Origin: Parcubacteria group bacterium
Lineage (GTDB): Bacteria > Patescibacteriota > Minisyncoccia > Minisyncoccales > UBA10102
Reading direction: 5' to 3'
Assembly (NCBI GenBank): GCA_016203945.1
Contig: JACQLT010000002.1
Coordinates: 73,585-137,584, forward strand
DNA: 64,000 bases
The notes below the pieces were generated by a model. That model ran no database searches and was not told the origin of the DNA. It saw only the letters and a program-made list of their open reading frames with translations. The translations under genes were made by a program, and so were the position numbers. Positions 1 to 64,000 of the stretch are shown here, piece after piece (positions within the stretch are counted from its first letter, which is position 1; the number at the start of each line of letters is the position of its first letter).

Positions 1-831
1 GTAAGAGCAAAAGATTATGTCAAAGAAGTTTTCTTTGAGGGGAAGCAGGGAGACGCTCTCCATATCCATCACAATGGGTTTTACATTGGGCAGATTTTTT
101 GCGGCAAGCACGGATACCGCATCCCGAGAAACATCGGAGGCGTACACAATCCCTTGGGGGCAAAGGCGCGACATGATTTCTGTTTGGGTGCCCGTTCCGC
201 AGCACAATTCAAGAATAACGGCGTTTGGCGCAAGCTCGAACTGCTTAAATATCCACTCGTGAAGATTTTGGGAAGAATATCGCGCGTTAGAGCTTAGGCG
301 TTCTTGCAAATCAGAAGCGCTCACCGCCTTTTCCAACACGTCCTCGCTTAACTGCCCCGAAGATTGTTCCCTTTTCTCGTATGTCATAAGCATGCATTCA
401 TTGCCTTGAAACGTTGTCTTTCCTTTTGGCTGAAACCCGGCACGCTCAAAGGATTTTTGGGAAGCTATGTTCGATTCTTTAATATACGCACTGATGGTCT
501 CAATATCTGCACGCTCTTGAAACACGAGCGAGACCGCCTGCTGAATTGCCCCGGGCGCGTACCCTTTTCCCCGCCAAGAAGACATAAGCGCAATGTCTAT
601 TTCCCCTGCGTTCCCATGAAGATCAATGCGCACCTGACCGATCTTCTCTCCTTCTCTCTCTATCACGAAAAGGCAGGCGTTGGAATCTTGAAATTTTGAA
701 GCAAACCACGCCTTGTGAGTTGCGAGGTCAATTGGTTCTGTATTGAAATGAAGCTTCTTTGCAGAAGGATCATTGCGCAGTTCAAAATAGAACATAAGGT
801 CTTCAGGCGCTGCTCTGCGGAGTGAAACCAT
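1..831 (-). CDS. GNAT N-acetyltransferase fused to class I SAM-dependent methyltransferase (start at 831; C-terminus runs off window start)
   Basis: Hand translation of the reverse strand from ATG at 829-831 gives MVSLRRAAPEDLMFYFELRNDP...; GNAT motif IDIALMSSWRGKGYAPGAIQQAV; then MTase motif I VILELCCGTGTQTEIM. Not in the ORF track because there is no stop codon in the window. Confidence 0.6.
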   Translation of the reverse strand, partial: MVSLRRAAPEDLMFYFELRNDPSAKKLHFNTEPIDLATHKAWFASKFQDSNACLFVIEREGEKIGQVRIDLHGNAGEIDIALMSSWRGKGYAPGAIQQAVSLVFQERADIETISAYIKESNIASQKSFERAGFQPKGKTTFQGNECMLMTYEKREQSSGQLSEDVLEKAVSASDLQERLSSNARYSSQNLHEWIFKQFELAPNAVILELCCGTGTQTEIMSRLCPQGIVYASDVSRDAVSVLAAKNLPNVKPIVMDMESVSLLPLKENFFDIIFCSY

Positions 832-865
832 GCACGGATTATCCTAACAAAAAAGGGGGGCTTAT

Positions 866-1993
866 TCAAGCCCCCACGAGATCCAAGGTGAGAGGAGTTG
901 CCTCCTCAATATCTCTTGTGGCCCTCTTCCCCAGCACTCCGTCAAAGTGTTTGGGCAAAAGTCCTGCTCCTGGACGCGCCACCCGAATGTTTTCTAAGGT
1001 AAAAAGCTCTCCTTTTTTGACGGGTTTCTGCACCCATATTGAGGGCCGGAACTCCTTATTCGCCTCTTCAGCAGGAGAAGCAGGTCCATAGTGAACCTGA
1101 CCCATGGCTTTCTCCACCTGCTCTGAAGAAATGCTCAGCTCCGAGAGCACTGCTTCTCGCTCCCCTTTCTCTCCCCTTCTGATGAGCTCTACCATGTACT
1201 TGAACTCTTTTGGTTCTAGAGAGAATCTTGCGTCAGGCCCTCCCAAAGAGCGGTCCAATATAAAATGTTTCTCAAGGACAGAGGCGCCTGCCGCCACCGC
1301 AGCTACTACTGGAATTTCAATGCCGGCATTATTATCCGAAAACCCTCCGATAACCCCAAACCGCTGACTCACATCCGTAATCACCCGCAAGTTCGCATGC
1401 TCCCACGAGGGCTTGTCCGAATATGTCGTGATGCAATGAAGCGCAACAATATCCTGACAGCCGTTGCTCCGCAGGGTGCGTAAGGCTTCATCCACTTCTT
1501 CAAGTGAAGCAAAGCCGATGGATATAATCGCCGGCTTCCCGGTTTTGGCAACTTTTTGCAGTAGCGGAATGTGCACTGCCTCATACGCACCTATTTTGTA
1601 GCACGGAGGTTGAACCTCTTTCTCCAGAAAATCTACTGCGCTTTCAAAAAAGGGCGTGGAGAAAAGAACAATGCCGAGTTCGTCTGCCAGCTTCTTGAGT
1701 TTTGGCTGCCATTCCCAGGGAGTATATGCGGTCTGGTAGAGCTCCCACAAACTTCTGTCAACCCATGCTTCGGGCCGGTCCCCTTCAGCTTTCACCACAA
1801 ACCACTTTTTGCGTGAGTTCAAAGTAATTTCTGGCGTGTAGGTCTGCAGTTTTACCGCGTCAGCTCCAGCTTTCTTTGCCTGCTTTATCAGTTCTACTGC
1901 TTCTTCGTACTTTTGATGATGATTCCCTGACAACTCCGCCACAATAAAACAGGGTTGACCCTCTCCTACCATTTTTTTTCCTATACGTATCAT
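866..1993 (-). CDS. pseI: NeuB-family nonulosonic acid synthase with C-terminal SAF domain, closest to pseudaminic acid synthase PseI
   Basis: FIVAELSGNH and KKAGADAVKLQTYTPEITLNS motifs closely parallel PseI/NeuB; TIM-barrel plus SAF tail. Confidence 0.75.
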   Translation of the reverse strand: MIRIGKKMVGEGQPCFIVAELSGNHHQKYEEAVELIKQAKKAGADAVKLQTYTPEITLNSRKKWFVVKAEGDRPEAWVDRSLWELYQTAYTPWEWQPKLKKLADELGIVLFSTPFFESAVDFLEKEVQPPCYKIGAYEAVHIPLLQKVAKTGKPAIISIGFASLEEVDEALRTLRSNGCQDIVALHCITTYSDKPSWEHANLRVITDVSQRFGVIGGFSDNNAGIEIPVVAAVAAGASVLEKHFILDRSLGGPDARFSLEPKEFKYMVELIRRGEKGEREAVLSELSISSEQVEKAMGQVHYGPASPAEEANKEFRPSIWVQKPVKKGELFTLENIRVARPGAGLLPKHFDGVLGKRATRDIEEATPLTLDLVGA

Positions 1994-1998
1994 AAGCT

Positions 1999-2748
1999 CT
2001 ACAATTTTCGTATTTCAGCGAGAATCGCAAAATGGTCGCTTACCCCGTCTTGTAAACGTACATTGGAAGCTTCGTACTGGGGGGTAGTGAAAAGACCGTC
2101 TATCATCAATGACCTGCCACGCAGCTTTTCTCCTAACCGATGCAAATTGACATCAATACTTGTCGTATAGTGAGAAGGGATATTATCTTTATAGCACTTC
2201 GCCAGCTCAGCGAAAATCTCTTCTCCTCTGGGCGCGTTGAAATCTCCGCAAAACACCATATCCGGAAAATCCTGCAGGGTCTTCAAAAGCCCTGCCACAT
2301 GCGTTCTTTGAACATCATCTACTTTCCCGTCTGGCGTCCAGGTGAAATGAGTTGTCCCAATAGTAAAGCCCTTCCCATCCTTCTGAAGCGCTGCAGAAAG
2401 CACAAGATGATAATACGACTGATGGTTTCCGTCGAACATAAGATTCCGCACTGACTCTTCGTCTCCGTGGTAGTATGATTTTCTAAGATTGCTCATAGGC
2501 AAACGAGAGAGTAGGGCGATGCCAAAGGGAAGAAAAAGGGGTTCCAGTTTGTTATCCCTGCCCATAAGCACCATCTGCCCAAAGGCGCTCTCCATGCCGA
2601 GTTCCTCTGCGAACTTTTGCAGATCATGTTCATATATCTCCTGAAGGCAGACCACATCGGGTTTTTCTTTTTGCAAAAAAGCCAAAACTCTATCCAGATG
2701 TTTTGTCCCTTCAATGTTAACGCACGCAAGAGAAAGAAAATTACTCAT
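1999..2748 (-). CDS. endonuclease/exonuclease/phosphatase (EEP) family protein
   Basis: EEP-like motifs incl. C-terminal SDHFAI; start chosen at MSNFLS (ATGA overlap with upstream gene). Confidence 0.55.
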   Translation of the reverse strand: MSNFLSLACVNIEGTKHLDRVLAFLQKEKPDVVCLQEIYEHDLQKFAEELGMESAFGQMVLMGRDNKLEPLFLPFGIALLSRLPMSNLRKSYYHGDEESVRNLMFDGNHQSYYHLVLSAALQKDGKGFTIGTTHFTWTPDGKVDDVQRTHVAGLLKTLQDFPDMVFCGDFNAPRGEEIFAELAKCYKDNIPSHYTTSIDVNLHRLGEKLRGRSLMIDGLFTTPQYEASNVRLQDGVSDHFAILAEIRKL

Positions 2749-3545
2749 AGAGGTTTTTTTGCGCGAAAAGAAGTAGCGGCCCACGGAGTTTGTTCAATGT
2801 CCACAAGCCCGCATTTCTCAAACCACGCTTGTACCTCGGCAGTAGTATAGGCCCTTTGATGAAAGGGCGTGAGGCTGTCAAACGTATCGTGAGCAGACCA
2901 TTGAAAGTCGGGCAGCGCAACAAAAGGAAATATTGCCCGCACTGCTTTTCCTAAAAAAGGGATGCGTGCGACAGGGAGAAAGAGCGAGACTACGGCGTAA
3001 GAGTACCACAGCGGCAGTGTATATCCAAAGAGTGGGCGGAGCAGTCGAAACATAGTGCGATAGAGACGCAAGGTCGGAAAATCATAGTATCCTCCTTTTT
3101 TGTAGACCGAAACCGCAACCCAGCCGCCGGGTTTTACCGTCCTCACCATTTCCTGAAATCCCCGGAAGGGATCTTTCGTGTGATGAAGAACGCCGATGGA
3201 AAAGGCTCCGTCCAAAGAATTTGATTCGATGGGAGCTTGCAGCACGTCTCCTTGATACAGCACCACATGAGGATCGTTCTTAAAATGCTGCTTTGCGATC
3301 TCTAACGCTGCCTCATCTGCCTCAATGCCAACGACCCTGCCGTTTTTCATGCGCACCACCTCCAAAAATCTCCCGGGTCCGCATCCAAAGTCGCCGATCG
3401 TCATCCCCTCCAAGGAGCCCTTCTTTCCTGTTATCTGCTCCCACATGCGAAGGGTATAGCCCTCCAGGAGCTTTCCCTTGTTCTCGCTTTCAAACTGAAG
3501 TTTTTTCCAGTGTTTCCACTGATAATTGAAAGAAGATGTATTCAT
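2745..3545 (-). CDS. class I SAM-dependent methyltransferase
   Basis: Motif I DFGCGPGRF, Methyltransf_11-like layout. Confidence 0.7.
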   Translation of the reverse strand: MNTSSFNYQWKHWKKLQFESENKGKLLEGYTLRMWEQITGKKGSLEGMTIGDFGCGPGRFLEVVRMKNGRVVGIEADEAALEIAKQHFKNDPHVVLYQGDVLQAPIESNSLDGAFSIGVLHHTKDPFRGFQEMVRTVKPGGWVAVSVYKKGGYYDFPTLRLYRTMFRLLRPLFGYTLPLWYSYAVVSLFLPVARIPFLGKAVRAIFPFVALPDFQWSAHDTFDSLTPFHQRAYTTAEVQAWFEKCGLVDIEQTPWAATSFRAKKPL

Positions 3546-3556
3546 AGTTCAAAATT

Positions 3557-4486
3557 TTACGAGCACCTCAAAACGCACTCAAGAAAGTTCGCCTGTTTGG
3601 GAAAATCGCAAGCCCAAACAGATTTCCCTGTTTTCTGCCATTGGCGCATGATATAGCTTATTCTTGAAAAGATTTCTGCAAGAAATCCGAGGCGAAGCTG
3701 GGCAAAAGAAATATCGTGCGCTCCATAGAACTTGGCAAAGCGCATAACACGCTCTTTGATTGCGTGAGGAGAAAGCTTTTTTGCGTCAAACAGAGAAAAT
3801 CGGAATGCGGCAAAAGCAAGCTCGCAGAGCGCATCTCCCCGATGCATTCCTCCAAAATCTAATATAAGAGCAACCGTATTTCCCGCAAAAAACACATTTC
3901 CCGGCTGCAGATCTCCATGAATGAGCTGGGGCCGAGCGAGTACGCGCTTTCGTTTTGCAAGCAAGGTAGAGGCCTCTAAAAGCGCAGAGAAATAAGCGGC
4001 CCACTCTTTTCTGCGAGAGAATTTTTTCTCCATTCTTTTGAGTTCACGCGGTGAGAGCATGTTATACAAACGAGCGTTCATCCTCTGCGCAGGATACGGA
4101 ACAGGGCAGCGTAAGAGCGCTTCGTGGAGACGGGCAAGTTCTCTTGCGAAAGAACGCATTTCTTTTGAGTTTCCAGAAAAGAATTTTCCTTTGGAGAAAA
4201 CAAAGAGCAAGAACCCTCCCCTTCCTGCAAATGCGCCTTTTGCCGTAGGAAGAACCTCCGGCACCTTAGCCCCCTTTCTCTTGCAAAAAGCAAGAACCCG
4301 CGCCTCAAGCTCCAGACGCTTTCGGGGAATGATCGTATCTTTTTTAAGCACGTATTTCCTCCCGCCTGCTCCTATGAGATAGTTGGCGCTGTTGATGTTT
4401 GCCCCCGGGAGCTTCCGACAAATCGAAACCCTGCCCAGGGCAGGATACTCCTGCTCAACGTATTTTTTCACTCCAGCATTTCCCAT
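3557..4486 (-). CDS. aminoglycoside phosphotransferase/choline-kinase family (APH-fold) kinase
   Basis: Brenner motif LIHGDLQPGNVFF and ILDFGGMHRGD (catalytic/Mg-binding loop) typical of APH/ChoK fold. Confidence 0.6.
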   Translation of the reverse strand: MGNAGVKKYVEQEYPALGRVSICRKLPGANINSANYLIGAGGRKYVLKKDTIIPRKRLELEARVLAFCKRKGAKVPEVLPTAKGAFAGRGGFLLFVFSKGKFFSGNSKEMRSFARELARLHEALLRCPVPYPAQRMNARLYNMLSPRELKRMEKKFSRRKEWAAYFSALLEASTLLAKRKRVLARPQLIHGDLQPGNVFFAGNTVALILDFGGMHRGDALCELAFAAFRFSLFDAKKLSPHAIKERVMRFAKFYGAHDISFAQLRLGFLAEIFSRISYIMRQWQKTGKSVWACDFPKQANFLECVLRCS

Positions 4487-5517
4487 TGGAGAAAAGTTCC
4501 TGCGGGAATATCTTGCGCCGCTTTCTTTCCCAGAACTTCGTGGCCCTGGGCAACAGAAATACCGGCATTTCCGGGGCGGCGAAAGTCAAGCATCTCAAGC
4601 GTAATGTTTTCGCCCTGGGCAATGTTGCGGTTGGCTACAAAGCTTCTCCGCGCATTCTCCTCCACCCGCGAAGAGGAAAGAATGTCAGCCGACCCCATAG
4701 CTTTTTCTACTCTCCGCACATTGTCAACGAACTGCTTGAGCTCGTGGGGCTCCAAAGACATAAAATGTTCCACTCTTTCGGTTGCCCGGTCGGGAGAAAG
4801 AGTTTTCTCCAACATATTAGCTCCCAGGGCCACCGCCGCATAGTTCATAAGGTCTCCAAGAGAATGATCGGCAAAGCCTACGGGAAACCCAGTCATTTCC
4901 TTGATGGCGGGGATCGCGCGAAGATGCACGGTGTCGTCGAGAGCGGGATACCCCGCAGGGCAGTGCATGATGATCACCTCCTCGTTTCCTGCCTTTTTGC
5001 AAATCTCCACTCCCCTTCTTACATCTTCAAATTTTTCTCTTCCGTCAAGAATCACGGGGAGACCGGTCTTTGCCATTGCTTCAATTAATAACGCATTGTT
5101 CACGTCTCCTTTACTTACCTTGAGCGCATCCACTCCAAGATCTCGCATGCGTGCCACCGTGTCAAAAAAATAGGCAGAAGCGATAAAAAGGAGCCCATTC
5201 TCGTGGGCAAAAGAAGCTAAGGCCTTCCACTCTTCAAAATGGAGTTCCCTTCTTTTAAGGGCCTCTTGCACCGATTCCTTTTTTCTGCCCGTGGGAGTGC
5301 CGAACTCCACCTCAATATCCCTTCTACCTCCCATCATGCGCTCCGCTTCCCCGGGAAGAAACGTCTGGAACTTTACCGCGTCAGCTCCTGCTGCTGCCAC
5401 CGCGTCCAAGAGCGCTTTTGCTTCCGAAACTGTAGTGTAGGTAGCGCTGGGTTCAAAGGCAATAAGGCAGGGGTTGCCGTCTCCTACCAATGTATGGCCA
5501 ATGCTTACCTGTTTCAT
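4468..5517 (-). CDS. second NeuB-family synthase paralog (divergent), with SAF domain
   Basis: AAGADAVKFQTF, NeuB-like TIM barrel and C-terminal SAF (antifreeze-like) domain; clearly different subfamily from the gene at 866-1993. Confidence 0.75.
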   Translation of the reverse strand: MKQVSIGHTLVGDGNPCLIAFEPSATYTTVSEAKALLDAVAAAGADAVKFQTFLPGEAERMMGGRRDIEVEFGTPTGRKKESVQEALKRRELHFEEWKALASFAHENGLLFIASAYFFDTVARMRDLGVDALKVSKGDVNNALLIEAMAKTGLPVILDGREKFEDVRRGVEICKKAGNEEVIIMHCPAGYPALDDTVHLRAIPAIKEMTGFPVGFADHSLGDLMNYAAVALGANMLEKTLSPDRATERVEHFMSLEPHELKQFVDNVRRVEKAMGSADILSSSRVEENARRSFVANRNIAQGENITLEMLDFRRPGNAGISVAQGHEVLGKKAAQDIPAGTFLQWEMLE

Positions 5518-6227
5518 AAATAGAGGTTGTGTTGTTTGTTCATACGCATGAGCGAGGGCCGTGAGGATAAAAATCGCACGATATCCTGAAGAGAAAACTG
5601 CGGGTTGTTTTCGTAGAAATTCTCGTATATTTCTTTGATCACCTCAATATCTTCGGGATAATCAAGCGTGATGCGAATGTGAGCGAGGCTGGGCGTCCTG
5701 ACCATATCTTCCGCCTTGAGATCTGTATCTTCCAACAAAGGCGTTACAGGATTCTCTCCCTTCCCCTCTTTTTTAACCCATGCCCTCTCAAGGGCCGAAC
5801 TGGCAAAGATCTCAAAATCGAGGCCGTCGGGATACGATCGTATTCTCGCGTTGGTCAGAATATCACACCTCTTTTCCCTAAACAAGCGCATTCCTTCTGC
5901 AACGAGTTGAGGGTCAATAAGAGGGCAGTCGCCGGTCACGCGCACGATGGTATCCGGGCCAAACTCTCTGCCTGCTTGATAGAAACGATCCAAAAGATTG
6001 TCTTCGCTTCCGAAAAAACATGGGGTGCCGAGACGGTTAGCTTCTCTTGCAAGGATGTCATTCTTTTCTTGGGAGCCGGTTACGAGAATGATCTGACGGA
6101 TGCCCGGCACCCGCCGCAATCGTTCTATGATAAGCTCAAACACCGATTTGCCGCATATGCGCATCAAAACCTTGCCCGGCAGGCGAGTTGATCCGAGGCG
6201 CGCCTGAAGGAATATATCGGTATTCAT
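5514..6227 (-). CDS. acylneuraminate cytidylyltransferase family (CMP-nonulosonic acid synthetase, PseF/NeuA-like)
   Basis: N-terminal ARLGSTRLPGK motif of CMP-NeuAc/CMP-Kdo synthetase family; start set at MNTDIF (ATGA overlap); ORF track gives longer 5514-6299. Confidence 0.7.
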   Translation of the reverse strand: MNTDIFLQARLGSTRLPGKVLMRICGKSVFELIIERLRRVPGIRQIILVTGSQEKNDILAREANRLGTPCFFGSEDNLLDRFYQAGREFGPDTIVRVTGDCPLIDPQLVAEGMRLFREKRCDILTNARIRSYPDGLDFEIFASSALERAWVKKEGKGENPVTPLLEDTDLKAEDMVRTPSLAHIRITLDYPEDIEVIKEIYENFYENNPQFSLQDIVRFLSSRPSLMRMNKQHNLYL

Positions 6228-7174
6228 TGCAATATGAGTTTCAGTGTCTCTCTGCCGCGCTCCACCGTATTGAAGGTTTGGCGCCTCCGTCTGACGCATC
6301 CCAAAAAGTAGCGCATCTCCTCTCTCAGGGCGGTTTCGTGATCATGCTTGGTGCCTCGGAAAAGAATCTTTCGCCGCTCTTTTCTTCGCTCAACCCATTC
6401 TTTGCAGACCCTGTTATCCCAAGAATCCCATACGAGAGTCCCCTTTTCTCCTACGATACGAATTGTTTTTTCGCGCACCCGCTGAAGATAATCTGCGCGA
6501 ATGACGCCAAACACCTTATTGGCAAGCAGCGCGTGCACGCTGCCTACGTCCGGAACGTCAGTTGCTAGCGTACTCACCTTTGCCTGCAACACGTGCCTTT
6601 TGAGCACTTGGGGAAAGTTATTCAGCCACAGAAACAAGTCGGCGTCGTGGATATCATCAAGCAGTACTCCTCCTCCTAAATGCTTTTTGGCGGCATAGGT
6701 CGTGCGCAAATCCATCCCGGGGCGTTGATAGGGCAAGTATCTCCCGTAGGTAAACTCCATGAGCAATGGCCTGCCTACGCGCCCTTGCGCCAGGGCTTTG
6801 CGCATATATTGAACGGCAGGATGAAATCTGTAGTTGCACGCCACAAAGTTCACCAGGCCTTTCTGTTTGCACAAAAGAGAAAGTTTGCCGGTGCCGGCTA
6901 ACGTGTGAGAGAGCGGTTTTTCAATAAAAAGGTGGAGTCCTGCGAGCGCGCATAGTTGGGCCGTCTTTACATGTTCTGCCGTGGGGTTGGCAATCACCGC
7001 CACATCAAACTTTTGGAGCGCGCGCAGAGAAAACGAGGGCATTGCTTTTGTCCCTGCGAGGGCTGCTCTTCTCTTATCAGGATCGTATCCCCACACCTCT
7101 GCCGCCCCTAACTTGGAGAGATTGGCAAAGTGCCGACTACCGATAGAACCCAAACCAATGACAAGTATTTTCAT
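6224..7174 (-). CDS. Gfo/Idh/MocA family NAD(P)-dependent oxidoreductase
   Basis: N-terminal Rossmann MKILVIGLGSIGSRH, EKP motif (FIEKPLS). Confidence 0.7.
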   Translation of the reverse strand: MKILVIGLGSIGSRHFANLSKLGAAEVWGYDPDKRRAALAGTKAMPSFSLRALQKFDVAVIANPTAEHVKTAQLCALAGLHLFIEKPLSHTLAGTGKLSLLCKQKGLVNFVACNYRFHPAVQYMRKALAQGRVGRPLLMEFTYGRYLPYQRPGMDLRTTYAAKKHLGGGVLLDDIHDADLFLWLNNFPQVLKRHVLQAKVSTLATDVPDVGSVHALLANKVFGVIRADYLQRVREKTIRIVGEKGTLVWDSWDNRVCKEWVERRKERRKILFRGTKHDHETALREEMRYFLGCVRRRRQTFNTVERGRETLKLILQ

Positions 7175-8469
7175 ACTGCTCTCACGTTGTAATTGCCCTG
7201 GATGGGCTTCCCTCCGAGACCGGAGCGAAGGGTACGAAAACGCAAAGCGTCTTGCAACGCCCGAAACGTTTTATCGTACGCGTTGAGCACCATGCGCACT
7301 TCTTTTTCCCCGTGGCTGAAACTCATATTATGACTCCCTGTCCACAACACGCCTCTCTGGAGCATCTCTCGCTGAATGAAGCTCTTGATTTCCAAATCGG
7401 AAAAACCGGCAGCGGGCCGTATCGCAACAATGTGCCACGGAGGCAAACCCTTAAGCTCAATGAAATCATGCAGGCCATGTTTCTCAAGAAGCTCGTGCGT
7501 GCCCTCTTTCAACATGCGCCCTATGCGCCAGAGATGAGGGATGACGCGCTTCTTCTCTATTTCTTCAATAGTCGCTAAAGCAGCTGCTAACGAAAGGCAT
7601 TCTCCCCCGAATGTGAACGAAAAGAATATATCTTCCATATGCTTCATATGTTTCTCTTTGCCGACCACGACGGAAATCGGCATGCCGTTTGCCATGCTCT
7701 TGCCAAAGCAGGCAAGGTCTGGCACCACCCCAAAGTACTCCTCAGCTCCTCCCAGGGCAAACCGGAATCCGGTAACAATCTCGTCAAAAATGAGAAGCGC
7801 GCCCTCCTTATGCGCAAGTTTTTTCACGTCTTGGAGAAAATCTCCTCGCGGCTCCTCAACAGACATGGGTTCCATAATCACTCCGGCGACCTTCCCTTTA
7901 TAGCGCCTGAAAAGCGCGCGAAGCGACTTGATGTTGTTGTATTCAAACCGATGCACAAGGTTCTTGACGGCGTCGGGCACTCCCGCATTGCGCGGGTTCA
8001 GACCAATGTACCAATCCTGCCACCCATGATATCCGCACGCCAATATATGGTCTCTTTTTGTGATCGCCCGGGCCAAACGCACAGCTCCCGCAGTGGCGTC
8101 AGAACCATTCTTTCCAAAACGCACCATTTCAGCTGCCGGAATCAAGCGCGTGAGCTTTTCTGCAAGTTTGTATTCCAAGGGAGAGGCAAGAGAAAAAAGA
8201 ATGCCCTTCTTGAGTTGGGCCTTGATCGCCTTGTCCACCCTGGGATATTGGTAGCCAAGCACTATTGGCAAGAGCGCATTTACAAGGTCAAGATATTTGT
8301 TCCCGTCAACGTCCCACACGTAGGCTCCCTTGCCGCGCGTGATAAAAAGAGGGGCTTGCCCTTGAATGTACTGAAGATGACTCTTGCTAAAGGTCTGGGA
8401 GGCAAGAGGAATGGCTCTGCGAACCCTCTTGAAAAGAGAGCTACTCCTTGAGAACTTTCGCTTCCTCAT
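7171..8469 (-). CDS. class III aminotransferase, glutamate-1-semialdehyde 2,1-aminomutase-like
   Basis: GSA-AT-like PLP fold, lysine motif region FGKSMANGMPI; start probably internal Met (MRKRKF...), ORF track 7171-8547. Confidence 0.7.
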   Translation of the reverse strand: MRKRKFSRSSSLFKRVRRAIPLASQTFSKSHLQYIQGQAPLFITRGKGAYVWDVDGNKYLDLVNALLPIVLGYQYPRVDKAIKAQLKKGILFSLASPLEYKLAEKLTRLIPAAEMVRFGKNGSDATAGAVRLARAITKRDHILACGYHGWQDWYIGLNPRNAGVPDAVKNLVHRFEYNNIKSLRALFRRYKGKVAGVIMEPMSVEEPRGDFLQDVKKLAHKEGALLIFDEIVTGFRFALGGAEEYFGVVPDLACFGKSMANGMPISVVVGKEKHMKHMEDIFFSFTFGGECLSLAAALATIEEIEKKRVIPHLWRIGRMLKEGTHELLEKHGLHDFIELKGLPPWHIVAIRPAAGFSDLEIKSFIQREMLQRGVLWTGSHNMSFSHGEKEVRMVLNAYDKTFRALQDALRFRTLRSGLGGKPIQGNYNVRAV

Positions 8470-9145
8470 GGGGGGTTTGGGGCGCTTGCGTGGCGCGAGA
8501 GCTCTCCCGTAACGATTGCGTGTGTATGCCGCACTCGCCGCCCTCATTGGTGGTGCCTACCCAGCGGCCCGCTCTTTCTGGCTCATTTTCATCCTGCTCT
8601 TTTGCAGAGCATATTCTGCAAGAGAGAGAACGGTATCCCATGCCATAGAGAGAGCTTGCGGGCACTCCGAAAGCAGCGGTGTAGTGCCAGATGTCTTTTT
8701 CGGTAAAATCAAGAAGGGGATTTATCTTTACCAGCCCGTCCTTCTCTTCAACGTATTGAAAATCGGTGCGGGTGAACCCTTCATCCCGACGAATGGCAGA
8801 GAACCAGCAGTCAAGATTTGCGACAGCTTCCTTAAATTTTTCCACTTTGGCTTCCCTGCAACAGTGCTCAATGCCCAAAGCAGGATCGTTATGGAATACA
8901 TGTTCTTTGTAGTTAAGCTTCCAATCTCGCACTACCTTGTCTCGCAATGCAAGAGTTTCTGGAAACTCGGTGTCAGAGAGCACAGAGAATGCCATAACGT
9001 CTGGCTTGACCTGAATGGCCAAATGAGTCAGCACCATGCTGTCTTTTCCAAAAGAAAGCGCAATTCCATTGCGAGGGTAGCGATCGATATATTCTTGCAC
9101 GAGATCTTTTGCGTTTTGGATTTTTTTGAGAAAGGTGACGGGCAT
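8441..9145 (-). CDS. PAPS-reductase-family (CysH-like) PP-loop enzyme
   Basis: PP-loop SFGKDSMVLTHL near N-terminus and C-terminal ECGIH motif (ECGLH in CysH). Confidence 0.7.
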   Translation of the reverse strand: MPVTFLKKIQNAKDLVQEYIDRYPRNGIALSFGKDSMVLTHLAIQVKPDVMAFSVLSDTEFPETLALRDKVVRDWKLNYKEHVFHNDPALGIEHCCREAKVEKFKEAVANLDCWFSAIRRDEGFTRTDFQYVEEKDGLVKINPLLDFTEKDIWHYTAAFGVPASSLYGMGYRSLSCRICSAKEQDENEPERAGRWVGTTNEGGECGIHTQSLRESSRATQAPQTPHEEAKVLKE

Positions 9146-9234
9146 ATGTATGTATGGATTAGATGACTTATTTCCTGCTCTTCAGTATATCAAGGCGAAA
9201 AAGAAAAGGCAAGAATACCAGCTTTCATTTCTGT

Positions 9235-9993
9235 TCATTTCTGAAAGTATGCTCCCTCTTTGTCTACCCTCATGATGCGGGGGCGTATATTGCGCTTTGC
9301 CAAAAACTCGTCCACTGCCTTTTTGCATCCCTCCCAACAATAATAGTCGTCAATGATAACATAGCCGCCTTGAACCACGTTGTCAAAAAGATTTTCCAGA
9401 ATGCACTTTGTGGACTCATACCAGTCAGCATCCATACGAAGCAGTGCAATGGGGCCCACCTTTTCTCTTGCGGCAGGAAGCGTTTCTTGGAACCAACCCT
9501 GCTCAATATGAATAGTGTTTCCGGGCAAACGAAGAACCCGAAAGAAAAGCCGCCGTACATCCTCCAAGGGACCCACGCACTTCCCAATTGAGGCAAGCGT
9601 GCCCGAAGTTCTGTTGCTTGCATACTCTTTGGCCCTTGCGCCGTCATGCAGGGTGGGCTCTGGCAGACCCTCAAAAGAATCGAACAGCCAGATCTGACGC
9701 TTGGGACCCGCAACAGAGGCCATTACAGCGGCAGCCCCTCCTTTCCACACCCCGCATTCCACAAACGCTCCTGCAATCTTTCTCTTTTCGATATCTTCCG
9801 CAAGTTCGTAGGCATTCTTAAGCCGCTCATAGCTCACCATAGTGAAAGGACGAACTTTCAAAAAGAGCATAAGGCGCCGAGGGAAAAAGAAGTTATGGCG
9901 CACGGCTTTCGCCAGGAATATCGTTTTCCAATAGAACGCTCTTGCAAAAGCGCTCTTTCTTGCGATATGTTTCAAAAAAGAAATCATGCTCAT
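9235..9993 (-). CDS. TylF/MycF-type (macrocin O-methyltransferase family) sugar O-methyltransferase
   Basis: VECGVWKGG and LRMDADWYEST motifs of the Methyltransf_24/TylF family. Confidence 0.7.
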   Translation of the reverse strand: MSMISFLKHIARKSAFARAFYWKTIFLAKAVRHNFFFPRRLMLFLKVRPFTMVSYERLKNAYELAEDIEKRKIAGAFVECGVWKGGAAAVMASVAGPKRQIWLFDSFEGLPEPTLHDGARAKEYASNRTSGTLASIGKCVGPLEDVRRLFFRVLRLPGNTIHIEQGWFQETLPAAREKVGPIALLRMDADWYESTKCILENLFDNVVQGGYVIIDDYYCWEGCKKAVDEFLAKRNIRPRIMRVDKEGAYFQK

Positions 9994-10064
9994 TTAGATG
10001 AACTACCCTACAAAACAACCTATCACTCTTTTGTTTTTTATGCCAATGAAAAGGGAGAACGCAT

Positions 10065-10475
10065 CTAAGGTTCCCCCATGAGCCTCGCTTCCAGAGCGGA
10101 CACTATCCTATCCTCGTTGGCGGGAAGACGGAGCTTTTTGATCTCTTCCAACGTCTTCCAATGCATCTGCCCTTCGTTGGACTGAATTTCCACATATCCC
10201 ACAAAGCAGAGAAACACTTTGTCTCTGTAGGATTTTCTCCTGTGGGAATACGGAAAATCGATGAGTTTCTGAAGGTCGCTGATGCTTACACGAACCCCGG
10301 TTTCCTCGGCTATTTCCCGCACGGCGCATTCGGCGGGAGTTTCTCCCTCTTCCCTCGCTCCGCCCGGGATGACCCATCTTCCCGGGTACCAGATACCTCT
10401 CTTCCAATCTCTCTTCTGAAGAAGGATTTTCCCGTCTGGCCTTACCAGCACAAAACTTGCATCACTGAATTCCAA
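10065..10475 (-). CDS. NUDIX hydrolase
   Basis: Nudix box GGAREEGETPAECAVREIAEETG. Confidence 0.8.
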   Translation of the reverse strand: MEFSDASFVLVRPDGKILLQKRDWKRGIWYPGRWVIPGGAREEGETPAECAVREIAEETGVRVSISDLQKLIDFPYSHRRKSYRDKVFLCFVGYVEIQSNEGQMHWKTLEEIKKLRLPANEDRIVSALEARLMGEP

Positions 10476-10527
10476 GCAATGGCCTCTTCTTTCTCCCTTT
10501 TAAGGTGCTGTGATATCGCTCAAAAAT

Positions 10528-10556
10528 AGTTTAGCATTTTGTATAAAATTTGTCAA
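10528..10556 (-). promoter_or_regulatory. sigma70-like promoter (TTGACA-17-TAAACT) for the NUDIX gene
   Basis: Reverse strand reads CCTTGACAAATTTTATACAAAATGCTAAACT; same extended -35 (TTGACAAA) recurs at 36806, 37020, 37500. Confidence 0.45.
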
Positions 10557-10561
10557 GGAGA

Positions 10562-11743
10562 TTATTTGCGAATGGATCGGGTACCCCTTATGTGGCGCCA
10601 GAATACAGGGAGAAACAAGAACACCATGAGATTTGCGGGGAGATAGAAGATGATGGCGTGTGACTGAGGATGATTTACCATATCTCCCGGCATCACAATT
10701 GTCCAAGAAAGAGCCGCGATGTAAGAAAAGGCAAGAGCGAATACAAGAGCGCCCCCTTGGGTTCCGGAAAACTTCTCGCGGTACTTTTTCGCAGAAAAAA
10801 GCAGCAAGAGAATGCCGAGGAGAAAGATGCCCGCCGTCCAAAGATACGCCAAGGTAATCAAAAGAGTAGCTCCCGTCTCTGCTTTCAGATATGCGGGTCC
10901 CAAGAGATAATCGAGAACGATCCGTGGAGCGAAAAGGGGTTCGCCAAAGGAACGCTGTAGCCCCTTCCCTACGATATGTTCAAGAATTTCTCTTTTTGAC
11001 CCCAGATAGGCGATTCCCTGAGCCATATGCAGATTCAGGGCAAGCAAAAATCCAGCGAATCCCGCAATGTATATCCATACCGACTTCCGAGCGATAGCAC
11101 TAAGGCGAGTGCCGTTTCTTAACTCATAATAGAGAACGGGAACAAGCGTTGAGAGAAGAATGTTGGAAAGAAACTCATATCCGGAAAGAGCTTTGAAAAA
11201 AATCAAAAAACCGATCGCAAAACAAAAAAACGGAAACTTTGACTTTAGGTATGGATATAACATCCAACTGAACACAAAGGGGAGGAACGACGCAAAAATC
11301 ATCCATGCCAGGCCTCCGCTATACAACACGAGCCAAGGCGAAGACAAAATTCCTGCGGCAAGAAAAAGCGCGGAGAATCTTCCGAATTCTTTTGCTACCA
11401 CAAGCACAAATCCGGCAAGGGTTGCGGCGAATAGAAATGCGAGAAGAATGTACAGACCCCGCACATATTGCTCAAGAGGCACATTTGGCGGCCAGAGCAA
11501 CGCAAAAATTTTGAACTGCAATCCATACTGGGAAAGATAGGCCTTGGGCAAACCCTGCTCGTCTTTTGCCACTAAAAACCCTCCGGATTCAAAACTTCCG
11601 TCGGCTTGGTACCTCAAAGCGTCAATGACGGGGTCGCTCGCGCCTCTGTGAAATTTCTGAACAAGCGCGTTTGTCTGAAAAAAGGAAAACCAGAGCGCAA
11701 AAACCGCAAACAGGATAATAAATAGTGAGAGCTGTTTTGTCAT
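10562..11743 (-). CDS. polytopic integral membrane protein (about 10 TM), possible GT-C-type glycosyltransferase or polymerase
   Basis: Hydrophobic helices throughout; no recognizable soluble domain; sits next to DPM1-like GT2. Confidence 0.5.
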   Translation of the reverse strand: MTKQLSLFIILFAVFALWFSFFQTNALVQKFHRGASDPVIDALRYQADGSFESGGFLVAKDEQGLPKAYLSQYGLQFKIFALLWPPNVPLEQYVRGLYILLAFLFAATLAGFVLVVAKEFGRFSALFLAAGILSSPWLVLYSGGLAWMIFASFLPFVFSWMLYPYLKSKFPFFCFAIGFLIFFKALSGYEFLSNILLSTLVPVLYYELRNGTRLSAIARKSVWIYIAGFAGFLLALNLHMAQGIAYLGSKREILEHIVGKGLQRSFGEPLFAPRIVLDYLLGPAYLKAETGATLLITLAYLWTAGIFLLGILLLLFSAKKYREKFSGTQGGALVFALAFSYIAALSWTIVMPGDMVNHPQSHAIIFYLPANLMVFLFLPVFWRHIRGTRSIRK

Positions 11744-11756
11744 ATACTAATAAAGC

Positions 11757-12467
11757 TTATTTTCGAGAACGGAGCCAAAATAAACACAATTCAAAGAAAG
11801 TCGTGAATGCAGCTCTCAGGGTGCCCCCGACCGACTTGCCGTATTTGCGCCCGGAAGAATGCACTTCGACTTCTGCGATGCGGTATCTCTGCTGTTTTGC
11901 CTGAATGAGCAATTCCGCAAGGCAAAAAAATCTTGGCGAAGTGATATGAACGGTCTTGAACACCTCCCTTCTGACTAATTTTACCCAGTTTGGATCCTGG
12001 GTGCGAAACCCGAAAAACAATCTCAGCAGCAGAAGATTGATGGCTGTCACCATGCGCCGGTACCAACCGTACGAAGGCCTAAATAATCGAACTCCCGACA
12101 CGATGTCAGATGTTCTGCTCAATGGAATAAGTGCCGCAAGTTCTCGAATGTCGAACTGCAGATCGGCCGAAGTGATAAAAATGAATTCTTTGCTGGCCTT
12201 GGCAATGCCGGTTCGCAGAGCGGCCCCTATGCCCTGATTCCGTTCATGATGACACACCTTAAGAAATGGAAGTGACGGCTTGATGGTATCCAAAATTTCT
12301 TTTGTCCTGTCTTTGCTTCCGTCGTTTACCACAATAACCTCAAAATCCTCCGCAAGCTGAGGAAGCGCCTTCGCGCATTCCCCAAGCGCTTGCGCCATAT
12401 TTTCTTCTTCATTGTACGCCGGCATGAAGACGCTCAGAGATTCAAGCCTCATAAAATTTTTTAACAT
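11757..12467 (-). CDS. family 2 glycosyltransferase, DPM1/GtrB-like polyprenyl-phosphate sugar synthase
   Basis: FMPAYNEEENM, VIVVNDGSKDRT, DxD-type ED..., Q-rich C-terminal TM-less tail typical of GtrB/DPM1. Confidence 0.75.
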   Translation of the reverse strand: MLKNFMRLESLSVFMPAYNEEENMAQALGECAKALPQLAEDFEVIVVNDGSKDRTKEILDTIKPSLPFLKVCHHERNQGIGAALRTGIAKASKEFIFITSADLQFDIRELAALIPLSRTSDIVSGVRLFRPSYGWYRRMVTAINLLLLRLFFGFRTQDPNWVKLVRREVFKTVHITSPRFFCLAELLIQAKQQRYRIAEVEVHSSGRKYGKSVGGTLRAAFTTFFELCLFWLRSRK

Positions 12468-13551
12468 GTGAAGCGACGTATCGTATATGGCCGTCCGTCA
12501 GTTCGGGGTACATTGGCAAACTCAGTATTTCCTTAGCGCACCGCTCTGCCGCAGGAAAATCTCCTTTCTTATACCCCAGATGAAAAAACGCTTTTTGAAG
12601 ATGCACCGGAGTCGGGTAGTGAATCTGGGTCTGGATGCCGTGCTTGGCCAAATACGAGGCGAGCTCATTTCTCCGCCTACAGCGGATAACATAGGCATAC
12701 ATACTTGAGACGGAATGGGGTCGTTCAACGGGCAAAAGAACATTCGCTGATAACGATTTCAAAAGTGCATTGTACGTTCTCGCATTTTTTCTCCTCAGCG
12801 CAACCCACGAATTGAGATGCTTGAGTTTTACCCTCAGGAATGCCGCTTGCAGCGCCTGTATACGGTAATTGTAGCCTATGACCTCGTGTGCGTGTTTTGA
12901 GATTTGGCCGTGATCTCTCAATGCTCGTATTGCTTTTTCCATCTTTTTGCTGTTCGTCAGCACCGCTCCCCCCTCGCCGTACGCCCCCAGCACCTTGCTG
13001 GGATAAAAACTGAAACAGGTGGTATTCCCAAAAGATCCTATTGTCTTGCCTCTATATGTTGCTCCGTGAGCTTGAGCGGCGTCTTCAATAATCGCAATGT
13101 TGTGCTTTCTCGCAATGCGCAGAAGCGCATTCATATCCGCGGCATTTCCATAGAGATGAACGGGAATAATTGCTTTTGTTTTCTTAGTGATGGCGCGCTC
13201 AACGCCAGCGACATCCAGCGTATGAGATACAGGGTCAATGTCGGCAAATACCGGCTTTGCCCCCACGTATGCTATCGCTTCACACGTAGCAACAAACGTG
13301 TTTGGCTGGGTTATGACCTCGTCTCCAAATCGTATCCCATGAGCCAAAAGAGCTACGTGCAGAGCCGAGGTGCCCGAGTTTACCGCCACGCAATATCGTG
13401 CCCCGCAATATCTCGCAAATTCCTGTTCAAAACCCTCCGTTTCTTTACCGAGAATAAAGATTCCAGATTCCATCACCCGCGCAAAGGCCGCATTGATATG
13501 AGTACGGATGCTCTTAATTTGAGGATGGAGATCAAGAAAGGGAACTTTCAT
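12442..13551 (-). CDS. DegT/DnrJ/EryC1/StrS family sugar aminotransferase
   Basis: PLP-dependent DegT-like fold; FSFYPSKVLGAYGEGGAV lysine region; start set at MKVPFLDL (ORF track 12442-13677). Confidence 0.8.
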   Translation of the reverse strand: MKVPFLDLHPQIKSIRTHINAAFARVMESGIFILGKETEGFEQEFARYCGARYCVAVNSGTSALHVALLAHGIRFGDEVITQPNTFVATCEAIAYVGAKPVFADIDPVSHTLDVAGVERAITKKTKAIIPVHLYGNAADMNALLRIARKHNIAIIEDAAQAHGATYRGKTIGSFGNTTCFSFYPSKVLGAYGEGGAVLTNSKKMEKAIRALRDHGQISKHAHEVIGYNYRIQALQAAFLRVKLKHLNSWVALRRKNARTYNALLKSLSANVLLPVERPHSVSSMYAYVIRCRRRNELASYLAKHGIQTQIHYPTPVHLQKAFFHLGYKKGDFPAAERCAKEILSLPMYPELTDGHIRYVASHVKKFYEA

Positions 13552-14189
13552 GAAAGAGTTGAGAGAATTGATCGGATATCTTGCACGATGCGATCTGGTT
13601 TCAGCTTTTTCAGGCAAGAAAACTGACGCATGCCAGAAAGCACCCCCACCGTTATCATTCCAAGGCCCTTCCCGCACATCATATCAGCTTCCGTATCGCC
13701 CACCATTATATCACGCGTATGAGTAAACCGCTTCACCAATTTCTTTTTCGTCTCATAATCGCTCTTCCCATTAAACACACGGGGGCTCCCTTGCAATATT
13801 GAAACTGCGGCAGGAAAACCAAACCTCTCTGTTTCTTTAAAAAGATTTTTTCTGTTCCTTCGCAGGGTTACCACGAATATGCGGAACCCAAGCTTCCTCA
13901 GCTTTTTAAGAACGCGCAAAGAGAAACTGAACATCTTGTCATATTTCAAATAGCGCTCGCGCTCAATATTCTCAAGAAAAAACGATTCGTATCGCGCAAG
14001 CATTTTTTTATCTTTGAACATGCTGCTATTTGACGCGCCCTTTCTTTTGAGGCGCAAAAATTTCTCTTTTGAAAAAAACGGCTTGAGCCCTTCTTGCTTC
14101 ACAAAATCCATATATACCCTGTAGTATTTTTCTGACACGTCAATGAGGGTGCCGTCGAGGTCAAAGAAGATATTCCTTATGCGGTGCAT
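13548..14189 (-). CDS. HAD-superfamily hydrolase/phosphatase
   Basis: Motif I FFDLDGTLID; motif IV GDTEADM. Confidence 0.75.
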   Translation of the reverse strand: MHRIRNIFFDLDGTLIDVSEKYYRVYMDFVKQEGLKPFFSKEKFLRLKRKGASNSSMFKDKKMLARYESFFLENIERERYLKYDKMFSFSLRVLKKLRKLGFRIFVVTLRRNRKNLFKETERFGFPAAVSILQGSPRVFNGKSDYETKKKLVKRFTHTRDIMVGDTEADMMCGKGLGMITVGVLSGMRQFSCLKKLKPDRIVQDIRSILSTLS

Positions 14190-14908
14190 TGGACGTATAG
14201 TTCCGCCAATAGTTCCGGAGGGAAATCCTTGCCAATGCGAAACATCGCATCCAGGATTTTTTCATCAAGACCAAGCCCGTCAAGCTGGCTGTTTGAGAGG
14301 GGCTTTAAAAAGATGCCTCCCATACTTTTTACTTTCAGTTTTGCGGCGCGTATATCTTTCTTCAGCGACTTTGCGTCATATACTCTCCTGTGGCCGATCC
14401 GCCTGTCTCTCTCGTTGAGCTCATGGAGATGCTTCAGCATACCGGCCATCACTCCTATCCTGCGATGAAGAGATTGGGCGTTGGGACAGATAATAAAAAT
14501 AGTTCCTTTTTTTGCGAGCCAGCGCCGCGACATGCTGAGCAGACGAACCGGATGTTGAACATGCTCAAGGATATTCACGAGCACAATGCTGTTAAATTTC
14601 TCCCGGGGCTTGAACTCTTCAAAAAGCGTGCATATGAAATCGGCATTGCGAAGGCGCAACTTTTTTGCGTCGGCAATGAGCTTTTGAGAGCCGTCTATGG
14701 CAGTGATGTGTTTGAAGTGCTTGGCAAGATTTTCTGTCATTACGCCTTCTGCGCATCCGACTTCCAATATACGATCGTTGCGAATATGTTCTCTTATGAT
14801 CGCAAAGCGGTACTTCTCCAATCTGACTTCAAAACCTTCCCGCATGGAAAAATGCTTTGCAATATCTGCGAGCCGCTTTTTTTCTGCTTCTTTGCCTTGT
14901 GTTTTCAT
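14177..14908 (-). CDS. class I SAM-dependent methyltransferase
   Basis: Motif I ILEVGCAEG. Confidence 0.7.
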   Translation of the reverse strand: MKTQGKEAEKKRLADIAKHFSMREGFEVRLEKYRFAIIREHIRNDRILEVGCAEGVMTENLAKHFKHITAIDGSQKLIADAKKLRLRNADFICTLFEEFKPREKFNSIVLVNILEHVQHPVRLLSMSRRWLAKKGTIFIICPNAQSLHRRIGVMAGMLKHLHELNERDRRIGHRRVYDAKSLKKDIRAAKLKVKSMGGIFLKPLSNSQLDGLGLDEKILDAMFRIGKDFPPELLAELYVQCTA

Positions 14909-15828
14909 GGCTTTATCTGGAAAAACTCAAACTCTTTTTTTAAACCCTCCCTGATCTCAACGGATGGAGCGTATCCGAGTTTCTCTTTTGCCGAGCTGAT
15001 ATCCATCACCAAATCAAACGCCTCTTTTATGCCGGGTTTTTGAATAGGTTCGAGCGATGCTCCCGAAATTTGCAGAAGCATAGTGAGCGCATCCCGTATG
15101 CGAATTCCCTGCCCCGAGCTGATGTTAAACGTACCTCCCAAATTTTTATTGAGGGCGAGTATGGTTGCCTGTACCACGTCATCAATATATGCATAGTCGC
15201 GCAGTTCCGAACCTAAACCATACAAGACGGGTTTCTGTTTTTGCGTAATCGCTTCAATAAACTTGGGTATTGCTTTCACAACCGGCTCTCCGGGCCCATA
15301 TACCTGAGAGTAGCGGAGAATGGTAAGAGGGATTCCCTTCTCGTCAAAAAACACGCTTAAATATTTTTCTGCCGCCGCCTTACTCGCTCCGTAGTATGTA
15401 AGAGAATTGAGAGGATGATCTTCGCGAAGGGGAAGATATTGCGGTTTGCCGTAGACATCAATGGTACTCGCATACACAAATCCTTTCACGATGTCGGGCA
15501 GGCATTCTGCAAGATACAGTGAGGCCAAAACATTGTGTTTTACATACTCTTCTGGCTTCTCATCTGTACTGCGGACAGAAGGCGTACGGCCTGCCAAATG
15601 AAGAACATAGTCAATAGGGCCTATGGCTTTAATGTTTTTACAAGCATCTCTCTTTGAAAGGTCGGCTTTTACATGTCTCACATTTCCTTCGTGGCCTGGG
15701 ATTGCGTCTTTTGACAGCGAAATAATGCTGACTCCTTCTTGTTTTCTCAACGCCTCCACCACGCGTGAGCCAATAAAACCGTTCCCTCCGGTTACCAGAA
15801 TAATTTTTTCAGGCGAGCTGCTATTCAT
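14905..15828 (-). CDS. NAD-dependent sugar-nucleotide epimerase/dehydratase (extended SDR)
   Basis: TGGNGFIGS Rossmann, YGASK catalytic YxxxK. Confidence 0.8.
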   Translation of the reverse strand: MNSSSPEKIILVTGGNGFIGSRVVEALRKQEGVSIISLSKDAIPGHEGNVRHVKADLSKRDACKNIKAIGPIDYVLHLAGRTPSVRSTDEKPEEYVKHNVLASLYLAECLPDIVKGFVYASTIDVYGKPQYLPLREDHPLNSLTYYGASKAAAEKYLSVFFDEKGIPLTILRYSQVYGPGEPVVKAIPKFIEAITQKQKPVLYGLGSELRDYAYIDDVVQATILALNKNLGGTFNISSGQGIRIRDALTMLLQISGASLEPIQKPGIKEAFDLVMDISSAKEKLGYAPSVEIREGLKKEFEFFQIKP

Positions 15829-16894
15829 GAAGCTGTTGTTTTCGTTTTATCAGGTCTTGCCTGCACCGCTCTATTTCTTTTGTGCCAGTAAGCACCGGCT
15901 CCACGTCCATGCCTCGTATCCAAACAAGCCCGTCTGGAAGAGGGTTGAAGATTTTTGAGGGTTCCGGGTACTCTTCTCCGAATGCCAGCCCGAGCATGAT
16001 CTCTGGCATATTGAGACCTGCTTTGGAAAAAAAGAAGTGGGTGGTAAAGAAACGGCCGATATTTATCTCCGTAGGATTTGGCACGCCCGTCTTGTCGTAT
16101 GTAAGGTCAACTGAGAAAATGCCGTGCGGATTTTGGTCAATTGCCTTGATTGCTTTCAGGGCAAGCTCATCAAGCGCTGGATCAGAATACGTCATTCCAC
16201 CACCAGTAATCCCGGTGACTCCGGAAGGAGCCCTGTTCGCAAACTCCCAATAGAGCCTCTCTCTCCCTTGGGCCGCAACAAGTGTGCCCTTATTCCAAAT
16301 TGACATCCATGTAACCGAATGTTCCGTAAGAACTTCGGCCGCAGTGAACCTGCCCCAGCCGTTTCGTGAATGAATCCACGAAAGAGCATCTTCGTATGCT
16401 TTGGCAGGATACGACCCTTCCCCGGCAGCCCCTTTTCTGTTCCTCAGCCAAAGATACGATCCAATGTTTTGAAATGCCTCTTTCAGGTCTTGAGGTTTTT
16501 GAATAAGCACGGTGCGGGGAATAGGCAAGGAAGCTTGCTCCCATAGCTGATAGGAAGCGAATTTATCCAGACATACCTCCACCGTTTTTTTATCGGGAAG
16601 AAATGTTCTCGTGTTTACCTCTTCTCTGTGTTGCGAGAGAAATTCAACCTCTTTGTCGTTTTGCGCATGAATGAATTCAATGTCGTATTCTTTTATGATC
16701 TGGTTCAGTATCGGCAGGTACTCCCTGTCTTCAACCCTTGGAACCAAAAGGCGAATATCGGTCTTCGCTCTCTGAAGCGTGTACTCGTTGCAGTCCACCC
16801 CCACAAGAAACATGGGGCCTTTCATCAGTCGCAAAGAATTAACAAAGTTTGTTGCGGGCGCTCCTCCGGCCCCGCATACCAATATTTTTTTCAT
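15821..16894 (-). CDS. ATP-grasp domain protein
   Basis: CPSase/PurK-like ATP-grasp fold pattern; start probably MKKILVCGAGG (ORF track 15821-16939). Confidence 0.55.
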   Translation of the reverse strand: MKKILVCGAGGAPATNFVNSLRLMKGPMFLVGVDCNEYTLQRAKTDIRLLVPRVEDREYLPILNQIIKEYDIEFIHAQNDKEVEFLSQHREEVNTRTFLPDKKTVEVCLDKFASYQLWEQASLPIPRTVLIQKPQDLKEAFQNIGSYLWLRNRKGAAGEGSYPAKAYEDALSWIHSRNGWGRFTAAEVLTEHSVTWMSIWNKGTLVAAQGRERLYWEFANRAPSGVTGITGGGMTYSDPALDELALKAIKAIDQNPHGIFSVDLTYDKTGVPNPTEINIGRFFTTHFFFSKAGLNMPEIMLGLAFGEEYPEPSKIFNPLPDGLVWIRGMDVEPVLTGTKEIERCRQDLIKRKQQLHE

Positions 16895-17913
16895 GAAGAC
16901 AAAAGTACTTTCTTTCCTTCTTTCATGCTCTGGTCGCACGCTTCCAGCATGCGCACTACTTCGAGCCCCTCGCGCCCCGGCGTCTGGGGCTCCGCGCCAG
17001 AACGGATGCAGTCAATAAAATGCTGGGTCTCAACAGAGAGAGCTTCCGTGGTATCAAGTTTTGGTATGACAATATCCCCAACCCGATACAATGGGTTAAA
17101 AGGCGTGATATTCTGGAGATTCAACGAGATTCCCTTGTCGTACACCTTCACCTTCTCAGATGGCTCCAGGTCGTCGTAGAGAATCATTTTGCGGCTTCCT
17201 CCGATGAGTATTTTTCGTATCTTCAGGGGCGACAGCCAGCTCGCGTGAACATGAGCCACGATGCCAGATTCCATTTCAAGGGTGACGTGGGCCATTTCTT
17301 CTCCGTGCGAGGAGAGATGTCGTGTGCCTTGCGCAAACACCGCCTTGGGGCGAACATCTCCAAAAAGAAAGCGGAGAATGGAAAAGTCGTGGGCTGCAAG
17401 ATCCCACAGTACCGAAGCATCATGCTGAATGAGCCCGAAATTAATGCGCTCTGAATCAAAATAGTAAATATCCCCCAGCTCTTGCATAAGCTCTTTGATT
17501 TTTTTCACCGCTCCCGTATATACAAAGGTGTGATCAATCATCAAAATCAGCCCTTTGCTCTCTGCAAGATCGATCAATTCTTGGCACTGGACAACAGAAG
17601 ATGCCATTGGTTTTTCCAAAAGCACGTGCTTGCCTCGTTCCAGCGCAGTTTTCGCAAGTTCATAATGAGTGGAAAGGGGCGTGGCAATGGCGACCGCCTG
17701 CACCGTGTCATCTTGCAGGATATCTTCGTATGATACGGTAAATTTTGTGGAAGGATATTGCACGGCAAGCTTGCGAAAAACGTCTTTCTTAATATCGCAT
17801 CCATACGCGACTTCGCATCCTTCAAGCTGAGAGAAGTTGCGAAGGAGGTTGGGCCCCCAATATCCAAGCCCGACGACCCCAATTTTGATAATGTGATTTT
17901 GATGGCTCTCCAT
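16891..17913 (-). CDS. Gfo/Idh/MocA family oxidoreductase (WbpB-like sugar dehydrogenase)
   Basis: IGVVGLGYWGPNLLRN Rossmann, EKP motif. Confidence 0.8.
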   Translation of the reverse strand: MESHQNHIIKIGVVGLGYWGPNLLRNFSQLEGCEVAYGCDIKKDVFRKLAVQYPSTKFTVSYEDILQDDTVQAVAIATPLSTHYELAKTALERGKHVLLEKPMASSVVQCQELIDLAESKGLILMIDHTFVYTGAVKKIKELMQELGDIYYFDSERINFGLIQHDASVLWDLAAHDFSILRFLFGDVRPKAVFAQGTRHLSSHGEEMAHVTLEMESGIVAHVHASWLSPLKIRKILIGGSRKMILYDDLEPSEKVKVYDKGISLNLQNITPFNPLYRVGDIVIPKLDTTEALSVETQHFIDCIRSGAEPQTPGREGLEVVRMLEACDQSMKEGKKVLLSS

Positions 17914-17921
17914 AGTAAAAA

Positions 17922-19574
17922 TTAGAGAAGGGGCGGCAAACCGCCTGTGACCATGATCTTCTGGCCGGTCGTGAAAGAAGCATAGTCAGAAGCCAAAAAA
18001 GCAACTGCTCGTGCAATATCCAAGGGTTCCGCGTATCTTCCCAAAGGAGACTCCTCCGCAATCTTTTTGCGAAACCCATCCGGGATATGCGCAATCAAGT
18101 CAGTTTCAACCATACTGGGCACCACCATGTTAACGAGAATATTTTGTCTGGCATATTCTACGGCCAGAGCCCTGGTGAGTCCTACGAGGCCACTCTTTGC
18201 GATGACATATTTGCTATGCCGCGAAGGAGGGTCATCGGTTGCCACGGTGCCAATGGTAATAATGCGACCTCCTCCTGCTTTGATCATACCGGGTATCACT
18301 TCCTGGGAGCAGTGAACGCTTCCTTTCACCACCACGTCCAGATCTCTTTGAATATCTTCCCATTGCGTAGAAAGAAAATCTTTTGGAAGGAAATCTCTTA
18401 CCGCATTGTTCACGAGCACGTCAACTGTGCCAAAAAATTCGTTGATTTTTCCAACCATAGCCCGTACCTGCTCGCGGTGGGTAATGTCCGCCTGAAAGCA
18501 AAGGGCTTTGCCGTCCCCTTTGCGGATGTCTTCTACGAGGTTTTCTGCGTCCTCCTTTCCCCGCAGATAGTTGATAGCTACCTTGGCTCCCAGCGCGGCA
18601 AAGAGCATGGCGCATGTGGCGCCAATTCCGCTGTTGGCGCCGGTAATAAGCACTACCTTGTCCTTGAGACCCATATCATGTGCTTTCTCCTGTATATCGG
18701 CAAAGGAAGCAAGGCGTGCACGCGGGCTCCTCACCCCGGCGGTAATAAATCCTCGTATGGCAGATCCGACGGCAAACTCTTTTTTTATACTGTGCGTTGC
18801 CCCCGACACGAACACCACCTCTTCTTTGAACTCGTAAAGAGCGTCGAGAACAATAGGGTTCTCTATCGTTGCCTCAAATCCGTACAGCGTCGCAAATGTC
18901 CCCGGCATAACCATTCCCACGGAAGGAGAACACATGAGCAGGGCCAATAACTCGAACGGAGAAAAAGCGGGGCTGAACTTTTCGTCCGGCAATCCTTCTT
19001 GCAAAAGAAACCGCGCACCTGCCATGGCTCCTTGAGATACGGCAAAGCGCATCGTGTTTGCCATGCCTTCCTGAATTTCCTGCATGGCGTATGTGCGTTC
19101 TTGAATGTTGTCTCTCAGCAAACTCTCTTCTGGCGCATCGCTTGCGATGGGAATGCGTGCCTCAGAAGGGACCATCTCTCCCTTTCCTTCAATCAATGAC
19201 TCCTGGGATTTGCGGTTGAGTATGCGCCACGAAAACCCGCCTTGCTCTCGCACATGCGCTTCAAGCGTTAAAGCATCGTTTAAAAAAATCGGCTTAAGGA
19301 ATTTTGCCCGGAGCGAGCGCAATCTCCATGTTCTGCGGGGAAATTGAACCGCCAATAAAAAGCAAAGGGGGAGAAATCCATGCACAATACGCTCGCGGTA
19401 CGCGGAGGTTGCCGCAACATCTTCATGGAGATGCAATGGATTGGTATCGCCCGAGAGAAACGCAAAGCGTCTCACCATGGATTCGGTAATCTGAAAGGAG
19501 ATGTGCTGCGGCTGATTGTGTGCTTGTGACATATGCTTAGAAGGCAAGCTTTTTCCGACGAGAAAGCCACTCAT
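17922..19574 (-). CDS. fusion protein: N-terminal MaoC-like (hot-dog) dehydratase plus C-terminal FabG-like short-chain ketoreductase
   Basis: GDTNPLHLHEDVAATSAYRERIVHGF (MaoC); LITGANSGIGAT, NNAV, YVIAKSG (SDR). Confidence 0.7.
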   Translation of the reverse strand: MSGFLVGKSLPSKHMSQAHNQPQHISFQITESMVRRFAFLSGDTNPLHLHEDVAATSAYRERIVHGFLPLCFLLAVQFPRRTWRLRSLRAKFLKPIFLNDALTLEAHVREQGGFSWRILNRKSQESLIEGKGEMVPSEARIPIASDAPEESLLRDNIQERTYAMQEIQEGMANTMRFAVSQGAMAGARFLLQEGLPDEKFSPAFSPFELLALLMCSPSVGMVMPGTFATLYGFEATIENPIVLDALYEFKEEVVFVSGATHSIKKEFAVGSAIRGFITAGVRSPRARLASFADIQEKAHDMGLKDKVVLITGANSGIGATCAMLFAALGAKVAINYLRGKEDAENLVEDIRKGDGKALCFQADITHREQVRAMVGKINEFFGTVDVLVNNAVRDFLPKDFLSTQWEDIQRDLDVVVKGSVHCSQEVIPGMIKAGGGRIITIGTVATDDPPSRHSKYVIAKSGLVGLTRALAVEYARQNILVNMVVPSMVETDLIAHIPDGFRKKIAEESPLGRYAEPLDIARAVAFLASDYASFTTGQKIMVTGGLPPLL

Positions 19575-20106
19575 CTCTGGTTATTCCATACCACACCTGA
19601 TCGACAAATGCTCCTTTATACAGCAACCGCTCCTTAAACGTACCCTGGTACGAAAGACCCATCTTTTTGTAGTTGAATACGGAAGCGACATTGGGAGCGT
19701 AGGCGCCCGTGGAAATAGAGCGGATTCGAAGCTTCAGAAACGCGAAATCAAACACAAGAGCAATGGCTTCCTGCGCAGCTCCCGTGCCCCAGTACTTCTT
19801 GTTCCCGATAAGATATCCGTAGTTCGCGTATTTGTGCATCGGATGAATGTCATACAGCGTAATGACGCCGATGTGCTTTTTTGTTTTCTTGTCAAATATC
19901 CCCCAAAGAAACTTGGTCTTCTGGTCAAAGCCCCTCACATACGCTCTCTGCGTTGCCAGAGTATGTTTCTTGAAACGCGCCTCAAGAAACTCATTCACCC
20001 CGGGGTCCTTCAGCCAAGAGACATATTCTTGGGTCACATCTTCTGGGAAAAGCGGCTTGAGCTGCGTCTGCCTGCCTTCAAACACGAGGGAACTATTCCT
20101 TGCCAT
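19537..20106 (-). CDS. GNAT family N-acyltransferase
   Basis: GNAT motif A region GYLIGNKKYWGTGAAQEAIALVFDFAF. Confidence 0.7.
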   Translation of the reverse strand: MARNSSLVFEGRQTQLKPLFPEDVTQEYVSWLKDPGVNEFLEARFKKHTLATQRAYVRGFDQKTKFLWGIFDKKTKKHIGVITLYDIHPMHKYANYGYLIGNKKYWGTGAAQEAIALVFDFAFLKLRIRSISTGAYAPNVASVFNYKKMGLSYQGTFKERLLYKGAFVDQVWYGITRDEWLSRRKKLAF

Positions 20107-20341
20107 GGGATTTCATTTTCTTTGTTATCGCTTCTTGGATTGCTGCGAAAGAGACGAGATCTGGAATTTCCCGATCGCCAAAACGCATGCCAAACTCTTC
20201 CTGGAGAGCCATGACAAGACGGAGATGCTGAAGCGAATCCCACTGGGCAATGGTATAAATGGATGCGTTGTCTTTGATGAGAGTGCGATCCACTTCCAAA
20301 GAATCCGCCATAATGCTTTTAATGCGTTCTTCCGTGCTCAT
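20093..20341 (-). CDS. acyl carrier protein
   Basis: About 80 aa with phosphopantetheine-attachment DSL motif (AQWDSLQHLRLVMALQEEFG); start taken at MSTEERIKSIM (ATGA overlap with FkbH gene). Confidence 0.7.
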   Translation of the reverse strand: MSTEERIKSIMADSLEVDRTLIKDNASIYTIAQWDSLQHLRLVMALQEEFGMRFGDREIPDLVSFAAIQEAITKKMKSHGKE

Positions 20342-22122
20342 ACGGCCTGCTGCGGAGTCATATGTATTGTCTGGAACCACGGAGGAAGGAAAGGAAGAGC
20401 GCCTTCTATATTCAATGCGTACACGTTCTCAGCTTGCTTTGTAAAACCTAGGTGCGGATAGAGATCTTTTACCACGGCATTCTTTGCGGTAGGAATATAT
20501 TCTCCAGTTATCAATGTTACTCCTTGTTCTTGCAGATACAACGCTACCTTAGAAATAACCGCTTGTTCAATCGTACGGCCAATGACCCGACAGCTCTGAA
20601 GAAACATATCAATACTCGCCTTCTTGTCTTGAATCTTTACAATGAGGAGGCCGACGACCCCGTTATCCCCGAATTTATCCTGTACAGACCAGGAAAAAAC
20701 CTGCCATTTGGGATCTTCCATGCGTCTCGTAATGTCTGCTTCAGAATACTTTTTTGTCGTAAGGTTGAACTGATTTGTCTTCTGGGTCATCTGGGCCAGG
20801 CGCGGAATCTGCATTTTCTCATTCACAAAAATCGTGAGACGCATGTCCAGGGTCCTCCAGAAATCTTCCAATGAAGCCGACTCCTGCTTTAGAGAGGCCC
20901 GTTTGCCCTGATCTTGATATATCCGCACCTTTTTCAGATCTTCTTGAGAATAGATATTCTTCTCAAATACGTGTAATTCCTGAAGGAACGCTGCGTATTC
21001 GCCAGCCCCCTCCGGAAGTTCCGGGGTATACACTTCGGGAACCCGTTCTCGCATTAATTCCCGCTCAACGGGGCTGTCGTCAAGGAATACCATGCTATCT
21101 AAACCGATATCGAGCTCTTGGGCTATTTCTTGGATTGATTGAGGTTTTAGGCCCCAGCCAATCTTTGTAATAACAAAATCCTCTAGGGCAAGAGGCATAT
21201 CGTCTTTCCTTTTTAGGAATGCTTCTTTGACGTCTTCAGGATTGTTTTTTGAGGCCATTGCAAGGACAATGCCTTTTGAAGAAAGATGTTTCAATTGAAG
21301 CTGAAAATCGTAATACGCGCGCCCGGGACCCGTTGGCCCAACGATGACGCGATCTGGCCCCTCCTCTCCCACAACCCCCCCCCACAGCGTATTATCAAGA
21401 TCAAGCACAATGCACTTTTTAGTTTTTCCGTAGGCGGCAAACATAACACGGGCAATCTCTTTTCCAATCTCTACCAAACCCTCTGAAGAAAAGGGTAAAG
21501 AAGAATGGTAGTACATATTCCAGTCGTAGAAACGCTTCTTGCCGATTCTTGAGGCGATGTCTTGAACATCAAGCATATATACCTCTTTATGCCGCGAGGC
21601 CGCAGCGGCAATGCTTCTGTTGAGATGGACTAACGCTTCTTTCTGGGAATAATCCCTCTGCGCATCCAGAATGCCATAATACCATCTGCCAGGATGATCG
21701 AATGTCGTAAGAATGATGCGGGGCTGTGATGTTCTGCGGGCTGCTGCAACAAGCTGCTCCATGCGATGAACAACTTCCTGCGTCTTCTTTTCCAGTTCCA
21801 AGGGAGTTATGTTGTGAAAGTCGTAGATGAGTTCGGGAAAAAATTCTTGGAGAGTGGCAAAGAGAAGAACGACATCATACGCGCCTTTGCCATACTCTCC
21901 TGCCGGGTCGAGAAGTTCCTGCTCAAATATGTTATAGCCGAAAAATCGGATGGTTGGCGCGAATCCTTCTGAAACAAGCTCGACCCGCACCACGGGCTCA
22001 ATGGGTTCCAGCGTGCACGAACGGAATACGGCAAGCGAAAGAGGCGTCCCTCGGGGTGTCTCGCCAATCTGTCTTGCTAGTTCCAAATAATCCTTGTACG
22101 TACTCTTCATTGTTTGGTGCAT
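20338..22122 (-). CDS. FkbH-like HAD-superfamily (subfamily IIIC) protein with C-terminal acyltransferase-like domain
   Basis: HAD motif LDLDNTLWGG, FkbH-domain architecture (about 590 aa). Confidence 0.7.
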   Translation of the reverse strand: MHQTMKSTYKDYLELARQIGETPRGTPLSLAVFRSCTLEPIEPVVRVELVSEGFAPTIRFFGYNIFEQELLDPAGEYGKGAYDVVLLFATLQEFFPELIYDFHNITPLELEKKTQEVVHRMEQLVAAARRTSQPRIILTTFDHPGRWYYGILDAQRDYSQKEALVHLNRSIAAAASRHKEVYMLDVQDIASRIGKKRFYDWNMYYHSSLPFSSEGLVEIGKEIARVMFAAYGKTKKCIVLDLDNTLWGGVVGEEGPDRVIVGPTGPGRAYYDFQLQLKHLSSKGIVLAMASKNNPEDVKEAFLKRKDDMPLALEDFVITKIGWGLKPQSIQEIAQELDIGLDSMVFLDDSPVERELMRERVPEVYTPELPEGAGEYAAFLQELHVFEKNIYSQEDLKKVRIYQDQGKRASLKQESASLEDFWRTLDMRLTIFVNEKMQIPRLAQMTQKTNQFNLTTKKYSEADITRRMEDPKWQVFSWSVQDKFGDNGVVGLLIVKIQDKKASIDMFLQSCRVIGRTIEQAVISKVALYLQEQGVTLITGEYIPTAKNAVVKDLYPHLGFTKQAENVYALNIEGALPFLPPWFQTIHMTPQQAV

Positions 22123-22457
22123 ATGACGAATGCCAAAGCATAATCTTTTACGTGAGCCATGCTTATCTGACAGGCAGGATGGCGGGCCTGCTTTTGCGGC
22201 AAGAATGCAATGGAGGGTTTTCCCGATGCGGATGTTCTGATCTCAACCTGCAGATAGGATACGGGCTTTTCGATCGCTTTGAATGTTGCTTCTTTTGCCG
22301 CAAAGCGCGCGGCAAAATGTTGGAGCGGAAATGCCTTGCTCTTGCAGAAGCGGATCTCTTTTGCGCTAAATACGCGCTTCATAAATTCTTGCTTCTTCAT
22401 TGCCTTGGCAAAATCAGGAAGAAATACGATATCAACGCCGACTCCTAATACAGACAT
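22107..22457 (-). CDS. acpS: holo-ACP synthase (4'-phosphopantetheinyl transferase, AcpS-type)
   Basis: MSVLGVGVDIV N-terminus and ASGKPSI motif typical of AcpS. Confidence 0.7.
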   Translation of the reverse strand: MSVLGVGVDIVFLPDFAKAMKKQEFMKRVFSAKEIRFCKSKAFPLQHFAARFAAKEATFKAIEKPVSYLQVEIRTSASGKPSIAFLPQKQARHPACQISMAHVKDYALAFVICTKQ

Positions 22458-22467
22458 ACGCGTGTGG

Positions 22468-23607
22468 CTATCTTCGATATCGCGCAATGATCTCGCGCAC
22501 TGCCCTGACAACAGCGCGTATTTCTCCCGATATCATCTTGGGAAACAACGGCAGGGTTATCGCCCGCTCATAATACTGTTCAGCAATGGGGAAATCGCCT
22601 TTCTTGTATCCGAATGTTTTTTTATAAAACGGATGGAGGTGAACCGGAATATAGTGCACCTGCACGCCAAGGCCTTTGTTGCGCAACGCTTCAAATATTT
22701 TTCTTCTTCCGGTTTTTAATAATTCCAAGCGCAGTCGGATGGGATACAAATGATACGCAGACCTGGCATACGCTTTCTCGACAGGAAGAATTATCTCTGA
22801 AATATTACGAAACGCTTGGTTATACCGTCGCACGATCTCTCTTCTCGTCTTTACGAACCTATCCAGTTTCTGGAACTGACTGAGGCCCAGGGCGCACTGT
22901 ATGTCAGAAATGCGGTAATTATATCCCGGCCTCTCTATCTCGTAATACCATGCTCCCCTCTCTGGTTTTCTGATAAGTCCGTGGTTTCGAAACGCCTTTA
23001 GAGTTCTGTAGAAATCCTTTCTGTCGGTAACAACCATTCCTCCTTCTCCCGTAGTAATGGCTTTTACCGGATGAAAGCTGAACATGGTCATATCGGAGAA
23101 TGATCCTACTTTCTTGCCTTTGTATTCTGAACCCAAGGCATGGGCGGCATCTTCAATAACCAGAAGATTGTGCTCTCTCGCGATCTTTTTTATGGTGTCC
23201 AGTTCTGCTGGATGACCTGCAAAATCAACCGGAGCCAACGCCTTGGTCCTTTTGGTAATTTTCTTTTTGATTGCTTCTGGGCTGATATTCAACGTATTCT
23301 CTTGAATATCGGCAAAGACGGGCTTTCCTCCGCAATACACAATGGCGTTCGCGGTCGCGGCAAACGTCATGGGAGTGGTGATAACTTCGTCTCCCGGCCC
23401 GATGCGAGCCGCAGCGTATGCCGCGTGCAAAGCTGCGGTTCCCGAAGAAAACGCCACCGCGTACTTTACTCCGCAATACCCGGCTATTGCCTGCTCAAAT
23501 TGCTCGACTCTTGGCCCCTGGGTAATCCAGTCGCTCTTTAATATACGCACAACGGAAGCAATATCGCTCCCGTCTATTTGCTGGTGGCCGTAGGGAATAG
23601 TTTTCAT
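22468..23607 (-). CDS. pseC: UDP-4-amino-4,6-dideoxy-N-acetyl-beta-L-altrosamine transaminase
   Basis: Strong identity to PseC blocks: AHALGSEYKGKKVGSF, FSFHPVKAITTGEGGMVVTD. Confidence 0.85.
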   Translation of the reverse strand: MKTIPYGHQQIDGSDIASVVRILKSDWITQGPRVEQFEQAIAGYCGVKYAVAFSSGTAALHAAYAAARIGPGDEVITTPMTFAATANAIVYCGGKPVFADIQENTLNISPEAIKKKITKRTKALAPVDFAGHPAELDTIKKIAREHNLLVIEDAAHALGSEYKGKKVGSFSDMTMFSFHPVKAITTGEGGMVVTDRKDFYRTLKAFRNHGLIRKPERGAWYYEIERPGYNYRISDIQCALGLSQFQKLDRFVKTRREIVRRYNQAFRNISEIILPVEKAYARSAYHLYPIRLRLELLKTGRRKIFEALRNKGLGVQVHYIPVHLHPFYKKTFGYKKGDFPIAEQYYERAITLPLFPKMISGEIRAVVRAVREIIARYRR

Positions 23608-24587
23608 ATCTCATGCTTCATTGTATCAAGCATCTTTTTCATTTCTTCCTTTGTGATGGCGCGCTCATTCCGGTCGCTCCGATATGAAAAACTGGCGGGG
23701 ACGGGCTTCCCTTCCTTTGAGTTTTCTTCTTTCCAGAAAGAAAATTCGGGAGCAATCACATACATATCATCAAACTCTCTTGTATGTCTTGCCTCTTCTT
23801 CGCAAATGAGCGTTTCGTGAAGCTTCTCTCCGGGGCGAATGCCGACGATTTTTACTTTGGCTTCGGGCGCCACCGTCTGAGCCAGATCAAGAACCCGCAT
23901 GCTCGGAACTTTTGGCACGAACACTTCGCCTCCATGCATGCGCTCAATGCATGTGATGACGAAACGAATGCCTTCTTCGAGCGAGATCCAAAATCGCGTC
24001 ATGCGCTCGTCGGTTACGGTAACTTCCCCTGTTTTGCGCTGTTCCAGGAATAGAGGAATGACAGATCCTGAAGAGGCGATCACGTTGCCGTAGCGAGCCG
24101 AGCTCAGACGCACGTTCTTATGGCTGCCGTATGCGTTTCCCTGAACAAAGAGTTTTTCCGCAACCATCTTTGTGGCCCCATACAAATTTGCGGGCTGCAC
24201 CGATTTATCGGTGCCGATGTTCATCACCAAGGGCACCCGCTGATCAATGGCGGCGTCAATCACATTGACGGCTCCTTCAATGTTGGTGCGTACCGCCTCA
24301 ATCGGATTGTATTCGCACACGGGGATATGCTTTAAGGCTGCGGCATGCACCACCACGTCAACGTCTGCCATAGAACGCTCCAGGCGACTCTTGTCTCGTA
24401 CGTCTCCGAGAAAAAAGCGCAGGCGCCTATCAGAAAACCTGCGCCCCATTTCAACGAGTTGCAGCTCGTTGTTGTCAAAAATACGCACGACCGCAGGGTT
24501 GTGTTCCTTGAGAATAACCTCGGCAAACTCCTGCCCAAAAGAACCCGCCCCTCCCGTTATCAAAATTGTTTTGCCTTGAAAAATCAT
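23604..24587 (-). CDS. pseB: UDP-N-acetylglucosamine 4,6-dehydratase (inverting)
   Basis: KTILITGGAGSFGQEF, RMTRFWISLEEGIRFV, GIRPGEKLHE blocks match FlaA1/PseB. Confidence 0.85.
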   Translation of the reverse strand: MIFQGKTILITGGAGSFGQEFAEVILKEHNPAVVRIFDNNELQLVEMGRRFSDRRLRFFLGDVRDKSRLERSMADVDVVVHAAALKHIPVCEYNPIEAVRTNIEGAVNVIDAAIDQRVPLVMNIGTDKSVQPANLYGATKMVAEKLFVQGNAYGSHKNVRLSSARYGNVIASSGSVIPLFLEQRKTGEVTVTDERMTRFWISLEEGIRFVITCIERMHGGEVFVPKVPSMRVLDLAQTVAPEAKVKIVGIRPGEKLHETLICEEEARHTREFDDMYVIAPEFSFWKEENSKEGKPVPASFSYRSDRNERAITKEEMKKMLDTMKHEI

Positions 24588-24627
24588 GAAATCCGTAGAC
24601 CCTGTATATCACACATGCTCCGCTTTA

Positions 24628-26523
24628 TCAACGAGGTGTCATCCAGCGCTCGTACCACATTTGAAACATGAGCAGGAACCAGAGCTTGTGCGCATCCACT
24701 CCCCTGCCTTCTCTATGGCGCTTGAGCGCGCGCTGAACCGCCCGCTGGTCGAATAACCCGTGCAGCAAAAGACGCTCTGGTGCCAGATACTCCTGAAGAA
24801 AACGGGAAAAATCCTGCCTAAGCCAGGCATGGATGGGAATGCCAAATCCCTGCTTGGGGCGCTCGATGAGTTCCTCTGGGATGTAGCGCGCAAGAATCTT
24901 CTTGAGTAAATATTTGCTTTGTCCCTTTTTAAACTTGATGGAACTTGGAACCCGAGCAACGTACTCGGCTATCTTTTGATCAAGAAATGGCTCTCTCCCT
25001 TCCAGGCCGACTGCCATGGTCGCCCGATCTGCTTTTACCAAGATATCGTCTGGCAGGTACACGCGAAAATCCGCGACTTGCATCTTGGCGAACGCATCAA
25101 GAGAACCAAGCTCATTAAACCCGTAGAAACTGCTGTTGGCATCAAATGGAAATCGAAGAAGCTGCAAAAGCTGCTGGCGCGTCCAGAAGGAGTTGGCGGT
25201 GCGGAATATGTCTTCAAATGAGCGTTCGCGCAGAAGATTTCTTAGTTTATACACCTTATTTTTTAAGTTCGTATGTTTTTTTAAAGAAGGAGAAAAAAGG
25301 GCTAGTCCAACAGCGAGCGAACGAGAGAGCGCTGGCGGCAACGCCCCAAATTTTCTCTGGTACCACTCCAAAGCCCCGTATTTGGGGTATCCGCCAAAAA
25401 GCTCGTCTCCCCCATCTCCGGAAAGAACTACTTTTACCTGTTCTCTCGCAAACTTGGAAACCAGATGTGTCGGGATTGCCGAGCTGTCTCCAAACGGCTC
25501 GTCATACATGTCGGGAAGCTGGGGAATGACGTCGGCTGCCATTTCTTTGGTGCAGTAGAGCTCGTGGTGTTCGGTCCCAAAATATTGAGCTATCTTCTTT
25601 GCGAATGGCGCCTCGTCGTATCCTTTTTCATGGAACCCAATTGTGAACGTCTTTATGGGAGCTCCCGCCTGTTTCTGCAAGAGAGCGGCTATCGTGGAAG
25701 AATCTAGGCCGCCGCTCAAAAATATCCCGACTGGCACGTCTGCCACCATGCGGTAGCGAAACGATTCAAGAAGAATGCCTTCCAATTCTTCTATGATTTC
25801 CTCTTCGGATTTCTGAAAAGGTCCAAGCTGGTAAAAGGAGGCGATGTCCCAGTATCGCACTTCCTTTGAGTTGCCGTGCGTATCAATCTCAAGATAGGAG
25901 CCCGGCTGCAGCTTGAAGGTGTTCTGAAATATAGTATGGGGCGCCGGAATGTAGCCGAGCTGCAGAAACAAAGCAAGCGCTTCGTAATTGATCTCTTTCT
26001 TGAACTCGGGGTGTTTGTGAAGCGCCTTGAGTTCTGAAGCAAAAAGCAAGAGGCCGTTTTTTTGGTAATAGTACAAAGGTTTTACGCCCGCCCGGTCCCT
26101 GCACAAGATGAGTTTGCCGGAGTTGGCATCCCAAATGGCAAAAGCGAACATGCCCCGGAACCTTGCGACACTTTCCATGCCCCATTCTTCATACGCCTCA
26201 AGAATGACTTCTGTGTCCGAGGCGCTCTTAAATTTCCTGCCTCGTTTCTCAAGCTCGCTGCGAACTTCTTGAAAATTATAGATCTCTCCATTGAACGCGA
26301 TCCAAAGAGTTTTCGTTTTGTTTGCCATGGGCTGATGCCCCAGCGAAGACAAGTCAATGATGGCAAGACGCGTATGACCCAGACCGATGCCGTGTTCTTG
26401 AGAAACAAAAACGCCCCGGTCGTCAGGACCCCGATGGCTGAGGCATTCTGCCATGCGCGAGAGCACGCTCTCCTCAAGAAAAGAGCGCTGCCGAGCGTCA
26501 AAAATACCGACAATGCCGCACAT
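24628..26523 (-). CDS. asparagine synthetase B-family glutamine amidotransferase
   Basis: MCGIVGIF Ntn-amidotransferase start, PP-loop SGGLDSS. Confidence 0.85.
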   Translation of the reverse strand: MCGIVGIFDARQRSFLEESVLSRMAECLSHRGPDDRGVFVSQEHGIGLGHTRLAIIDLSSLGHQPMANKTKTLWIAFNGEIYNFQEVRSELEKRGRKFKSASDTEVILEAYEEWGMESVARFRGMFAFAIWDANSGKLILCRDRAGVKPLYYYQKNGLLLFASELKALHKHPEFKKEINYEALALFLQLGYIPAPHTIFQNTFKLQPGSYLEIDTHGNSKEVRYWDIASFYQLGPFQKSEEEIIEELEGILLESFRYRMVADVPVGIFLSGGLDSSTIAALLQKQAGAPIKTFTIGFHEKGYDEAPFAKKIAQYFGTEHHELYCTKEMAADVIPQLPDMYDEPFGDSSAIPTHLVSKFAREQVKVVLSGDGGDELFGGYPKYGALEWYQRKFGALPPALSRSLAVGLALFSPSLKKHTNLKNKVYKLRNLLRERSFEDIFRTANSFWTRQQLLQLLRFPFDANSSFYGFNELGSLDAFAKMQVADFRVYLPDDILVKADRATMAVGLEGREPFLDQKIAEYVARVPSSIKFKKGQSKYLLKKILARYIPEELIERPKQGFGIPIHAWLRQDFSRFLQEYLAPERLLLHGLFDQRAVQRALKRHREGRGVDAHKLWFLLMFQMWYERWMTPR

Positions 26524-26568
26524 AGAGCTAAGTGGACACAGACACAGAATTTCTATATCATATAATCG

Positions 26569-28924
26569 TATGCTCTACAAGAAGGATTGGGGACGCCGTA
26601 TTCTTTTTTTGTGCTTTGCAGTAATTCTTTTTCTCCCCCTATTAGACATCCCCCCTTGGCTCTCTCCGCCCGACTGGGGGAAAGCCATAGTCTTTAGAAT
26701 TGCTGTTTCTCTTTTGTGGATGTATGTTGCATGGACCGTATGCACCGGAAAAAAACGGATAGGAACAATTTCTCTCAAGAGCATACCAGGGCTGCTTATT
26801 ATCGTTCTTGTGTTACAGGTACTGGTGTACTTGCTTGCTGCTGTCTTTTCTCCAGATCCTCTTATGAGTTTTCTGGGAGATCCGATAAGATCCGGGGGTC
26901 TCGTGAATTATGCTTTTCTGGCATCGTTTGTATTTCTCTTGCTCTTCTTCCTGGAATCTGACGACTGGCAGACCGTTATGAAATGGGCTATTTGGGGAGC
27001 AGTTGGAGTAAGCGCCGTAGCCATTGTTCAGTGGCAAGGCCTTCTCCCGGAACTCTTTGTCGCCACCGGCACAAGGCCCACAAGCACCCTTGGAAGCACC
27101 ATGACCCTTGGCCTATTTCTTATTTTGTTTGTATTTCTGTCTCTTACCAATAAAAAGTGGGGCCTCCCGCTTGCCGCGCTCTTTACCTTTGTGATTGCGC
27201 TCACGGAAACAAGGGCGGTATTTCTGGGCTTGGGAATCGGCCTGTTTTTCTTCCTTTTCTGGTATCCGACAAAAGAGAAAGCGCGAGCTCTCTTCATGAA
27301 GTACGTCCTTATAGGAACGCTTCTCTTGGGAGGAGTGTTGCTGCTTGCGGCAAACCTCTCGCTCTCATCCCCGGATCTTCTAAAACGCCTAAAAGTTCCA
27401 AATTTCCAAAACGAACCGCGTTTTGCCGCATGGCAGGTTACGCTTCAGGCTATCAACGCAAGCCCTGTCTTGGGATATGGGCCTGAAAACTTTGCCATCG
27501 GTTTTGACAAATTCTACAATCCCGCGCTTCCCAACCTTAGCAGAGTGCCGGGTTCTGGCGTCACCACGTGGTGGGACCGCGGCCACAACATTCTTTTAGA
27601 CACTGCCATGCAAGGAGGGATAGGAGCCGTTCTTCTTCTCTTGCTGCTCTGGATGCTTCTTTTCTGGGGCCTTCAGAAGGTAAAGAAAGAGAAGGGTGAG
27701 CTTGCGCTTAAGGCTCACGGCCTGCAGGCCGCATTCCTTGGGTATGGGGTGGCAAATCTTTTCAGTTTTGAAACCTTTTCCACCCAGCTCATCTTCTTTA
27801 CTCTTCTGGCTTATTCTTTGCATCTGATTTCTTTACGGAGGGACCTGCCGCCAAAGCGAAGTTCGGGCGAGGCAGGTCCCTCCAAGCTACGAGTGCCCAT
27901 CTTCATACTTGTGGGCTTCGCTTTCCTCTGGTTCAATTGGAATTATACGCTCAAGCCATTGGCTGCGAACGCAAATATTATAGAAGCAAAAGCGCTTGCT
28001 AAAAGCGGCAACTGCCAAGAAGCCCTGCCTCTCGCAGAGAACGCCGTGCGTGGGGCCCCGGGTCCCATGAAATCATACGCTGCGCTTTCTTTGGGAGATA
28101 TTATTTTAGATTGCCAAAGCCAGCTGCCAGACAAACGCCCAGAGTTGGCGCAAAAAGCAATTGAGGCCTTGCAAACAGCAGATGAAAGCCGGCCGCTCTT
28201 TCCAAGAGCATGGATAGCGATGGGGGGCTTCACCAACATATTGCTGGAAACAGCTTCAAGAGAAGGAAACCAGGAAAAAGTGAAGGGGGAAGCTGCAAAT
28301 GCCGATATGTTTTTCAGAAAGGCCCTTGAGTTGAGCCCCAAGCGCCAGGAAACATACATTGAATGGGTAAAAACCTTCTTGATTCAGGGCGATTATGAGG
28401 GGGCTAAAGAAAAAATCGGAGAGTGTCTTTCGCTCAACATCAACTCTGCTCACTGCTGGTTTCTCTTGGCAAGAGCTGAAATTTCTTTGGGGAATGCAGA
28501 GCAGGGATCTCATGCCCTCAAGACAGCTGAACTGCTTGGATACAATCCGACATCAAGACGATCGCTTCTCCAGTTAGCCAATGCGTATCTTGCCTCTCAA
28601 AACTACCAAGCAATGGCAAAGATATACGAAACACTGACATCTTCCAATTACGACCCCGTGCCTCGCGCGTATTATGAGACCCTAATTGCGCTCTATCAAC
28701 AACTCGGCCAAAGAGAAAACATACTGCACGCAGCAGGAAGAATGTATCTTGTCTTTGGGGATTACGAAAAATCGAAGGTCACTGCCAAGGAGTGCATTGC
28801 CTTCAATGCCCAATCTGCCTATTGCTGGTACTTGCTTGGAAAAGCTGAGTCTGCCTTAGGTAATGAAGAAGAAGGAGAAAGGGCAAAGGCGAGAGCCCAG
28901 GAACTCTTTGAAATAAAACAATGA
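26569..28924 (+). CDS. Wzy_C (O-antigen ligase/O-OTase-like) polytopic membrane domain fused to C-terminal TPR repeats
   Basis: Multi-TM N-terminal half with TETRAVFLGLG and periplasmic-loop GHNILLDT motif; TPR-like C-terminal 350 aa. ORF track start 26453 overlaps asnB, so ATG at 26569 used. Confidence 0.7.
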
Positions 28925-31179
28925 AAATACCCCTCCGTACCTTGACTATATCGCTGTTCTGTCTGGCAGCCGCATTGCCCATTGTTTCCACCAATGCGCT
29001 CTTTCACCCGCAGGCATGGGCTCAATCAAGCGTATTTCGGGTCTTGACTGCAGGGCTCGTATCCCTGCTGCTTTTGCAACAGCTGCTGCGACCTTTTGAC
29101 AAAAAAGCGCTGCTTGAGCGCCTTGGTTCAGCAAAAATAGTCCTCATTCCCCTCTCGCTCTTTGCTGTAGTGCTGGCAATCGCAACGCTCTTTTCCCAAG
29201 ATCCGTATTTTAGTTTCTGGGGCACGCCCGCTCGTGGCTGGGGACTACTTAACGACTTTCTCCTCATGCTCTTTGCAGTAGGAGCGTTTCTTTTCCTCTC
29301 TCATGAGGACTGGAAAAAGGTGTGGGGCGTGGCTCTTGCGGCAGGGGTCGGGGTGGCGGGCATTGCCCTGATCCAAACCTTCGGGCTGCTGCCTTCTGTA
29401 TTTAACGCAACGGGTCTCGGAGCTCCCGGCACTCTGGGCAGCTCCATTGTCTTGGGCCTATACCTGGTATTGCTTGCATTTGCGGCTCTTGCCTTGAGAA
29501 AATTTCCGCTTTTTCTATTCTTTGCTTTTGCTGTTGCGCTCACGCTTTCCCGCAGCTCCTGGATTGGATTTGCCGCAGGTATTATATTCTTTCTGGCTTT
29601 CTTTCCTCGAAAACAAGTCCGATGGCGCGCTGCCGCTCTTATTCTGCTGGCGTGCGGAGTGCTTGTACTCCTCATTATAAACCTTGTTGCCCTCCCCTCT
29701 TTTGTAAAGGACATTCCTTTGCTATCTCCTTTATTGTCCCGCGCTTGGCAGGATCTCCAGTGGGAGAATGTTTTTGACCTGTCGCGCATCTTGGCTTGGC
29801 AAATTGAACTCAAAGCTCTGGCAGAAAAACCCCTCCTTGGCTGGGGACCCTATAACTCTTCCATCGGGTTCAACAAATACTTTGACCCGATTGTCACCCA
29901 GGCGCACGCTCGCCCCTATTTTGATACTTCCCACAACGAATTTCTCGATATTGCCCTAGGGTCGGGATTCTTGGGTCTTGCTGCCTATCTTTGGTTCATA
30001 GGGGCGTTTCTGTGGAAACTACAGAAATCGGCGCTTGAGAATAGGTGGCAGGCGAGAATGGTGCAAGCCGGTATCATAGGGGGGCATGCCGCGCTCTTTT
30101 TCTTTCCCTTTATGTTCTCCACGCATCTGCTGTTTTTCCTCCTCATTGCATACGGACTGCATCTGTCCGCTGCGGCTCCACCTTTGCCAATGACTGGAGG
30201 CGGAACGAAAACAGAGCTTCCTTCAAAAAAGCTTGCCGTATTCGGAGGAGCATCTCTCCTACTGGTGTCCTTTGCTTTCTTTTTCGCGATACAGCCCCTT
30301 GCATGGAACAGAACCCTGAACGTTGCGGCACAGCAGGCAGATCGAGGGAAGTGTTCCTTGGCGCTTCCCGCGGCAGAAGAAGTCCTTGAGCGCGGCAAGA
30401 ACAGCTTCTTTTCATACTGGATACATCTCAAATATGTAGAGGCTGTGGATTCCTGTATTGGGAGTCAGGAGGAAGGGGTTCAGCAGATATTATCTGAAAA
30501 AGCTGCCGCTGCCCTCAATGAAGAGCTGCTTGTTCGGCCCAAAGAACCAAGGACCTGGATATTGCTTGGAGGATATTTCAATAATTTGGCCGCTTTTTCC
30601 AAAGACTCTCAAGAACGCTCGGACTTTCTCAACCAGGCAAGAACTGCCTTTGAAAAAGCGAGGGGATTAAGCCCAAGCCGCTATGAAACCTTTTTAGAAT
30701 GGACAAGAACCGAAATGCTTTCAAAAAACTATGAGGCGGCGAAACAAAAGGCAGCTCAATGCATTATGCTCAACCCGAACTCGCAAAACTGCTGGATTAG
30801 ATTATCTCTTGCCCAATTCGCGCTCAAGAATACCGAGGGCGGGCTGCACGCCTTAGACAAGGCGCGCGAGGGGAATATTACGATAGCAACAACGATACAA
30901 AGCGAACAGGTTCTCATAGAAATCTTGAGGCAAACACTTGCTTTGCCGCAGAAACCCTACCAGGATGTGGTATTTTTATTGAGCACCCTTATCGACCTCA
31001 ACCCAAACAACCCGCAGTACTACGCTTCCCTTGCCGCCGTGTACCTTGAGCTTGGAGAATATGGAAATGCGGGACAAGCTGCACTCGCGGTGCTTGAGCT
31101 GCAGCCGGAAAACGAAGAAGCAATACGGCAATTCTTCCAGCAACTCCCTAAAGAATTCCGCCCGGACAGATTCAAATAA
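28921..31179 (+). CDS. second Wzy_C + TPR paralog
   Basis: LTLSRSSWIGF, SHNEFLDIALGSG loop motif, TPR C-terminus; ATGA overlap with preceding paralog. Confidence 0.7.
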   Translation: MKIPLRTLTISLFCLAAALPIVSTNALFHPQAWAQSSVFRVLTAGLVSLLLLQQLLRPFDKKALLERLGSAKIVLIPLSLFAVVLAIATLFSQDPYFSFWGTPARGWGLLNDFLLMLFAVGAFLFLSHEDWKKVWGVALAAGVGVAGIALIQTFGLLPSVFNATGLGAPGTLGSSIVLGLYLVLLAFAALALRKFPLFLFFAFAVALTLSRSSWIGFAAGIIFFLAFFPRKQVRWRAAALILLACGVLVLLIINLVALPSFVKDIPLLSPLLSRAWQDLQWENVFDLSRILAWQIELKALAEKPLLGWGPYNSSIGFNKYFDPIVTQAHARPYFDTSHNEFLDIALGSGFLGLAAYLWFIGAFLWKLQKSALENRWQARMVQAGIIGGHAALFFFPFMFSTHLLFFLLIAYGLHLSAAAPPLPMTGGGTKTELPSKKLAVFGGASLLLVSFAFFFAIQPLAWNRTLNVAAQQADRGKCSLALPAAEEVLERGKNSFFSYWIHLKYVEAVDSCIGSQEEGVQQILSEKAAAALNEELLVRPKEPRTWILLGGYFNNLAAFSKDSQERSDFLNQARTAFEKARGLSPSRYETFLEWTRTEMLSKNYEAAKQKAAQCIMLNPNSQNCWIRLSLAQFALKNTEGGLHALDKAREGNITIATTIQSEQVLIEILRQTLALPQKPYQDVVFLLSTLIDLNPNNPQYYASLAAVYLELGEYGNAGQAALAVLELQPENEEAIRQFFQQLPKEFRPDRFK

Positions 31180-31203
31180 TATACCCGCCGATACATATAG
31201 GCG

Positions 31204-31244
31204 GAAATCAAAGGCCGCCCCATGTGAGGCGGCTCTTTGATTTC
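31204..31244. terminator. bidirectional hairpin between convergent genes
   Basis: GAAATCAAAGGCCGCC-CCATGTGA-GGCGGCTCTTTGATTTC near-perfect inverted repeat; U-rich arms on both strands. Confidence 0.4.
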
Positions 31245-31303
31245 GCCAAGTGGCGAATCGTTACCCTCTTGCCACAAGAAAGAGAGTAGACGTCCTGTCG
31301 GGA

Positions 31304-34300
31304 TTACGGGTTCACCAAGCTGCCTGCGTAGATGTCTGGCCTGAAGATGATGGTTCCTCTGCGGTAGGCGTTTGAGGTTCCGTCAACGCCGAACTCCACA
31401 TTGGAATCAGCAACATCGCTCAGCCACAGCTGAATCTGGTCGCCGTCAGTGTCAAGCTCGGTCGTGTCGCTGTAGATCAGCAAGGTCTTGGTCTGGCCTG
31501 CTGGCACCCTCAGCTCAGTTGTCGCGAAGGTAAAGGTTACGCTTTCGCTGGTGGACTCGTCTACCTGACCTTCTTCACCCGTACCAACTGCCGAAATTGC
31601 GTTGCTGTATATGGTGCCGTCCGGATCCTGCAAGGTGAAGGTCTCTTCTGTGCCGTCAGACGTGCTGATGGACTGTGTGATGTTCACCACCAGCTTGTTG
31701 CCGTCTCCGTTCTGGAAGGTGACATCGTCCGAACCCACAGCAGTCACGTCAAACTTGGCAAGAAGCGTGTTTGCTGAAGGAATGAGGTTGCCCGAAGGCG
31801 TGGTAGAGTTGACCGTGAACTTCGGATACGCGCGGAACATCCGGTGCGTGTTGGAAGAACCTGTCGGGGCGGCATCGCTTACCGTAGTGCCAGACCCTTT
31901 GCCCGTGGTATCCACGTCACGAATGGCAACTCCGGTCGCAACGTCGTTTTGCGCTGCTGCCGACGTGTTGCTGAAGAAGTCCGCTTTCACCGTGATCAAT
32001 TGGTAGCCGTTTGACGGAATCGTCAATGTGCCATCGTCAAACGTAATATCACTAAGTGACTGAGGCGAGGCTCCTCCCGCAGATACCGACTTGAGCAAGG
32101 TTGAGCCGTTGTACAGGTGCAGGGTTTGAATGAAGTTGCTCCCCGATACCTGAAGGCTTATCTCGTCAAGGTCAAGGTCTTCCACGGCGTCCGACGCAAG
32201 CCGGAATATGCCAATGGTGTTGCCTGTTGTCGAGGCCGCAAAGAGACTGCTGGACGGCTGTGAGGAGTCAACTGACGTTGTCAGCGTGCCTCCTGTCACC
32301 ACAGACATGACCTGACCAGCTCCTGAGCGGGTTTCGGTAATGTCGTTTCCGGTATCAGCTCCTGTCGCGGTTGTCGCGGTTTCAGCGACCTGGTGAGCAT
32401 CGGTGAGATTGCCGGAAGCTCCGGTGTCGGCGTTGGCCTTAAGGTCGGCCACCACGGCAAGCTCCATAGTAGTTCCTTTCTTGACAATCAAGGTCTGCGT
32501 CAAGGTGAAGGCAATGGTGTCTGCCGTGCCGTCTGTGGTGCTGTCATAGCTCGTGGTGTTAGACACCTTTGTTTCGTAGACATCTCCCCTTGAGCTTGAG
32601 GCAGTCGTCAGGTTTGCCCAAATCTCCACATTGATCATGTCGTCAGCCGGAGCTCCTGTGCCAGGGTCGTTCTGTATGGTGATGGAACTCACCTGCACGT
32701 CTTCTCCGGAAGCTCCCGCGTCAAGCGCAAGCTTGGCAAAGATGAAGTCACTCGTACCAACTGCCACGTCTCGCGCAGCCGGGGATACCAGAGTATTCAC
32801 TACCAAGGCTCCCGCTTTTACGGTCTGCGTATTGCCAGCAGCCGCACTGGCGGTCGGAGTTGCGGTAATGGAGTTGTTGCTCGTCATTCCGGTCACCGTA
32901 AGATCGGTGTCTGGATCAGCAATTGCCGCTTGAATGGTGTCGCCTGCAGAGGTAGCAGTCGCGATTCTTCCTTTCACCGTGTACTTGTGCACGCCTACAG
33001 GAACAATGATGGTGTCGGTGTAGGTTACCGATACCTCGTAGGTGGTGCCGTTCGCGGTGTAATCCGTAGTGCTCGGATCCAAGGGACCTGCTACCAGAGT
33101 GCCGTTCTCGTCAAACAGCTTCACTGCCGTAAGTTCGGCGTCAAGCATTGTACCCAGGTCAAAGGAAATTCTGACCGAGGTAAGCTTTACCGACTCACCA
33201 ATCGCGTTGAGGTCCCACGTTGCCAAGTTCTGGTCTGCTGCCTGGGCAATGTTGCCCGTGGGAGCAGTGGTAGAGGACTTGGAAACGCTCAGGGCTCCCG
33301 AGTTGATGGTCTGGTTGTTTGCAGCCAACCCGTCGTTGGCATTGGTCCAGTCAGCAGCGTCGTTGCCGTCCGGAGTGATGTACATGCCGTAGGTGTTGCC
33401 CTTTGTGGATATTAACACATCACTGCCGTCCATGAGGTCGGCGTTTATTGTCAAACTGGGGCCGTCCACGACGTCAAGCATGATCTTGAATCTTCGGCTG
33501 TCTCCCTTGGCAATCACCATGTTGAGGTTTGACCACGAGGCCTTGCCTTCTCCAGACCATTGCGTGGTCCCGAGCGACTGGCTCTTCGATACGTCGTACA
33601 GCTCAATGTTTGTGGTGTCGTCAAGAGAAGCAGAACCCGACTCCATCACGGTAATCTGCTCTAATGTCACGTCTTCTGTTGACCCTACCGTCACTTTGAA
33701 GGCGTTCACCGTAACATCGGTGTCGCCAACATCGGGCGTGGAGTCAACGAGCGCGCCGTCTTCCTGCACGTCAACCGTGCCGATGGTCAAGGCAACAGTG
33801 GTAAAGTCGTTCCCTTTTATGGGGAAGGCTCCGGTCACCGTTGCTGATCCGGCGCTGATGTCTGCTGCAGAGGCAATACCCATTGCCACGGTCTTCGCTC
33901 CTGCGGTTCCGTCAACAATTCCTACGCGAATGAAAAACGCCTTGGAAGTGTTGGCAGGAATCTTGAGGTTCGTGGAGAAGGTCATCTGGGCTCTGCTGTT
34001 TGTGTTCAGGGAACCCAAGCTGCCTACCCTCACTCCGTCCTCGTCAAGGATTCTGATGTTTTCCACGTCCGCATTTGCGGTCAACCCATAACGGGTGAGC
34101 CAAATGGTGGAAATAGCAACATCGGATGCTCCTGCGCTCAGGAAGAACTTCGTTACGTTAACGTTTCCTGCGTCTGCCACAGTAGCTGAAGCTGGCGTGT
34201 CAGAAGCCAAGGATACGCTTAGCGTTCCAGCTTGAGCCGGAGGCGTTGGCGCTCCTGGCGTGCTGGGCGTGCTTGGCGTGCCGGGCGTGCTTGGAGCAGT

Positions 34301-34732
34301 TCCTGCCACGGCAGTGTACTTTGCCCGAGAAATCGGTCCGAAGTATCCTACCGCGGGGCTCACTCCGTTCGCAGCCTGCCATGCTGCTACTGCTGCTTGC
34401 GTGCGGGAACCGTAAAAAGTGGTCTCAGAGCCAGGAGATCCTGCGCCCGAAGAAGCCAGCTGGTGTCCCGCACCATTCAGGTACTGTTGCAAGCACATTA
34501 CGTCATCACCCGAAGAAACTCCTACGTAGAGGCTGCGGGTAAAGGTGCAAGCGGTTGCGCCAGCTCCTGATCCTTGCTGTGCCTGAAGCTGTTGAAGCTG
34601 GACCAGCAAGGCGTCAATCTGCGCTTGCAATTCTGCTATTGTCACTGCGCCTGCGGGCATTGGAGCTACCATGCTCACGGCAATGCTCGCTGCGGCTGCA
34701 GTGGTAATTGCTTTCTTTAAGAATTTACTCAT
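31304..34732 (-). CDS. large secreted cell-surface (S-layer-like) protein
   Basis: Signal peptide MSKFLKKAITTAAAASIAVSMVAPMPAGA. Coiled segment. PG_binding_1-like block LQQYLNGAGHQL...TQAAVAAWQAANGV. Linker APSTPGTPSTPSTPGAPTPP. About 900 aa of Thr/Ser/Val/Asp-rich repeats, no Cys. Confidence 0.7.
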   Translation of the reverse strand: MSKFLKKAITTAAAASIAVSMVAPMPAGAVTIAELQAQIDALLVQLQQLQAQQGSGAGATACTFTRSLYVGVSSGDDVMCLQQYLNGAGHQLASSGAGSPGSETTFYGSRTQAAVAAWQAANGVSPAVGYFGPISRAKYTAVAGTAPSTPGTPSTPSTPGAPTPPAQAGTLSVSLASDTPASATVADAGNVNVTKFFLSAGASDVAISTIWLTRYGLTANADVENIRILDEDGVRVGSLGSLNTNSRAQMTFSTNLKIPANTSKAFFIRVGIVDGTAGAKTVAMGIASAADISAGSATVTGAFPIKGNDFTTVALTIGTVDVQEDGALVDSTPDVGDTDVTVNAFKVTVGSTEDVTLEQITVMESGSASLDDTTNIELYDVSKSQSLGTTQWSGEGKASWSNLNMVIAKGDSRRFKIMLDVVDGPSLTINADLMDGSDVLISTKGNTYGMYITPDGNDAADWTNANDGLAANNQTINSGALSVSKSSTTAPTGNIAQAADQNLATWDLNAIGESVKLTSVRISFDLGTMLDAELTAVKLFDENGTLVAGPLDPSTTDYTANGTTYEVSVTYTDTIIVPVGVHKYTVKGRIATATSAGDTIQAAIADPDTDLTVTGMTSNNSITATPTASAAAGNTQTVKAGALVVNTLVSPAARDVAVGTSDFIFAKLALDAGASGEDVQVSSITIQNDPGTGAPADDMINVEIWANLTTASSSRGDVYETKVSNTTSYDSTTDGTADTIAFTLTQTLIVKKGTTMELAVVADLKANADTGASGNLTDAHQVAETATTATGADTGNDITETRSGAGQVMSVVTGGTLTTSVDSSQPSSSLFAASTTGNTIGIFRLASDAVEDLDLDEISLQVSGSNFIQTLHLYNGSTLLKSVSAGGASPQSLSDITFDDGTLTIPSNGYQLITVKADFFSNTSAAAQNDVATGVAIRDVDTTGKGSGTTVSDAAPTGSSNTHRMFRAYPKFTVNSTTPSGNLIPSANTLLAKFDVTAVGSDDVTFQNGDGNKLVVNITQSISTSDGTEETFTLQDPDGTIYSNAISAVGTGEEGQVDESTSESVTFTFATTELRVPAGQTKTLLIYSDTTELDTDGDQIQLWLSDVADSNVEFGVDGTSNAYRRGTIIFRPDIYAGSLVNP

Positions 34733-34814
34733 TTATTGTTTGTTTGGTTAATTTACGAAATGTATTATGTGTATAGGTTAATCCTATAACACATGCCGAC
34801 CTTTGTATTCGGTT

Positions 34815-35603
34815 TCAATCTCCACTCTTCGTGGAGCCAACCTTCAAAAGATATTCCAACGCCGTCTCGTACTCTCCTGCCTCGGAAGCCGCGACTGCTT
34901 TTGAGACCAGCGCTGCCTGCTCTTCATTGAGCGTCCGAGTTTCCAAATCTTTCAGCTCGCTCTCTACCACCACCCTAGTGGCTTCGGCCAAGCTGTCATT
35001 CTCCCCTTCCCCGATACTTGTTCCGAGCACCCGTTCCAGTTTAGATCTCTCTTTCTGAAGCTCCAGCAAAACTTTTCCCGCCTGGAGCGCGACTCGCGGC
35101 TCCTGATCAACCAGCCCTGGCAATGCCTGCGACACCTCAGAAACCCTGCTCTGGTATCCCTTGATTGCGGCCGCAAGATCCTTAGTTCGGTTCTGCGCAG
35201 TCACCTGCTTTAACTCATCTAATCTGCGCTGGGCAAGCTCCAGCTGCACGAACGCGCGATCTTTGCTCGGAGAAAGCGCGAACTCCACCTGTTCCCTAGT
35301 TGACTTTACGGAGTACAAAGGGTCTCCTGGCAAGCTGGAAGAAGAAATCTGCAGTGCGAGGCTTACTCCCACCACAAGCATGAGGCCTGCAAACGCAAAA
35401 GCCGGTTTCTCAAAGTATCTTGTTGCCAGCACTAACTCTCCCAGTATACGGGAGGCAAGAGACCCCTGCAATATCCTTGGTTCGACCAAGCTATTCACAC
35501 CTATCTGGCTCATCACCTGGCTTTTAACGGAAAAAACCCAGTCCTGTCTGGGTGTAATGCTCTTCAAAAGGTTTAGCTTCTCTATGGTCTGACGATGTTC
35601 CAT
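34815..35603 (-). CDS. DUF5667-like single-pass membrane protein, probable anti-sigma factor
   Basis: One TM (FAFAGLMLVVGVSLAL), coiled C-terminal region; immediately downstream of ECF sigma gene. Confidence 0.4.
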   Translation of the reverse strand: MEHRQTIEKLNLLKSITPRQDWVFSVKSQVMSQIGVNSLVEPRILQGSLASRILGELVLATRYFEKPAFAFAGLMLVVGVSLALQISSSSLPGDPLYSVKSTREQVEFALSPSKDRAFVQLELAQRRLDELKQVTAQNRTKDLAAAIKGYQSRVSEVSQALPGLVDQEPRVALQAGKVLLELQKERSKLERVLGTSIGEGENDSLAEATRVVVESELKDLETRTLNEEQAALVSKAVAASEAGEYETALEYLLKVGSTKSGD

Positions 35604-35647
35604 TGAGAGTGGCTTATATACTCTATGTCGTAAAAACTGCTGTTTTG

Positions 35648-36130
35648 TTACACTAATCTCTCCTTCAATGCCTCTAGCGCTCTATGGACTCCTACCCTCA
35701 CATTTGTTTCAGTTTTGCCGGTAATTTGGGCTATCTCGGATATCGAAAGCTCGTCTAAATAGCGCCAGATGACCAGGTTTTGATACTCGTCATTGAGCTC
35801 AGCAAGAGCCTTCTGTACCTGTTCCATATCCGAGCTTACGGCTAGCGTATCGGCAAAATGGGAATCTTCCGCTATATCAAGCACATTGCCCTCTAAAGAG
35901 ACCGTGGAAACCTGCTTTTTCCGATAGTGGTCTGCTATGACGTTCCGGGCAATACCATACAGAAAAGCCCTATCATTGTCAATGCGGGAACTGTTGAGTT
36001 GTTTCCAGAAACGCAAGAACACCTCAGAAGACAAATCCTCGGCAAGATCCCTGGAGCTCACCTTCAGGTAGCAGAAGCGGTAGATGCTGGCAACGTGTTC
36101 GTCGTATACTTTACTGAACCTTTCTTTCAT
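35648..36130 (-). CDS. RNA polymerase sigma-70 factor, ECF subfamily
   Basis: Region 2 (FLRFWKQL...YGIARNVIADHYRK) and region 4 HTH (LSISEIAQITGKTETNVRVGVHRA). Confidence 0.8.
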   Translation of the reverse strand: MKERFSKVYDEHVASIYRFCYLKVSSRDLAEDLSSEVFLRFWKQLNSSRIDNDRAFLYGIARNVIADHYRKKQVSTVSLEGNVLDIAEDSHFADTLAVSSDMEQVQKALAELNDEYQNLVIWRYLDELSISEIAQITGKTETNVRVGVHRALEALKERLV

Positions 36131-36156
36131 ATTGTCCTAACCCTATTCAATATGTC

Positions 36157-36795
36157 CTATCTCTGTCCTACTATTCCTAACACTTTTTCCACAGAAACTC
36201 CTGTTCCGGCACTGATTCTATAAAATATATCATTCCATTCCCCTTCCCGGATCACAAGGTTGCGCTTGAGCAGATCATCCAGATCCCGCCTCAGGGTGCG
36301 CTTGGTAACCTCGGGAAGGAGCTTTTTGAGCTCCCAGACCTGAACTTTTTCTTTGTACCTTAGGATCTCAAGCATCTTCTCCTGCCGGCTGTTAAGCTCC
36401 TTGGGATTAGACACAGAAGAGGTCTGCCTGAGCGAAGGTGCCCGCTGAAGCGAAGTTCGGGTCAAAAACCTTCGCACTTTAGCGTATTCTCGCTCCAGAA
36501 CAACGAAGTTTTTATCGTTAATAACCCGCAGGCGCTTTACGCTCTGAAGAAAGCCCAAAAGCATTTGCAGCTCAGCTGAAGCGCGGATAATCGTTTCGTT
36601 CTTTTCTTCGGGATTTTGGTTCCTGGTCAGGAAAATGAGATGTATGAGAAGACGGCTTGCCGATTCCTCAATCTTGGAACGTAGAACAGAGCCCCCGGAA
36701 AGAAGCTCGGTTACTCGGTACAACCCGAACGTAAGTCGCATAAAAAAGTCCGAGTCCATAAACTTGAATGTACCAAAACCAAGATACTCGGTCAA
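36157..36795 (-). CDS. hypothetical regulator: N-terminal four-helix-bundle-like domain plus C-terminal DeoR-like winged HTH
   Basis: C-terminal SRQEKMLEILRYKEKVQVWELKKLLPEVTKRTLRRDLDDL resembles DeoR HTH; N-terminal half resembles the four-helix-bundle family. Confidence 0.35.
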   Translation of the reverse strand: MTEYLGFGTFKFMDSDFFMRLTFGLYRVTELLSGGSVLRSKIEESASRLLIHLIFLTRNQNPEEKNETIIRASAELQMLLGFLQSVKRLRVINDKNFVVLEREYAKVRRFLTRTSLQRAPSLRQTSSVSNPKELNSRQEKMLEILRYKEKVQVWELKKLLPEVTKRTLRRDLDDLLKRNLVIREGEWNDIFYRISAGTGVSVEKVLGIVGQR

Positions 36796-36805
36796 TTCTT
36801 AACTA

Positions 36806-36835
36806 TTGACAAATATGTCTAACCTGTGGTATGGT
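36806..36835 (+). promoter_or_regulatory. sigma70-like promoter TTGACA-18-TATGGT with TGn extended -10
   Basis: ATTGACAAATATGTCTAACCTGTGGTATGGT. Confidence 0.4.
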
Positions 36836-36842
36836 TGTGTTA

Positions 36843-36990
36843 CAAACGGCTTAGCTCTTTAGACCACAAACCTGGAGACCGAGTGGTGACGGTTTCCAGT
36901 CCCAATGCCCCTGCTTGTGCGAGGTGACTCCAATGCGTCTTCCGTGTCGCCGCAAAAGAGTCTTTCCGCACAGCAGGGGCTCTTTTTTTC
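36843..36990 (+). ncRNA. candidate small RNA (promoter to U-run)
   Basis: Hairpin CTGGAGACCG/CGGTTTCCAG; long closing helix 36908-36921/36967-36979 followed by T7 run at 36983-36989; no conserved SRP/6S/RNase P motifs. Confidence 0.2.
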
Positions 36991-37007
36991 CCTTGACTTA
37001 GTCAAGG
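36991..37007. promoter_or_regulatory. 17-bp palindrome CCTTGACTTAGTCAAGG just upstream of the -35 of the MraZ-like gene
   Basis: Perfect 7-bp arms around TTA; operator-like. Confidence 0.3.
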
Positions 37008-37019
37008 ACAAAGCTTTTC

Positions 37020-37050
37020 TTGACAAAATGCCAGTACTTGAGTTATAGAA
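37020..37050 (+). promoter_or_regulatory. sigma70-like promoter (TTGACAAAAT ... TATAGA)
   Basis: Extended -35 TTGACAAA as at 36806 and 37500; followed by strong SD AAGGAGG 10 nt before ATG 37084. Confidence 0.4.
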
Positions 37051-37083
37051 ATGACAGTGGCGGAGTAAGGAGGTCCTTACCCC

Positions 37084-37431
37084 ATGGAGGAACAATCGAT
37101 AGGGATCGAAGTAAGGCCTGACGAAAGGAAGCGCGTCTGCATCCCTCATCAGTTCAGGGGAATAGCTCCGGGAGACAAACTCGTCGTTTCTATAGACGAA
37201 GGACCGTGTCTGGTCCTCACGAAACCTTTCGGAGCGTCTGGGACACGATTTGAGTACACGCTGGTAGTGGATAAGCAGAGGCGTATTGCCATCGGGCAAC
37301 TCCAAACAGCCATCAAGCTCAAGCGAAGAAGCAAGGCGATCGTAACTTCTGTAGAGGGCCGTCTCCAGATCTGGGCGATGCCCGTATGGCGACGCCATCA
37401 AGCTTCAGGTGCTAAGGCGCCTGAGCACTGA
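37084..37431 (+). CDS. MraZ-like protein (tandem AbrB/SpoVT-type half-domains)
   Basis: Two DXXXR motifs (VRPDERKRVCIP and VVDKQRRIAIG) spaced as in MraZ; strong SD; own promoter and terminator. Confidence 0.45.
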   Translation: MEEQSIGIEVRPDERKRVCIPHQFRGIAPGDKLVVSIDEGPCLVLTKPFGASGTRFEYTLVVDKQRRIAIGQLQTAIKLKRRSKAIVTSVEGRLQIWAMPVWRRHQASGAKAPEH

Positions 37432-37462
37432 CATCCGACCCCCCTCGGATGTCCTTTTTTTA
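37430..37462 (+). terminator. rho-independent terminator
   Basis: GACATCCGA-CCCCCC-TCGGATGTC followed by CTTTTTTTATT. Confidence 0.65.
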
Positions 37463-37499
37463 TTCACCATTCATCATTTGTGCATGTATGCTTTAGCTA

Positions 37500-37528
37500 T
37501 TGACAAAATGGCTTTATTCATATATAAA
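37500..37528 (+). promoter_or_regulatory. sigma70 promoter TTGACA-17-TATAAA
   Basis: ATTGACAAAATGGCTTTATTCATATATAAA. Confidence 0.5.
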
Positions 37529-37565
37529 GGGGCTGGTGGCTGGGTGGGAAGGAAGCCCACCTCGC

Positions 37566-37859
37566 ATGAAAATTCGCGTTTCCATCATTCAGGAAAGGAT
37601 CTTCTGCTATTTGTTCTTCGTAGGGTGCGTTTCCGCTCTGTGGGCCGGGTTCTTGCTCTTCTGGGCACTTGTCTATGCGTACGACAAGAACATCCCAGAT
37701 CCAGGCCTCATCGCAGAAGCACCCCACTGGCTCCTTTACCCGAGCCCCCTGTCATTCCTGGGCCTTCTCCCGTCAACACGGGAAGCCATCGGGAGATTGA
37801 TCTCACGGAGACAGGAAACTATTGGGGAATGGATCGACCGGGTCCTTCGATTGAATTGA
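37566..37859 (+). CDS. small (97 aa) single-TM membrane protein, hypothetical
   Basis: MKIRVSIIQERIFCYLFFVGCVSALWAGFLLFWALVYAY...; RBS GGAAGGAAG 9 nt upstream; flanked by promoter and terminator. ORF track lists a longer form starting at 37500. Confidence 0.4.
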   Translation: MKIRVSIIQERIFCYLFFVGCVSALWAGFLLFWALVYAYDKNIPDPGLIAEAPHWLLYPSPLSFLGLLPSTREAIGRLISRRQETIGEWIDRVLRLN

Positions 37860-37881
37860 ATTGACTTTCATCGAGGGCCCA

Positions 37882-37934
37882 CCCCTGCTGCGACAAGGCA
37901 CCCGCCAATGTCGCACCAGGGGGTTCTTTTTTTT
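37882..37934 (+). terminator. rho-independent terminator
   Basis: CCCCTGCTGCGACA ... TGTCGCACCAGGGG then GTTCTTTTTTTT. Confidence 0.55.
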
Positions 37935-37947
37935 CCCAGCGCTTCAT

Positions 37948-37992
37948 CCTTGGCCGAACCAAGGTGTGGATAACTAGGTTCGGCCAAGTTAT
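37948..37992. repeat. palindromic element with two inverted perfect DnaA-box 9-mers (TGTGGATAA / TTATCCACA) flanked by CCTTGG-N5-CCAAGG hairpin units
   Basis: CCTTGGCCGAACCAAGGTGTGGATAACTAGGTTCGGCCAAGTTATCCACAAGG; related copy at 52628-52668. Confidence 0.5.
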
Positions 37993-38045
37993 CCACAAGG
38001 GGCTATGTTGCGTCAATCTTTGAAGGGTTGGTAGAATGGAATGGT

Positions 38046-40082
38046 ATGAAGAAAAATTTAATGGTAGTAGGCATTGCGCTAACGCTTATCCTTGCAGGTG
38101 GAAGCGTTTTTTTGTGGCAAAGAAGCCAGGCTGATGTACGGGCGGTGAATAAAACACCCCCTATCGGCAATCAAATCGGTAGATTTACGGATATTCTAAA
38201 TAAATTAACTGTTCAAATCGATAATAAACTTGGAGCAACCGTCGCCACCACAACAAAACCAGAACAGACTCAGGAAGAAATAACCGAAGAACCCCCTACT
38301 GCTCAAGAAGATCAGCAGCAACCAGAAATTGCACAGTTGCCGCAAACCAATACGCCAGTAATTCCTCCACAGCCACAACCACAAGAAATTCTATTAGAGA
38401 CTACTCCTGCCATTGAAGAGATTGCGAAAACAGAGAAGACAAGTAAGGGACAAGAGGAGGAAATTGTTATAGAATCGAAACCTGATCGGCTCGCCTGCGC
38501 AATACAAACAAACACATTACCAAAACTTCAAAGTCTCGTGCTGAACGAGATTGCATGGATGGGTACTACAAACTCTGCAACTGATGAGTGGATAGAGCTT
38601 AAAAATATTGCACATCAAGAAATCGCGCTCGCAAACTGGCAGCTGCAAGACGAAGACGGCCAGATTCATTTCATTTTTCCCGATATAAAAATCCAGTCTC
38701 AAGCATTCTATTTGCTCGAACGCACAGATGACAGTACGCTTCCCGATATCACGGCAGATGCGGTCTATAAAGGCAGCTTGGGTAATACAAACGAAGCTCT
38801 CTATCTCTTTGACGCAGAGTGCCTGCTGCAAGACAGCGTAGAGGCAAGTCCCAATTGGCCAGCCGGAGACGCAGAGAAGAAAACTCCTATGGAACGAACA
38901 CTGGATTTGCAATGGCGAACTGCGCCCTCTTCAAGTCCCCGTGCGGAAAATACCCAATCATTCGGCCCAGGGGTCTTTTTTTCTTCAAGTGTTTCTGCTG
39001 GCGGAGGCGGGGGGAGCACATCTAATCCAGTCGTCTATCCAAAAATTCTCATTACAGAACTTCAGGCATCCCCTATTGGAGAACGCTTTATTGAACTCTA
39101 CAATCCAAACGAAACTTCTGTTGATCTTACCGATTGGTACGTCCAAAGAAGAACTGAAGGCGGATCTCTCGGTTCTTTTGTTTCTTCGCCCAATCTTGTT
39201 GGAAAAAGCATATCCGCAAAAAGCCACTTTTTTATCGCGCGGAGCACCTCGTCTTTCTCTAGTCAGGCAGACATCCTTTTAGATCTCACCATAACCGAAC
39301 ACAATACGTTCATTATAAAAAATCCTGCTGGCGAGATTGCAGACAAAGTTGGTGTTGGCCAAAACGCTCCAGAGTTTGAAGGATCCCCAGCTCAGTTTCC
39401 GCCGGAAAATCAGGGTTTGGCAAGAGAGTGGAATCTCTCAACGCAATCCTATGCTGACACAGAGAACGATGCCGAGGACTTTCTCGTCGCTTCTCCAACT
39501 CCAAAAGCACAAAACGCGCAATCTCCCTCAGAGTCCCCGCCGGAAGAACCGGGGCCCGAACCAGAACCAACTCCATCTCAACTCGTGGTATTCAATGAAA
39601 TCGCATGGATGGGCACTGGCGTAAGCGCAAACGATGAATGGATTGAACTTTTGAGCACCGTCACCAGTACAACAACCGATATGACTGGATGGAGGATCGT
39701 GGCGGAAGACGGCACGCCGAATATTGCGCTAAGCGATACTGTTAGTCCCCAAGGATACTACCTGTTAGAACGCACGGCTGATACTACCGTTTCAGATATT
39801 TCAGCGAATAAAATTTACACCGGAGCGCTCAGCAACCAGGGAGAACTGCTGCGTCTTTTTGATGCCCAAAATAATCTTATTGATGTAGTGGATGCTTCCG
39901 GCGGTTGGTTCGCGGGGGATAATACGACAAAACAAAGCATGGAACGGATAAACATTTCCGCATCGGGGTCCACTGCGACAAACTGGGCAAACAATAATCT
40001 TATGAGCGTGAATGGTAAAGCTGCGGACGACACAACGCAAATCAATGGTACGCCAGGCCAACAGAATAGCGTTTCTAACTAA
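38046..40082 (+). CDS. membrane-anchored protein with three lamin-tail-domain (LTD) repeats
   Basis: N-terminal TM (MKKNLMVVGIALTLILAGG). Three blocks: NEIAWMGT..DEWIELKN, IELYNPNETSVDLTDWYV, NEIAWMGTGVSANDEWIELL. P/Q/E-rich linkers. ORF track start 38028. Confidence 0.7.
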   Translation: MKKNLMVVGIALTLILAGGSVFLWQRSQADVRAVNKTPPIGNQIGRFTDILNKLTVQIDNKLGATVATTTKPEQTQEEITEEPPTAQEDQQQPEIAQLPQTNTPVIPPQPQPQEILLETTPAIEEIAKTEKTSKGQEEEIVIESKPDRLACAIQTNTLPKLQSLVLNEIAWMGTTNSATDEWIELKNIAHQEIALANWQLQDEDGQIHFIFPDIKIQSQAFYLLERTDDSTLPDITADAVYKGSLGNTNEALYLFDAECLLQDSVEASPNWPAGDAEKKTPMERTLDLQWRTAPSSSPRAENTQSFGPGVFFSSSVSAGGGGGSTSNPVVYPKILITELQASPIGERFIELYNPNETSVDLTDWYVQRRTEGGSLGSFVSSPNLVGKSISAKSHFFIARSTSSFSSQADILLDLTITEHNTFIIKNPAGEIADKVGVGQNAPEFEGSPAQFPPENQGLAREWNLSTQSYADTENDAEDFLVASPTPKAQNAQSPSESPPEEPGPEPEPTPSQLVVFNEIAWMGTGVSANDEWIELLSTVTSTTTDMTGWRIVAEDGTPNIALSDTVSPQGYYLLERTADTTVSDISANKIYTGALSNQGELLRLFDAQNNLIDVVDASGGWFAGDNTTKQSMERINISASGSTATNWANNNLMSVNGKAADDTTQINGTPGQQNSVSN

Positions 40083-40085
40083 GCG

Positions 40086-42908
40086 TCATCGGAACTTCTT
40101 GAGCCACTGGCCGGTGTAGCTCTTCTTGCTTTTCATAATATCCTGAGGGGTCCCTTCTGCGACAATCCTTCCCCCGCGATCTCCCCCGTCGGGCCCAAGA
40201 TCTATGACCCAGTCAGAGCTCAAAATTACATCCAGGTTGTGTTCAATCACCACAACCGTGTTTCCCTTTGCCACCAGCTCCTTGAGCACATGAAGAAGTT
40301 TCTTCACGTCGTCAAAGTGCAGCCCCGTGGTGGGCTCGTCTAAGATATATAGCGTTCTGCCGGTGGCGCGCTTCGCAAGTTCGGTAGCAAGCTTTACCCG
40401 CTGAGCCTCTCCTCCAGAAAGAGAAGGGGCAGGCTGGCCAACTTCAATATATCCTAGTCCTACGTCGTTGAGCGTCTTGAGTTTCTGGGTAAGCACCGGG
40501 ATGTTCTTGAAGAATTCGAGCGCTTCTTCTACGGTGAGGCGCAGGGCATCAGAAATATTCTTTCCCTTGTACTCAATCTCCAACACCTCCCTGTTGTATC
40601 GCTTGCCCTGGCATTCTTCGCATTCAACATAGACGTCGGGCAGAAAATACATTTCAATCTTCTTTAATCCTTGGCCTTCGCACGATTCGCACCTTCCTCC
40701 TTTTACGTTGAATGAGAAACGGCCCGCTTCGTATCCCCTGATCTTGGATTCTTTGGTTTTGGCGAACAGGTCGCGAATGGTGTTGAAGGCTCCGGTATAG
40801 GTTGCGGGGTTGGAACGCGGAGTTCTGCCTATTGGCGACTGGTCAATAAGCACCACTTTGTTGAGAAGCTTTGTGCCCTCTATCTTGTCATGGGCTCCGG
40901 GATCCTCTTTTGCGCGGTAGAACTTCTTGAGCAAAGATTTTGCGAGAATATCGTTTACGAGCGTGCTCTTCCCAGACCCCGATACTCCGGTCACGCATAC
41001 GAACCTCTCAAGCGGGATGCGAACATCAACATTTTTTAGGTTGTGCTCTTTTGCTCCTTTGATAACCAGAAATTGAGGTTTCTTGTTCTTGAAATCTGCA
41101 GAGAGAATATATACCCTCTTCTTTCCCACAAGATATTCTCCGGTAAGGGTTTTTGCCCTGAGAAGCTGGGAGGACGTGCCTGCGAATATAATTTTGCCCC
41201 CGTGTTTTCCAGCTCCAGGTCCTACGTCTATAACCCAGTCAGCAGCCTTAATGGTTTGGGAATCGTGTTCCACCACCAGCACGCTATTTCCTATATCTCT
41301 TAGCTGTTTGAGTGTTGTGATGAGCCGGGCTTGGTCTCGCGCATGCAAGCCAATTGAGGGCTCATCTAAGATGTAGAGCACCCCGGTGAGTTTTGAGCCG
41401 ATCTGCGTTGCCAGCCGGATGCGCTGTTCCTCTCCTCCGGAAAGCGTGCCCGCCTTTCTGGAAAGGGTGAGATATTCCAGGCCAACGTCCACGAGGAACT
41501 GCAAGCGGTTCTTGATTTCCTTCACGATAGGGAGCGCGATCGATTTCTCCTGGCTGGATAGTTGAGAAGAAAGAACGCTTGAAAACGCGCTCGCTTTCTC
41601 AATACTAAACTGCACCACGTCATCTATAGATTTCCCAGCTACGTGAACGCTCAGAACTTCCGGCTTTAAGCGTTTCCCCTTGCAGGTCTCGCAGACACGC
41701 TCCACCATGTACTGCTCAATCTCTTCTCTCGCGTAATCAGAATCGGTCTCGTGATACCTGCGCTGAAGCCAGGGGATGACGCCTTCAAATTCATCGTCTC
41801 CCTGAAATACAAGATCTATGACTTTTTTGGGCAGATCTTTTACCGGAGCTGTAAGAGAAAACTTTTCTTGCTTGGCCAATTCCTCCAGCTTCCACCAGAA
41901 GAATCCCTGCCTTCCGATTTTATGAGAAGCATGCGCCCAGGGAAAAATAGCCCCCTCTGCAACAGAAAGGCGCGGATTGGGAATGACGAGGCTGGGATCA
42001 ACCTCTAGCTTTTCTCCCAGGCCCTGGCAGGAAGGACAGGCGCCGTATGGGCTGTTGAAAGAGAACATGCGAGGCTCTATTTCGGGAAGATTGATGCCGC
42101 AGGATTCGCAGGCGAATCGCTCCGAGAACACCATATCTGCCATTCCCTGCCCGCCCGCAACGCTTCGCGTAGCGAGGCGGGCGGGCTGAGCCACCACAAC
42201 AACTCCTTTTCCGAGACGCAGAGCGGTTTCAACCGAATCTGCCAGACGCGACCGGTCCAAATCCTTATCAATGACTAAACGATCCACCACTACGTCAATG
42301 GCGTGCTTCTTTTTCCGGTCAAGCTTTTTCTCCAGCGCCTCTTCAATGCGCCATACAATGCCGTCTATGCGAACCCTCACGAACCCGCCGCGCTGGATTT
42401 CTTCCAGCACCCCCCGGTGTTCGCCTTTCCGATCCCGCACTATAGGACCCAAGATCATGATTTCTTTTCCGGGCTGCAGACGGCTGAGATGCTCTGCGAT
42501 CTGGCTAGGGCTTTGGCGCAGCACCCGCTTTCCGCACCTGGGACAATGCGGAACTCCGATTCTTGCAAACAGCAATCTGAGATAGTCGTAGATTTCGGTG
42601 ATGGTGCCGACAGTAGAACGCGGATTGTGGCTGCTTTTTCTCTGGTCAATGGCGATGGCAGGGCTGATGCCGTCTATACGATCCACATCGGGCTTATCCA
42701 TGACGCCCAAGAACTGGCGCGCGTATGCGGACAATGACTCAACATACCTGCGCTGGCCTTCTGCATAGAGCGTGTCAAACGCGAGCGAACTTTTTCCAGA
42801 ACCCGAAAGTCCGGTAATCACCACGAGCTTGCGTTTGGGAATGTCCACGTCAACATTTTTGAGATTGTGGACACGCGCCCCGCGGATTTGAATAAGATCT
42901 TTTGACAT
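40086..42908 (-). CDS. uvrA: excinuclease ABC subunit A
   Basis: 940 aa, two ABC ATPase cassettes ([14 protein letters not shown]; [14 protein letters not shown]), zinc-finger CxxC pairs. Confidence 0.95.
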
Positions 42909-42966
42909 ACAGGTTCATAGTATATACCAATGTCAAAACAAAGAAAAGGGCGGGCAACCCTTGTTA

Positions 42967-42994
42967 TTGAAAGAAATTGTATGTATGGTATACT
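42967..42994 (+). promoter_or_regulatory. sigma70-like promoter TTGAAA-16-TATACT (extended TGn)
   Basis: TTGAAAGAAATTGTATGTATGGTATACT. Confidence 0.4.
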
Positions 42995-43042
42995 GTATCT
43001 GCAGAACAACGAAACAGCACATTGAGTTGAGGAGGAGAACAT

Positions 43043-43138
43043 ATGTGGCAACGGTTCTCTGCTCTAGACAAATTGTTCTTCGGGGTCCTCGTTATTGGTG
43101 TCTTAATAACGGCAGGACTCAAGATTCCCCTTCCATGA
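43043..43138 (+). CDS. candidate 31-aa hydrophobic small protein
   Basis: GAGGAGGAG SD 5-7 nt before ATG; MWQRFSALDKLFFGVLVIGVLITAGLKIPLP; followed by hairpin plus T-run at about 43147-43182; not in ORF track (below size cutoff). Confidence 0.3.
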   Translation: MWQRFSALDKLFFGVLVIGVLITAGLKIPLP

Positions 43139-43287
43139 ATCTAGAACCCTTTCTTGCTCGCGCAGGAAAAGGGTTCTTTTTTACAACTTGATTCTTTGAC
43201 TTAGTTAAGGATAAGGTGGGGGCAGATATATGAACCATCCCTCACTGCGTTCGGGAGAACCATATAGTTCTCGCTAACGCTCAAACT

Positions 43288-44646
43288 ATGAAGTTTAAAT
43301 ATACAAAGAAAACTGGAATTGGGAAGATTCCGCGAGAAGCCGGGGTTTATTCATTTTGGAGCAAAATAGGCCTGCTCTATATAGGAAAGGCGGCGAACCT
43401 GCGCAGCAGGATAAAAAACCACTTCAAAGTACCCTCCTACAGAGATAACCTGTTCATGGACCAGGTACAGAAAATAGGGTACCTGGAAACCGGCTCTGAA
43501 ATTGAAGCCCTTCTACTGGAGTCCCGGCTCATCAAACACCACCAGCCCAAGTACAACGTCATGTGGCGGGACGACAAGAATTATTTCTATGTCGCCATTA
43601 CCAAAGAGGATCTGCCAAAGGTTTTTCTTACCCACCAACCAAGAAAGGCGCTTGCCTCCGCTTCGTCCGCCAAACCTGCCTGGCCGGCAGGCAGGCCCAC
43701 GGCCTTACCCGAACTTCGCTTCGGCAAGCGCCTTCATGTGAATTACATTGGCCCGTTTACCGAGGGCAAGCCGATTAAGCTGGTCTTAAGAAGCTTACGA
43801 GAGATCTTTCCTTACTATACGTCCAGAAACCATTCGAAAACTCTGTGCCAATATTGCCATCTGGGCCTGTGCCCCGGCCCCGCTCCCGATACAAAGCAGT
43901 ATCGCAAAAACATTCGCAATCTTGTTGCCGTATTGCAAGGCAAAGAAACTTCGGTCTTAAATAATCTAAAAAAAGAAATGCACTTGGCTTCACAGCGCGA
44001 ACAGTACGAAAAAGCGGCCAATCTGCGAAATCAAGTCCAGGCGCTGGAAGCCGTATTTTCGCACTCTTTTCTCTTTTCTCGAGCACCGCACGAAAAACAA
44101 GGGAGGAATTATGCATCTCTGGAACCAGAGCTGCGAGCTATTCTTGGCAGCACAAAAAAAATCGCGCGTATGGAAGCATACGACATCTCCAACATACAGG
44201 GGAAAGAAACAACGGGATCCATGGTCGTATTCGTGAAGGGCCGCCCCGACAAGAATGAATACCGGAAATTCAAGATTCGCCTTGACGGCAAGCCGAATGA
44301 CTTTGCCATGATGGAGGAACTCGTCTTTCGCCGTCTTGCGCATGCGGAATGGCCCGCCCCAGATTTCATGCTCATTGACGGGGGCAAGGGCCAACTCACT
44401 GCTGCACTGAATGCGGCAAAATCCCTGCCTCGCCGGCAGGCAGGCGAAATTCAAAATCCAAAATTCAAAATCGGGGCTCTTGCCAAGCGCAACAACGAGC
44501 TATTTCTTCCAGGAAAGAAGAGCCCCCTACTTTTATCTGACATGTCTTTTGGGTTGCGGAACATACTCTTGCATATCAGAGACGAGGCGCACCGCTTTGC
44601 CATCTCCTATCATCGGAAGCTCCATAGAAAAAGCTCTCTGGGCTAG
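43288..44646 (+). CDS. uvrC: excinuclease ABC subunit C (short form)
   Basis: GIY-YIG (GVYSFWSKIGLLYIGKAANLRSRIKNHF), UvrBC and RNase H-like endonuclease regions; 452 aa, C-terminal (HhH)2 apparently absent. Confidence 0.8.
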   Translation: MKFKYTKKTGIGKIPREAGVYSFWSKIGLLYIGKAANLRSRIKNHFKVPSYRDNLFMDQVQKIGYLETGSEIEALLLESRLIKHHQPKYNVMWRDDKNYFYVAITKEDLPKVFLTHQPRKALASASSAKPAWPAGRPTALPELRFGKRLHVNYIGPFTEGKPIKLVLRSLREIFPYYTSRNHSKTLCQYCHLGLCPGPAPDTKQYRKNIRNLVAVLQGKETSVLNNLKKEMHLASQREQYEKAANLRNQVQALEAVFSHSFLFSRAPHEKQGRNYASLEPELRAILGSTKKIARMEAYDISNIQGKETTGSMVVFVKGRPDKNEYRKFKIRLDGKPNDFAMMEELVFRRLAHAEWPAPDFMLIDGGKGQLTAALNAAKSLPRRQAGEIQNPKFKIGALAKRNNELFLPGKKSPLLLSDMSFGLRNILLHIRDEAHRFAISYHRKLHRKSSLG

Positions 44647-44701
44647 CCATGAGCGAAGTCGAAGGGTTGACGCAGGAAAAAATAGAGGGTATTATGGACG
44701 C

Positions 44702-45046
44702 ATGCTCCAACGAGCAATATTGCAGACCGCAGGGGCCTTTGCAGGACTATGGTTGGCCTCGCGCTTCCTGGAAAACGTCTCGTTTACCGGGTCTGTCCTC
44801 GTCCTTGGGCAGGCGGCCCTCGTACTCGGAGTGGCAAACGCCTTTCTTAAGCCCATTTTGAACCTTTTGACATTACCCGTACGCATACTCACGCTGGGAC
44901 TTTCCAGTCTCTTGATTAACGTGGCGTTCGTGTGGCTATTGGATATTATATTCCCCGAACTCATCATCGGCAGTATTATTGCGCTCTTAGAAACAACGGT
45001 TGTCGTGTGGATATTTTCCACCATTCTGTCTGTAGCGAAAAAATGA
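44702..45046 (+). CDS. YvlD-type phage-holin-family (superfamily IV) membrane protein
   Basis: LVLGVANAFLKPILNLLTLPVRILTLGLSSLLINVAFVWLL signature; ORF track start 44411 overlaps uvrC so internal Met used. Confidence 0.55.
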   Translation: MLQRAILQTAGAFAGLWLASRFLENVSFTGSVLVLGQAALVLGVANAFLKPILNLLTLPVRILTLGLSSLLINVAFVWLLDIIFPELIIGSIIALLETTVVVWIFSTILSVAKK

Positions 45047-45267
45047 ATATCGATAATCTTCTTACCATAGCTGAAGTTCTGATCGCCGCGTGCGCCATCG
45101 TATTGATTTTGCTTCAGCAGCGGGGCACTGCTCTGGGATCTGCCTTTGGCGGCGGAGAAGGAACTTCGTACGCCACACGAAGAGGCGTTCAGAAATATCT
45201 TTTGTGGGGCACCATCGTTTGTCTTGCATTGTTCGTCGGACTCGCGCTCGTGAGCGTCGCGATCTGA
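45043..45267 (+). CDS. secG: preprotein translocase subunit SecG
   Basis: MNIDNLLTIAEVLIAACAIVLILLQQRGTALGSAFGGGEG; ATGA overlap with upstream gene. Confidence 0.7.
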   Translation: MNIDNLLTIAEVLIAACAIVLILLQQRGTALGSAFGGGEGTSYATRRGVQKYLLWGTIVCLALFVGLALVSVAI

Positions 45268-45283
45268 TATTAACGTTCCCTTC

Positions 45284-47242
45284 ATGCAACTTCCCTCGCT
45301 TATTCATTGGAAAGAATTCCCACGGATTCTCTCCAGAAAAGAAAAATTGGTTTTCGTATTGCTGGCGGCGATATTTCTGATCTCGTCATTCACCCTCTGG
45401 CGTATGTTTCTCGACAGGTTCACAGAGGTGGTTCCGGCTTCGGGAGGAACGATCGTGGAGGGCGTGGTGGGATTCCCCAGGTTTATCAACCCTCTCTATG
45501 CGGATACCAGGGACGCCGACCGCGACCTTACAGAGCTCGTGTTTTCCGGCCTCTTCACGTACGACTCGACGGGAAGGTTCATTCCCGACCTTGCCCAGAA
45601 CTATCAGGTGCTTGAGGACGGAAAAACCGTTGAGATACAGCTGAAAGAAGACGCGTTCTGGCATGACGGAAAACCTTTTAGGGCAGACGACGTCATGTTC
45701 ACGGTGCGGACCCTTCAGAATCCTAGCGTCAAGAGCCCGGTGCGGGCGAACTGGGCAGGTGTCCAGGTGGAAAAGATTTCTGACCTGAGGGTGCGATTTA
45801 CGCTCAGAGAACCGTATGCCGCCTTTATGGAAAAGCTCACTCTAAAAATCATCCCCGCGCACATCTGGCAAGAGGTTCCAGTGGAACAGATCGCCCTTTC
45901 CCCGCTCAACCTTAAGCCAATCGGCACGGGACCTTACCGCGTGGAGAAAACAATCCAGGATAGGTCTGGGCTGGTGGAAGAAATACGCCTTAAGGCATTT
46001 TCCAAGTACATCAACAAGCAGCCATTCATCTCTTCTCTAACGTTTAAGTTCTTTGAGAACGAGGAGAAGATGCTCTCAGCTGCCCGGAGCGGCCAGATTG
46101 AAAGCTTCCCTGTGTCGTCCCCCAATGCGGCAAAATATGCGGGACTTGGAGAACGCGTGGAGCAATTCTCCCTGCCCCGTGCCTTCAGCATATTCTTCAA
46201 TCTCGCCTCCCCGGAGCAAACATTCCAGGCGCGAGGCGTGAGGCAGGCGCTTGCGCTTGCCATAGACCGAGAAAAGCTCGCGCAAACCCTTGCCCCAGAC
46301 GCCAAGGCAGCATTTTCTCCACTGCTTCCCGAGTTCTTTGGATTTGATTCTCCTGCTCTTGCGGCGCCCGACAAAACAGGAGCTCTCGCCCTTCTCAAGC
46401 AAGCTGGGTTCCGAGAACTTGACGGAAAGCTCACCAAGCCGGAAAAAGAAAGAGGCACATTCCGCTCTGATCTCAAGCGAGGAAGCCAGAACCAGGAGGT
46501 GAAACTTTTACAGCAATGCCTTGCCGATCAGCCTGGAATCTATCCTTTGGGGACGGTAAACGGCGTGTTCGGACCCTCTACGCAACAGGCGGTCATCCGA
46601 TTCCAAGAAACGTACGCTCAGGAAATCTTGGCTCCCTCGGGCCTTACCAAAGGAAACGGACAGGTGAAAGCCGGGACGCGCGCAAAGCTCAACGAAATCT
46701 GCTTTCCTCAAACCGGAGACGATTCATTCAGCATTACTCTTACCACGGTAGCCCAGCCGACCCTTCAGAAAGTGGCAGAATTCGTACAGGGGGAATGGCA
46801 GCAGCTCGGCATACAGGTCTACATCAACGCGGTGTCTCCAGAAGACATGGCAATGAACATCATCAAGCCGAGGAACTACGAGGCGCTCTTGTTCGGAGAA
46901 GCCCTGGGCATCGTACCAGATCCCCTGCCCTTCTGGCATTCTTCTCAGGTCGTAGATCCCGGCCTAAACATAGCCGGCTACGAAAACAAGCAGGCAGACG
47001 CCTTGCTGGAAAAGATCAGGAAGGAAACGGACACGACAAAGCGCAATGCGTTCATGAAACAGCTCCAGGACATATTGCTCGCGGACATGCCCGCCGTGGC
47101 CTTGTATGACTTGAGCTACTCATACGTGGTGCCCGACCGCCTCAAAGGCATTGAGGGGTACAAGATAGCGGATCCTTCCCAACGCTTTGCGAATGTGGGA
47201 GAGTGGTATATAAAGACAGGGAGAAAATGGAAATTCTTTTAA
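45284..47242 (+). CDS. family 5 extracellular solute-binding protein (peptide-type ABC transporter SBP) with inserted peptidoglycan-binding domain
   Basis: SBP_bac_5 layout with N-terminal anchor; insert LLQQCLADQPGIYPLGTVNGVFGPSTQQAVIRFQETYA matches PG_binding_1. Confidence 0.7.
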   Translation: MQLPSLIHWKEFPRILSRKEKLVFVLLAAIFLISSFTLWRMFLDRFTEVVPASGGTIVEGVVGFPRFINPLYADTRDADRDLTELVFSGLFTYDSTGRFIPDLAQNYQVLEDGKTVEIQLKEDAFWHDGKPFRADDVMFTVRTLQNPSVKSPVRANWAGVQVEKISDLRVRFTLREPYAAFMEKLTLKIIPAHIWQEVPVEQIALSPLNLKPIGTGPYRVEKTIQDRSGLVEEIRLKAFSKYINKQPFISSLTFKFFENEEKMLSAARSGQIESFPVSSPNAAKYAGLGERVEQFSLPRAFSIFFNLASPEQTFQARGVRQALALAIDREKLAQTLAPDAKAAFSPLLPEFFGFDSPALAAPDKTGALALLKQAGFRELDGKLTKPEKERGTFRSDLKRGSQNQEVKLLQQCLADQPGIYPLGTVNGVFGPSTQQAVIRFQETYAQEILAPSGLTKGNGQVKAGTRAKLNEICFPQTGDDSFSITLTTVAQPTLQKVAEFVQGEWQQLGIQVYINAVSPEDMAMNIIKPRNYEALLFGEALGIVPDPLPFWHSSQVVDPGLNIAGYENKQADALLEKIRKETDTTKRNAFMKQLQDILLADMPAVALYDLSYSYVVPDRLKGIEGYKIADPSQRFANVGEWYIKTGRKWKFF

Positions 47243-47258
47243 TTAATCATCAAACTTT

Positions 47259-47345
47259 GGGCGAGTGGCGAAACTGGCAGACGCGCTAGCTTCAGGAGCT
47301 AGTGACCGCAAGGTCGTGGAGGTTCAAATCCTCTCTCGCCCACCA
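47259..47345 (+). tRNA. tRNA-Leu (anticodon CAG)
   Basis: 7-bp acceptor GGGCGAG/CTCGCCC, anticodon loop TTCAGGA, long variable arm, TPsiC GGTTCAAATCC, encoded CCA. Confidence 0.85.
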
Positions 47346-47360
47346 CTGCATCATACAACT

Positions 47361-49043
47361 ATGATCACAACAAAATCTCAGCAGCAGCTGCGCATCATCC
47401 CTCTTGGGGGGCTGGGCGAAGTCGGTCGCAACATGATGCTCATTGAATGGCAGGAGGAAATCCTGATTATTGACATGGGCTTCCGCATGCCAGAAGAAGA
47501 CATGCCGGGCATTGACTATATCATTCCCAACATCTCATACCTCAAGGGAAAAGAGAAGAAGATCCTGGGACTGCTGGTCACGCACGGCCACTACGATCAC
47601 ATGGGAGCCATTCCGTATTTCATCGGAAAACTCGGCAACCCCCCGATTTACGCGGGAGGCATGGCCAAGGCCATTATCCTCAGACGCCAGGAAGACTTCC
47701 CAAACCAGCCCAAGCTCCACATCATTGACGTGAAAGACGGGAGCAGATTCTCCATAGGAAGCTTTTCCGTGGAAGCGTTCCGTCAGAACCATAACATCAC
47801 AGACAACTACGGATACGTCATTACTACTCCGATTGGAAATATCGTGCATACATCTGATTTTAAGTTCGACTCAAGCCCGGTGAACGATCCTCCGAGCGAT
47901 TTTGAAAAACTGCGAGATATCGGAGACCGGAAAATATTGCTTTTGATGTCCGATTCTACGAACGCGGAAGAACCCAACCACTCTCTTTCAGAAAAGAAAA
48001 TCATGGAAAACTTAGATGAACTTATAAAGAATGCAAAGGGCCGCATCATTACGGCAACCTTTGCCTCTTTACTGAACCGAATTCAGCAAATCATCACGCT
48101 CTCTGAACAATACGGAAGAAAGGTGAGCCCCGAAGGATTCTCTATGAAAACAAACATTGAGATATCAAAACAGCTTGGCTATCTGAAAGCCCGCAAGGGA
48201 ACCATCCTCTCCACAAGAGAAGTGCTGAAATATCCCGATTCCAAAATCACCATTTTAGCCACCGGGGCTCAGGGAGAAGAACGCGCGGTGCTTATGCGCA
48301 TCGTGAACCGAGAACATCCCCTTCTGAAAATCCAGAGGGGAGATACGGTTATCTTTTCTTCTTCTGTCATTCCGGGCAATGAACGCACCGTGCAGTATGT
48401 AAAAGACAACTTGTACCGCCAGGGAGCTAACGTATTCAACTACAAAATGCTTGACATTCATGCTTCCGGCCACGCCAATCAAGACGAATTAAAAGAAATG
48501 ATAGAGCTCATGCGGCCTAAATTCCTCTTGCCCGTGCACGGACAGTTTTCCATGCTGGTAAACCACGCCAAACTTGCCGCCTCGTCCGGCATTCCGGAAA
48601 AAAACATAGTGGTCATGGAGAATGGACAAATCCTCAATGTTTCCAAAACCGGAATTTCCGTAGAAAAGAAAACGGTACCTGCCAACTACATCATGGTGGA
48701 TGGCCTCGGGGTCGGAGACGTGGGAGAGGTGGTGCTCCGCGACCGCCAGAGCCTGGCGAAAGACGGCATGTTCGTTCTCATCGTGGTCGTGGACCGGCAG
48801 ACAGGACGCGTCAAAGGCTCTCCCGACATCATTTCTCGCGGCTTCATCTATCTGCGGGAATCCGGAGATCTTCTGCACCAGGTGCGCAGGCGAGTCGTTG
48901 AGATCGTGAACCAGTCCGCAGGGAGCGGAGGAGCCATAAACTGGATATATGTGCGGGACAACGTGAAAAATAAGGTGGGAGAATTTCTCTTTACCAAGAC
49001 CCAGCGAAGACCCATGGTATTGCCCGTTATAATCGAAGTATAG
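47361..49043 (+). CDS. rnj: ribonuclease J (beta-CASP metallo-beta-lactamase RNase)
   Basis: LRIIPLGGLGEVGRNM, HxHxDH motif THGHYDHMGAIPY; ORF-track start 47265 lies inside the tRNA so ATG 47361 used. Confidence 0.85.
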   Translation: MITTKSQQQLRIIPLGGLGEVGRNMMLIEWQEEILIIDMGFRMPEEDMPGIDYIIPNISYLKGKEKKILGLLVTHGHYDHMGAIPYFIGKLGNPPIYAGGMAKAIILRRQEDFPNQPKLHIIDVKDGSRFSIGSFSVEAFRQNHNITDNYGYVITTPIGNIVHTSDFKFDSSPVNDPPSDFEKLRDIGDRKILLLMSDSTNAEEPNHSLSEKKIMENLDELIKNAKGRIITATFASLLNRIQQIITLSEQYGRKVSPEGFSMKTNIEISKQLGYLKARKGTILSTREVLKYPDSKITILATGAQGEERAVLMRIVNREHPLLKIQRGDTVIFSSSVIPGNERTVQYVKDNLYRQGANVFNYKMLDIHASGHANQDELKEMIELMRPKFLLPVHGQFSMLVNHAKLAASSGIPEKNIVVMENGQILNVSKTGISVEKKTVPANYIMVDGLGVGDVGEVVLRDRQSLAKDGMFVLIVVVDRQTGRVKGSPDIISRGFIYLRESGDLLHQVRRRVVEIVNQSAGSGGAINWIYVRDNVKNKVGEFLFTKTQRRPMVLPVIIEV

Positions 49044-49047
49044 CTGT

Positions 49048-50031
49048 ATGAGAATCGTAAGCGGCATTCAGCCAACAGGAAAATATCATATTGGAAACTA
49101 TTTGGGAGCGATCAGGCATTGGATCAAACTCCAAGAAGAACATGAGTGCTTCTTTTTCGTTGCCGACCTGCACGCGATCACCCTTCCTCAAGATCCGGAA
49201 GAACTCAAAAAAGCCACGCTTCAAAAAATCATTGAGCTCGTGGCGTTGGGACTCAGTACCGAACGCTGCTGCCTGTTCGTGCAGTCGCACATCCAGGAAG
49301 CCCCCGAGCTTGCCTGGATATTCAGCACCATCACTCCCATAGGGGAACTGGAGCGCATGACCCAGTACAAAGACAAGAAGAACAAGACAAAAGATTCTGC
49401 CAACGCGGGGCTCTTTCTCTACCCGACTCTCATGGCTGCAGACATTCTTTTGTACAAGGCAGAGGGAGTCCCTGTAGGACAAGATCAGCTCCAGCACCTT
49501 GAGCTCACGCGGGAAACCGCAAGAAGGTTCAACAAGCGCTTCGGAGAGACGTTCCTCATTCCAAAAGCAATGGTTCCCGAGTTGGGGGCAAAAATCCTTT
49601 CGCTCACGGACCCGAAGAGGAAAATGTCCAAGTCAGACCCTCTGGATTCCCAGATCCTGCTTTTGGATGAGCCCGACGCCATCCGCAAAAAGATATTCCG
49701 GGCGGTTACCGACCGCGGCACCGTGGTTTCGTACGATCCCGCTAAAAAACCCGGAATATCAAACCTTCTCACCGTCTACTCGCTCTTTGCCGAAATATCC
49801 GTCAAAGAGGTGGAGCGAAAATTCGCAAAGAAGGGATACGCCGTCTTCAAGAAAGCCCTCGCTGATCTCCTGGTACGCAAGCTAGAACCCTTCAGAAGAA
49901 AATACGCAGAGCTCGCCTCTCGCGACGTCTATGTCCAAGAAATCATCAAACAAGGCGCAAAACGCGCCAGCTCCGTGGCGCAAGACACCATGGAAGAGGT
50001 GCGGGGCAAGGTGGGATTCTTGCAGGTTTAG
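49048..50031 (+). CDS. trpS: tryptophan--tRNA ligase
   Basis: HIGH variant YHIGNY, KMSKS. Confidence 0.9.
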   Translation: MRIVSGIQPTGKYHIGNYLGAIRHWIKLQEEHECFFFVADLHAITLPQDPEELKKATLQKIIELVALGLSTERCCLFVQSHIQEAPELAWIFSTITPIGELERMTQYKDKKNKTKDSANAGLFLYPTLMAADILLYKAEGVPVGQDQLQHLELTRETARRFNKRFGETFLIPKAMVPELGAKILSLTDPKRKMSKSDPLDSQILLLDEPDAIRKKIFRAVTDRGTVVSYDPAKKPGISNLLTVYSLFAEISVKEVERKFAKKGYAVFKKALADLLVRKLEPFRRKYAELASRDVYVQEIIKQGAKRASSVAQDTMEEVRGKVGFLQV

Positions 50032-50032
50032 C

Positions 50033-51517
50033 TCACACCCAGCCGAGTTTGCCGGTCAAGGTCACGACTTCGAAGCGGTTGAGCTTGTCCTGGATCTGGG
50101 GGAATTTTTCCAGCTCATCGGCAAGGATATTCTTTACTTTGAGCACCTCTTCTTTTGAAGCCCCCTCTACTCGCACGGTGAGATAGGGCGAGGTGTTGGA
50201 TGCCCGGACAATGCCCCACGCCTTTTCCGTTACCTGAATTCGCACTCCATCAATGAGCACGGCTGGATACTGCTTCTTTAAGTCTTCTGTAATCTGCTGC
50301 ACGACTTCAAACTTGTCCTCGTCTTTGCATGGCAGCTTTATCTCGGGCGTCCTCACCCGCTGCGGAATATCCTTAAACATTGAGGAGAATGGGCCCGTCT
50401 GACGAGAAAAGAGCTCAAGCATCTTGCCTGCTGCGAATACTCCGTCATCAATCTTGAAGTAGTCCTCCACGAAGAAAAAGTGGCCCGACGCCTCTCCGCC
50501 AAAGATAACATCTGGATCCTTGCGCAGGGTCTCCTTGATGGGAGCGTGTCCTGTCCTGTGCATCATGGGTATTCCCCCGTAGTGAGGGATGAGCTCTTCT
50601 AAAAGCTGGGAGCACTTGGTGTCATACAATATCTTCTTTCCCGGGTGCCTTGAAAGCGCGTCTTTCGCAAAGAGCAAAAGCGGCAGGTCGGCTGAGATAA
50701 ACTTGCCTTGTTCGTCCACGAAGCCCATCCGATCCCCGTCTGCATCAAAGGCGATGCCGAGGTCAGCCTTCTCTTCCACAACCTTCTTTCCAAGGGCTAC
50801 CATGTTCTGCGGCCCTTCCGGGTCAGGATCATGATTCGGAAAGGTAGCGTCTGGCTCGGCATACATTGAGATAACCTCGCATCCGAGCTTCTCAAAGAGG
50901 CCTGGGACAAAGATGCCGGCGCTTCCGTTGCCAGTATCTATAACAATGCGAAGCTTCCGGGAAAGCCTGATGTGCTCTAAAAAGTACTTCTCGTATACAG
51001 GGAACATCTCTGTTGTCTCAAGCTGCCCCATGGGCTGGCTTTCGTAGTCCTCTTGCTCAATCATCTTTCTCATCTCCTGCAACTCCTCGCCGAAAAGCGG
51101 CCAGACGCCCTTCTTCATGAATTTAAAGCCATTGTAAAAATAGACGTTGTGGCTGCCCGTAACGTTCACGCCCCCGTCAAACCCCAGGAACGCGGTTGCA
51201 AAGTAGATGATAGGGGTAAGGGCAATCCCGGCATCAACAATGTCGCATCCGGTGGAGCGTATGCCAGAAACAAACATATCCTTGAGCTCCTTTCCAGAAG
51301 GCCTCACCTCATACCCGACCACCACCCTCTTCCCCTCGGCTCTCCGGATCATCGTGCCGTACGCTTTTCCTATCTCAAGGACTGCATCCTGGGTGAGCGT
51401 AATGCCGGGAAATGGACCGTACCATTTTTCGTACTTGGCGATTTCCTCTTTTGAGAATGAGATGCCTGCTATCCCCCGAATATCGTATTCCCGAAATATT
51501 GATGAGGCCAGTTGCAT
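50033..51517 (-). CDS. phosphoglucomutase/phosphomannomutase family protein
   Basis: Active-site serine loop TGSHN, four-domain PGM/PMM layout. Confidence 0.85.
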   Translation of the reverse strand: MQLASSIFREYDIRGIAGISFSKEEIAKYEKWYGPFPGITLTQDAVLEIGKAYGTMIRRAEGKRVVVGYEVRPSGKELKDMFVSGIRSTGCDIVDAGIALTPIIYFATAFLGFDGGVNVTGSHNVYFYNGFKFMKKGVWPLFGEELQEMRKMIEQEDYESQPMGQLETTEMFPVYEKYFLEHIRLSRKLRIVIDTGNGSAGIFVPGLFEKLGCEVISMYAEPDATFPNHDPDPEGPQNMVALGKKVVEEKADLGIAFDADGDRMGFVDEQGKFISADLPLLLFAKDALSRHPGKKILYDTKCSQLLEELIPHYGGIPMMHRTGHAPIKETLRKDPDVIFGGEASGHFFFVEDYFKIDDGVFAAGKMLELFSRQTGPFSSMFKDIPQRVRTPEIKLPCKDEDKFEVVQQITEDLKKQYPAVLIDGVRIQVTEKAWGIVRASNTSPYLTVRVEGASKEEVLKVKNILADELEKFPQIQDKLNRFEVVTLTGKLGWV

Positions 51518-51546
51518 ACTTCACTATTATATACTAAGATATCCTC

Positions 51547-51963
51547 ATGCCAAATTACGAATGGACACTTCTTCTGGATCCCGTACTTGAAGAAAAGCAG
51601 GCCAGGCAACAGGTTGCCTCGGCAGCCTCTCTTGTGCAGGAAGGCGGAGGCATAGTGCAGTCGCAAGAAGTATTAGGAAAGCGCCCCCTGCCAAGCACCA
51701 TACGGAAACACAGGGAAGTCAATCTTGCCCGTATTGAGGCAACGATTGCCCAGGATCGCGTAGAAGCCGTGGCAAAGAAGCTTGACGAAATACCCGCAAT
51801 CCTCCGCATCATGCTGACCATAAAAAGGCGCCGCGCGCCCATGCCCCCACGAAGACAGCTGCACCGGAGCGTGTTGAAAACGCCCGTGCAAGCCAAGGAA
51901 AAAATGGATGTCCGGGAGATTGACAAGAAGATTGAAGAACTCCTCCAAGAACCTCAAATATGA
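51547..51963 (+). CDS. rpsF: 30S ribosomal protein S6 with basic C-terminal extension
   Basis: S6-like N-terminus (YEWTLLLDP), position ahead of ssb-rpsR. Confidence 0.65.
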   Translation: MPNYEWTLLLDPVLEEKQARQQVASAASLVQEGGGIVQSQEVLGKRPLPSTIRKHREVNLARIEATIAQDRVEAVAKKLDEIPAILRIMLTIKRRRAPMPPRRQLHRSVLKTPVQAKEKMDVREIDKKIEELLQEPQI

Positions 51964-52409
51964 ATCTCAACAAAATATTTCTTATCGGAAACTTAACCGC
52001 GGATCCAGAATTGCGAACTACGACTTCCGGACAAAAAGTCTGCACGATGCGCATGGCCACGAACCGAACGTGGAAAAATCAGGCCGGCCAGAAGCAAGAG
52101 AAAGCGGAGTTTCACAGCGTCATCTTGTGGGGAAGGCTTGCTGAAATAGCCAGCCAGTACCTCAAAAAGGGAAATATGGCGTACGTGGAAGGACGCATTG
52201 AGACGCGAAGCTGGGACGACCAGCAAAGCGGCCAGAAAAAATACCGCACCGAGATCATAGCAGAGCGCCTTCAGCTCGGCCCCAAAGGGCAACACTCACA
52301 CGAAGGAGAGGACCTTCGCGCCTCCCCTCCCAAGGAAACTCCTGCAGCCGAGGAAATCCCCATCATTGAAGAAGACGAAGATATCGACGTAAAAGACATA
52401 CCCTTCTAA
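51960..52409 (+). CDS. ssb: single-stranded DNA-binding protein
   Basis: OB-fold N-terminus MNLNKIFLIGNLTADPELR, acidic tail ending DIPF. Confidence 0.85.
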   Translation: MNLNKIFLIGNLTADPELRTTTSGQKVCTMRMATNRTWKNQAGQKQEKAEFHSVILWGRLAEIASQYLKKGNMAYVEGRIETRSWDDQQSGQKKYRTEIIAERLQLGPKGQHSHEGEDLRASPPKETPAAEEIPIIEEDEDIDVKDIPF

Positions 52410-52414
52410 CTACT

Positions 52415-52612
52415 ATGGATTGCTCACTCTGCAAGAAAAACATCCAGGACGTGGATTTTAAGGACACAATCGCGCTCAAGCGCTTTATTTCCGGTCTTGG
52501 AAAAATCCGAGGGCGGAAGCGAACCGGCCTGTGTGCATCCCACCAGCGCCAGGTGGGACGCGCAATCAAAAGAGCGAGGCATCTCGGCCTGCTCTCTGCC
52601 ACATCCAAATAA
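52415..52612 (+). CDS. rpsR: 30S ribosomal protein S18
   Basis: 65 aa, FKDTIALKRFIS and RHLGLL motifs. Confidence 0.8.
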   Translation: MDCSLCKKNIQDVDFKDTIALKRFISGLGKIRGRKRTGLCASHQRQVGRAIKRARHLGLLSATSK

Positions 52613-52627
52613 CCCCTCTATTCACAT

Positions 52628-52700
52628 CCTTGGTTCGGCCAAGTTATCCACACCTTGGCCGAACCAAGGATTTCCAAGGATTTTTGCCAAGGATTTTTGG
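52628..52700. repeat. second copy of hairpin/DnaA-box element plus CCAAGGATTT(TTG) tandem repeat x3
   Basis: CCTTGGTTCGGCCAAGTTATCCACACCTTGGCCGAACCAAGG then ATTTCCAAGGATTTTTGCCAAGGATTTTTGG; between convergent rpsR and the inactive HtrA-like gene. Confidence 0.5.
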
Positions 52701-53420
52701 TTAGAGACCCAAGAAGTTGCGCAAGAACAAAGCCGGAATCACCGTGACGCTTCCTGAAGAACTGATCGCGGCAATGCCTGCCACGCGGCCTTCCACCGTG
52801 AAGACCGCGGCTCCAGTCGAAGCCGCCGTCTCTGTTATCGTGCTCTGAATCAGATCTCCCGCGACAGAACGCACCACTCCTTCATTCACGATTATTCCTG
52901 CGGTACTTTGCGCTATCAACACAAGTTTCATCCCGGGATTTAACTCTCCTTCATTAACGAACCCGGCCGTGGGCAGATTGTTCTTTTCCACCTTCAGGAG
53001 AACAAGATTGCTTGCCGCATCACGCTTCAACACCTGAGCGGGAATGGTCTCCTGGTTTTGATCAAGCGACACCGAAACTCCAAAACCAGGGGGCGTCAAT
53101 GAAGCCCGGGTCAAGATCAAGCCGTCTGAAGTTACGATAAGCCCGGAACCCTTTCTCCCAGCTCCGCTCTGCACCAATACCACGGTCTTGCCAGACTTTT
53201 CTACGGTCTTCTCTAGGGCTGCTGGCTCCTCAACAGAAATCTGAGAAACAGGCTGTACAAGAACCGTGCGCGCGTTCCAGTCCTGGATGAACTTCAAGTC
53301 CTGGAATGCGGGCGAAGACGCGAGATATGGCAACAGGAACGCCTGCGCCCAAATTCCTCCCGCAGCCCCCAGAACAAACATAGAGACAATCAAAAAGATG
53401 CGTTGTATCATGCAATTCAC
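52701..53420 (-). CDS. HtrA-like protease-fold protein with all three catalytic residues substituted (predicted inactive), no PDZ
   Basis: Aligns to htrA at 56159-57493: [19 protein letters not shown] (His to Ser), NLVLLKVE (Asp to Asn), [10 protein letters not shown] (Ser to Thr in GNSGGP position); N-terminal TM/signal. Confidence 0.55.
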
Positions 53421-56122
53421 GCAACAACAGCCCGAGTTGTCTTTTTCTTTTGAGGAGAAACGATATGGCCCAATCCCTGGAATACGATCTCTCCGTCCTT
53501 CTCGTCCAGAATTACCCGTACTCCGGCGGGAATCTCTCCTGCGACGATTTTCAAAGACAAGGGGTCTAGCACGAGCCGCTGGATCACTCGGCGCAGGGGC
53601 CGGGCGCCAAGATTCGGGTCAAAGCCCTTTTGAGCGAGCAGGGTTTTTGCTTTTTCGGTCGCCTCCAGCTCAATATTCTGGGCAGCTAAGCGCTCCGCAA
53701 CCTTCGCAAGCTCAAGCTCCACGATGCGCGTGATTTCTCCTTTTGCCAGGTAGTTAAAGATGATAATTTCGTCAATACGGTTCAAGAACTCCGGACGAAA
53801 CTCCTCTTTCAGGGCAGCCATCACCTTTTCTCGCACATTTGATTTTGCTTCCTCGCCCTGCTCTCCCAGGAAACCCAACGGAGCCATGAGCGCTATGTGC
53901 GAAGAGCCGACGTTGGACGTCATGATGATGATGGCGTTCTTGAACGAAGCCACCCTTCCCTTGGCGTCGGTAAGCCGGCCGTCTTCCAGGATCTGCAGAA
54001 GAATGTTGAATACTTCGGGATGCGCCTTTTCCACCTCGTCCAACAGGATGACGCTGTACGGACGCCGGCGGATCTTCTCGGTCAGCTGGCCCCCTTCTTC
54101 ATATCCGACATATCCCGGAGGAGAGCCGATCATGCGAGAAACGGCATGGCGCTCCATATACTCTGACATGTCCAAGCGGATCATGGCATTCTCGTCATTA
54201 AACAGAAACTCGGCCAGGGCTTTTGCGGTTTCCGTCTTGCCGACTCCAGTGGGACCAAGAAAGAGAAACGAGCCCAAGGGCCTGTTCTCCTCAGAAAGAC
54301 CCGCTCTGCTCCTTCTGATGGCAGCAGATATGGCTCCCAGCGCCTCGTCCTGCCCCACCACGCGGCGACGCAGTGCGTCTTCAATCTTCTCTAACTTCTT
54401 TGCCTCTTCTTCCAGGAGACGCATGACGGGGATTCCCGTCCACCTTGCTACCACTTTTGCCATGTCTTCTTCCGTCACCTCTTCTTTGACAATCGGACGG
54501 TTCTTTTGGAATCTCAGAAGCCGACGCTCTTCTGACCGAAGCCTCTTGAGAAGGTCTGGGATGAGGGAATATTTCACTTCGGCTACCTTTTGCAGATTGC
54601 CTGCCGTCTGCTCTCGCTCAGCTTCAAACCGAAGCTGATCCAATTTCGCTTTTAATTCTTTGATGCTGTTCACCACTTCCTTTTCCGTAGACCACTTTGC
54701 TTCAATTCCCTTTGCCTTCTCTCTCAGATCGGCTAACTGCCGGATGATGCCTTTTGTTTTGTTTGTCTTCCCTTTTTCTGAGGCGAGCGCCTCTTGCTCA
54801 ATTTCAAGCTTTTGAATTTCGCGCTTGAGCTGATCCAACTCAACCGGCTCTGACTCCATGTCCAGCCGCAGGGCTGACATGGCTTCGTCCATGAGATCAA
54901 TCGCTTTGTCGGGCAGGAAGCGATCTGCAATATACCTGGCGGCAAGGTTTGCCGCTGCCACCAAGGCGGCATCCCTCACCTTAACGCCGTGGTGCAGCTC
55001 ATATTTTTCTTTGATGCCCCGCAGAATGGACACGGCGTCTTCAATAGAAGGTTCTGCCACGTAGATGGGCTGGAAGCGGCGCTCTAAGGCCGCGTCTCGC
55101 TCAATGTACTTCTGGTATTCCTTAAGCGTGGTGGCTCCAATAGCCCTGAGATCTCCCCGCGCCAACGCGGGCTTGAGAAGGTTGGAAGCGTCAATCGCGC
55201 CTTCAGCAGCTCCCGCTCCCACGAGTGTATGCAGCTCATCAATAAACAGCAGGTACTTGCCGGCAGCCCGATCCAGCTCCTTGAGCAGGGCCTTGATGCG
55301 ATCTTCAAACTCTCCGCGGTACTTGGTGCCAGCGATCAACGATCCCAAATCAAGCGCAATAATCTCTTTGTCTTTCAGGGATTCGGGCACTTCTCCCTTC
55401 ATGATTTTTTGAGCTAAGCCTTCTGCAACCGCGGTCTTCCCAACGCCAGCCTCCCCGATGAGAACGGGGTTGTTTTTCGTGCGCCGGGAAAGCACCTGCA
55501 TGAGCCTCCTGATTTCCTGCTCCCTGCCGATTACCGGGTCAAGCTTGCCGAGCTCGGCCAAGCGCGTCAGATTTTTCGTATATCGTTCAATGACCTGGTA
55601 CTTGGATTCCGGAGTGGGATCCGTAATCCGAACTCCTCCCCGGATCTCTGCCAATACTTTGAGCACGGTGTCGTAATCAAGCTTGCCGACTTCCAGCATG
55701 GCGGCATCCTTTCCCCCCTGCACAATGTGCGTACGCTCCAGCACTTCCTTGGCCTGGGTTTGGGCATCAACCAGAGCAAGCAACAGATGTTCTACCGAAA
55801 CGTATTCATCGCCCATCTTCCCGGCTTCTGTCCTGGCTCTCTCCAGCACGCGCGCCAAGTCTTGCGTCAGATAGAACTGGCCGAATACGGCAGGGCTGGT
55901 GCTTTTCGGAAGGCGTTCTAACGCGTTCGCCGTCTTTTTCTTCAAGTCTTCCACGTCTGCCCCAATCTTGGCCAAGACGGTCTGCACCACCGATCCCTCC
56001 TGCGAAAGCAACGCCAAAAGCAGATGGAGTGCATCCACCTGTTGCTGGCCTTTTTCCTGGGCCATCTGCTGGGCCTGCATGATGGCCTCTTGCGCCTTGT
56101 TTGTAAAGTTTCCGCCAGTCAT
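53417..56122 (-). CDS. clpB: ATP-dependent chaperone ClpB
   Basis: Clp_N repeats, two AAA+ modules (GEAGVGKTA; GPTGVGKTE), long coiled-coil middle domain. Confidence 0.95.
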
Positions 56123-56158
56123 GATTCTTTTATATCATAAAACCCTTAATAATCAAGC

Positions 56159-57493
56159 CTACTGCGTGCGGGAACCGAGCTCCACGTTTATAGTTTTTTC
56201 TTGAGAACCAGAGAATATGGTAAGGGTTACGAAATCTCCCGGATCGTATTTCTGGATGATAGTGCCCAACGAGTTGTCCTGCGTAATCCGCTCTCCGTTC
56301 AGTCGCAAAATGACATCTCCTGCCCTGAGTCCTGCCTTGGCTGCGGGAGATCCGGGTTCAATCGCAGCCTCTCCGCTCTCACCCCTCACCACGAGGGCGC
56401 CGTAGTCCACCGTCAGATTCCGGTCTTTCTGCACGGCCGATGTGACCCCAACATATCTGACGCCCAAAAATGCATAGGTGATTTCGCCTCCTTTGCGCAC
56501 CTGATCAATAGAACGCCTCACCTTGTTTATGGGAATCGCAAATCCGATGCTCTGAGCTCCCGAAACAGTCGCGGTGTCCATGCCGATCACTTGGCCCGCA
56601 AGATTGAGAAGCGGCCCTCCGGAGTTTCCCTGGTTGATTGCGGCATCCGTCTGAATGACATCTTCAATTGTTTCTACGAAAGTTCCTCCGGTCGCTGTGA
56701 TGGTGCGGCCGAGCCCGGACACCACGCCCGTAGACACCGTGTTGCGGAACTCTCCAAGCGCGTTGCCAATAGCAATGACCGTCTGGCCTATTTGCAGGGC
56801 GTCAGAGTCCCCGAGATTCGCCACCGGGAAACCTCCGTTGGGATTTTCTATCTTCAGAATGGCAAGATCCTGTACGGGGTCCCGCGCGAGCACCTTGGCA
56901 GGATATGACTTGCCGTCGTTCGTAAAGACGGTGTATTCTGCTTTCTCGTCAAGCACCACATGCTTATTCGTCACCACTAGGCCGTCGGCCGCAACGATGA
57001 ATCCGGATCCCCCGCCCACCTCTTTCTTTTCCGTGCCGCGTTGCCGGTACTGGGGGACTTCAACCTTGAAGGGCGATCCTTCTCCGAACGGATTGACAAA
57101 GTATTGTTCCACAATGGGAACATCCTTTGTGATTACGATAGACACCACGGCTGGAGAAACGCTCTCCACGGCTCCGATGATCTTTTCTTCCTGGGTCGTC
57201 TGGGGGACATACGAGGTTTCAAACCCCGGAGAAAACGTGCTCTGAAGATCTATTAATTCGCGCGAGAATAGTCCGCCTCCTTTGGCGTAGTACGACCCTG
57301 CCAATCCTCCAAAGAATCCTGCCACGACAGCTCCCACGAATATGCCTGCCACGAACAAAGCCGCCTTCTCTTGAAAGAAGGAAGGCATTTTTATATGAAG
57401 CCGCGGCATCCGGAACTTGCCCCGTATAAATGCAAGCATTCTTCGGGGCTTGCGCGGCAGCTGCGGAAACGAAGGAAGATCGTAAAGGCTCAT
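56159..57493 (-). CDS. htrA: HtrA/DegP-family serine protease with PDZ domain, membrane anchored
   Basis: Catalytic H (TNKHVV), D (DLAILKI), S (GNSGGPLLN), PDZ C-terminus; start may be an internal Met. Confidence 0.8.
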   Translation of the reverse strand: MSLYDLPSFPQLPRKPRRMLAFIRGKFRMPRLHIKMPSFFQEKAALFVAGIFVGAVVAGFFGGLAGSYYAKGGGLFSRELIDLQSTFSPGFETSYVPQTTQEEKIIGAVESVSPAVVSIVITKDVPIVEQYFVNPFGEGSPFKVEVPQYRQRGTEKKEVGGGSGFIVAADGLVVTNKHVVLDEKAEYTVFTNDGKSYPAKVLARDPVQDLAILKIENPNGGFPVANLGDSDALQIGQTVIAIGNALGEFRNTVSTGVVSGLGRTITATGGTFVETIEDVIQTDAAINQGNSGGPLLNLAGQVIGMDTATVSGAQSIGFAIPINKVRRSIDQVRKGGEITYAFLGVRYVGVTSAVQKDRNLTVDYGALVVRGESGEAAIEPGSPAAKAGLRAGDVILRLNGERITQDNSLGTIIQKYDPGDFVTLTIFSGSQEKTINVELGSRTQ

Positions 57494-57505
57494 AGAGTAC
57501 CGCTA

Positions 57506-58693
57506 TTATACGACCCGCTTGCGGAGCTGGTCAACTAAAGGAGGGAGCGTCTTTAAGACCCGCACGATATCCTCTTTTGTTGTGCGCCTACCAAGGGTGA
57601 TGCGCAACGAGCCCAGGGCTTCTTTGGGAGACATGCCGAGCGCCAACAATACGTGTGAGGGCTCCTGAGAACGCTCAGAACACGCGGATCCCGTAGAAAC
57701 CGCAACGCCCTTCTGGTCAAGCAGCATGACTAAATCCCTCCCCTCTATTCTGGCAAACGTGAAGTGCGCGTTATTTGGAAGGCGCCTTGCCATGGAACCC
57801 GTGCAGGCGCTCTCTGGAATCTGCTTTAACACGCTCTTGATGAGTTGATCCCGCATGTGGCGGATGCGCACTGCTTCCACCTGAACCTTGGGGCTCTGGA
57901 GATCGGCCAGCGCTTTTCCCATACCAACGATCGCCGCCACATTTTCCGTACCGGAGCGCAGTCCCCCCTCCTGGGACCCTCCCTCCAGCAGAGGATCTAC
58001 TGCCACCCCTTTGCGCACGAACAACAGCCCTGCGCCCTTGGGCCCGTAGATCTTATGCGAACTCAGCGTACACAGATCTATGTGAAGCTGTTCAACGCTG
58101 CAATCCAGAAAATTTGCGGCTTGCGCCGCATCCGTGTGGAATACGACTGACGATTTTTTTTTCTCTCTGATCATGCGCCCGATTTCAGCTATCGGCTGCA
58201 CGGTGCCGATCTCGCTGTTCGCGTACTGCACGGAAACCAACACGGTATTCTCTTTGATTGCTTTCCCAACGTCTTCTGCATGCACTATCCCATCCTTGCC
58301 AGCTGGTATATATGTAGCCTCTATAATCCCTTCTTTCTCCAATTTCTGAATTGGCGCCAACACCGACTCGTGCTCTATTGCCGAAGTAATCACGTGCGGC
58401 TTGACCGTTTGCTCGCCCTGAGCCGCGTCGAAAGGTCGAACCACTCCCCGAATGGCGAGATTGTTCGCTTCTGTGGCTCCTGAGGTAAAGACGACTTCAT
58501 CTGCTGCGCAATGCAGGAAGGACGAGGCCTGCAATCGAGCCCGCTCAAGCGCCGAGGTAGCTCTCTGCCCCATGTGATGGAGAGAAGAAGGATTGCCGTA
58601 TTCCTGCTTCAGATACGGCATCATTACGACGAGCACGCCGGGATCCACCGGGGTTGACGCGGCATAGTCGAGATAGAGTGTTTTCTTTCTCAT
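57506..58693 (-). CDS. cysteine desulfurase (NifS/IscS family)
   Basis: LYLDYAASTPVDP N-terminus, PLP lysine loop SSHKIYGPKGAGLLFVR. Confidence 0.85.
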   Translation of the reverse strand: MRKKTLYLDYAASTPVDPGVLVVMMPYLKQEYGNPSSLHHMGQRATSALERARLQASSFLHCAADEVVFTSGATEANNLAIRGVVRPFDAAQGEQTVKPHVITSAIEHESVLAPIQKLEKEGIIEATYIPAGKDGIVHAEDVGKAIKENTVLVSVQYANSEIGTVQPIAEIGRMIREKKKSSVVFHTDAAQAANFLDCSVEQLHIDLCTLSSHKIYGPKGAGLLFVRKGVAVDPLLEGGSQEGGLRSGTENVAAIVGMGKALADLQSPKVQVEAVRIRHMRDQLIKSVLKQIPESACTGSMARRLPNNAHFTFARIEGRDLVMLLDQKGVAVSTGSACSERSQEPSHVLLALGMSPKEALGSLRITLGRRTTKEDIVRVLKTLPPLVDQLRKRVV

Positions 58694-59466
58694 GCGTTTT
58701 CCTTGTGGGAATGCAGTTTTCTAATCTTGGAAAGATGTTCAAACCGGTACTTGAAAATGTCCGAGCGAATGGGGCCAATAAGGATCATGTATACCTCTGC
58801 AAGCAGGTACTGGACGATGATTTTTTTCATGTCATCTTCGGCTCTCCGCGGAGAAACGAAAAACTGGTGTTTTGTCAAAAATCCAAACTTTCCTTGTTTT
58901 GCCCCAGCCCGAATGTACATAAAATCCTCACCAAGTTTGATTGTTTCGTCAAAACCGCCCACTGCTTCATGCAGCCACTTCTTTATCACGATGCAGTTGG
59001 TGGCATGCGGGTAGAATTTCTCAATACTCTTGAAGTACAGAGTATACAATTTCTCAAAGAGGCGATAAATCTTTTTTTTCCCGTGTATTTTCATGGAACA
59101 TCCCGCAATGTCCAGACGCCTTCGCTCAAACTCTGGAAGAAAACGCTCCAGGAACTTTGGGGGCAGTATCGCGTCCGCATCCAAAAATATCAAGATTTCG
59201 CCCTTTGCGACTTTTGCTCCCTCGTTCCTTCCCTTGCCCGGCATCCCCCCTTTAACCACCCTGCACCCGAACGCTCGTGCGATCTCAACGGTGGCATCTT
59301 TGGAATCCGCATCTGCGACAATAACTTCAAGATCTTTAAACTTCTGCTTCTTAATGGAACGGAGGGCTTTGGGCAAATAGAGCTCTTCGTTTAGAGTGGG
59401 AATAATAATGCTGACTCTGGGCCGCATGCCTACCAGTATATCATACGTTCCTTTCTGGTCCTCCAA
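58690..59466 (-). CDS. family 2 glycosyltransferase
   Basis: VSIIIPTLNEE, VIVADADSKD (DxD-type). Confidence 0.75.
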   Translation of the reverse strand: MEDQKGTYDILVGMRPRVSIIIPTLNEELYLPKALRSIKKQKFKDLEVIVADADSKDATVEIARAFGCRVVKGGMPGKGRNEGAKVAKGEILIFLDADAILPPKFLERFLPEFERRRLDIAGCSMKIHGKKKIYRLFEKLYTLYFKSIEKFYPHATNCIVIKKWLHEAVGGFDETIKLGEDFMYIRAGAKQGKFGFLTKHQFFVSPRRAEDDMKKIIVQYLLAEVYMILIGPIRSDIFKYRFEHLSKIRKLHSHKENA

Positions 59467-60911
59467 ACAAAGAGGCCCGCTCCCGCGAACAGCGTGGCAG
59501 AAACAAAAGTAGCTCCCTCGCCCACGGCAACTGCCGCGAACGGAAGACGGGAGAATGCCTCTGCTACAAACGAAAAATAGGAGAGGAGGAATATGAGGGG
59601 CAGGGAGAACAAGAATGCCGCGGCGCTCCCCAGCAAGTTTCCTGCCAGCAGAAATACCAGACCGGCCCCCACGAGCAAGGGAGCTATGGGGCCTATGAGA
59701 ATATTCGTGATTGGAGATACAAGAGACACGAAACCGAAGTTTGAGATGATGATTGGAAGCGTAAACAGCTGGGCTGCGATGGTCATTGCCGCAACGTCGC
59801 GAATGCCGAACATCTCAGGAAGCCGCGCGAATGCCCTTCTGAAATACGCATGGCACCATAAAATCCCCAGAACCGCGAGAAACGAAAGCTGAAAGCCAAC
59901 ATCCCGTGAGAGAAGCAGGGGGTTGAGCGCCAGCATGACAGCTCCCGCAAACGCCAATGCCCGAATGGAGTCGCTCCTTCTGCCAGCAAGCGTTCCTGCC
60001 ATTCCCAAGGTTCCCATAATGCCTGCGCGAATGGCAGAGGCCTCAAATCCGGTCACGACGATAAACAGGATGACGAACGCGAGAACGAGAAGAGTGGCCT
60101 GCTTCTTCCATAGCCCGAGCATGAGAAAGACCGGCAGCAGAATTGCTGAGAATATGGTGATGTGCTGCCCTGAGATTGCGGTGACGTGCGTGAGCCCGGT
60201 GCGATTAAGCGCCGTTGAAAAATCGTCCGACCAGTCGCTTTTGTCCGCGAGCAGGGTGGCGGCCAGAATACCGCTTTCAGGAGGAGAGAAGTAATTTCTT
60301 ACCATTTCTTTCCATTTCGTCTTTTGCTCAAACAGCCGGCGCATGAAGCCATCTGCAAGATGTTGAGGGGGCTCAATCCCCAAGCTCGCGATCGTGGGAT
60401 AGTACATCACCGCATACACGCCGTCCTTTGCCAGATACCTACGGTAATTAAAATCTTCAAATACAGCGGGGGTTTGGAGCTTGCCCTGCACGGATATCGT
60501 TTCTCCATAGTGCCAGCTTGTAAATGGGTTTGTAGTGAGAAGAATCAGTCCCTGTTGTTCGCCTTTGGGTGCCACGACAAGGCGGCTGCTCCCCTTACGC
60601 TCTTCTGGATCTCTTACGATCGTTCCTGAAAACGCGAATGGCTCTTGGCGCTCTATAAGATCTTCGAAGTGCGCAGAAAGAAGATTCTCTCTTGCGATTG
60701 CCTGGGTATGCCGCGCAATTCCCACCAAACAGCTCACCAAGAAAACTGCACAGAGTACGGCTCTCGAATCGCGAAAGGGGGCGAGAAGAAAACAAACGCC
60801 AGCCGTGGCAAAGAGAAGCTGGACGAAAAAAGGAATTGAAACGGCGGACGAAAGGGCGACGCCTCCAATGAATGCCCAGGCCCCGAAGAACAGCAAGCGG
60901 GAAATTCTCAT
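59430..60911 (-). CDS. ComEC/Rec2-family competence membrane protein (no C-terminal metallo-beta-lactamase domain)
   Basis: Competence-domain motif GLTHVTAISGQHITIF, many TM helices; 493 aa. Confidence 0.7.
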   Translation of the reverse strand: MRISRLLFFGAWAFIGGVALSSAVSIPFFVQLLFATAGVCFLLAPFRDSRAVLCAVFLVSCLVGIARHTQAIARENLLSAHFEDLIERQEPFAFSGTIVRDPEERKGSSRLVVAPKGEQQGLILLTTNPFTSWHYGETISVQGKLQTPAVFEDFNYRRYLAKDGVYAVMYYPTIASLGIEPPQHLADGFMRRLFEQKTKWKEMVRNYFSPPESGILAATLLADKSDWSDDFSTALNRTGLTHVTAISGQHITIFSAILLPVFLMLGLWKKQATLLVLAFVILFIVVTGFEASAIRAGIMGTLGMAGTLAGRRSDSIRALAFAGAVMLALNPLLLSRDVGFQLSFLAVLGILWCHAYFRRAFARLPEMFGIRDVAAMTIAAQLFTLPIIISNFGFVSLVSPITNILIGPIAPLLVGAGLVFLLAGNLLGSAAAFLFSLPLIFLLSYFSFVAEAFSRLPFAAVAVGEGATFVSATLFAGAGLFVWRTRKERMIYW

Positions 60912-61870
60912 TCCCTCGGGCGTAGCCCTATGGGCGAGCTATTGGGAAATCCGCAAGCGAGCACTGTAATCTGTACTTCTCCTGGCTTTAAATCCCTATC
61001 CCGAACCGCTCCGAAGATAGTTTTGGCTTCGGGGCTCGCCTTCTGGCGCAGAATGTGCGCCGTCTCTTCAACTTCCGCCAACGACAAATCATCGAGCCCT
61101 GCGATATTGAAGAGAATCCCCCGCGCGCCCTGTATGGAAAGCGCAAGAAATGGCGAGTTCAGCGCCCGGTCAAGGGCTTGCGTGATGCGACGCTCTCCCT
61201 TTGCCTTTCCCATGCCGAATACGGCTCTTCCCGAACGCGCCATGAGATTGCGCACGTCCGCAAAGTCTACGTTGATGAGACCGGGCTTGGTGATAAGGTC
61301 GGAAATTCCCTGGACTGCCTGGCGCAACACCTCGTCTGCGGCCCAAAACGCATCCACCAGAGTGATGTCTGGAGAAGCGAGTTCCAGCACCCTATCATTG
61401 GGAATGACGAGAAGGGTATCCACGATGCGCTCCAGATCTTTCAGGGCTGCTTGGGCAAGCCGCGAGCGCCAGGATCCTTCAAAAGAAAAAGGTAGTCCCA
61501 CTACGGCCACCGTAAGCGCCCCTTGCTCTTTCGCAAGATGAGCAATAACGGGAGCAGCTCCTCCTCCGGTGCCTCCTCCAAGGCCCGCTGCCAAAAATAC
61601 CATGTCAGATCCTTTTAGCGCCTGCGATATTTCAGCTGCGCTTTCCTGAGCCGCCTTTTTGCCAAGCTCGGGATTCATACCAGCTCCCAATCCTTTCGTA
61701 CTTGCCTCGCCAATGCGAAGCTTCCGATGCGCTCTGACGCTCTTGAGGTCCTGTACATCGGTGTTCGCCGCAATAAGGTCAATACCCTTAAGGTCGGCTG
61801 CCATCATGCGATCCACCGCGTTTCCCCCGGCTCCCCCTATGCCGATAAGTTTGATGATTGCCTTGTTCAT
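60908..61870 (-). CDS. ftsZ: cell division protein FtsZ (short, 320 aa)
   Basis: GIGGAGGNAV and GGGTGGGAAPVIA tubulin signature. Confidence 0.95.
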   Translation of the reverse strand: MNKAIIKLIGIGGAGGNAVDRMMAADLKGIDLIAANTDVQDLKSVRAHRKLRIGEASTKGLGAGMNPELGKKAAQESAAEISQALKGSDMVFLAAGLGGGTGGGAAPVIAHLAKEQGALTVAVVGLPFSFEGSWRSRLAQAALKDLERIVDTLLVIPNDRVLELASPDITLVDAFWAADEVLRQAVQGISDLITKPGLINVDFADVRNLMARSGRAVFGMGKAKGERRITQALDRALNSPFLALSIQGARGILFNIAGLDDLSLAEVEETAHILRQKASPEAKTIFGAVRDRDLKPGEVQITVLACGFPNSSPIGLRPRE

Positions 61871-63075
61871 GGTAGGAATACTCTAATTGCTTTCTTCACG
61901 GTTTTCCAGGCGTTGCCGGGACGGGAACCGTGGACCCCGCCTCCGGATTCTGCTATTTCATAAGCCCTGCGCACCAACCCCATTGCCCCGAAGAATGCGG
62001 GGTCTGCCTGCGCGTTCCAAATACCCTGGGGAGTTCCCCGTTTTACCGACACGCGGAATTCTTTCTTGCCGAACTCTATGACCCCGGGAAGTTTCACTCC
62101 GCCCCCTGCCAGAATAACTCCGGCTGGCAGCTTGCCTTGCCGAGCCACCTTTTTCAGCTCCTTGTTTGCGAGCTGAAAAATCTCCTGCATGCGGGAAGCA
62201 ATGATGTAGGTGAGAAGCTTGCGGGGAAACTTGATTTCCTCTCCTCCTTCAATCTGTACCCTCTCAACGCGCTTTCCCTGCGAAGAAAGGCAACTCCCAT
62301 ATTCCTTCTTGATGATTTCTGCTACCTCCGGAACCGTACGCAGCCCAATGGCGATATCCTGAGTAATATTGTCAGAACCTATGGGAAGCACCGCGAGATG
62401 GATAAGATCTCCTTCTTCAAACACGGCGAGTCCGCAGGTAGCCGCTCCCACGTCCAAAAGCGCAACTCCCGACTCTTTCTGGTTGGGAGACAAAAGCGCG
62501 TGAGCAGAAGCCAGAGGAGCTGGCACGATGTCTGCGATTTCCAGGCCCGAGGCGAGCACGGCGTCGCTCAGGTGTTTCACGTAGGGAGAGAAAGCACAGA
62601 TTGCGGCAACCTCCGTTTCCAAACGGATGCCCCTCATGCCCACGGCCTCCTTGACTCCGCCGTTTCCATCCACGATGAATTCTTGTGGAACCACCTCTAA
62701 AATCTCCTTATTGGAAGGGAGGGAAAGGGCTTGGGCTGCCTGCAGCACCCGCTCCACGTCTTCTTGCGAAATCTGGCCGTCGGCACGGGAAACCGCAACA
62801 ACCCCTCTTGAAGGGGTGATAAAGATATGGCTTCCGCCAATAGACACTACCGCTTCTTCTATTCTTCTGGAAATCGTCTGCTCAAGGCGCGTCTTGAGCG
62901 CGGAAATTCTCTTTGCGAGCTCTTCTGGATTCACCACGGCTCCCTTACGCACGCCCGCAGACTGCTCTTCTCCAAATGCGATGATCTCAAGTCCTTCGCC
63001 TTCTCCCTGGGGCTTTGCCGCAATCATCTTTAAGGAAGCGGATCCTATGTCCAGGCCGATAAAATGGGTCTTCAT
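61867..63075 (-). CDS. ftsA: cell division protein FtsA
   Basis: Actin-fold GLDIGSASLK, SHS2 insert, position upstream of ftsZ with ATGA overlap. Confidence 0.9.
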   Translation of the reverse strand: MKTHFIGLDIGSASLKMIAAKPQGEGEGLEIIAFGEEQSAGVRKGAVVNPEELAKRISALKTRLEQTISRRIEEAVVSIGGSHIFITPSRGVVAVSRADGQISQEDVERVLQAAQALSLPSNKEILEVVPQEFIVDGNGGVKEAVGMRGIRLETEVAAICAFSPYVKHLSDAVLASGLEIADIVPAPLASAHALLSPNQKESGVALLDVGAATCGLAVFEEGDLIHLAVLPIGSDNITQDIAIGLRTVPEVAEIIKKEYGSCLSSQGKRVERVQIEGGEEIKFPRKLLTYIIASRMQEIFQLANKELKKVARQGKLPAGVILAGGGVKLPGVIEFGKKEFRVSVKRGTPQGIWNAQADPAFFGAMGLVRRAYEIAESGGGVHGSRPGNAWKTVKKAIRVFLP

Positions 63076-63094
63076 AGTGAGCTTGTCGAATCTA

Positions 63095-63502
63095 TCATGA
63101 AATGCGAGAACGATATGACTTCTCCTTACTGGCCATTTGACTATGAGTATACCCGATCAGATGCAATATGCCGTGTACAAGCATCCAGGCCATTGCTCTT
63201 TTATATGATATACCATATTCTTTGGCATTTTTCCTAATCTCAGAAGGACACAGAACAACCTCTCCCAATCCAAGCTCTGGAATGGGCTTGCCCTGAGCGT
63301 CGTCGAAGGGAAAAGACAGCACGTTCGCAGCCCTGTCTTTCTTCCGGTATATTCTGTTGAGCTCAAGCATGCGTTTCTTCTCTAGCAGCACAATGGATAA
63401 CCCTGCTCCCCTCTGTTTTTCAAAGCGCAGCACCGACTGCGCAACTTTCTTTAAAAACTCCCGGGGGACAGTTTCTTTGGTAAGATTATTCAGCTCAATC
63501 AC
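63095..63502 (-). CDS. ybeY: rRNA maturation endoribonuclease YbeY
   Basis: HGILHLIGYTH zinc-binding H3xH5xH motif. Confidence 0.85.
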   Translation of the reverse strand: MIELNNLTKETVPREFLKKVAQSVLRFEKQRGAGLSIVLLEKKRMLELNRIYRKKDRAANVLSFPFDDAQGKPIPELGLGEVVLCPSEIRKNAKEYGISYKRAMAWMLVHGILHLIGYTHSQMASKEKSYRSRIS

Positions 63503-63542
63503 GATAATATATTGTATCCTTTTTTAGGATTCCATCAAGGCC

Positions 63543-63570
63543 TTGACTTCTCGTCCACATGCCCTATGCT
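63543..63570 (+). promoter_or_regulatory. sigma70-like promoter TTGACT-16-TATGCT
   Basis: GGCCTTGACTTCTCGTCCACATGCCCTATGCT. Confidence 0.35.
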
Positions 63571-63576
63571 GGCATC

Positions 63577-63697
63577 AGTATCCTCCTTATTAGGGGTTAA
63601 TCGCGTCGCGGAGTTTCTCTCCGTTTCGCCGCGAGCGCGGTTTTCCTGGGGGGCGACGAGGGCTTGCCTGACCCCTTTGTCGCCCCCCCCTTTTTTT
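63577..63697 (+). ncRNA. candidate small RNA ending in strong intrinsic terminator
   Basis: Internal hairpin CGCGTCGCGG...CCGCGAGCGCG; terminator GGGGGGCGAC...GTCGCCCCCC + T7 (63648-63697); second hairpin+T-run at 63751-63792. Confidence 0.25.
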
Positions 63698-63859
63698 ACC
63701 GCATTACCGCTAAAACCTAGCTCGCCAAGCAGCATCGGAGAAACACCAAAGGGGGTGTCAGCAATATGCTGGCACCCCCTCTTCATTTTTTATAACAACC
63801 TCTCCGGTTCCTCCTTGTTCCTTGTCCCGGACAAGGAAATGAGGACAAGGAGATGGTGG

Positions 63860-64000
63860 CTATGATAAGAGGTCTTTTACCTTTTGGCTGACGAGAGAAC
63901 CATCGGCACGACCCTTCACTTTAGGAGCAAGCGCTCCCATGACTTTGCCCAGATCTTTTGGGGCTGCGGCTCCCGTGTTTGTGATTGCCTCTTTAACCAA
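63860..64000 (-). CDS. GatB/YqeY-domain protein (C-terminal part; gene continues past window end)
   Basis: Reverse-strand translation ...LVKEAITNTGAAAPKDLGKVMGALAPKVKGRADGSLVSQKVKDLLS* matches YqeY C-terminus; stop at 63860-63862. Confidence 0.5.
   Translation of the reverse strand: MVKEAITNTGAAAPKDLGKVMGALAPKVKGRADGSLVSQKVKDLLS

Follow-up and report, generated by a model that had tools for sequence, protein, structure and literature searches.

A predicted Patescibacteria S-layer protein with six Ig-like domains, its conserved upstream regulatory cassette and its glycosylation-type gene neighbourhood

The CPR/Patescibacteria form a large share of bacterial diversity and are mostly uncultured, and their envelope is the part of the cell that touches hosts and phages. 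The window, a stretch of 64,000 nucleotides, encodes a large predicted surface protein for which an earlier, sequence-only reading had proposed the role of a peptidoglycan-anchored S-layer or cell-envelope protein in a monoderm-like CPR envelope. Does this protein form the surface lattice, and what do the genes around it suggest about its control and decoration? The 1142-aa open reading frame named in that reading was recovered exactly, and an identical protein is present in NCBI (MBI4122987.1), deposited as 'peptidoglycan-binding protein'. We refer to it as SLP. The gene and its parts are as follows.

31304..34732, minus strand: predicted S-layer protein gene (SLP gene), open reading frame with ATG start, 1142 aa
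34646..34732, minus strand: signal-peptide-like N-terminus, aa 1-29, AGA↓V cleavage motif (sequence features; pLDDT <50)
34568..34645, minus strand: conserved Gln/Leu-rich amphipathic helix, aa 30-55 (DSSP on the AF2 model)
34304..34555, minus strand: PG_binding_1 three-helix anchor domain, aa 60-143 (Pfam, AF2 helices, profile match)
34229..34303, minus strand: Pro/Thr-rich disordered linker, aa 144-168 (AF2 pLDDT 38-56)
33782..34228, minus strand: Ig-like domain 1, aa 169-317 (repeat statistics; beta-rich, pLDDT >90)
33299..33781, minus strand: Ig-like domain 2, aa 318-478 (repeat statistics, AF2; best-conserved domain, mean identity 0.45)
32813..33298, minus strand: Ig-like domain 3, aa 479-640 (repeat statistics, AF2, homologue conservation)
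32291..32812, minus strand: Ig-like domain 4, aa 641-814 (repeat statistics, AF2, homologue conservation)
31829..32290, minus strand: Ig-like domain 5, aa 815-968 (repeat statistics, AF2; lower mean identity, 0.30)
31307..31828, minus strand: Ig-like domain 6, aa 969-1142 (repeat statistics, AF2, homologue conservation)

The signal-peptide-like N-terminus, short coiled segment, PG_binding_1-like domain and PT-rich linker described earlier were all found. The putative signal peptide was judged from its layout: the N-terminus MSKFLKK-AITTAAAASIAVSMVAP-MPAGA↓V resembles a Sec signal peptide in its n/h/c order and carries an AxA site after residue 29, and the family consensus retains 'PxxAxAxT' at the putative cleavage site. 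A three-domain SLP homologue has an SP score of 0.998 in the table of Kuroda et al. (PMC10936435). The coiled segment corresponds to a helix at aa 32-51 (AF2 pLDDT about 72-74), and aa 30-55 showed a mean identity of 0.44 over 104 homologues. PG_binding_1 was matched at aa 74-125 (Pfam, E 6.3e-7, 29.9 bits against a gathering score of 23); the anchor-domain helices of the AF2 model span residues 76-87, 109-121 and 133-143, and the SLP family profile matched PDB 1lbu, the archetypal PG-binding domain, with E 0.005. The linker, modelled as disordered, contains the PT run APSTPGTPSTPSTPGAPTPP; among homologues it measures 6-69 aa and varies in composition, with poly-Glu or a 4-Cys module in some. 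Mature SLP has a mass of 113.9 kDa, a pI of 4.1, 49% hydrophobic residues and two Cys in total (residues 62 and 80), values that fall inside the ranges of typical S-layer proteins (40-170 kDa, pI 4-6, 40-60% hydrophobic, few sulfur-containing residues; PMC4232325).

Other modes of anchoring were also considered. SLP gave no match to the SLH domain at E <= 0.1 (Pfam), carries no LPXTG sortase signal (its C-terminus reads ...IYAGSLVNP) and has no C-terminal TM segment. The identities of an SLH-anchored S-layer protein and of a sortase-anchored adhesin or pilin were rejected on the first and second of these results, respectively.

The region after the linker (aa 170-1142) had been described as low-complexity, Cys-free, Thr/Ser-rich beta repeats. 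It is indeed acidic, Thr/Ser-rich, beta-stranded and free of Cys (T 14.1, A 11.0, S 10.2, D 8.8, G 8.7, V 8.3%), but at 3.4-3.9 bits per 60-aa window it is biased rather than low in complexity. Since it holds no Cys there can be no CxEQ thioester, and a thioester or alpha-2-macroglobulin-like identity was rejected. Repeat detection, proposed earlier as a check, divided aa 169-1142 into six divergent beta-sandwich units of about 150-175 aa, with inter-unit similarity above that of shuffled sequences (Smith-Waterman z up to 8.0; in 6 of the 15 pairs none of 200 shuffles reached the score). The sequence-only reading had treated disordered repeats as the contrary outcome; all six domains were instead modelled as beta-rich with pLDDT >90, and disorder in the AF2 model (mean pLDDT 89.6) was limited to the linker, aa 50-59 and the putative signal peptide. 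The pTM of 0.57 makes the inter-domain geometry moderately confident only. Foldseek comparison of the model with the PDB returned generic Ig/MG-domain arrays only, with TM <= 0.2; the 50 matches listed include no S-layer protein of solved structure. Mean identity dropped along the protein from 0.41-0.45 in domains 1-3 to 0.30 in domains 5-6. In the published lattice model of homologues the C-terminal domain is the pyramid tip (bioRxiv 10.1101/2024.05.28.596244, supplement), and a C-terminus forming the exposed side would be expected to show such a drop.

The S-layer reading is supported by full-length homology. SLP is 44% identical to A0A1G2EN61 from Nealsonbacteria over 1175 columns (BLASTP, 815 bits, residues 5-1136), a protein of 1131 aa that we also located as an open reading frame in one of the related loci (L015:10001-13396, UniRef100_A0A1G2EN61). 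A0A1G2EN61 is the founding member of a predicted six-Ig-domain S-layer family with many homologues across Patescibacteria classes, whose domains were predicted to wind in a left-handed spiral and to build hexagonal pyramids in a p6 lattice of 18.5 nm (bioRxiv 10.1101/2024.05.28.596244). That lattice is an AlphaFold-multimer prediction in which the hexamer and trimer interfaces are confident, and p6 pyramids are seen on CPR cells in cryo-EM (same preprint, the latter in its supplement). In three cultured Paceibacteria, PG-binding-domain homologues ranked in the top five of the unknown genes by expression (PMC10936435). We found the family to comprise 592 clusters at 50% identity (E <= 1e-30) with length kept at 1100-1280 aa. 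Some relatives have swapped the anchor module and retained the six-domain body; in one (L024) the replacement resembles SLH below threshold (18.7 bits against a gathering score of 20.8), and in others it is an unknown module. We conclude, with a probability of about 0.8, that SLP is the main protein of the S-layer, the surface lattice, in a Parcubacteria/Paceibacteria-type bacterium, as the sequence-only reading had suggested. The assignment is not new, as the family was already predicted in the 2024 preprint and SLP is an ordinary member of it. Its domain anatomy, family membership and conserved neighbourhood were observed here; p6 geometry and high expression would carry over to it from the literature on its homologues.

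It is improbable that SLP is instead a host-attachment adhesin, in which the PG-binding domain grips the wall of the host and the Ig-like array serves as a stalk in episymbiosis or parasitism, with no lattice formed. Kuroda et al. considered host cell attachment as a possible role of the highly expressed PG-binding-domain proteins (PMC10936435), the best Foldseek matches listed include the Ig-like adhesin stalks PrgB and antigen I/II C123, and the C-terminal domains evolve fastest, as in host-interaction proteins. The PG-binding domain is however N-terminal, next to the putative signal peptide and ahead of a linker, as in a self-anchor, and relatives replace it by other wall-anchor-like modules, one of them SLH-like. 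Methanogenic archaea lack murein, which counts against a grip on the host wall. Such archaea are the hosts in PMC10936435. The count of exactly six domains, the conserved length and the extreme expression of homologues suit a structural subunit of a lattice, and the two roles are compatible in that an S-layer can also mediate contact. A wall-anchored multi-Ig protein that forms no lattice (a fibrillar spacer, capsule-like coat or alpha-2-macroglobulin-like protease trap) is very improbable, since the Foldseek matches to alpha-2-macroglobulin and complement MG-domain arrays that favour it (E 1e-11 to 1e-14) have TM-scores of about 0.1, that is, single-domain resemblance only, and both the missing sortase signal and C-terminal TM segment and the confident interfaces of the homologues (bioRxiv 10.1101/2024.05.28.596244) count against it.

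Upstream of the SLP gene, an ECF sigma/anti-sigma pair had been claimed.

34796..34803, minus strand: conserved AAGGTCGG box, candidate operator or promoter element (GGTCG core 69 nt upstream of the SLP ATG)
34815..35603, minus strand: DUF5667 single-pass membrane protein, 262 aa, putative anti-sigma factor (Pfam E 1.8e-11; TM around aa 64-88)
35648..36130, minus strand: ECF-type sigma-70 factor, 160 aa (Sigma70_r2 and r4_2; TIGR02937 83.8 bits against a cut-off of 42.9)
36157..36795, minus strand: regulator with C-terminal DeoR-type HTH and uncharacterised N-terminal half, 212 aa (HTH_DeoR 26.3 bits against a gathering score of 21)

The sigma factor, with regions 2 and 4 only as in ECF sigmas, and a paired membrane protein are present, but no anti-sigma domain or fold match backed the second half of the claim: DUF5667 was the sole Pfam match of the membrane protein, which gave no PDB sequence or fold match, contains no zinc motif and is modelled with low confidence in aa 1-60. 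A published function of the DUF5667 family was not found in the literature searched. We regard the protein as a putative anti-sigma factor on two grounds only, strict pairing with the sigma gene and topology. The sigma/DUF5667 pair occurs in 21 of 28 SLP loci, and DUF5667 lies directly downstream of sigma in all 21 sigma-bearing loci, co-oriented and mostly separated by 1-190 nt (one pair overlaps). The DeoR-like HTH regulator was likewise found upstream of the SLP gene in 21/28 loci. In Ca. Yanofskyibacterium the DeoR, ECF, DUF5667 and SLP genes stand in the same order, with expression values of 10.4, 7.6, 12.5 and 16.7, respectively (PMC10936435). The AAGGTCGA box was located 41-112 nt upstream of the SLP start codon in 19 of 22 loci; GGTCG within 150 nt upstream would be expected in 4.4% and was likewise observed in 19/22 (p about 2e-23). 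No copy of the box was found upstream of the regulator genes, and no autoregulatory copy before the sigma operon. The gene context suggests possible sigma control of the SLP gene.

Downstream, the claimed convergence on Wzy_C-TPR genes was borne out by two genes on the opposite strand.

31213..31234, strand not assigned: GC-rich hairpin between the convergent genes, terminator-like on both strands
28921..31179, plus strand: Wzy_C and C-terminal TPR membrane protein, 752 aa, candidate O-oligosaccharyltransferase (Wzy_C E 2.5e-20, TPR families)
26453..28924, plus strand: second Wzy_C and TPR paralogue, 823 aa (Wzy_C E 9.6e-19, TPR)
866..26523, minus strand: sugar-modification and nonulosonic-acid biosynthesis cluster (Pfam scans)

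Both genes converge with the SLP gene, the stop of the second paralogue overlapping the start of the first, and in 14 of 28 loci a Wzy_C+TPR homologue is found no more than 6 kb downstream of the SLP gene. Several TPR families matched at aa 600-735 of these neighbours (Pfam). Both PglL and the S-layer O-OTase WsfB combine Wzy_C with a C-terminal TPR in this way (PMC2943079). The PglL-specific motifs (PglL_A / PglL_B) were not recovered, PglL_A giving no Pfam match at E <= 0.1; PilO also lacks them, so O-OTase activity is not excluded by this result. The genes adjoin the nonulosonic-acid cluster, which encodes two NeuB, a CMP-sugar cytidylyltransferase, a PseB-like dehydratase, two DegT aminotransferases, an Asn-synthase homologue, a GT2 and methyltransferases, and which possibly supplies the glycan. 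It is by this gene context only that SLP is a plausible glycoprotein substrate; the PT linker, earlier read as a classic O-glycosylation site, is not a conserved feature of the family. In the text and supplement searched, the preprint on the six-Ig-domain family (bioRxiv 10.1101/2024.05.28.596244) does not mention sigma factors or discuss glycosylation of these proteins, and the upstream cassette, the box and the recurring downstream Wzy_C+TPR genes appear to be unreported so far.

A working model would be as follows. SLP would be exported by Sec and cleaved after Ala29; the N-terminal helix and the PG_binding_1 three-helix bundle would hold non-covalently to the cell's own peptidoglycan, and the flexible Pro/Thr linker of roughly 25 aa would cross the wall. 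The six Ig-like domains (aa 169-1142, about 100 kDa, pI 4.1) would assemble by themselves into hexameric spiral pyramids arranged in a p6 lattice, with the C-terminal domain presumably outermost, as modelled for the 44%-identical homologues. Judged from gene context, the SLP gene would have its own strong promoter region marked by the AAGGTCGA box, the co-inherited cassette probably tunes S-layer production to envelope state, and the convergent Wzy_C-TPR enzymes probably O-glycosylate SLP. The full proposal, that in many Patescibacteria the SLP gene is the output of a dedicated envelope-sensing circuit (DeoR-like HTH, ECF sigma, DUF5667 as a new anti-sigma class, AAGGTCGA cis-element) and that the lattice protein is O-glycosylated with nonulosonic-acid-containing glycans by the adjacent enzymes, is tentative and we hold it to be rather doubtful; if true, it would give the CPR their first described system for S-layer regulation and glycosylation. 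With the protein assignment already a published prediction, the added value is modest and lies in the conserved cassette, the cis box and the glycosylation-type neighbourhood, which make control and decoration of CPR S-layers directly testable questions and give DUF5667 a concrete candidate role.

The regulatory pair resembles SigW-RsiW and SigV-RsiV in that a two-domain sigma (regions 2 and 4) is directly followed by a single-pass membrane protein, which, like single-pass anti-sigmas, has a short cytoplasmic N-terminus and an extracytoplasmic domain; DUF5667 differs in having neither a recognised anti-sigma domain nor a zinc motif. Bacillota S-layer glycoproteins share with SLP an N-terminal wall anchor and a multidomain assembly region, and their slg clusters (Paenibacillus alvei SpaA with WsfA/WsfB; Geobacillus stearothermophilus SgsE with WsaB) share with its neighbourhood a Wzy_C(+TPR) O-oligosaccharyltransferase and an asparagine-synthase homologue (PMC2943079). 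Their anchor is SLH with a secondary cell-wall polymer, whereas that of SLP is PG_binding_1, and the assembly regions have no sequence similarity. Haloferax volcanii csg, a glycoprotein, also arranges six Ig-like domains in a spiral and forms hexagonal lattices (bioRxiv 10.1101/2024.05.28.596244). It is however archaeal, with a C-terminal lipid anchor instead of the N-terminal PG anchor and with reversed domain orientation, the tip being C-terminal in the SLP family; no sequence relationship to SLP was detected, and csg was absent from the 50 Foldseek matches listed.

Among the closest known systems are the short three-domain Patescibacteria proteins, Yanofskybacteria GMX57981.1 (692 aa, identical to PMX_810_sub_00350) and Nealsonbacteria DGGOD1a UMX47672.1 (bioRxiv 10.1101/2024.05.28.596244). 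They share the PG-binding anchor, the Ig-like assembly domains, the upstream DeoR / ECF sigma / DUF5667 order and very high expression, but have three Ig-like domains instead of six and a predicted lattice constant of 13.5 nm instead of 18.5 nm. The lattice constant measured on CPR cells, 13 nm, is closer to these shorter relatives than to the six-domain value (bioRxiv 10.1101/2024.05.28.596244), an observation that counts against a six-domain SLP as lattice former. The nearest comparison is the six-Ig-domain family itself, whose other members include Kaiserbacteria A0A0G1WWP5, Doudnabacteria A0A1F5NRV7 and Parcubacteria GMX59286.1 (bioRxiv 10.1101/2024.05.28.596244). These are of the same length class (1131-1274 aa against 1142) and carry the parts of SLP in the same order, from the putative signal peptide through helix, PG-binding domain and linker to the six Ig-like domains; A0A1G2EN61 equals SLP in architecture, with a 4-Cys module as linker where SLP has a PT-rich one.

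We found the open reading frame proposed by the sequence-only reading at window positions 31304-34732 on the minus strand, with an ATG start and a product of 1142 aa. The record for this predicted S-layer protein (SLP) is MBI4122987.1, 'peptidoglycan-binding protein [Parcubacteria group bacterium]', on a 248.6-kb contig. Its N-terminus is probably a signal peptide: a basic n-region (MSKFLKK) is followed by an h-region of 17 residues rich in Ala, Ile and Val and by an AGA-V site after residue 29; 'PxxAxAxT' is retained at the position of the cleavage site in the family consensus. The suspected PG_binding_1-like domain was recovered as Pfam PG_binding_1 at aa 74-125 (E 6.3e-7; 29.9 bits, gathering score 23); no other Pfam domain was above threshold in SLP and NCBIfam gave no match. 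The PT run described as a linker was located at aa 144-168. The remaining 973 residues are rich in Thr, Ala, Ser, Asp, Gly and Val and free of Cys, which bears out the reported Thr/Ser/Asp/Val-rich, Cys-free composition, but they are not of low complexity (3.4-3.9 bits per 60-aa window). SLP has only two Cys residues, at positions 62 and 80. The mature protein (113.9 kDa, pI 4.1, 49% hydrophobic residues, two Cys) falls within the ranges of S-layer proteins for mass, pI, hydrophobicity and Cys content (PMC4232325).

The C-terminal 973 residues consist of six units of 149-174 aa, delimited by a recurring 'G(T/A)L.V...' start motif. Smith-Waterman comparisons between units gave z values of up to 8.0 against composition-preserving shuffles, and 6 of the 15 pairs scored above every one of 200 shuffles. 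An AlphaFold2 model, for which an alignment of 104 homologues served as input, reached a mean pLDDT of 89.6 with disorder only at aa 1-30, 50-59 and 145-165. In it, a helix (32-51) precedes the PG-binding region, which folds as a bundle of three helices, and six blocks rich in beta structure follow, mostly at pLDDT >90. The repeats are therefore predicted to be ordered rather than disordered, and their description was confirmed with one correction: they are six Ig-like domains and not low-complexity repeats. Among the PDB matches listed by Foldseek for this model (PrgB Ig-like domains, antigen I/II C123, alpha-2-macroglobulin and complement, integrin legs) there were only generic multi-Ig/MG arrays with TM-scores <=0.2 and no close solved structure, so that no solved S-layer relative can be claimed. 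When the family profile was compared with PDB sequences, the archetypal PG-binding domain of 1lbu was the sole match. Two ideas about the Cys residues were rejected. C80 is kept in 75 of the 104 homologues and the column of C62 is gappy, which does not fit a conserved C62-C80 disulfide; a six-domain region free of Cys occurs in only 23 of the 104 and is not a family trait.

A word-indexed search with SLP returned 591 relatives, and the best 120 of these 591 were nearly all 1100-1280 aa long and covered the whole query. When 1.84 billion cluster representatives were searched exhaustively with HMMER, 592 clusters passed E <= 1e-30, and the looser cut-off of E <= 1e-10 raised this number to 3359. 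Scanning one genome per GTDB species with a 33-sequence alignment as query yielded 36 loci from Wildermuth-, Nealson-, Staskawicz-, Nomura-, Kaiser-, Falkow- and Magasanikbacteria and other Patescibacteria; a few carry Desulfobacteraceae or Gammaproteobacteria labels and are presumably mis-binned contigs. In the closest relative from the genome collection (L012:2246-5613) the SLP gene is split into ORFs of 217 and 905 aa, through either a frameshift or an assembly error.

A 2024 preprint predicted S-layer lattices across prokaryotes (bioRxiv 10.1101/2024.05.28.596244), and its supplement reports that a scan of a Nealsonbacteria genome brought up a candidate S-layer protein of Patescibacteria. 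The six Ig-like assembly domains of the predicted protein are arranged as a left-handed spiral and form hexagonal spiral pyramids in a p6 lattice of 18.5 nm, with the C-terminal domain as the pyramid tip; Table S2 of the preprint gives A0A1G2EN61, with 1131 aa, together with proteins of 1173-1274 aa. At our Nealsonbacteria locus (RIFOXYB1_FULL_40_15) the ORF is identical to UniRef100_A0A1G2EN61, and the window SLP aligns with it from end to end, with 44% identity and a score of 815 bits; judged by these sequences, SLP is therefore an ordinary member of the predicted family. The assignment to the S-layer or cell envelope was thus supported in agreement with a published computational prediction, and we put the probability that SLP is an S-layer protein at about 0.8. 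As this reading coincides with the published one, it is not new, and SLP is a further member of a known family. PG-binding-domain homologues are among the five most expressed unknown genes of cultured Paceibacteria (PMC10936435, Kuroda et al. 2024, and the preprint supplement), and Kuroda et al. read these highly expressed homologues as possible host-attachment proteins.

Conservation, measured as identity to SLP across the 104 homologues, was as high in the helix and PG-binding domain as in the first three Ig domains (0.44-0.48). Within the Ig domains it fell from 0.41-0.45 (domains 1-3) to 0.30 (domains 5-6), a drop that would fit the published model with the C-terminus as the exposed tip. 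The linker showed a conservation of 0.15 and a length of 6 to 69 aa; the linkers of homologues are usually rich in Pro, Thr, Ser, Gly and Ala, and some are poly-Glu or hold a four-Cys mini-module. S-layer proteins typically exchange anchors on a constant assembly body. Distant relatives of SLP keep the six-domain body and exchange the N-terminal module, for a short PG_binding_1 with Cys-rich 'PAGCxSASGFS' repeats, for an SLH-like segment below threshold (18.7 bits, gathering score 20.8) or for one of two modules without a Pfam match, which occur in Falkow- and Magasanikbacteria and related lineages. Exchanged N-termini were found at the following loci:

L024:9299-10000 (the SLH-like segment)
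L025, L027 and L029
L031, L032, L034 and L037
L003, L033 and L035

Just downstream of the main SLP gene, one locus holds a 656-aa SLP-like paralogue (L031:14051-16021) and another a 335-aa ORF (327 aa in the record) with PG_binding_1 (L004:11848-12855); such shorter paralogues are possibly minor lattice components. Elsewhere in the window, a family-5 solute-binding protein (45284-47242, plus strand) carries an inserted PG_binding_1 at aa 403-443 (E 6e-7) and seems to be a second extracellular protein anchored via peptidoglycan binding. Next to it, the first-start ORF of RNase J (47265-49043) and a tRNA (47259-47342, plus strand; Rfam 54 bits) overlap, and the true RNase J start must therefore be further downstream.

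Upstream of the SLP gene the sequence-only reading had placed an ECF sigma/anti-sigma pair. An ECF sigma gene and a DUF5667 gene do lie directly upstream on the same strand, preceded by a gene for a DeoR-type HTH protein, but Pfam recognised no anti-sigma domain in the DUF5667 protein. The cassette reads:

36157-36795, minus strand: DeoR-like HTH regulator
35648-36130, minus strand: ECF sigma factor
34815-35603, minus strand: DUF5667 membrane protein

We searched the ORFs of the 36 loci with profile HMMs built from the window neighbours and based the counts on the 28 distinct loci that extend at least 3 kb upstream. In 21 of the 28, a co-oriented ECF sigma gene lies upstream of the SLP gene, and in the same 21 DUF5667 directly followed the sigma gene (gaps mostly 1-190 nt, one overlap); the DeoR-like regulator was likewise present in 21/28. 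The full set of regulator, sigma, DUF5667 and SLP is found in the window as in most Paceibacteria-type genomes, regulator and SLP only in Kaiserbacteria and likewise Sungbacteria, and sigma, DUF5667 and SLP only in Falkow- and Magasanikbacteria. Among the 28 loci, L024 alone had none of the three genes. The same order is found in Ca. Yanofskyibacterium (supplementary table of PMC10936435), where genes 00353 (DeoR-HTH), 00352 (ECF sigma), 00351 (DUF5667) and 00350 (a short three-domain SLP) have day-14 expression values of 10.4, 7.6, 12.5 and 16.7. With 16.7 against 7.6-12.5 for the cassette, the SLP gene is therefore expressed far more strongly, on a signal of its own, and simple read-through from the cassette does not account for it.

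The DUF5667 protein has a conserved N-terminus of about 30 aa (LxxLKxIxPxxxW), one TM segment (KPAFA..., aa about 64-88) and an extracytoplasmic part that is all-helical. Such a layout would fit an anti-sigma factor, as would the strict pairing with the sigma gene. Since no anti-sigma domain was recognised, the model was of low confidence (pLDDT 65.6) and solved structures gave neither a fold match (best E 0.09) nor a PDB sequence match, we infer this role from layout and pairing. In the literature searched we found no mention of DUF5667 and no paper that brings together Patescibacteria, S-layer and anti-sigma; the preprint supplement does not mention sigma factors. Beyond the cassette, a 684-aa protein with three Lamin Tail Domains (LTD; E 2.5e-31) is encoded at 38028-40082 on the plus strand. 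Large LTD proteins (537-1560 aa) also lie just upstream of cassette and SLP gene in L014, L016, L019, L020, L022 and L039, and L004 has one near the SLP gene. The 36.8-38.0 kb region, which separates the cassette from the LTD gene, is poor in ORFs except for a 115-aa MraZ-like ORF (37084-37431, plus strand; 28 bits, gathering score 23), and 'TTTTGTCAA' motifs recur there on the minus strand near 36815, 37030 and 37510.

The intergenic DNA 5' of the SLP genes could not be aligned apart from one conserved element, the AAGGTCGA box:

34796-34803, minus strand: window copy of the AAGGTCGA box, GGTCG core 69 nt 5' of the ATG

Of 22 loci, 19 had the GGTCG pentamer, usually as aAAGGTCGa, <=150 nt from the SLP start codon, at positions -41 to -112. 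From a background of 0.30 per kb per strand 4.4% was expected (binomial p about 2e-23, a value that overstates independence as the loci are related). The other two neighbourhood groups supplied 15 further loci, and in 12 of them a relaxed form stood <=250 nt from the start (p about 5e-11, with independence again overstated by kinship). When we checked for autoregulation, the box was nearly absent upstream of the DeoR-like, ECF sigma and DUF5667 genes (1/21, 1/25 and 1/26); no second promoter element at a fixed distance exceeded shuffles, the box was not enriched across the window (8 matches, 4.5 expected), and it was seen both in loci without an adjacent sigma gene and in loci without the regulator. 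For these reasons we rejected it as an obvious bipartite ECF or sigma-70 promoter and as assignable to either regulator. Several loci have a terminator-like hairpin between the DUF5667 gene and the box. The leaders between box and ATG (34733-34795, minus strand, in the window) are A-rich and, in the window and other loci, hold no GGAGG-type Shine-Dalgarno site before the ATG; despite this, the SLP genes are probably the most expressed genes. A hairpin after the box in the window leader was weak and not significant (dG -10.9 kcal/mol, z -1.74), and Rfam gave no RNA family near the SLP gene.

On its other side the SLP gene faces, as had been noted, two convergent plus-strand genes encoding Wzy_C and a C-terminal TPR region (26453-28924 and 28921-31179), and 14 of 28 loci have a homologue downstream of the SLP gene at a distance of <=6 kb. 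Enzymes of the Wzy_C type can also act as ligases or polymerases of non-protein glycans. In a comparison with PDB sequences the Wzy_C-TPR protein had matches to TPR proteins alone, the Pfam PglL_A motif was not found in either protein, and the TM-helix count from hydropathy was too crude to show on which side of the membrane the TPR domain lies. Wzy_C is shared by PilO, PglL and two predicted S-layer O-oligosaccharyltransferases, WsaB and WsfB; a C-terminal TPR is also present in WsfB and PglL (PMC2943079). Back to back with the first of the two window genes, and directly beside it, lies:

24628-26523, minus strand: asparagine-synthase homologue

Because the first-start ORFs of this pair overlap by about 70 nt, one of the two start codons is probably further in. 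Beyond the asparagine-synthase gene there is a sugar cluster of about 25 kb with two NeuB, a CMP-sugar cytidylyltransferase, a PseB-like dehydratase, DegT aminotransferases, GT2 and methyltransferases. The two NeuB-family nonulosonic-acid synthase genes are separate (866-1993 and 4468-5517, minus strand), and the cluster also encodes an APH-type kinase, a PAPS-reductase-like protein, a TylF O-methyltransferase and an FkbH-like protein; the gene set suggests a heavily modified nonulosonic acid. Within SLP neither the Bacteroidota O-glycosylation motif D[ST][AILVMT] nor NxS/T sequons were enriched. This result, the missing PglL_A motif, the lack of conservation of the PT linker among homologues and the non-protein activities of Wzy_C enzymes speak against glycosylation or are compatible with either outcome; we regard O-glycosylation of SLP as a candidate reading with roughly even odds. 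The regulator/ECF sigma/DUF5667 cassette, the AAGGTCGA box and the slg-like neighbourhood are apparently new to the literature, and are moderately interesting and testable. A parallel to this neighbourhood is the S-layer glycosylation cluster of Paenibacillus alvei, which includes the asparagine-synthase homologue wsfA, and whose wsfA/wsfB pair is mirrored by the asparagine-synthase and Wzy_C-TPR genes of the window (PMC2943079).

Follow-up and report, generated by a model that had tools for sequence, protein, structure and literature searches.

The intergenic DNA just upstream of a gene for a lamin-tail-domain (LTD) protein in this Parcubacteria genome contains two perfect DnaA boxes, inverted and set among short palindromes, and the question is what such boxes do there. 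The initial annotation had seen no dnaA or dnaN gene nearby, and this held for the approximately 45 open reading frames (ORFs) checked in the window, by which we mean the whole 64,000-nt stretch of DNA analysed here: a DnaA, DnaN or transposase domain was found in none of them by Pfam scan or from the protein name given by the source. To our knowledge, neither the control of replication initiation nor REP-like repeats have been described for candidate-phyla-radiation (CPR) bacteria, whose genomes are close to 1 Mb in size and among which there is no cultivated model. The explanation that we favour, and to which we give roughly an even chance, is that the DnaA-box elements of this window are low-copy, clade-specific intergenic mosaic repeats of a Wildermuthbacteria-related Parcubacteria lineage, in which the 9-mer would have been kept as a putative DnaA site outside the origin.

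The element at the LTD gene, here called E1, reads ATCC-TTGGCCGAACCAAGG-TGTGGATAA-CT-AGGTTCGGCCAAG-TTATCCACA-AGG, and on re-reading the transcription first given for it proved to be exact to the letter. Its parts and closest neighbours, with positions in the window, are the following.

37882–37935, + strand: G+C-rich long hairpin followed by a T8 run, 3′ of a 119-aa ORF; E1 begins 11 nt further on.
37946–38009, no strand: element E1 including flanks (core 37946–38000), in the order hairpin-box-hairpin-box.
37941–37949 and 38002–38009: flanks GCTTCATCC and GCTATGTT, common with a second element of a relative (L018b, see below) and read directly from both sequences.
37948–37964, no strand: palindromic module 1, CCTTGGCCGAACCAAGG, with a 6-bp stem and a 5-nt loop.
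37965–37973, − strand: first DnaA-box 9-mer, perfect, reading TGTGGATAA on the + strand.
37974–37988, no strand: module 2, CTAGGTTCGGCCAAG.
37989–37997, + strand: second DnaA-box 9-mer, perfect, TTATCCACA.
38046–40082, + strand: gene for the LTD protein, with its ATG 49 nt past the second box.

The two perfect inverted 9-mers had thus been correctly recognised, but the gap between them is 15 nt (24 nt centre to centre) and not 8 nt, and the end proposed for the element, 37992, cuts the second box; E1 reaches at least to 38000, and its shared flank to 38009. Of the two hairpin units with 6-bp stems that had been described, the first is indeed perfect, whereas the second (CTAGG..CCAAG) is imperfect alone and instead pairs with the first, positions 37977–37988 being perfectly complementary to 37949–37960 over 12 bp. 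Two mutually exclusive folds of E1 are predicted, one with the 12-bp arm-arm pairing and the first box in the loop, and the other with an 11-bp box-box pairing (including flanking bases) together with a local 6-bp hairpin; the box-box stem would form in single-stranded DNA or RNA, and the single-stranded DNA fold was seen on both strands. The hairpin with its T8 run at 37882–37935 probably acts as intrinsic terminator for the 119-aa ORF 5′ of it. Both boxes lie 49–81 nt 5′ of the LTD start codon, in agreement with the placement of the element just upstream of that gene, and a promoter scan detected no sigma-70-like promoter at E1.

A related copy had been noted at 52628–52668, and was found there with somewhat wider bounds, between two convergent genes.

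52415–52612, + strand: rpsR (S18), last gene of the rpsF-ssb-rpsR operon, with its stop codon 14 nt before E2.
52626–52671, no strand: element E2, an inverted repeat of 18 bp without mismatch (ATCCTTGGTTCGGCCAAG / CTTGGCCGAACCAAGGAT) around the 10-nt loop TTATCCACAC.
52644–52652, + strand: DnaA-box 9-mer, perfect, in the loop or linker of E2.
52670–52700, + strand: T-rich tail after E2, with two extra half-arm copies, reaching the stop codon of the next gene.
52701–53420, − strand: gene for a Trypsin_2-domain peptidase, convergent with rpsR.

In an alternative fold, E2 forms two local 17-nt hairpins on either side of the box. Its second module is identical to module 1 of E1 (17/17), and the two elements are inverted copies of each other, with 33 nt at 82% identity and, by our own reading, 30 consecutive identical bases. 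The tail after E2 reads CCAAGG-ATTT-CCAAGG-ATTTTTG-CCAAGG-ATTTTTGG, with the half-arm reiterated in tandem. A consensus terminator scan did not call E2, its loop exceeding 8 nt and its T-run being short; most likely, however, the 3′ module or the whole 18-bp hairpin, together with the T-rich tract, terminates the rpsF-ssb-rpsR transcript. Some Logan contigs from the same population (L011 at its end, L013 at its start) are interrupted exactly within E2 and where E1 begins, which is consistent with assembly-graph breaks at repeated or palindromic sequence.

Perfect TTATCCACA 9-mers occur three times in the window against 0.26 expected, a number reached by 1 of 100 shuffles, and all three are inside E1 or E2, while boxes with one mismatch are at background (10 versus 9.3 expected). 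The palindromes are enriched too: the 17-mer palindrome with up to three mismatches was found five times in the window (0.27 expected), the exact palindrome CCTTG-N7-CAAGG four times, each time in intergenic DNA (about 0.1 expected by our own arithmetic), and the latter, with one mismatch allowed, nine times (2.97 expected from shuffles). Three further copies in the window deserve description.

35473–35502, + strand: E3, a degenerate half-element, ATCCTTGGTTCGACCAAG-CTATTCACA-CCT, identical at 27 of 30 positions to the left half of E2.
36991–37007, no strand: solitary boxless module, CCTTGACTTAGTCAAGG, with the same sequence as one arm of the junction element at rpsR in the relative L024.
63820–63836, no strand: solitary boxless module, CCTTGTCCCGGACAAGG, followed by a half-arm repeat, GGACAAGG (63837–63851).

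E3, in which CTATTCACA is a decayed box, lies within the coding sequence of a DUF5667 (anti-sigma-like) protein (34815–35603, − strand), in frame and encoding GVNSLVEPRI. An in-frame insertion of the Rickettsia palindromic element type was rejected, as the DUF5667 orthologue of the relative L023 aligns through the segment without a gap; E3 may possibly have come from gene conversion of coding sequence by an element. The half-arm reiterations after E2 and after the module at 63820 suggest slippage or partial duplication at the hairpins. Taken over all copies, the building block is a 15–17-nt palindrome, CCTWR-N(5-7)-YWAGG, often lengthened to ATCC...GGAT, which occurs alone or as a pair around TTATCCACA, and every module starts with CCT. 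The source genome has 6–7 such modules in the 64 kb of the window. E1, L018b and the solitary modules are all found 3′ of strong terminators.

The relatives are contigs that encode either a protein of the ClpB cluster to which that of the window belongs (identity of 90% or more; L007, L017 and L018) or an S18 protein 78–88% identical to that of the window (L021, L022 and L024–26); sampled as they were through the rpsR junction, they document conservation at that one site. The nearest named S18 relatives of the window are Wildermuthbacteria. The rpsR/Trypsin_2 junction was obtained from five further lineages, with rpsR DNA 76–90% identical, and four of these five carry the arrangement hairpin-TTATCCACA-hairpin at the junction.

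L017/L018: ATCCTAGACTCGGTCTAGG-TGTGGATAA-CTAGACCGAGTCTAGGAT, with the box inverted relative to rpsR.
L021: ATCCTTAACCTGGTTTAG-TTATCCACA-GCTAAACCAGGTTTAG.
L022: CCTAGCCCAGGGCTAG-TTATCCACA-ACTAAGCGAGACTTAGGAT.
L024–26: CCTTGACTTAGTTAAG-TTATCCACA-CCTTGACTAAGTCAAGGAT.
L007: ATCCCTGGCTTCTGCCAGGGAT followed by TTTT, a single boxless hairpin.

The L007 junction is a plain terminator hairpin with the foot ATCC...GGAT, and the box is lost at this orthologous site. A T-rich tract of 3–4 T follows the 3′ module in all six lineages, the single hairpin of L007 included. In an ungapped alignment of six distinct elements from five lineages the 9-mer is invariant and the arms are variable, which, together with the inverted box of L017/L018, indicates purifying selection on the 9-mer in either orientation; the only other invariant columns are the palindrome feet, CT...AG and CT...AG, and one flanking T. 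Read as two local hairpins, the six sequences show pairing in 92% of cells, and both partners have changed in 7 of 13 pairs; read as one long hairpin, they show pairing in 87%, both partners having changed in 11 of 18 pairs. In slid controls the paired share is 9–53%. This covariation could be the result of replacement by other family members and not of selection on structure. The arms of the L022 element are unrelated to one another, yet each is a local hairpin, and the constant feature is therefore the local modules and not the long hairpin. Between L021 and L022 the flanking genes are 96.5–97.9% identical and the element is 71% identical with the box intact; to judge from this comparison, turnover is far quicker in the arms than in the DNA around them, and the box stays unchanged. 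The element at the rpsR junction is ancestral and not a recent insertion.

Besides its junction element, L018 has a second one, L018b, located 5′ of a gene for an HtrA-like peptidase and reading ATCCTAAACCTGGTTTAG-TTTTCCACA-TGGTTTAG-TTTTCCACA. Its two boxes are direct and 17 nt apart from centre to centre, those of E1 being inverted at 24 nt, and a MAFFT alignment of the two elements was out of register; both follow a terminator and precede a gene. The arm of L018b is that of L021. Since identical modules thus occur at non-orthologous sites and in different genomes, the arms must either move between sites or be homogenised by gene conversion, as in REP families, and on the sequence comparisons made here the elements are a low-copy dispersed repeat family evolving in concert. 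The earlier proposal of a REP/MITE-like family that happens to contain the DnaA motif was therefore right with regard to the dispersed repeat, its modules being common to non-orthologous sites and genomes, but not with regard to the motif being there by accident, as the 9-mer is the only invariant part. The elements were also neither scattered over dozens of random sites nor absent from relatives, two outcomes that the initial annotation had named as refuting its reading: they are low-copy in the DNA covered and present at the orthologous site in close relatives.

Neither an element nor a perfect box was found in 19 kb of the close relative L027, in 17 kb of L023 or in 32 kb of Wildermuthbacteria contigs. 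With the box lost in L007, and no element in the 19 kb of L027 or in the approximately 50 kb of more distant relatives, any function is therefore dispensable or clade-restricted. Approximately 90 kb of the relatives' DNA outside the elements contained one perfect box, in a different context in L007. There (GCA_030651535.1, 8330–8730) a tRNA-like sequence 3′ of a phosphoglucomutase gene is followed by a perfect TTATCCACA, with a promoter close to consensus (TTGACA...TATACT) beside it and several small ORFs in a row (54–90 aa), none of which the window has; possibly, an element has integrated here at a tRNA gene. A scan of GTDB representatives and JGI metagenomes with the window-specific 21-mer GGTTCGRCCAAGYTATYCACA gave only high-G+C contigs (L001–L006), free of the palindromes and judged to be chance or unrelated matches. 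Four of them (L002, L004, L005 and L006, from a JGI peat metagenome) are homologous to each other and have GGTTCGACCAAGTTATCCACAC in common within a conserved non-palindromic stretch, which seems to have nothing to do with the elements described here. IMG/VR, scanned with the core pattern, gave no hits, BLAST gave no match for E1 among plasmids or for E2 among phages, and Rfam gave no family at gathering thresholds over the whole window, nor a meaningful one at E ≤ 1 for the two regions, where the hits were generic hairpin matches to miRNA models (16–34 bits versus thresholds of 52–149).

Gene order indicates that the two copies in the window may have recombined with each other. In L023 the genes GT2, HtrA, ClpB, Trypsin_2, LTD, HTH, sigma and DUF5667 follow one another on one strand, and by tblastn this order (L023 9334–14321) fits that of the window only if the 14.7-kb block from E1 to E2 (37946–52671), whose outermost genes are LTD and rpsR, is inverted. 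This fits an inversion of the block by recombination between the inverted copies E1 and E2, as we infer from one distant outgroup. GC skew is negative throughout the block. L018b is likewise found at a synteny break, and the 3′ end of rpsR is a breakpoint in Wildermuthbacteria too, where recA follows. The genes of the block are mostly on the + strand, including rpsF-ssb-rpsR and those for RNase J and a class-I (Trp/Tyr-type) tRNA synthetase, and those of its flanks mostly on the − strand.

What kept the 9-mer unchanged in arms that vary so freely would, in the explanation that we favour, be the binding of DnaA to it as double-stranded DNA. DnaA is the most economical candidate because the motif is asymmetric and invariant and has survived inversion relative to the flanking genes; a monomeric binder acting independently of orientation would suit an asymmetric motif that outlived such a flip. 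A DnaA-titrating or regulatory site is therefore our best reading of the conserved 9-mer, inferred as it is from conservation. Its copies would be high-affinity DnaA sites outside the origin, serving either as a titration sink or as local regulatory or road-block sites, and E1, close to the start of the LTD gene, would be one candidate for the latter. The palindromic modules would act as hairpins, supplying termination at E2 as well as the means of spread, with spread and homogenisation proceeding through gene conversion or recombination between copies. Some points speak against this: most copies have a single box, extrusion of the long hairpin would leave that box single-stranded, a form that domain IV of DnaA does not bind, and some relatives, as seen above, lack the box or the element.

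The closest known architecture is that of BIME-1 (RIB/RIP) in E. coli, in which a REP and an inverted REP stand on either side of an L linker with a binding site for IHF, and which shows that the linker between paired REPs can serve to bind a protein (PMC3333891); the present elements resemble it with a DnaA box replacing the IHF site. In both cases two short extragenic palindromes in alternating orientation surround a short linker with an asymmetric protein site (DnaA binding being putative here), the location is at gene 3′ ends and between convergent genes, solitary palindromes are found as well, and there is an association with termination and rearrangements (PMC3333891). E2 and the junction elements of L017, L021 and L024 are indeed built of two opposite-loop modules around a 9–10-nt linker, as BIMEs are, and the modules are short extragenic stem-loop palindromes, at 15–17 nt slightly short of the 20–40 nt of REPs, with all perfect copies intergenic.

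Such features could also belong to a REP/REPIN-like or miniature IS200/IS605-derived mobile element, in which the 9-mer, perhaps with the ATCC/CCT foot, would be the site of the element's own single-stranded DNA enzyme, for example a RAYT-type Y1 transposase, and the identity with a DnaA box would be coincidental. We regard this, the main rival, as rather unlikely, even if much of the behaviour of the family is in line with it: the foot of its hairpin modules is constant and the stem specific to each genome, as in REPs, its arms are homogeneous within a genome and different between genomes, identical modules occupy non-orthologous sites, presence and absence vary among relatives, the elements are found at synteny breakpoints, and E. 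coli TnpA-REP cleaves between CC and T beside REP hairpins (PMC3333891), just as the modules here begin with CCT. A 9/9 match to the near-universal DnaA-box consensus is, however, an unlikely coincidence, there are solitary modules lacking the 9-mer, no Y1 or other transposase was found in the approximately 45 window ORFs checked, and the element at the rpsR junction is not a recent insertion. REPs are furthermore defined by a 5′ GTAG and a stem mismatch recognised by TnpA-REP (PMC3333891), whereas the GTAG tetranucleotide is absent here, the modules starting with ATCC/CCT and having mostly perfect stems. Copy density is also low in the DNA covered. REPs are typified by about 100 or more copies per genome; the count here is 6–7 modules in the 64 kb of the window and none in the 19 kb of L027. 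Further differences from BIME-1 are that the linker is the DnaA-box consensus, that the modules are shorter (17 nt) and perfect instead of mismatched, that a RAYT gene was not seen among the window ORFs checked, that the stems differ among close genomes and, in L022, even between the arms of one element, and that the host is an uncultivated CPR bacterium. A MITE in the strict sense, with terminal inverted repeats and a target-site duplication over some 100–500 bp, was not recognised either, the elements being 45–65 nt long with no duplicated flank at E1, E2 or L018b. If the family is bound by DnaA, the BIME principle would extend from IHF in enterobacteria to the replication initiator, and the 46-nt element, short enough to be synthesised, would be a concrete target for initiator binding away from the origin in CPR bacteria; if the 9-mer instead serves a repeat-specific enzyme, this would be a new REP-like system. 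With either reading, the family is of use for marking synteny breakpoints in these genomes.

DnaA sites outside the origin have precedents in datA and DARS1/2 of E. coli, in the DnaA-box clusters of B. subtilis and in the initiator-titration model; the role ascribed to such sites is to sequester or modulate DnaA. The present elements have in common with them consensus DnaA boxes, here of predicted high affinity, in intergenic DNA away from oriC. Those loci, however, each group 3–5 or more boxes at defined distances, in some cases along with an IHF site, and lie outside palindromic repeats, whereas here 1–2 boxes per site are found within hairpin modules, with neither spacing nor orientation conserved. 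A more far-reaching reading, which we think improbable, would be that a DnaA box presented on extrudable palindromes is a dedicated DnaA system outside the origin, with its inverted copies doubling as recombination substrates that reshuffle the chromosome. The elements could then be titration or reactivation sites timing initiation in a minimal genome or, in the case of E1, hairpins resembling A sites for helicase loading outside oriC. The A site of the ABC-primosome, a plasmid/phage-vector priming signal, is a hairpin of single-stranded DNA whose stem contains a duplex DnaA box (PMC6127211). E1 as single-stranded DNA is predicted to pair its inverted boxes into an 11-bp stem, and hence to have a duplex DnaA box on a hairpin in the same manner, unlike the E2-type copies, which hold the box in a loop or between hairpins.

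The elements might instead act at the RNA level only, as terminators or mRNA-stabilising stem-loops, with single-stranded UUAUCCACA or its complement recognised by an RNA-binding protein, an RNase or an sRNA. They do resemble intrinsic terminators in being G+C-rich stem-loops just past stop codons followed by T-rich tracts, E2 stands 14 nt past the rpsR stop codon where L007 has its plain terminator hairpin, stem covariation is a classic signature of RNA structure, and strong terminators precede E1, L018b and the solitary modules. They differ from such terminators in having identical sequence repeated at unrelated sites, an invariant 9-mer and T-tracts that are short, E2 not being called by the terminator scan. 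What makes this reading quite unlikely in our view is that the 9-mer is inverted relative to rpsR in L017/L018, so that the transcript sequence differs, and that E1 has both box orientations; Rfam moreover gave no match beyond the generic hairpin hits far below thresholds.

That E1 is a DnaA-controlled operator for the promoter of the LTD gene, with E2 as an unrelated by-product, is suggested by the position of its two perfect boxes 5′ of the LTD start codon and by the homologous double-box element L018b, also found 5′ of a gene, where the common flank GCTATGTT could be a −10-like hexamer. This we nevertheless consider very unlikely. The boxes of E1 and L018b are unlike in spacing and orientation, the best-conserved copies are between convergent genes, and a distant LTD relative in L023 has no upstream box, the best hits among LTD homologues being 40–48% identical. 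The regulation of an LTD promoter by DnaA, as first proposed, is not supported as a general function, with most copies at a convergent junction and no sigma-70-like promoter detected at E1. A chromosomal replication origin or an origin-associated repeat, also proposed initially and with the perfect DnaA boxes as its sole support, is effectively refuted, since GC skew runs monotonically and stays negative over the whole 64 kb and neither dnaA nor dnaN is among the window ORFs checked, with at most two boxes per site, no AT-rich unwinding region and a distance of 14.7 kb between E1 and E2 adding to this.

Some other identities were tried and rejected. A dif/Xer site was considered for GGTGTGGATAA, which we take to resemble the XerC arm of E. 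coli dif, and was rejected because a XerD arm and a 6-bp spacer are both missing. A DNA-uptake sequence was rejected with only three copies in 64 kb, and an origin of the loop TTCGG from a tRNA T-arm was rejected as the arms of the relatives lack it.

Two further regions of the window are described here in their own right. Between the genes for an HTH_DeoR-like and an MraZ/AbrB-like protein lies a region (36806–36988, + strand) that looks to encode an unannotated, structured small RNA of approximately 145 nt. It gave no match in Rfam even at E ≤ 1; a promoter-like TTGACA-18-TATGGT with an upstream TG (36806–36835) stands ahead of it, and its predicted fold (−57.5 kcal/mol, z = −4.06) includes two strong hairpins, with a U-run after the second. 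A large nonulosonic-acid/glycan biosynthesis cluster, notable for a small CPR genome, occupies positions 866–26523 on the − strand, with two NeuB genes and genes for a CMP-sugar cytidylyltransferase, DegT-type aminotransferases, epimerases and methyltransferases, and is followed by two Wzy_C/TPR O-antigen-ligase-like genes on the + strand.

Follow-up and report, generated by a model that had tools for sequence, protein, structure and literature searches.

The last gene of a same-strand htrA–clpB string in a 64,000-nt stretch of Parcubacteria DNA (hereafter the window) encodes, as its sequence makes evident, a catalytically dead, PDZ-less paralog of HtrA, which we call pseudo-HtrA. By homology it belongs to a large family restricted to the Patescibacteria, and it is kept by purifying selection. 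It is a conserved, previously undescribed non-cutting pseudo-protease that these organisms probably use in protein quality control. With modest confidence, we infer that it is an envelope factor of a co-expressed quality-control operon, where it would bind peptides or modulate HtrA without catalysis.

Active site, fold and topology of pseudo-HtrA

Three open reading frames, all on the minus strand, were recovered where the original prediction had placed them, with htrA first, clpB second and the short paralog last (53420/53411–52701; Table 1). The predicted 239-aa product at 52701–53420 located this last frame correctly and probably misplaced its start. The longest frame opens at GTG 53420, adds three codons to the ATG-initiated form and overlaps the clpB stop in a GTGA; initiation at ATG 53411 leaves 5 nt between the clpB stop and pseudo-HtrA, and the ATGA overlap once proposed is absent with either start. 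The ATG appears the more likely choice because the NCBI call (P0001) is 236 aa long, because in an ortholog 84% identical to it (L008) the ATG is preceded by no in-frame start, and because the family consensus opens with M-x-K/R. True 4-nt overlaps with clpB do exist in orthologous loci, e.g. L005, L010, L015, L026, L037 and L057.

Table 1. Features of the htrA–clpB–pseudo-HtrA region, in window coordinates
Feature	Coordinates	Strand	Basis or remark
Active HtrA gene, 444 aa	56159..57493	(-)	Intact His178/Asp209/Ser291 triad, one PDZ
ClpB-type AAA+ disaggregase gene, 901 aa	53417..56122	(-)	Pfam, NCBIfam and PDB match
Leu749-Gly750-Phe751, ClpC-type ClpP-docking loop in D2	53870..53878	(-)	Alignment
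Pseudo-HtrA gene	52704..53411	(-)	236 aa from ATG 53411; stop codon 52701-52703
Predicted N-terminal membrane helix, residues ~4-28 (25 residues)	53328..53402	(-)	AF2, conservation, flank charge
HtrA-type two-barrel protease core, residues 62-236	52704..53228	(-)	Alignment gaps vs HtrA, AF2 secondary structure, Foldseek
Ser104, catalytic His position (HtrA His178)	53100..53102	(-)	Alignment
Asn135, catalytic Asp position (HtrA Asp209)	53007..53009	(-)	Alignment
Thr199, catalytic Ser position (HtrA Ser291)	52815..52817	(-)	Alignment
Conserved C-terminal end F-L-G-L-COOH	52704..52715	(-)	Family pattern F-hydrophobic-G-(L/F)
Promoter-like TTGACC-18-TATAAT	57505..57534	(-)	11/12 matches; consensus match only
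Perfect 18-bp hairpin	52626..52671	(-)	Between convergent pseudo-HtrA and rpsR

The likeness to the HtrA protease domain, noted in the original prediction, goes well beyond chance by four approaches. BLASTP aligned pseudo-HtrA residues 84–227 with residues 151–316 of the upstream HtrA at 25% identity (E=7e-10), and Pfam returned Trypsin_2 above its curated cut-off (2.2e-12) as the only domain. A family profile searched against the PDB reached HTRA1 at 1.3e-24. The AF2 model (pLDDT 85) superposed on the HtrA1 and DegS protease domains with TM-scores of 0.78–0.85, and Foldseek E-values were about 1e-13 for HtrA1, DegS and RsgI9. Pseudo-HtrA thus carries the chymotrypsin-like two-barrel domain, homologous to HtrA, that characterizes the S1C peptidases. 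Against the window HtrA the alignment shows two gaps, of ~39 and ~16 columns, which presumably correspond, from known HtrA topology, to the LA and L3 regulatory loops. The absence of a C-terminal PDZ domain was borne out: the protein stops three residues past the last protease-domain helix, and a Pfam search found no PDZ at E≤1.

HtrA His178, Asp209 and Ser291 align exactly to the Ser, Asn and Thr foreseen for the paralog (Table 1), which leaves no His-Asp-Ser triad of the S1C type. An intact Ser/His/Asp set elsewhere in the protein, the finding that would speak against the original prediction, is impossible in a protein with zero histidines. The loss of the triad is also family-wide. Among 247 family members, the eight commonest residues of the His column (S88, D55, E48, N13, T11, A7, K5, R4) cover 231 sequences, and His is absent from these eight. 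Asn dominates the Asp column (N176, or 71%, then G34 and D25), and the Ser column shows no constraint (S32, T31, D27, A25, Q25, N22, K21, E20). Histidine is missing altogether from 136 of the 248 aligned sequences (the 247 members plus the window HtrA fragment), as it is from the window protein.

It is very unlikely that pseudo-HtrA remains active as a protease, or as another hydrolase, through non-canonical catalytic residues. The protein does retain the fold and the G-(S/A)-P-L-F of the L1 loop, 147 of the 247 members have a Ser two residues past the canonical one (position +2), and databases label the protein 'serine protease'; yet the window protein has Ala at +2 and zero His, no NCBIfam model reaches its cut-off, and no polar residue is invariant apart from those structural in all HtrAs (GSG, DG and the K of LLK). 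Alternative catalytic residues were accordingly rejected, as the family offers no invariant nucleophile or base beyond these structural positions. Instead, pseudo-HtrA would keep the peptide-binding scaffold without cutting, because the G-(S/A)-P-L-F that follows the lost serine is conserved.

The AF2 model places a helix over residues 2–32, within which Gly15, Gly18, Gly19 and Pro28 are at least 90% conserved in the family. Among 241 members, 94% have a more positive flank on the N-terminal side of the membrane helix than on the C-terminal side, and the N-tails of PDZ-bearing relatives are long and K/R-rich. The predicted topology is therefore N-terminus in and domain outside, matching by helix and charge bias the extracytoplasmic, N-terminally anchored location of S1C proteins; the active HtrA has a K/R-rich N-tail and a membrane helix from about residue 45. 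A cytoplasmic domain, which would permit contact with ClpB, is disfavoured by the flank charges. With the domain predicted outside and ClpB cytoplasmic, direct contact is unlikely, and co-expression does not imply physical partnership. The unusual conservation of the helix hints at a specific intramembrane partner, which the main explanation leaves unnamed.

Conservation and gene neighbourhood across the Patescibacteria

At E≤1e-10, 234 clusters at 50% identity match the pseudo-HtrA family; related loci were retrieved with an 8-sequence alignment. Purifying selection is evident from dN/dS values of 0.11–0.15 (0.11 for the window gene), compared with 0.10 for htrA and 0.05 for clpB. The place of pseudo-HtrA at the end of the htrA–clpB string is conserved in distant relatives: in all 50 Patescibacteria loci with both boundaries readable, the distance between the clpB stop and the start of pseudo-HtrA falls within −28 to +94 nt, and the syntenic set includes relatives at only 31–50% identity. 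Upstream of clpB, an HtrA gene is found on the same strand within 2.6 kb in 37 of 40 testable loci; 32 of these 37 HtrAs show all three His/Asp/Ser motifs, while five miss at least one by regular expression, partly through contig ends. In the three exceptions (L006, L032 and L040), the upstream sequence is free of htrA for at least 3 kb. The grouping with ClpB and an active HtrA that was originally proposed is thus invariant for clpB (50/50) and only usual for htrA (37/40). A PDZ-bearing variant also occurs, in which a polytopic DUF5656 protein is encoded between clpB and pseudo-HtrA (L059 and L064).

These patterns make it scarcely credible that the gene is a functionless decaying htrA duplicate, a pseudogene or an annotation artefact. 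Triad, PDZ and regulatory loops have all been lost, as such a reading would have it, but the dN/dS of 0.11 equals that of active htrA, the frame is intact with conserved ends in ~250 divergent homologs, and synteny holds down to 31% identity. Together with the His-column pattern, these observations led us to discard decay.

We consider it unlikely that pseudo-HtrA serves the active HtrA alone as an allosteric partner, switching proteolysis on or off in the MamO/MamE manner with no holdase role of its own, either as a dead subunit co-assembling with HtrA or by docking its F-x-G-L/F tail in the PDZ domain. Several observations favour such a role: the upstream htrA in 37 of 40 loci, the precedent of MamO, an intact FLGV carboxylate-binding loop in the HtrA PDZ, and a hydrophobic C-terminal residue at a fixed position, the same end column being found in 217 of 241 members (90%), mostly as F-x-G-(L/F). 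That this end is a PDZ ligand is our inference only, and the motif is unaltered in the three loci where htrA is not adjacent, so that the comparison does not discriminate. Identity to HtrA is 25%, and the N-terminal aromatic residues that form the HtrA1 trimer appear, from the alignment, to be unmatched. The loops and PDZ that mediate HtrA allostery are absent, which also counts against HtrA modulation. Since clpB is invariant and htrA is not, with three loci lacking it, a dedicated HtrA regulator fits less well.

The probable transcription unit and its LGF-bearing ClpB

The operon layout of the original prediction is supported: the three genes share a strand, a promoter-like site precedes htrA and a hairpin follows pseudo-HtrA. 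The promoter-like site ends 11 nt before the htrA ATG, within the 3' end of a nifS-like gene. The 94-nt stretch containing the hairpin folds at −41 kcal/mol (z=−6.1), and none of 200 shuffled sequences folded as well; it likely marks the end of the transcription unit, and without a trailing T-tract it is not a classical intrinsic terminator. A search for CIRCE elements (≤3 mismatches) found none, and one for HAIR (≤2 mismatches) gave a single match, inside clpB and at chance level; stress regulation of the operon is assumed.

The window ClpB has the expected N-domain, two AAA+ modules and long coiled-coil M-domain, and its best PDB match is T. thermophilus ClpB (2.8e-269). Its M-domain aligns end to end with residues 380–543 of M. 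tuberculosis ClpB, whereas ClpC aligns only over the first 54–87 residues. ClpB groups are described as uniformly without LGF loops (PMC10149685). The window ClpB departs from this absence of a (L/I/V)-G-(F/L) docking loop: its LGF region aligns without gaps to the GLGF of M. tuberculosis ClpC1, where T. thermophilus ClpB has a 7-residue deletion, and a (L/M/V/I)GF motif is kept in every Patescibacteria locus readable at that region. Its TIGR03346 score (1186.6) falls just under the cut-off (1232.1). The closest parallel is BAP (PDB 5ofo), an engineered ClpB fitted with the ClpP-binding loop of ClpA; compared with BAP, ClpC and ClpC1, the union of a ClpB M-domain with a ClpC-type LGF is here natural and clade-conserved, whereas in BAP it is artificial, and any docking of the window ClpB to ClpP is putative. 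The window ClpB breaks the textbook rule that ClpB has no ClpP-docking loop and may represent a natural disaggregase–protease hybrid. No ClpP was matched by tblastn with an E. coli ClpP query in the window or the fetched loci.

There is a slim chance that pseudo-HtrA serves, on the outside, as receptor for a system that extracts proteins across the membrane. It would trap misfolded membrane or exported proteins, which the LGF-bearing ClpB would then draw inward, possibly into ClpP, while its conserved helix would touch a partner in the membrane (DUF5656 in the PDZ-bearing variant). Both variants show linkage to clpB without exception, often with translational coupling, the DUF5656 gene is inserted between clpB and pseudo-HtrA in the two loci named above, the transmembrane helix is unusually conserved, and the ClpB has a conserved ClpP-type docking loop. 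Against this, the reading draws purely on gene neighbourhood, about three residues of the PDZ-less form lie in the cytoplasm, its operon offers no channel-like partner, ClpP was not found in the window or fetched loci, and overlaps between unrelated genes are routine in the compact genomes of Patescibacteria. By analogy one may picture a two-compartment machine in which the pseudo-protease recognises damage at the outer face while LGF-ClpB and ClpP extract and destroy it inside, a highly doubtful bacterial counterpart of ERAD, where the Derlin pseudo-protease works with the AAA+ protein Cdc48.

Proposed role and comparison with known systems

In the reading we favour, that of a non-catalytic envelope factor, htrA, clpB and pseudo-HtrA would be transcribed together from the promoter before htrA, and the operon would serve protein quality control on both sides of the membrane, with the ClpB-type AAA+ protein in the cytoplasm and HtrA and its dead paralog acting at the membrane's outer face, these cells being monoderm. 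Pseudo-HtrA would most likely bind polypeptides that are unfolded, whether exported or of the membrane, and leave them uncut. It may in addition modulate the active HtrA, either as a subunit within the HtrA oligomer or with its tail presented to the PDZ, which would parallel the promotion of MamE proteolysis by MamO. The close coupling to clpB, in our reading, reflects shared regulation and production in stoichiometric amounts within a compact genome rather than physical contact. Retention at a dN/dS of ~0.1 combined with constant clpB coupling speaks for an important role in proteostasis at the envelope or membrane that does not involve catalysis. The minimal pseudo-HtrA emerges as a core, strongly conserved gene across an ultra-small, genome-reduced radiation that has shed nearly everything dispensable. 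Database labels such as "serine protease" or "trypsin-like peptidase" mislead metabolic and proteolytic inventories of the Patescibacteria, and literature searches on ClpP, ClpB, HtrA or serine proteases in the Patescibacteria (CPR) yielded no account of the family.

Bacterial pseudo-proteases on the HtrA scaffold are known from few special cases, the magnetosome protein MamO and the sensor domain of RsgI9, which are also the nearest precedents for pseudo-HtrA. MamO is a dead, non-catalytic HtrA paralog that promotes MamE-dependent proteolysis (PMC4794232). Both it and pseudo-HtrA have a degenerate HtrA/trypsin fold encoded with an active HtrA paralog (37 of 40 loci here), and the window protein matches the NCBIfam MamO model weakly (E=1.3e-5; 23.7 bits against a cut-off of 800). 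However, MamO has ~650 aa, a fused transporter-like domain and di-His metal binding and is not linked to clpB, whereas pseudo-HtrA has 236 aa, zero His and no magnetosome context.

The S1C domain of RsgI9, a Clostridium thermocellum anti-sigma factor (PDB 7sjy), is likewise membrane-tethered and extracytoplasmic, and is described as protease-like and cellulose-binding; it ranks fourth and fifth among the Foldseek hits (E ~3e-13), with a profile score of 2.8e-14. In RsgI9 it is accompanied by an NTF2 domain and, in the cytoplasm, by an anti-sigma domain, and the protein signals through regulated proteolysis. In contrast, pseudo-HtrA has ~3 cytoplasmic residues and no further domain, lacks the anti-sigma-I domain and extracellular S1C–NTF2 unit that define RsgI proteins, and shares only the S1C-like fold.

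With canonical HtrA, DegP, DegQ and DegS, pseudo-HtrA shares the protease-domain fold and, by prediction, the extracytoplasmic site, and one such protein is encoded nearby. Protease-dead DegP retains chaperone function and provides a model for a holdase role; the loss of the triad was engineered in DegP, whereas in pseudo-HtrA it is natural and family-wide.

A dead HtrA core conserved across Patescibacteria

Homology between pseudo-HtrA, the short HtrA paralog behind clpB, and the protease domain of the upstream HtrA is supported by BLASTP (25% identity, E=7e-10) and by a Pfam Trypsin_2 match at 2.2e-12; Pfam found no PDZ domain in the protein, whereas the upstream HtrA matches Trypsin_2 at 3.7e-35 and also PDZ. 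A 64-sequence family profile retrieved human HTRA1 at 1.3e-24, with bacterial DegP, DegQ and HtrA ranking lower, and the AlphaFold2 model (mean pLDDT 85.1) superposes on the protease domains of HtrA1, HtrA3, DegS and H. pylori HtrA with target TM values of 0.78–0.85. Pairwise and multiple alignments place Ser104, Asn135 and Thr199 (236-aa numbering) opposite His178, Asp209 and Ser291 of HtrA. The homology, the Ser/Asn/Thr replacement of the triad and the missing PDZ domain were all anticipated by the original prediction and hold; an intact triad elsewhere in the protein, named there as its refutation, is impossible because the whole protein contains no histidine.

A word-indexed search returned 116 relatives, nearly all of 217–250 aa and from Parcubacteria/Patescibacteria assemblies, annotated as nothing more specific than ‘trypsin-like peptidase domain-containing protein’ or ‘serine protease’, and HMMER, run exhaustively over 1.84 billion cluster representatives, gave 234 clusters at E<=1e-10. 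When one genome per GTDB species was scanned, all confident matches were Patescibacteria. Bacillota and Deltaproteobacteria matches were rejected as members, being ordinary HtrAs.

In the family alignment (247 members plus the window HtrA, 248 sequences), the eight commonest residues at the His column (Ser 88, Asp 55, Glu 48, Asn 13, Thr 11, Ala 7, Lys 5, Arg 4) cover 231 of the 247 members and do not include His. At the Asp column, 176 members have Asn, 34 Gly and 25 Asp; no constraint is seen at the Ser column, and 136 of the 248 sequences lack histidine throughout. A non-canonical hydrolase, which would retain catalysis of some kind, is a reading to which we give very little credence. The HtrA structural skeleton is kept (GSG, DG, LLK and several glycines), together with a family-specific set comprising E-N, L-V-P, L-K-R-D, T-N-I and, past the lost serine, G-(S/A)-P-L-F. 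Gly15, Gly18, Gly19 and Pro28 of the N-terminal hydrophobic helix are each at least 90% conserved. Besides the PDZ domain, two long HtrA insertions are missing, which from HtrA topology we take to be the LA and L3 regulatory loops. The same final column is reached by 217 of 241 full-length members (90%), and the C-terminus reads F-x-G-(L/F/M/I)-COOH in ~77%; this fixed hydrophobic end could be a ligand of the neighbouring HtrA's PDZ domain.

Comparison with the 84%-identical ortholog gives dN/dS values of 0.11 for pseudo-HtrA, 0.10 for htrA and 0.05 for clpB, which indicates a functional, constrained gene; a decaying htrA duplicate, barely credible, is refuted. Pseudo-HtrA is a dead, minimal, membrane-anchored HtrA core under strong purifying selection, representing a clade-wide family.

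Gene order and linkage to clpB

The minus-strand genes from ftsZ to pseudo-HtrA form an unbroken string in the window, and the plus-strand rpsF-ssb-rpsR genes converge on its end directly after pseudo-HtrA. The htrA ATG lies 11 nt past the end of a near-consensus promoter-like -10 box, and the hairpin region behind pseudo-HtrA (94 nt) has a folding energy of -41 kcal/mol (z=-6.1). With this site before htrA and the hairpin after pseudo-HtrA, the three genes would share the layout of one transcription unit, an assignment made at consensus level. The 36-nt htrA-clpB spacer (56123-56158, minus strand) also carries TTGATT-16-TATAAA, with 6 nt between its end and the clpB ATG; boxes so close to both ATGs suggest leaders that are very short or absent. 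Right behind the pseudo-HtrA stop codon (52626-52700), AATCCTTGG occurs in three direct copies, the third running into the hairpin (TCCTTGGTTCGGCCAAG...CTTGGCCGAACCAAGGA). Flanked by pseudo-HtrA and rpsR, which converge on it, and lacking a T-tract, this element may terminate transcription in both directions or may be a small repeat element.

Coordinates of the gene string, associated sites and related modules
Feature	Coordinates	Strand	Length	Basis
ftsZ	61870-60908	-		Pfam and NCBIfam scans
comEC	60911-59430	-		Pfam and NCBIfam scans
GT2 glycosyltransferase	59466-58690	-		Pfam and NCBIfam scans
NifS/IscS-type cysteine desulfurase	58693-57506	-		Pfam and NCBIfam scans
Promoter-like TTGACC-18-TATAAT	57505-57534	-		Consensus match 11/12
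htrA	57493-56159	-	444 aa	Pfam and NCBIfam scans
clpB	56122-53417	-	901 aa	Pfam and NCBIfam scans
LGF of ‘ClpB’ (Leu749-Gly750-Phe751)	53870-53878	-
Pseudo-HtrA, longest ORF	53420-52701	-	239 aa
Pseudo-HtrA C-terminal motif	52704-52715	-
Perfect hairpin, 3' of pseudo-HtrA (last gene)	52671-52626		18 bp
Module clpB, DUF5656-like, PDZ-bearing pseudo-HtrA	L059:2403-7131; L064:26-2277; L065:420-2374

An ATGA overlap with clpB, as originally proposed, does not occur: the junction reads ...GTT GCG TGA ATT GCA TGA..., so that a GTG start at 53420 overlaps the clpB stop as GTGA, while an ATG start at 53411 leaves 5 nt between the genes. The ATG is favoured because the NCBI call is 236 aa, the family consensus begins M-x-K/R and the ortholog in L008 has no in-frame start upstream.

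Four distant homologs (36–49% identity) all lie directly after clpB on their own contigs. The scan across GTDB species, with one genome for each, supplied a wider neighbourhood set of 56 loci. Wherever both boundaries were readable (50 Patescibacteria loci, L001-L058), pseudo-HtrA starts -28 to +94 nt from the clpB stop, with overlaps of 1, 4, 8, 11 and 28 nt among them; L024 and L054, without upstream sequence, and L044, with a disrupted gene, were outside this count. HtrA is encoded upstream of clpB on the same strand in 37 of 40 testable loci, sometimes with one gene between, and was not found there in L006, L032 and L040. Regex searches recovered all three His/Asp/Ser motifs in 32 of these 37 HtrAs; the other five (L019, L025, L030, L046, partial matches) miss at least one, partly through contig ends. 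The misses include GNSGG in L019:1794-2918 and D-[LIV]-A in L046:1274-2581, which may reflect variant motifs or additional degenerate HtrAs. Pseudo-HtrA therefore invariably follows a ClpB-type gene, often overlapping it, usually with an active HtrA in front of the pair: clpB is the invariant partner and htrA a frequent third member. That pseudo-HtrA acts purely as an HtrA activator, in the manner of MamO, which is itself a dead HtrA paralog and works with an active one (PMC4794232), is possible but rather doubtful, since the htrA linkage is weaker than the clpB linkage.

The block GT2 glycosyltransferase, (nifS-like), htrA, clpB, pseudo-HtrA recurs in many Patescibacteria loci (L008-L058), and L003, like the window, has comEC farther upstream. 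Many module-bearing loci (L009, L011, L012 and other CAZ*/CAY* records) are labelled ‘uncultured Candidatus Saccharibacteria’; the L009 protein shares 79% identity with the window protein, assigned by NCBI to Parcubacteria, and the record-level taxonomy of these loci looks unreliable.

A sister variant, comprising the weaker matches P0115 and P0116 and a gene at L059:5854-7131, has the N-terminal helix and F-P-Y-L-A-S-S motif of the PDZ-less family. Its members are membrane-anchored, of 386–425 aa, with a degenerate triad and a retained PDZ domain, and a polytopic DUF5656-like membrane protein is encoded upstream of them. In L059 and L064 this DUF5656-like gene comes after clpB, an order indicating that clpB and a dead HtrA were linked before the PDZ domain was lost.

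Predicted membrane topology and an atypical ClpB

AlphaFold2 models the first ~30 residues of pseudo-HtrA as a single helix. Across 241 members, mean net charge is +2.6 in the N-flank versus 0.0 in the 15 residues past the helix, the N-flank being the more positive in 94%, and PDZ-bearing relatives have long K/R-rich N-tails. These features predict an N-in, C-out topology, which would place the dead core on the outer face of the membrane, like the neighbouring HtrA. ClpB is cytoplasmic and carries no export signal. A trans-membrane extraction system formed with ClpB, for which the neighbourhood is the sole evidence, is improbable.

The ‘ClpB’ itself is unusual. Its D2 module carries an LGF loop in a region whose alignment to the GLGF ClpP-docking loop of M. 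tuberculosis ClpC1 is ungapped, whereas 7 residues are missing at this site from T. thermophilus ClpB. Its M-domain has full ClpB length and aligns over its entire extent with M. tuberculosis ClpB 380-543, while ClpC matches only its first 54–87 residues. (L/M/V/I)GF occurs in every Patescibacteria locus with a readable region (L001-L061) and not in the Deltaproteobacteria ClpB of L062. ClpB proteins are described as uniformly lacking LGF loops, a feature that tells them from ClpC (PMC10149685). The protein may be a natural disaggregase-protease hybrid resembling BAP, the engineered ClpP-binding ClpB; no ClpP gene was found in the window or the fetched loci.

Proposed role and comparison with known systems

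On balance, we lean towards pseudo-HtrA being a non-catalytic envelope quality-control factor co-produced with a cytoplasmic AAA+ machine, by a mechanism that we infer. Its retained cleft would bind exported or membrane polypeptides in an unfolded state, and it may tune the active HtrA, whose PDZ FLGV loop is intact, possibly through its hydrophobic C-terminus; the dead core and the AAA+ machine would be co-produced as one stress operon. The dead paralog alone is a solid but modest finding, and gains weight from the coupling to clpB and from the unusual ClpB.

No description of the family was found in the searchable literature. Two defining features of HtrA proteases, triad and PDZ domain, are missing. 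In its working pseudo-HtrA would be most like MamO, a dead HtrA paralog that acts alongside an active one; in structure it is also similar to the S1C sensor domain of RsgI9, which is non-proteolytic. It belongs to neither group, because it lacks the di-His motif and transporter domain of MamO and the anti-sigma domain of RsgI9, and is an HtrA-derived pseudo-protease that stands apart in three ways: the architecture is minimal, the family is confined to Patescibacteria, and the gene is invariably coupled to one for an LGF-bearing ClpB.
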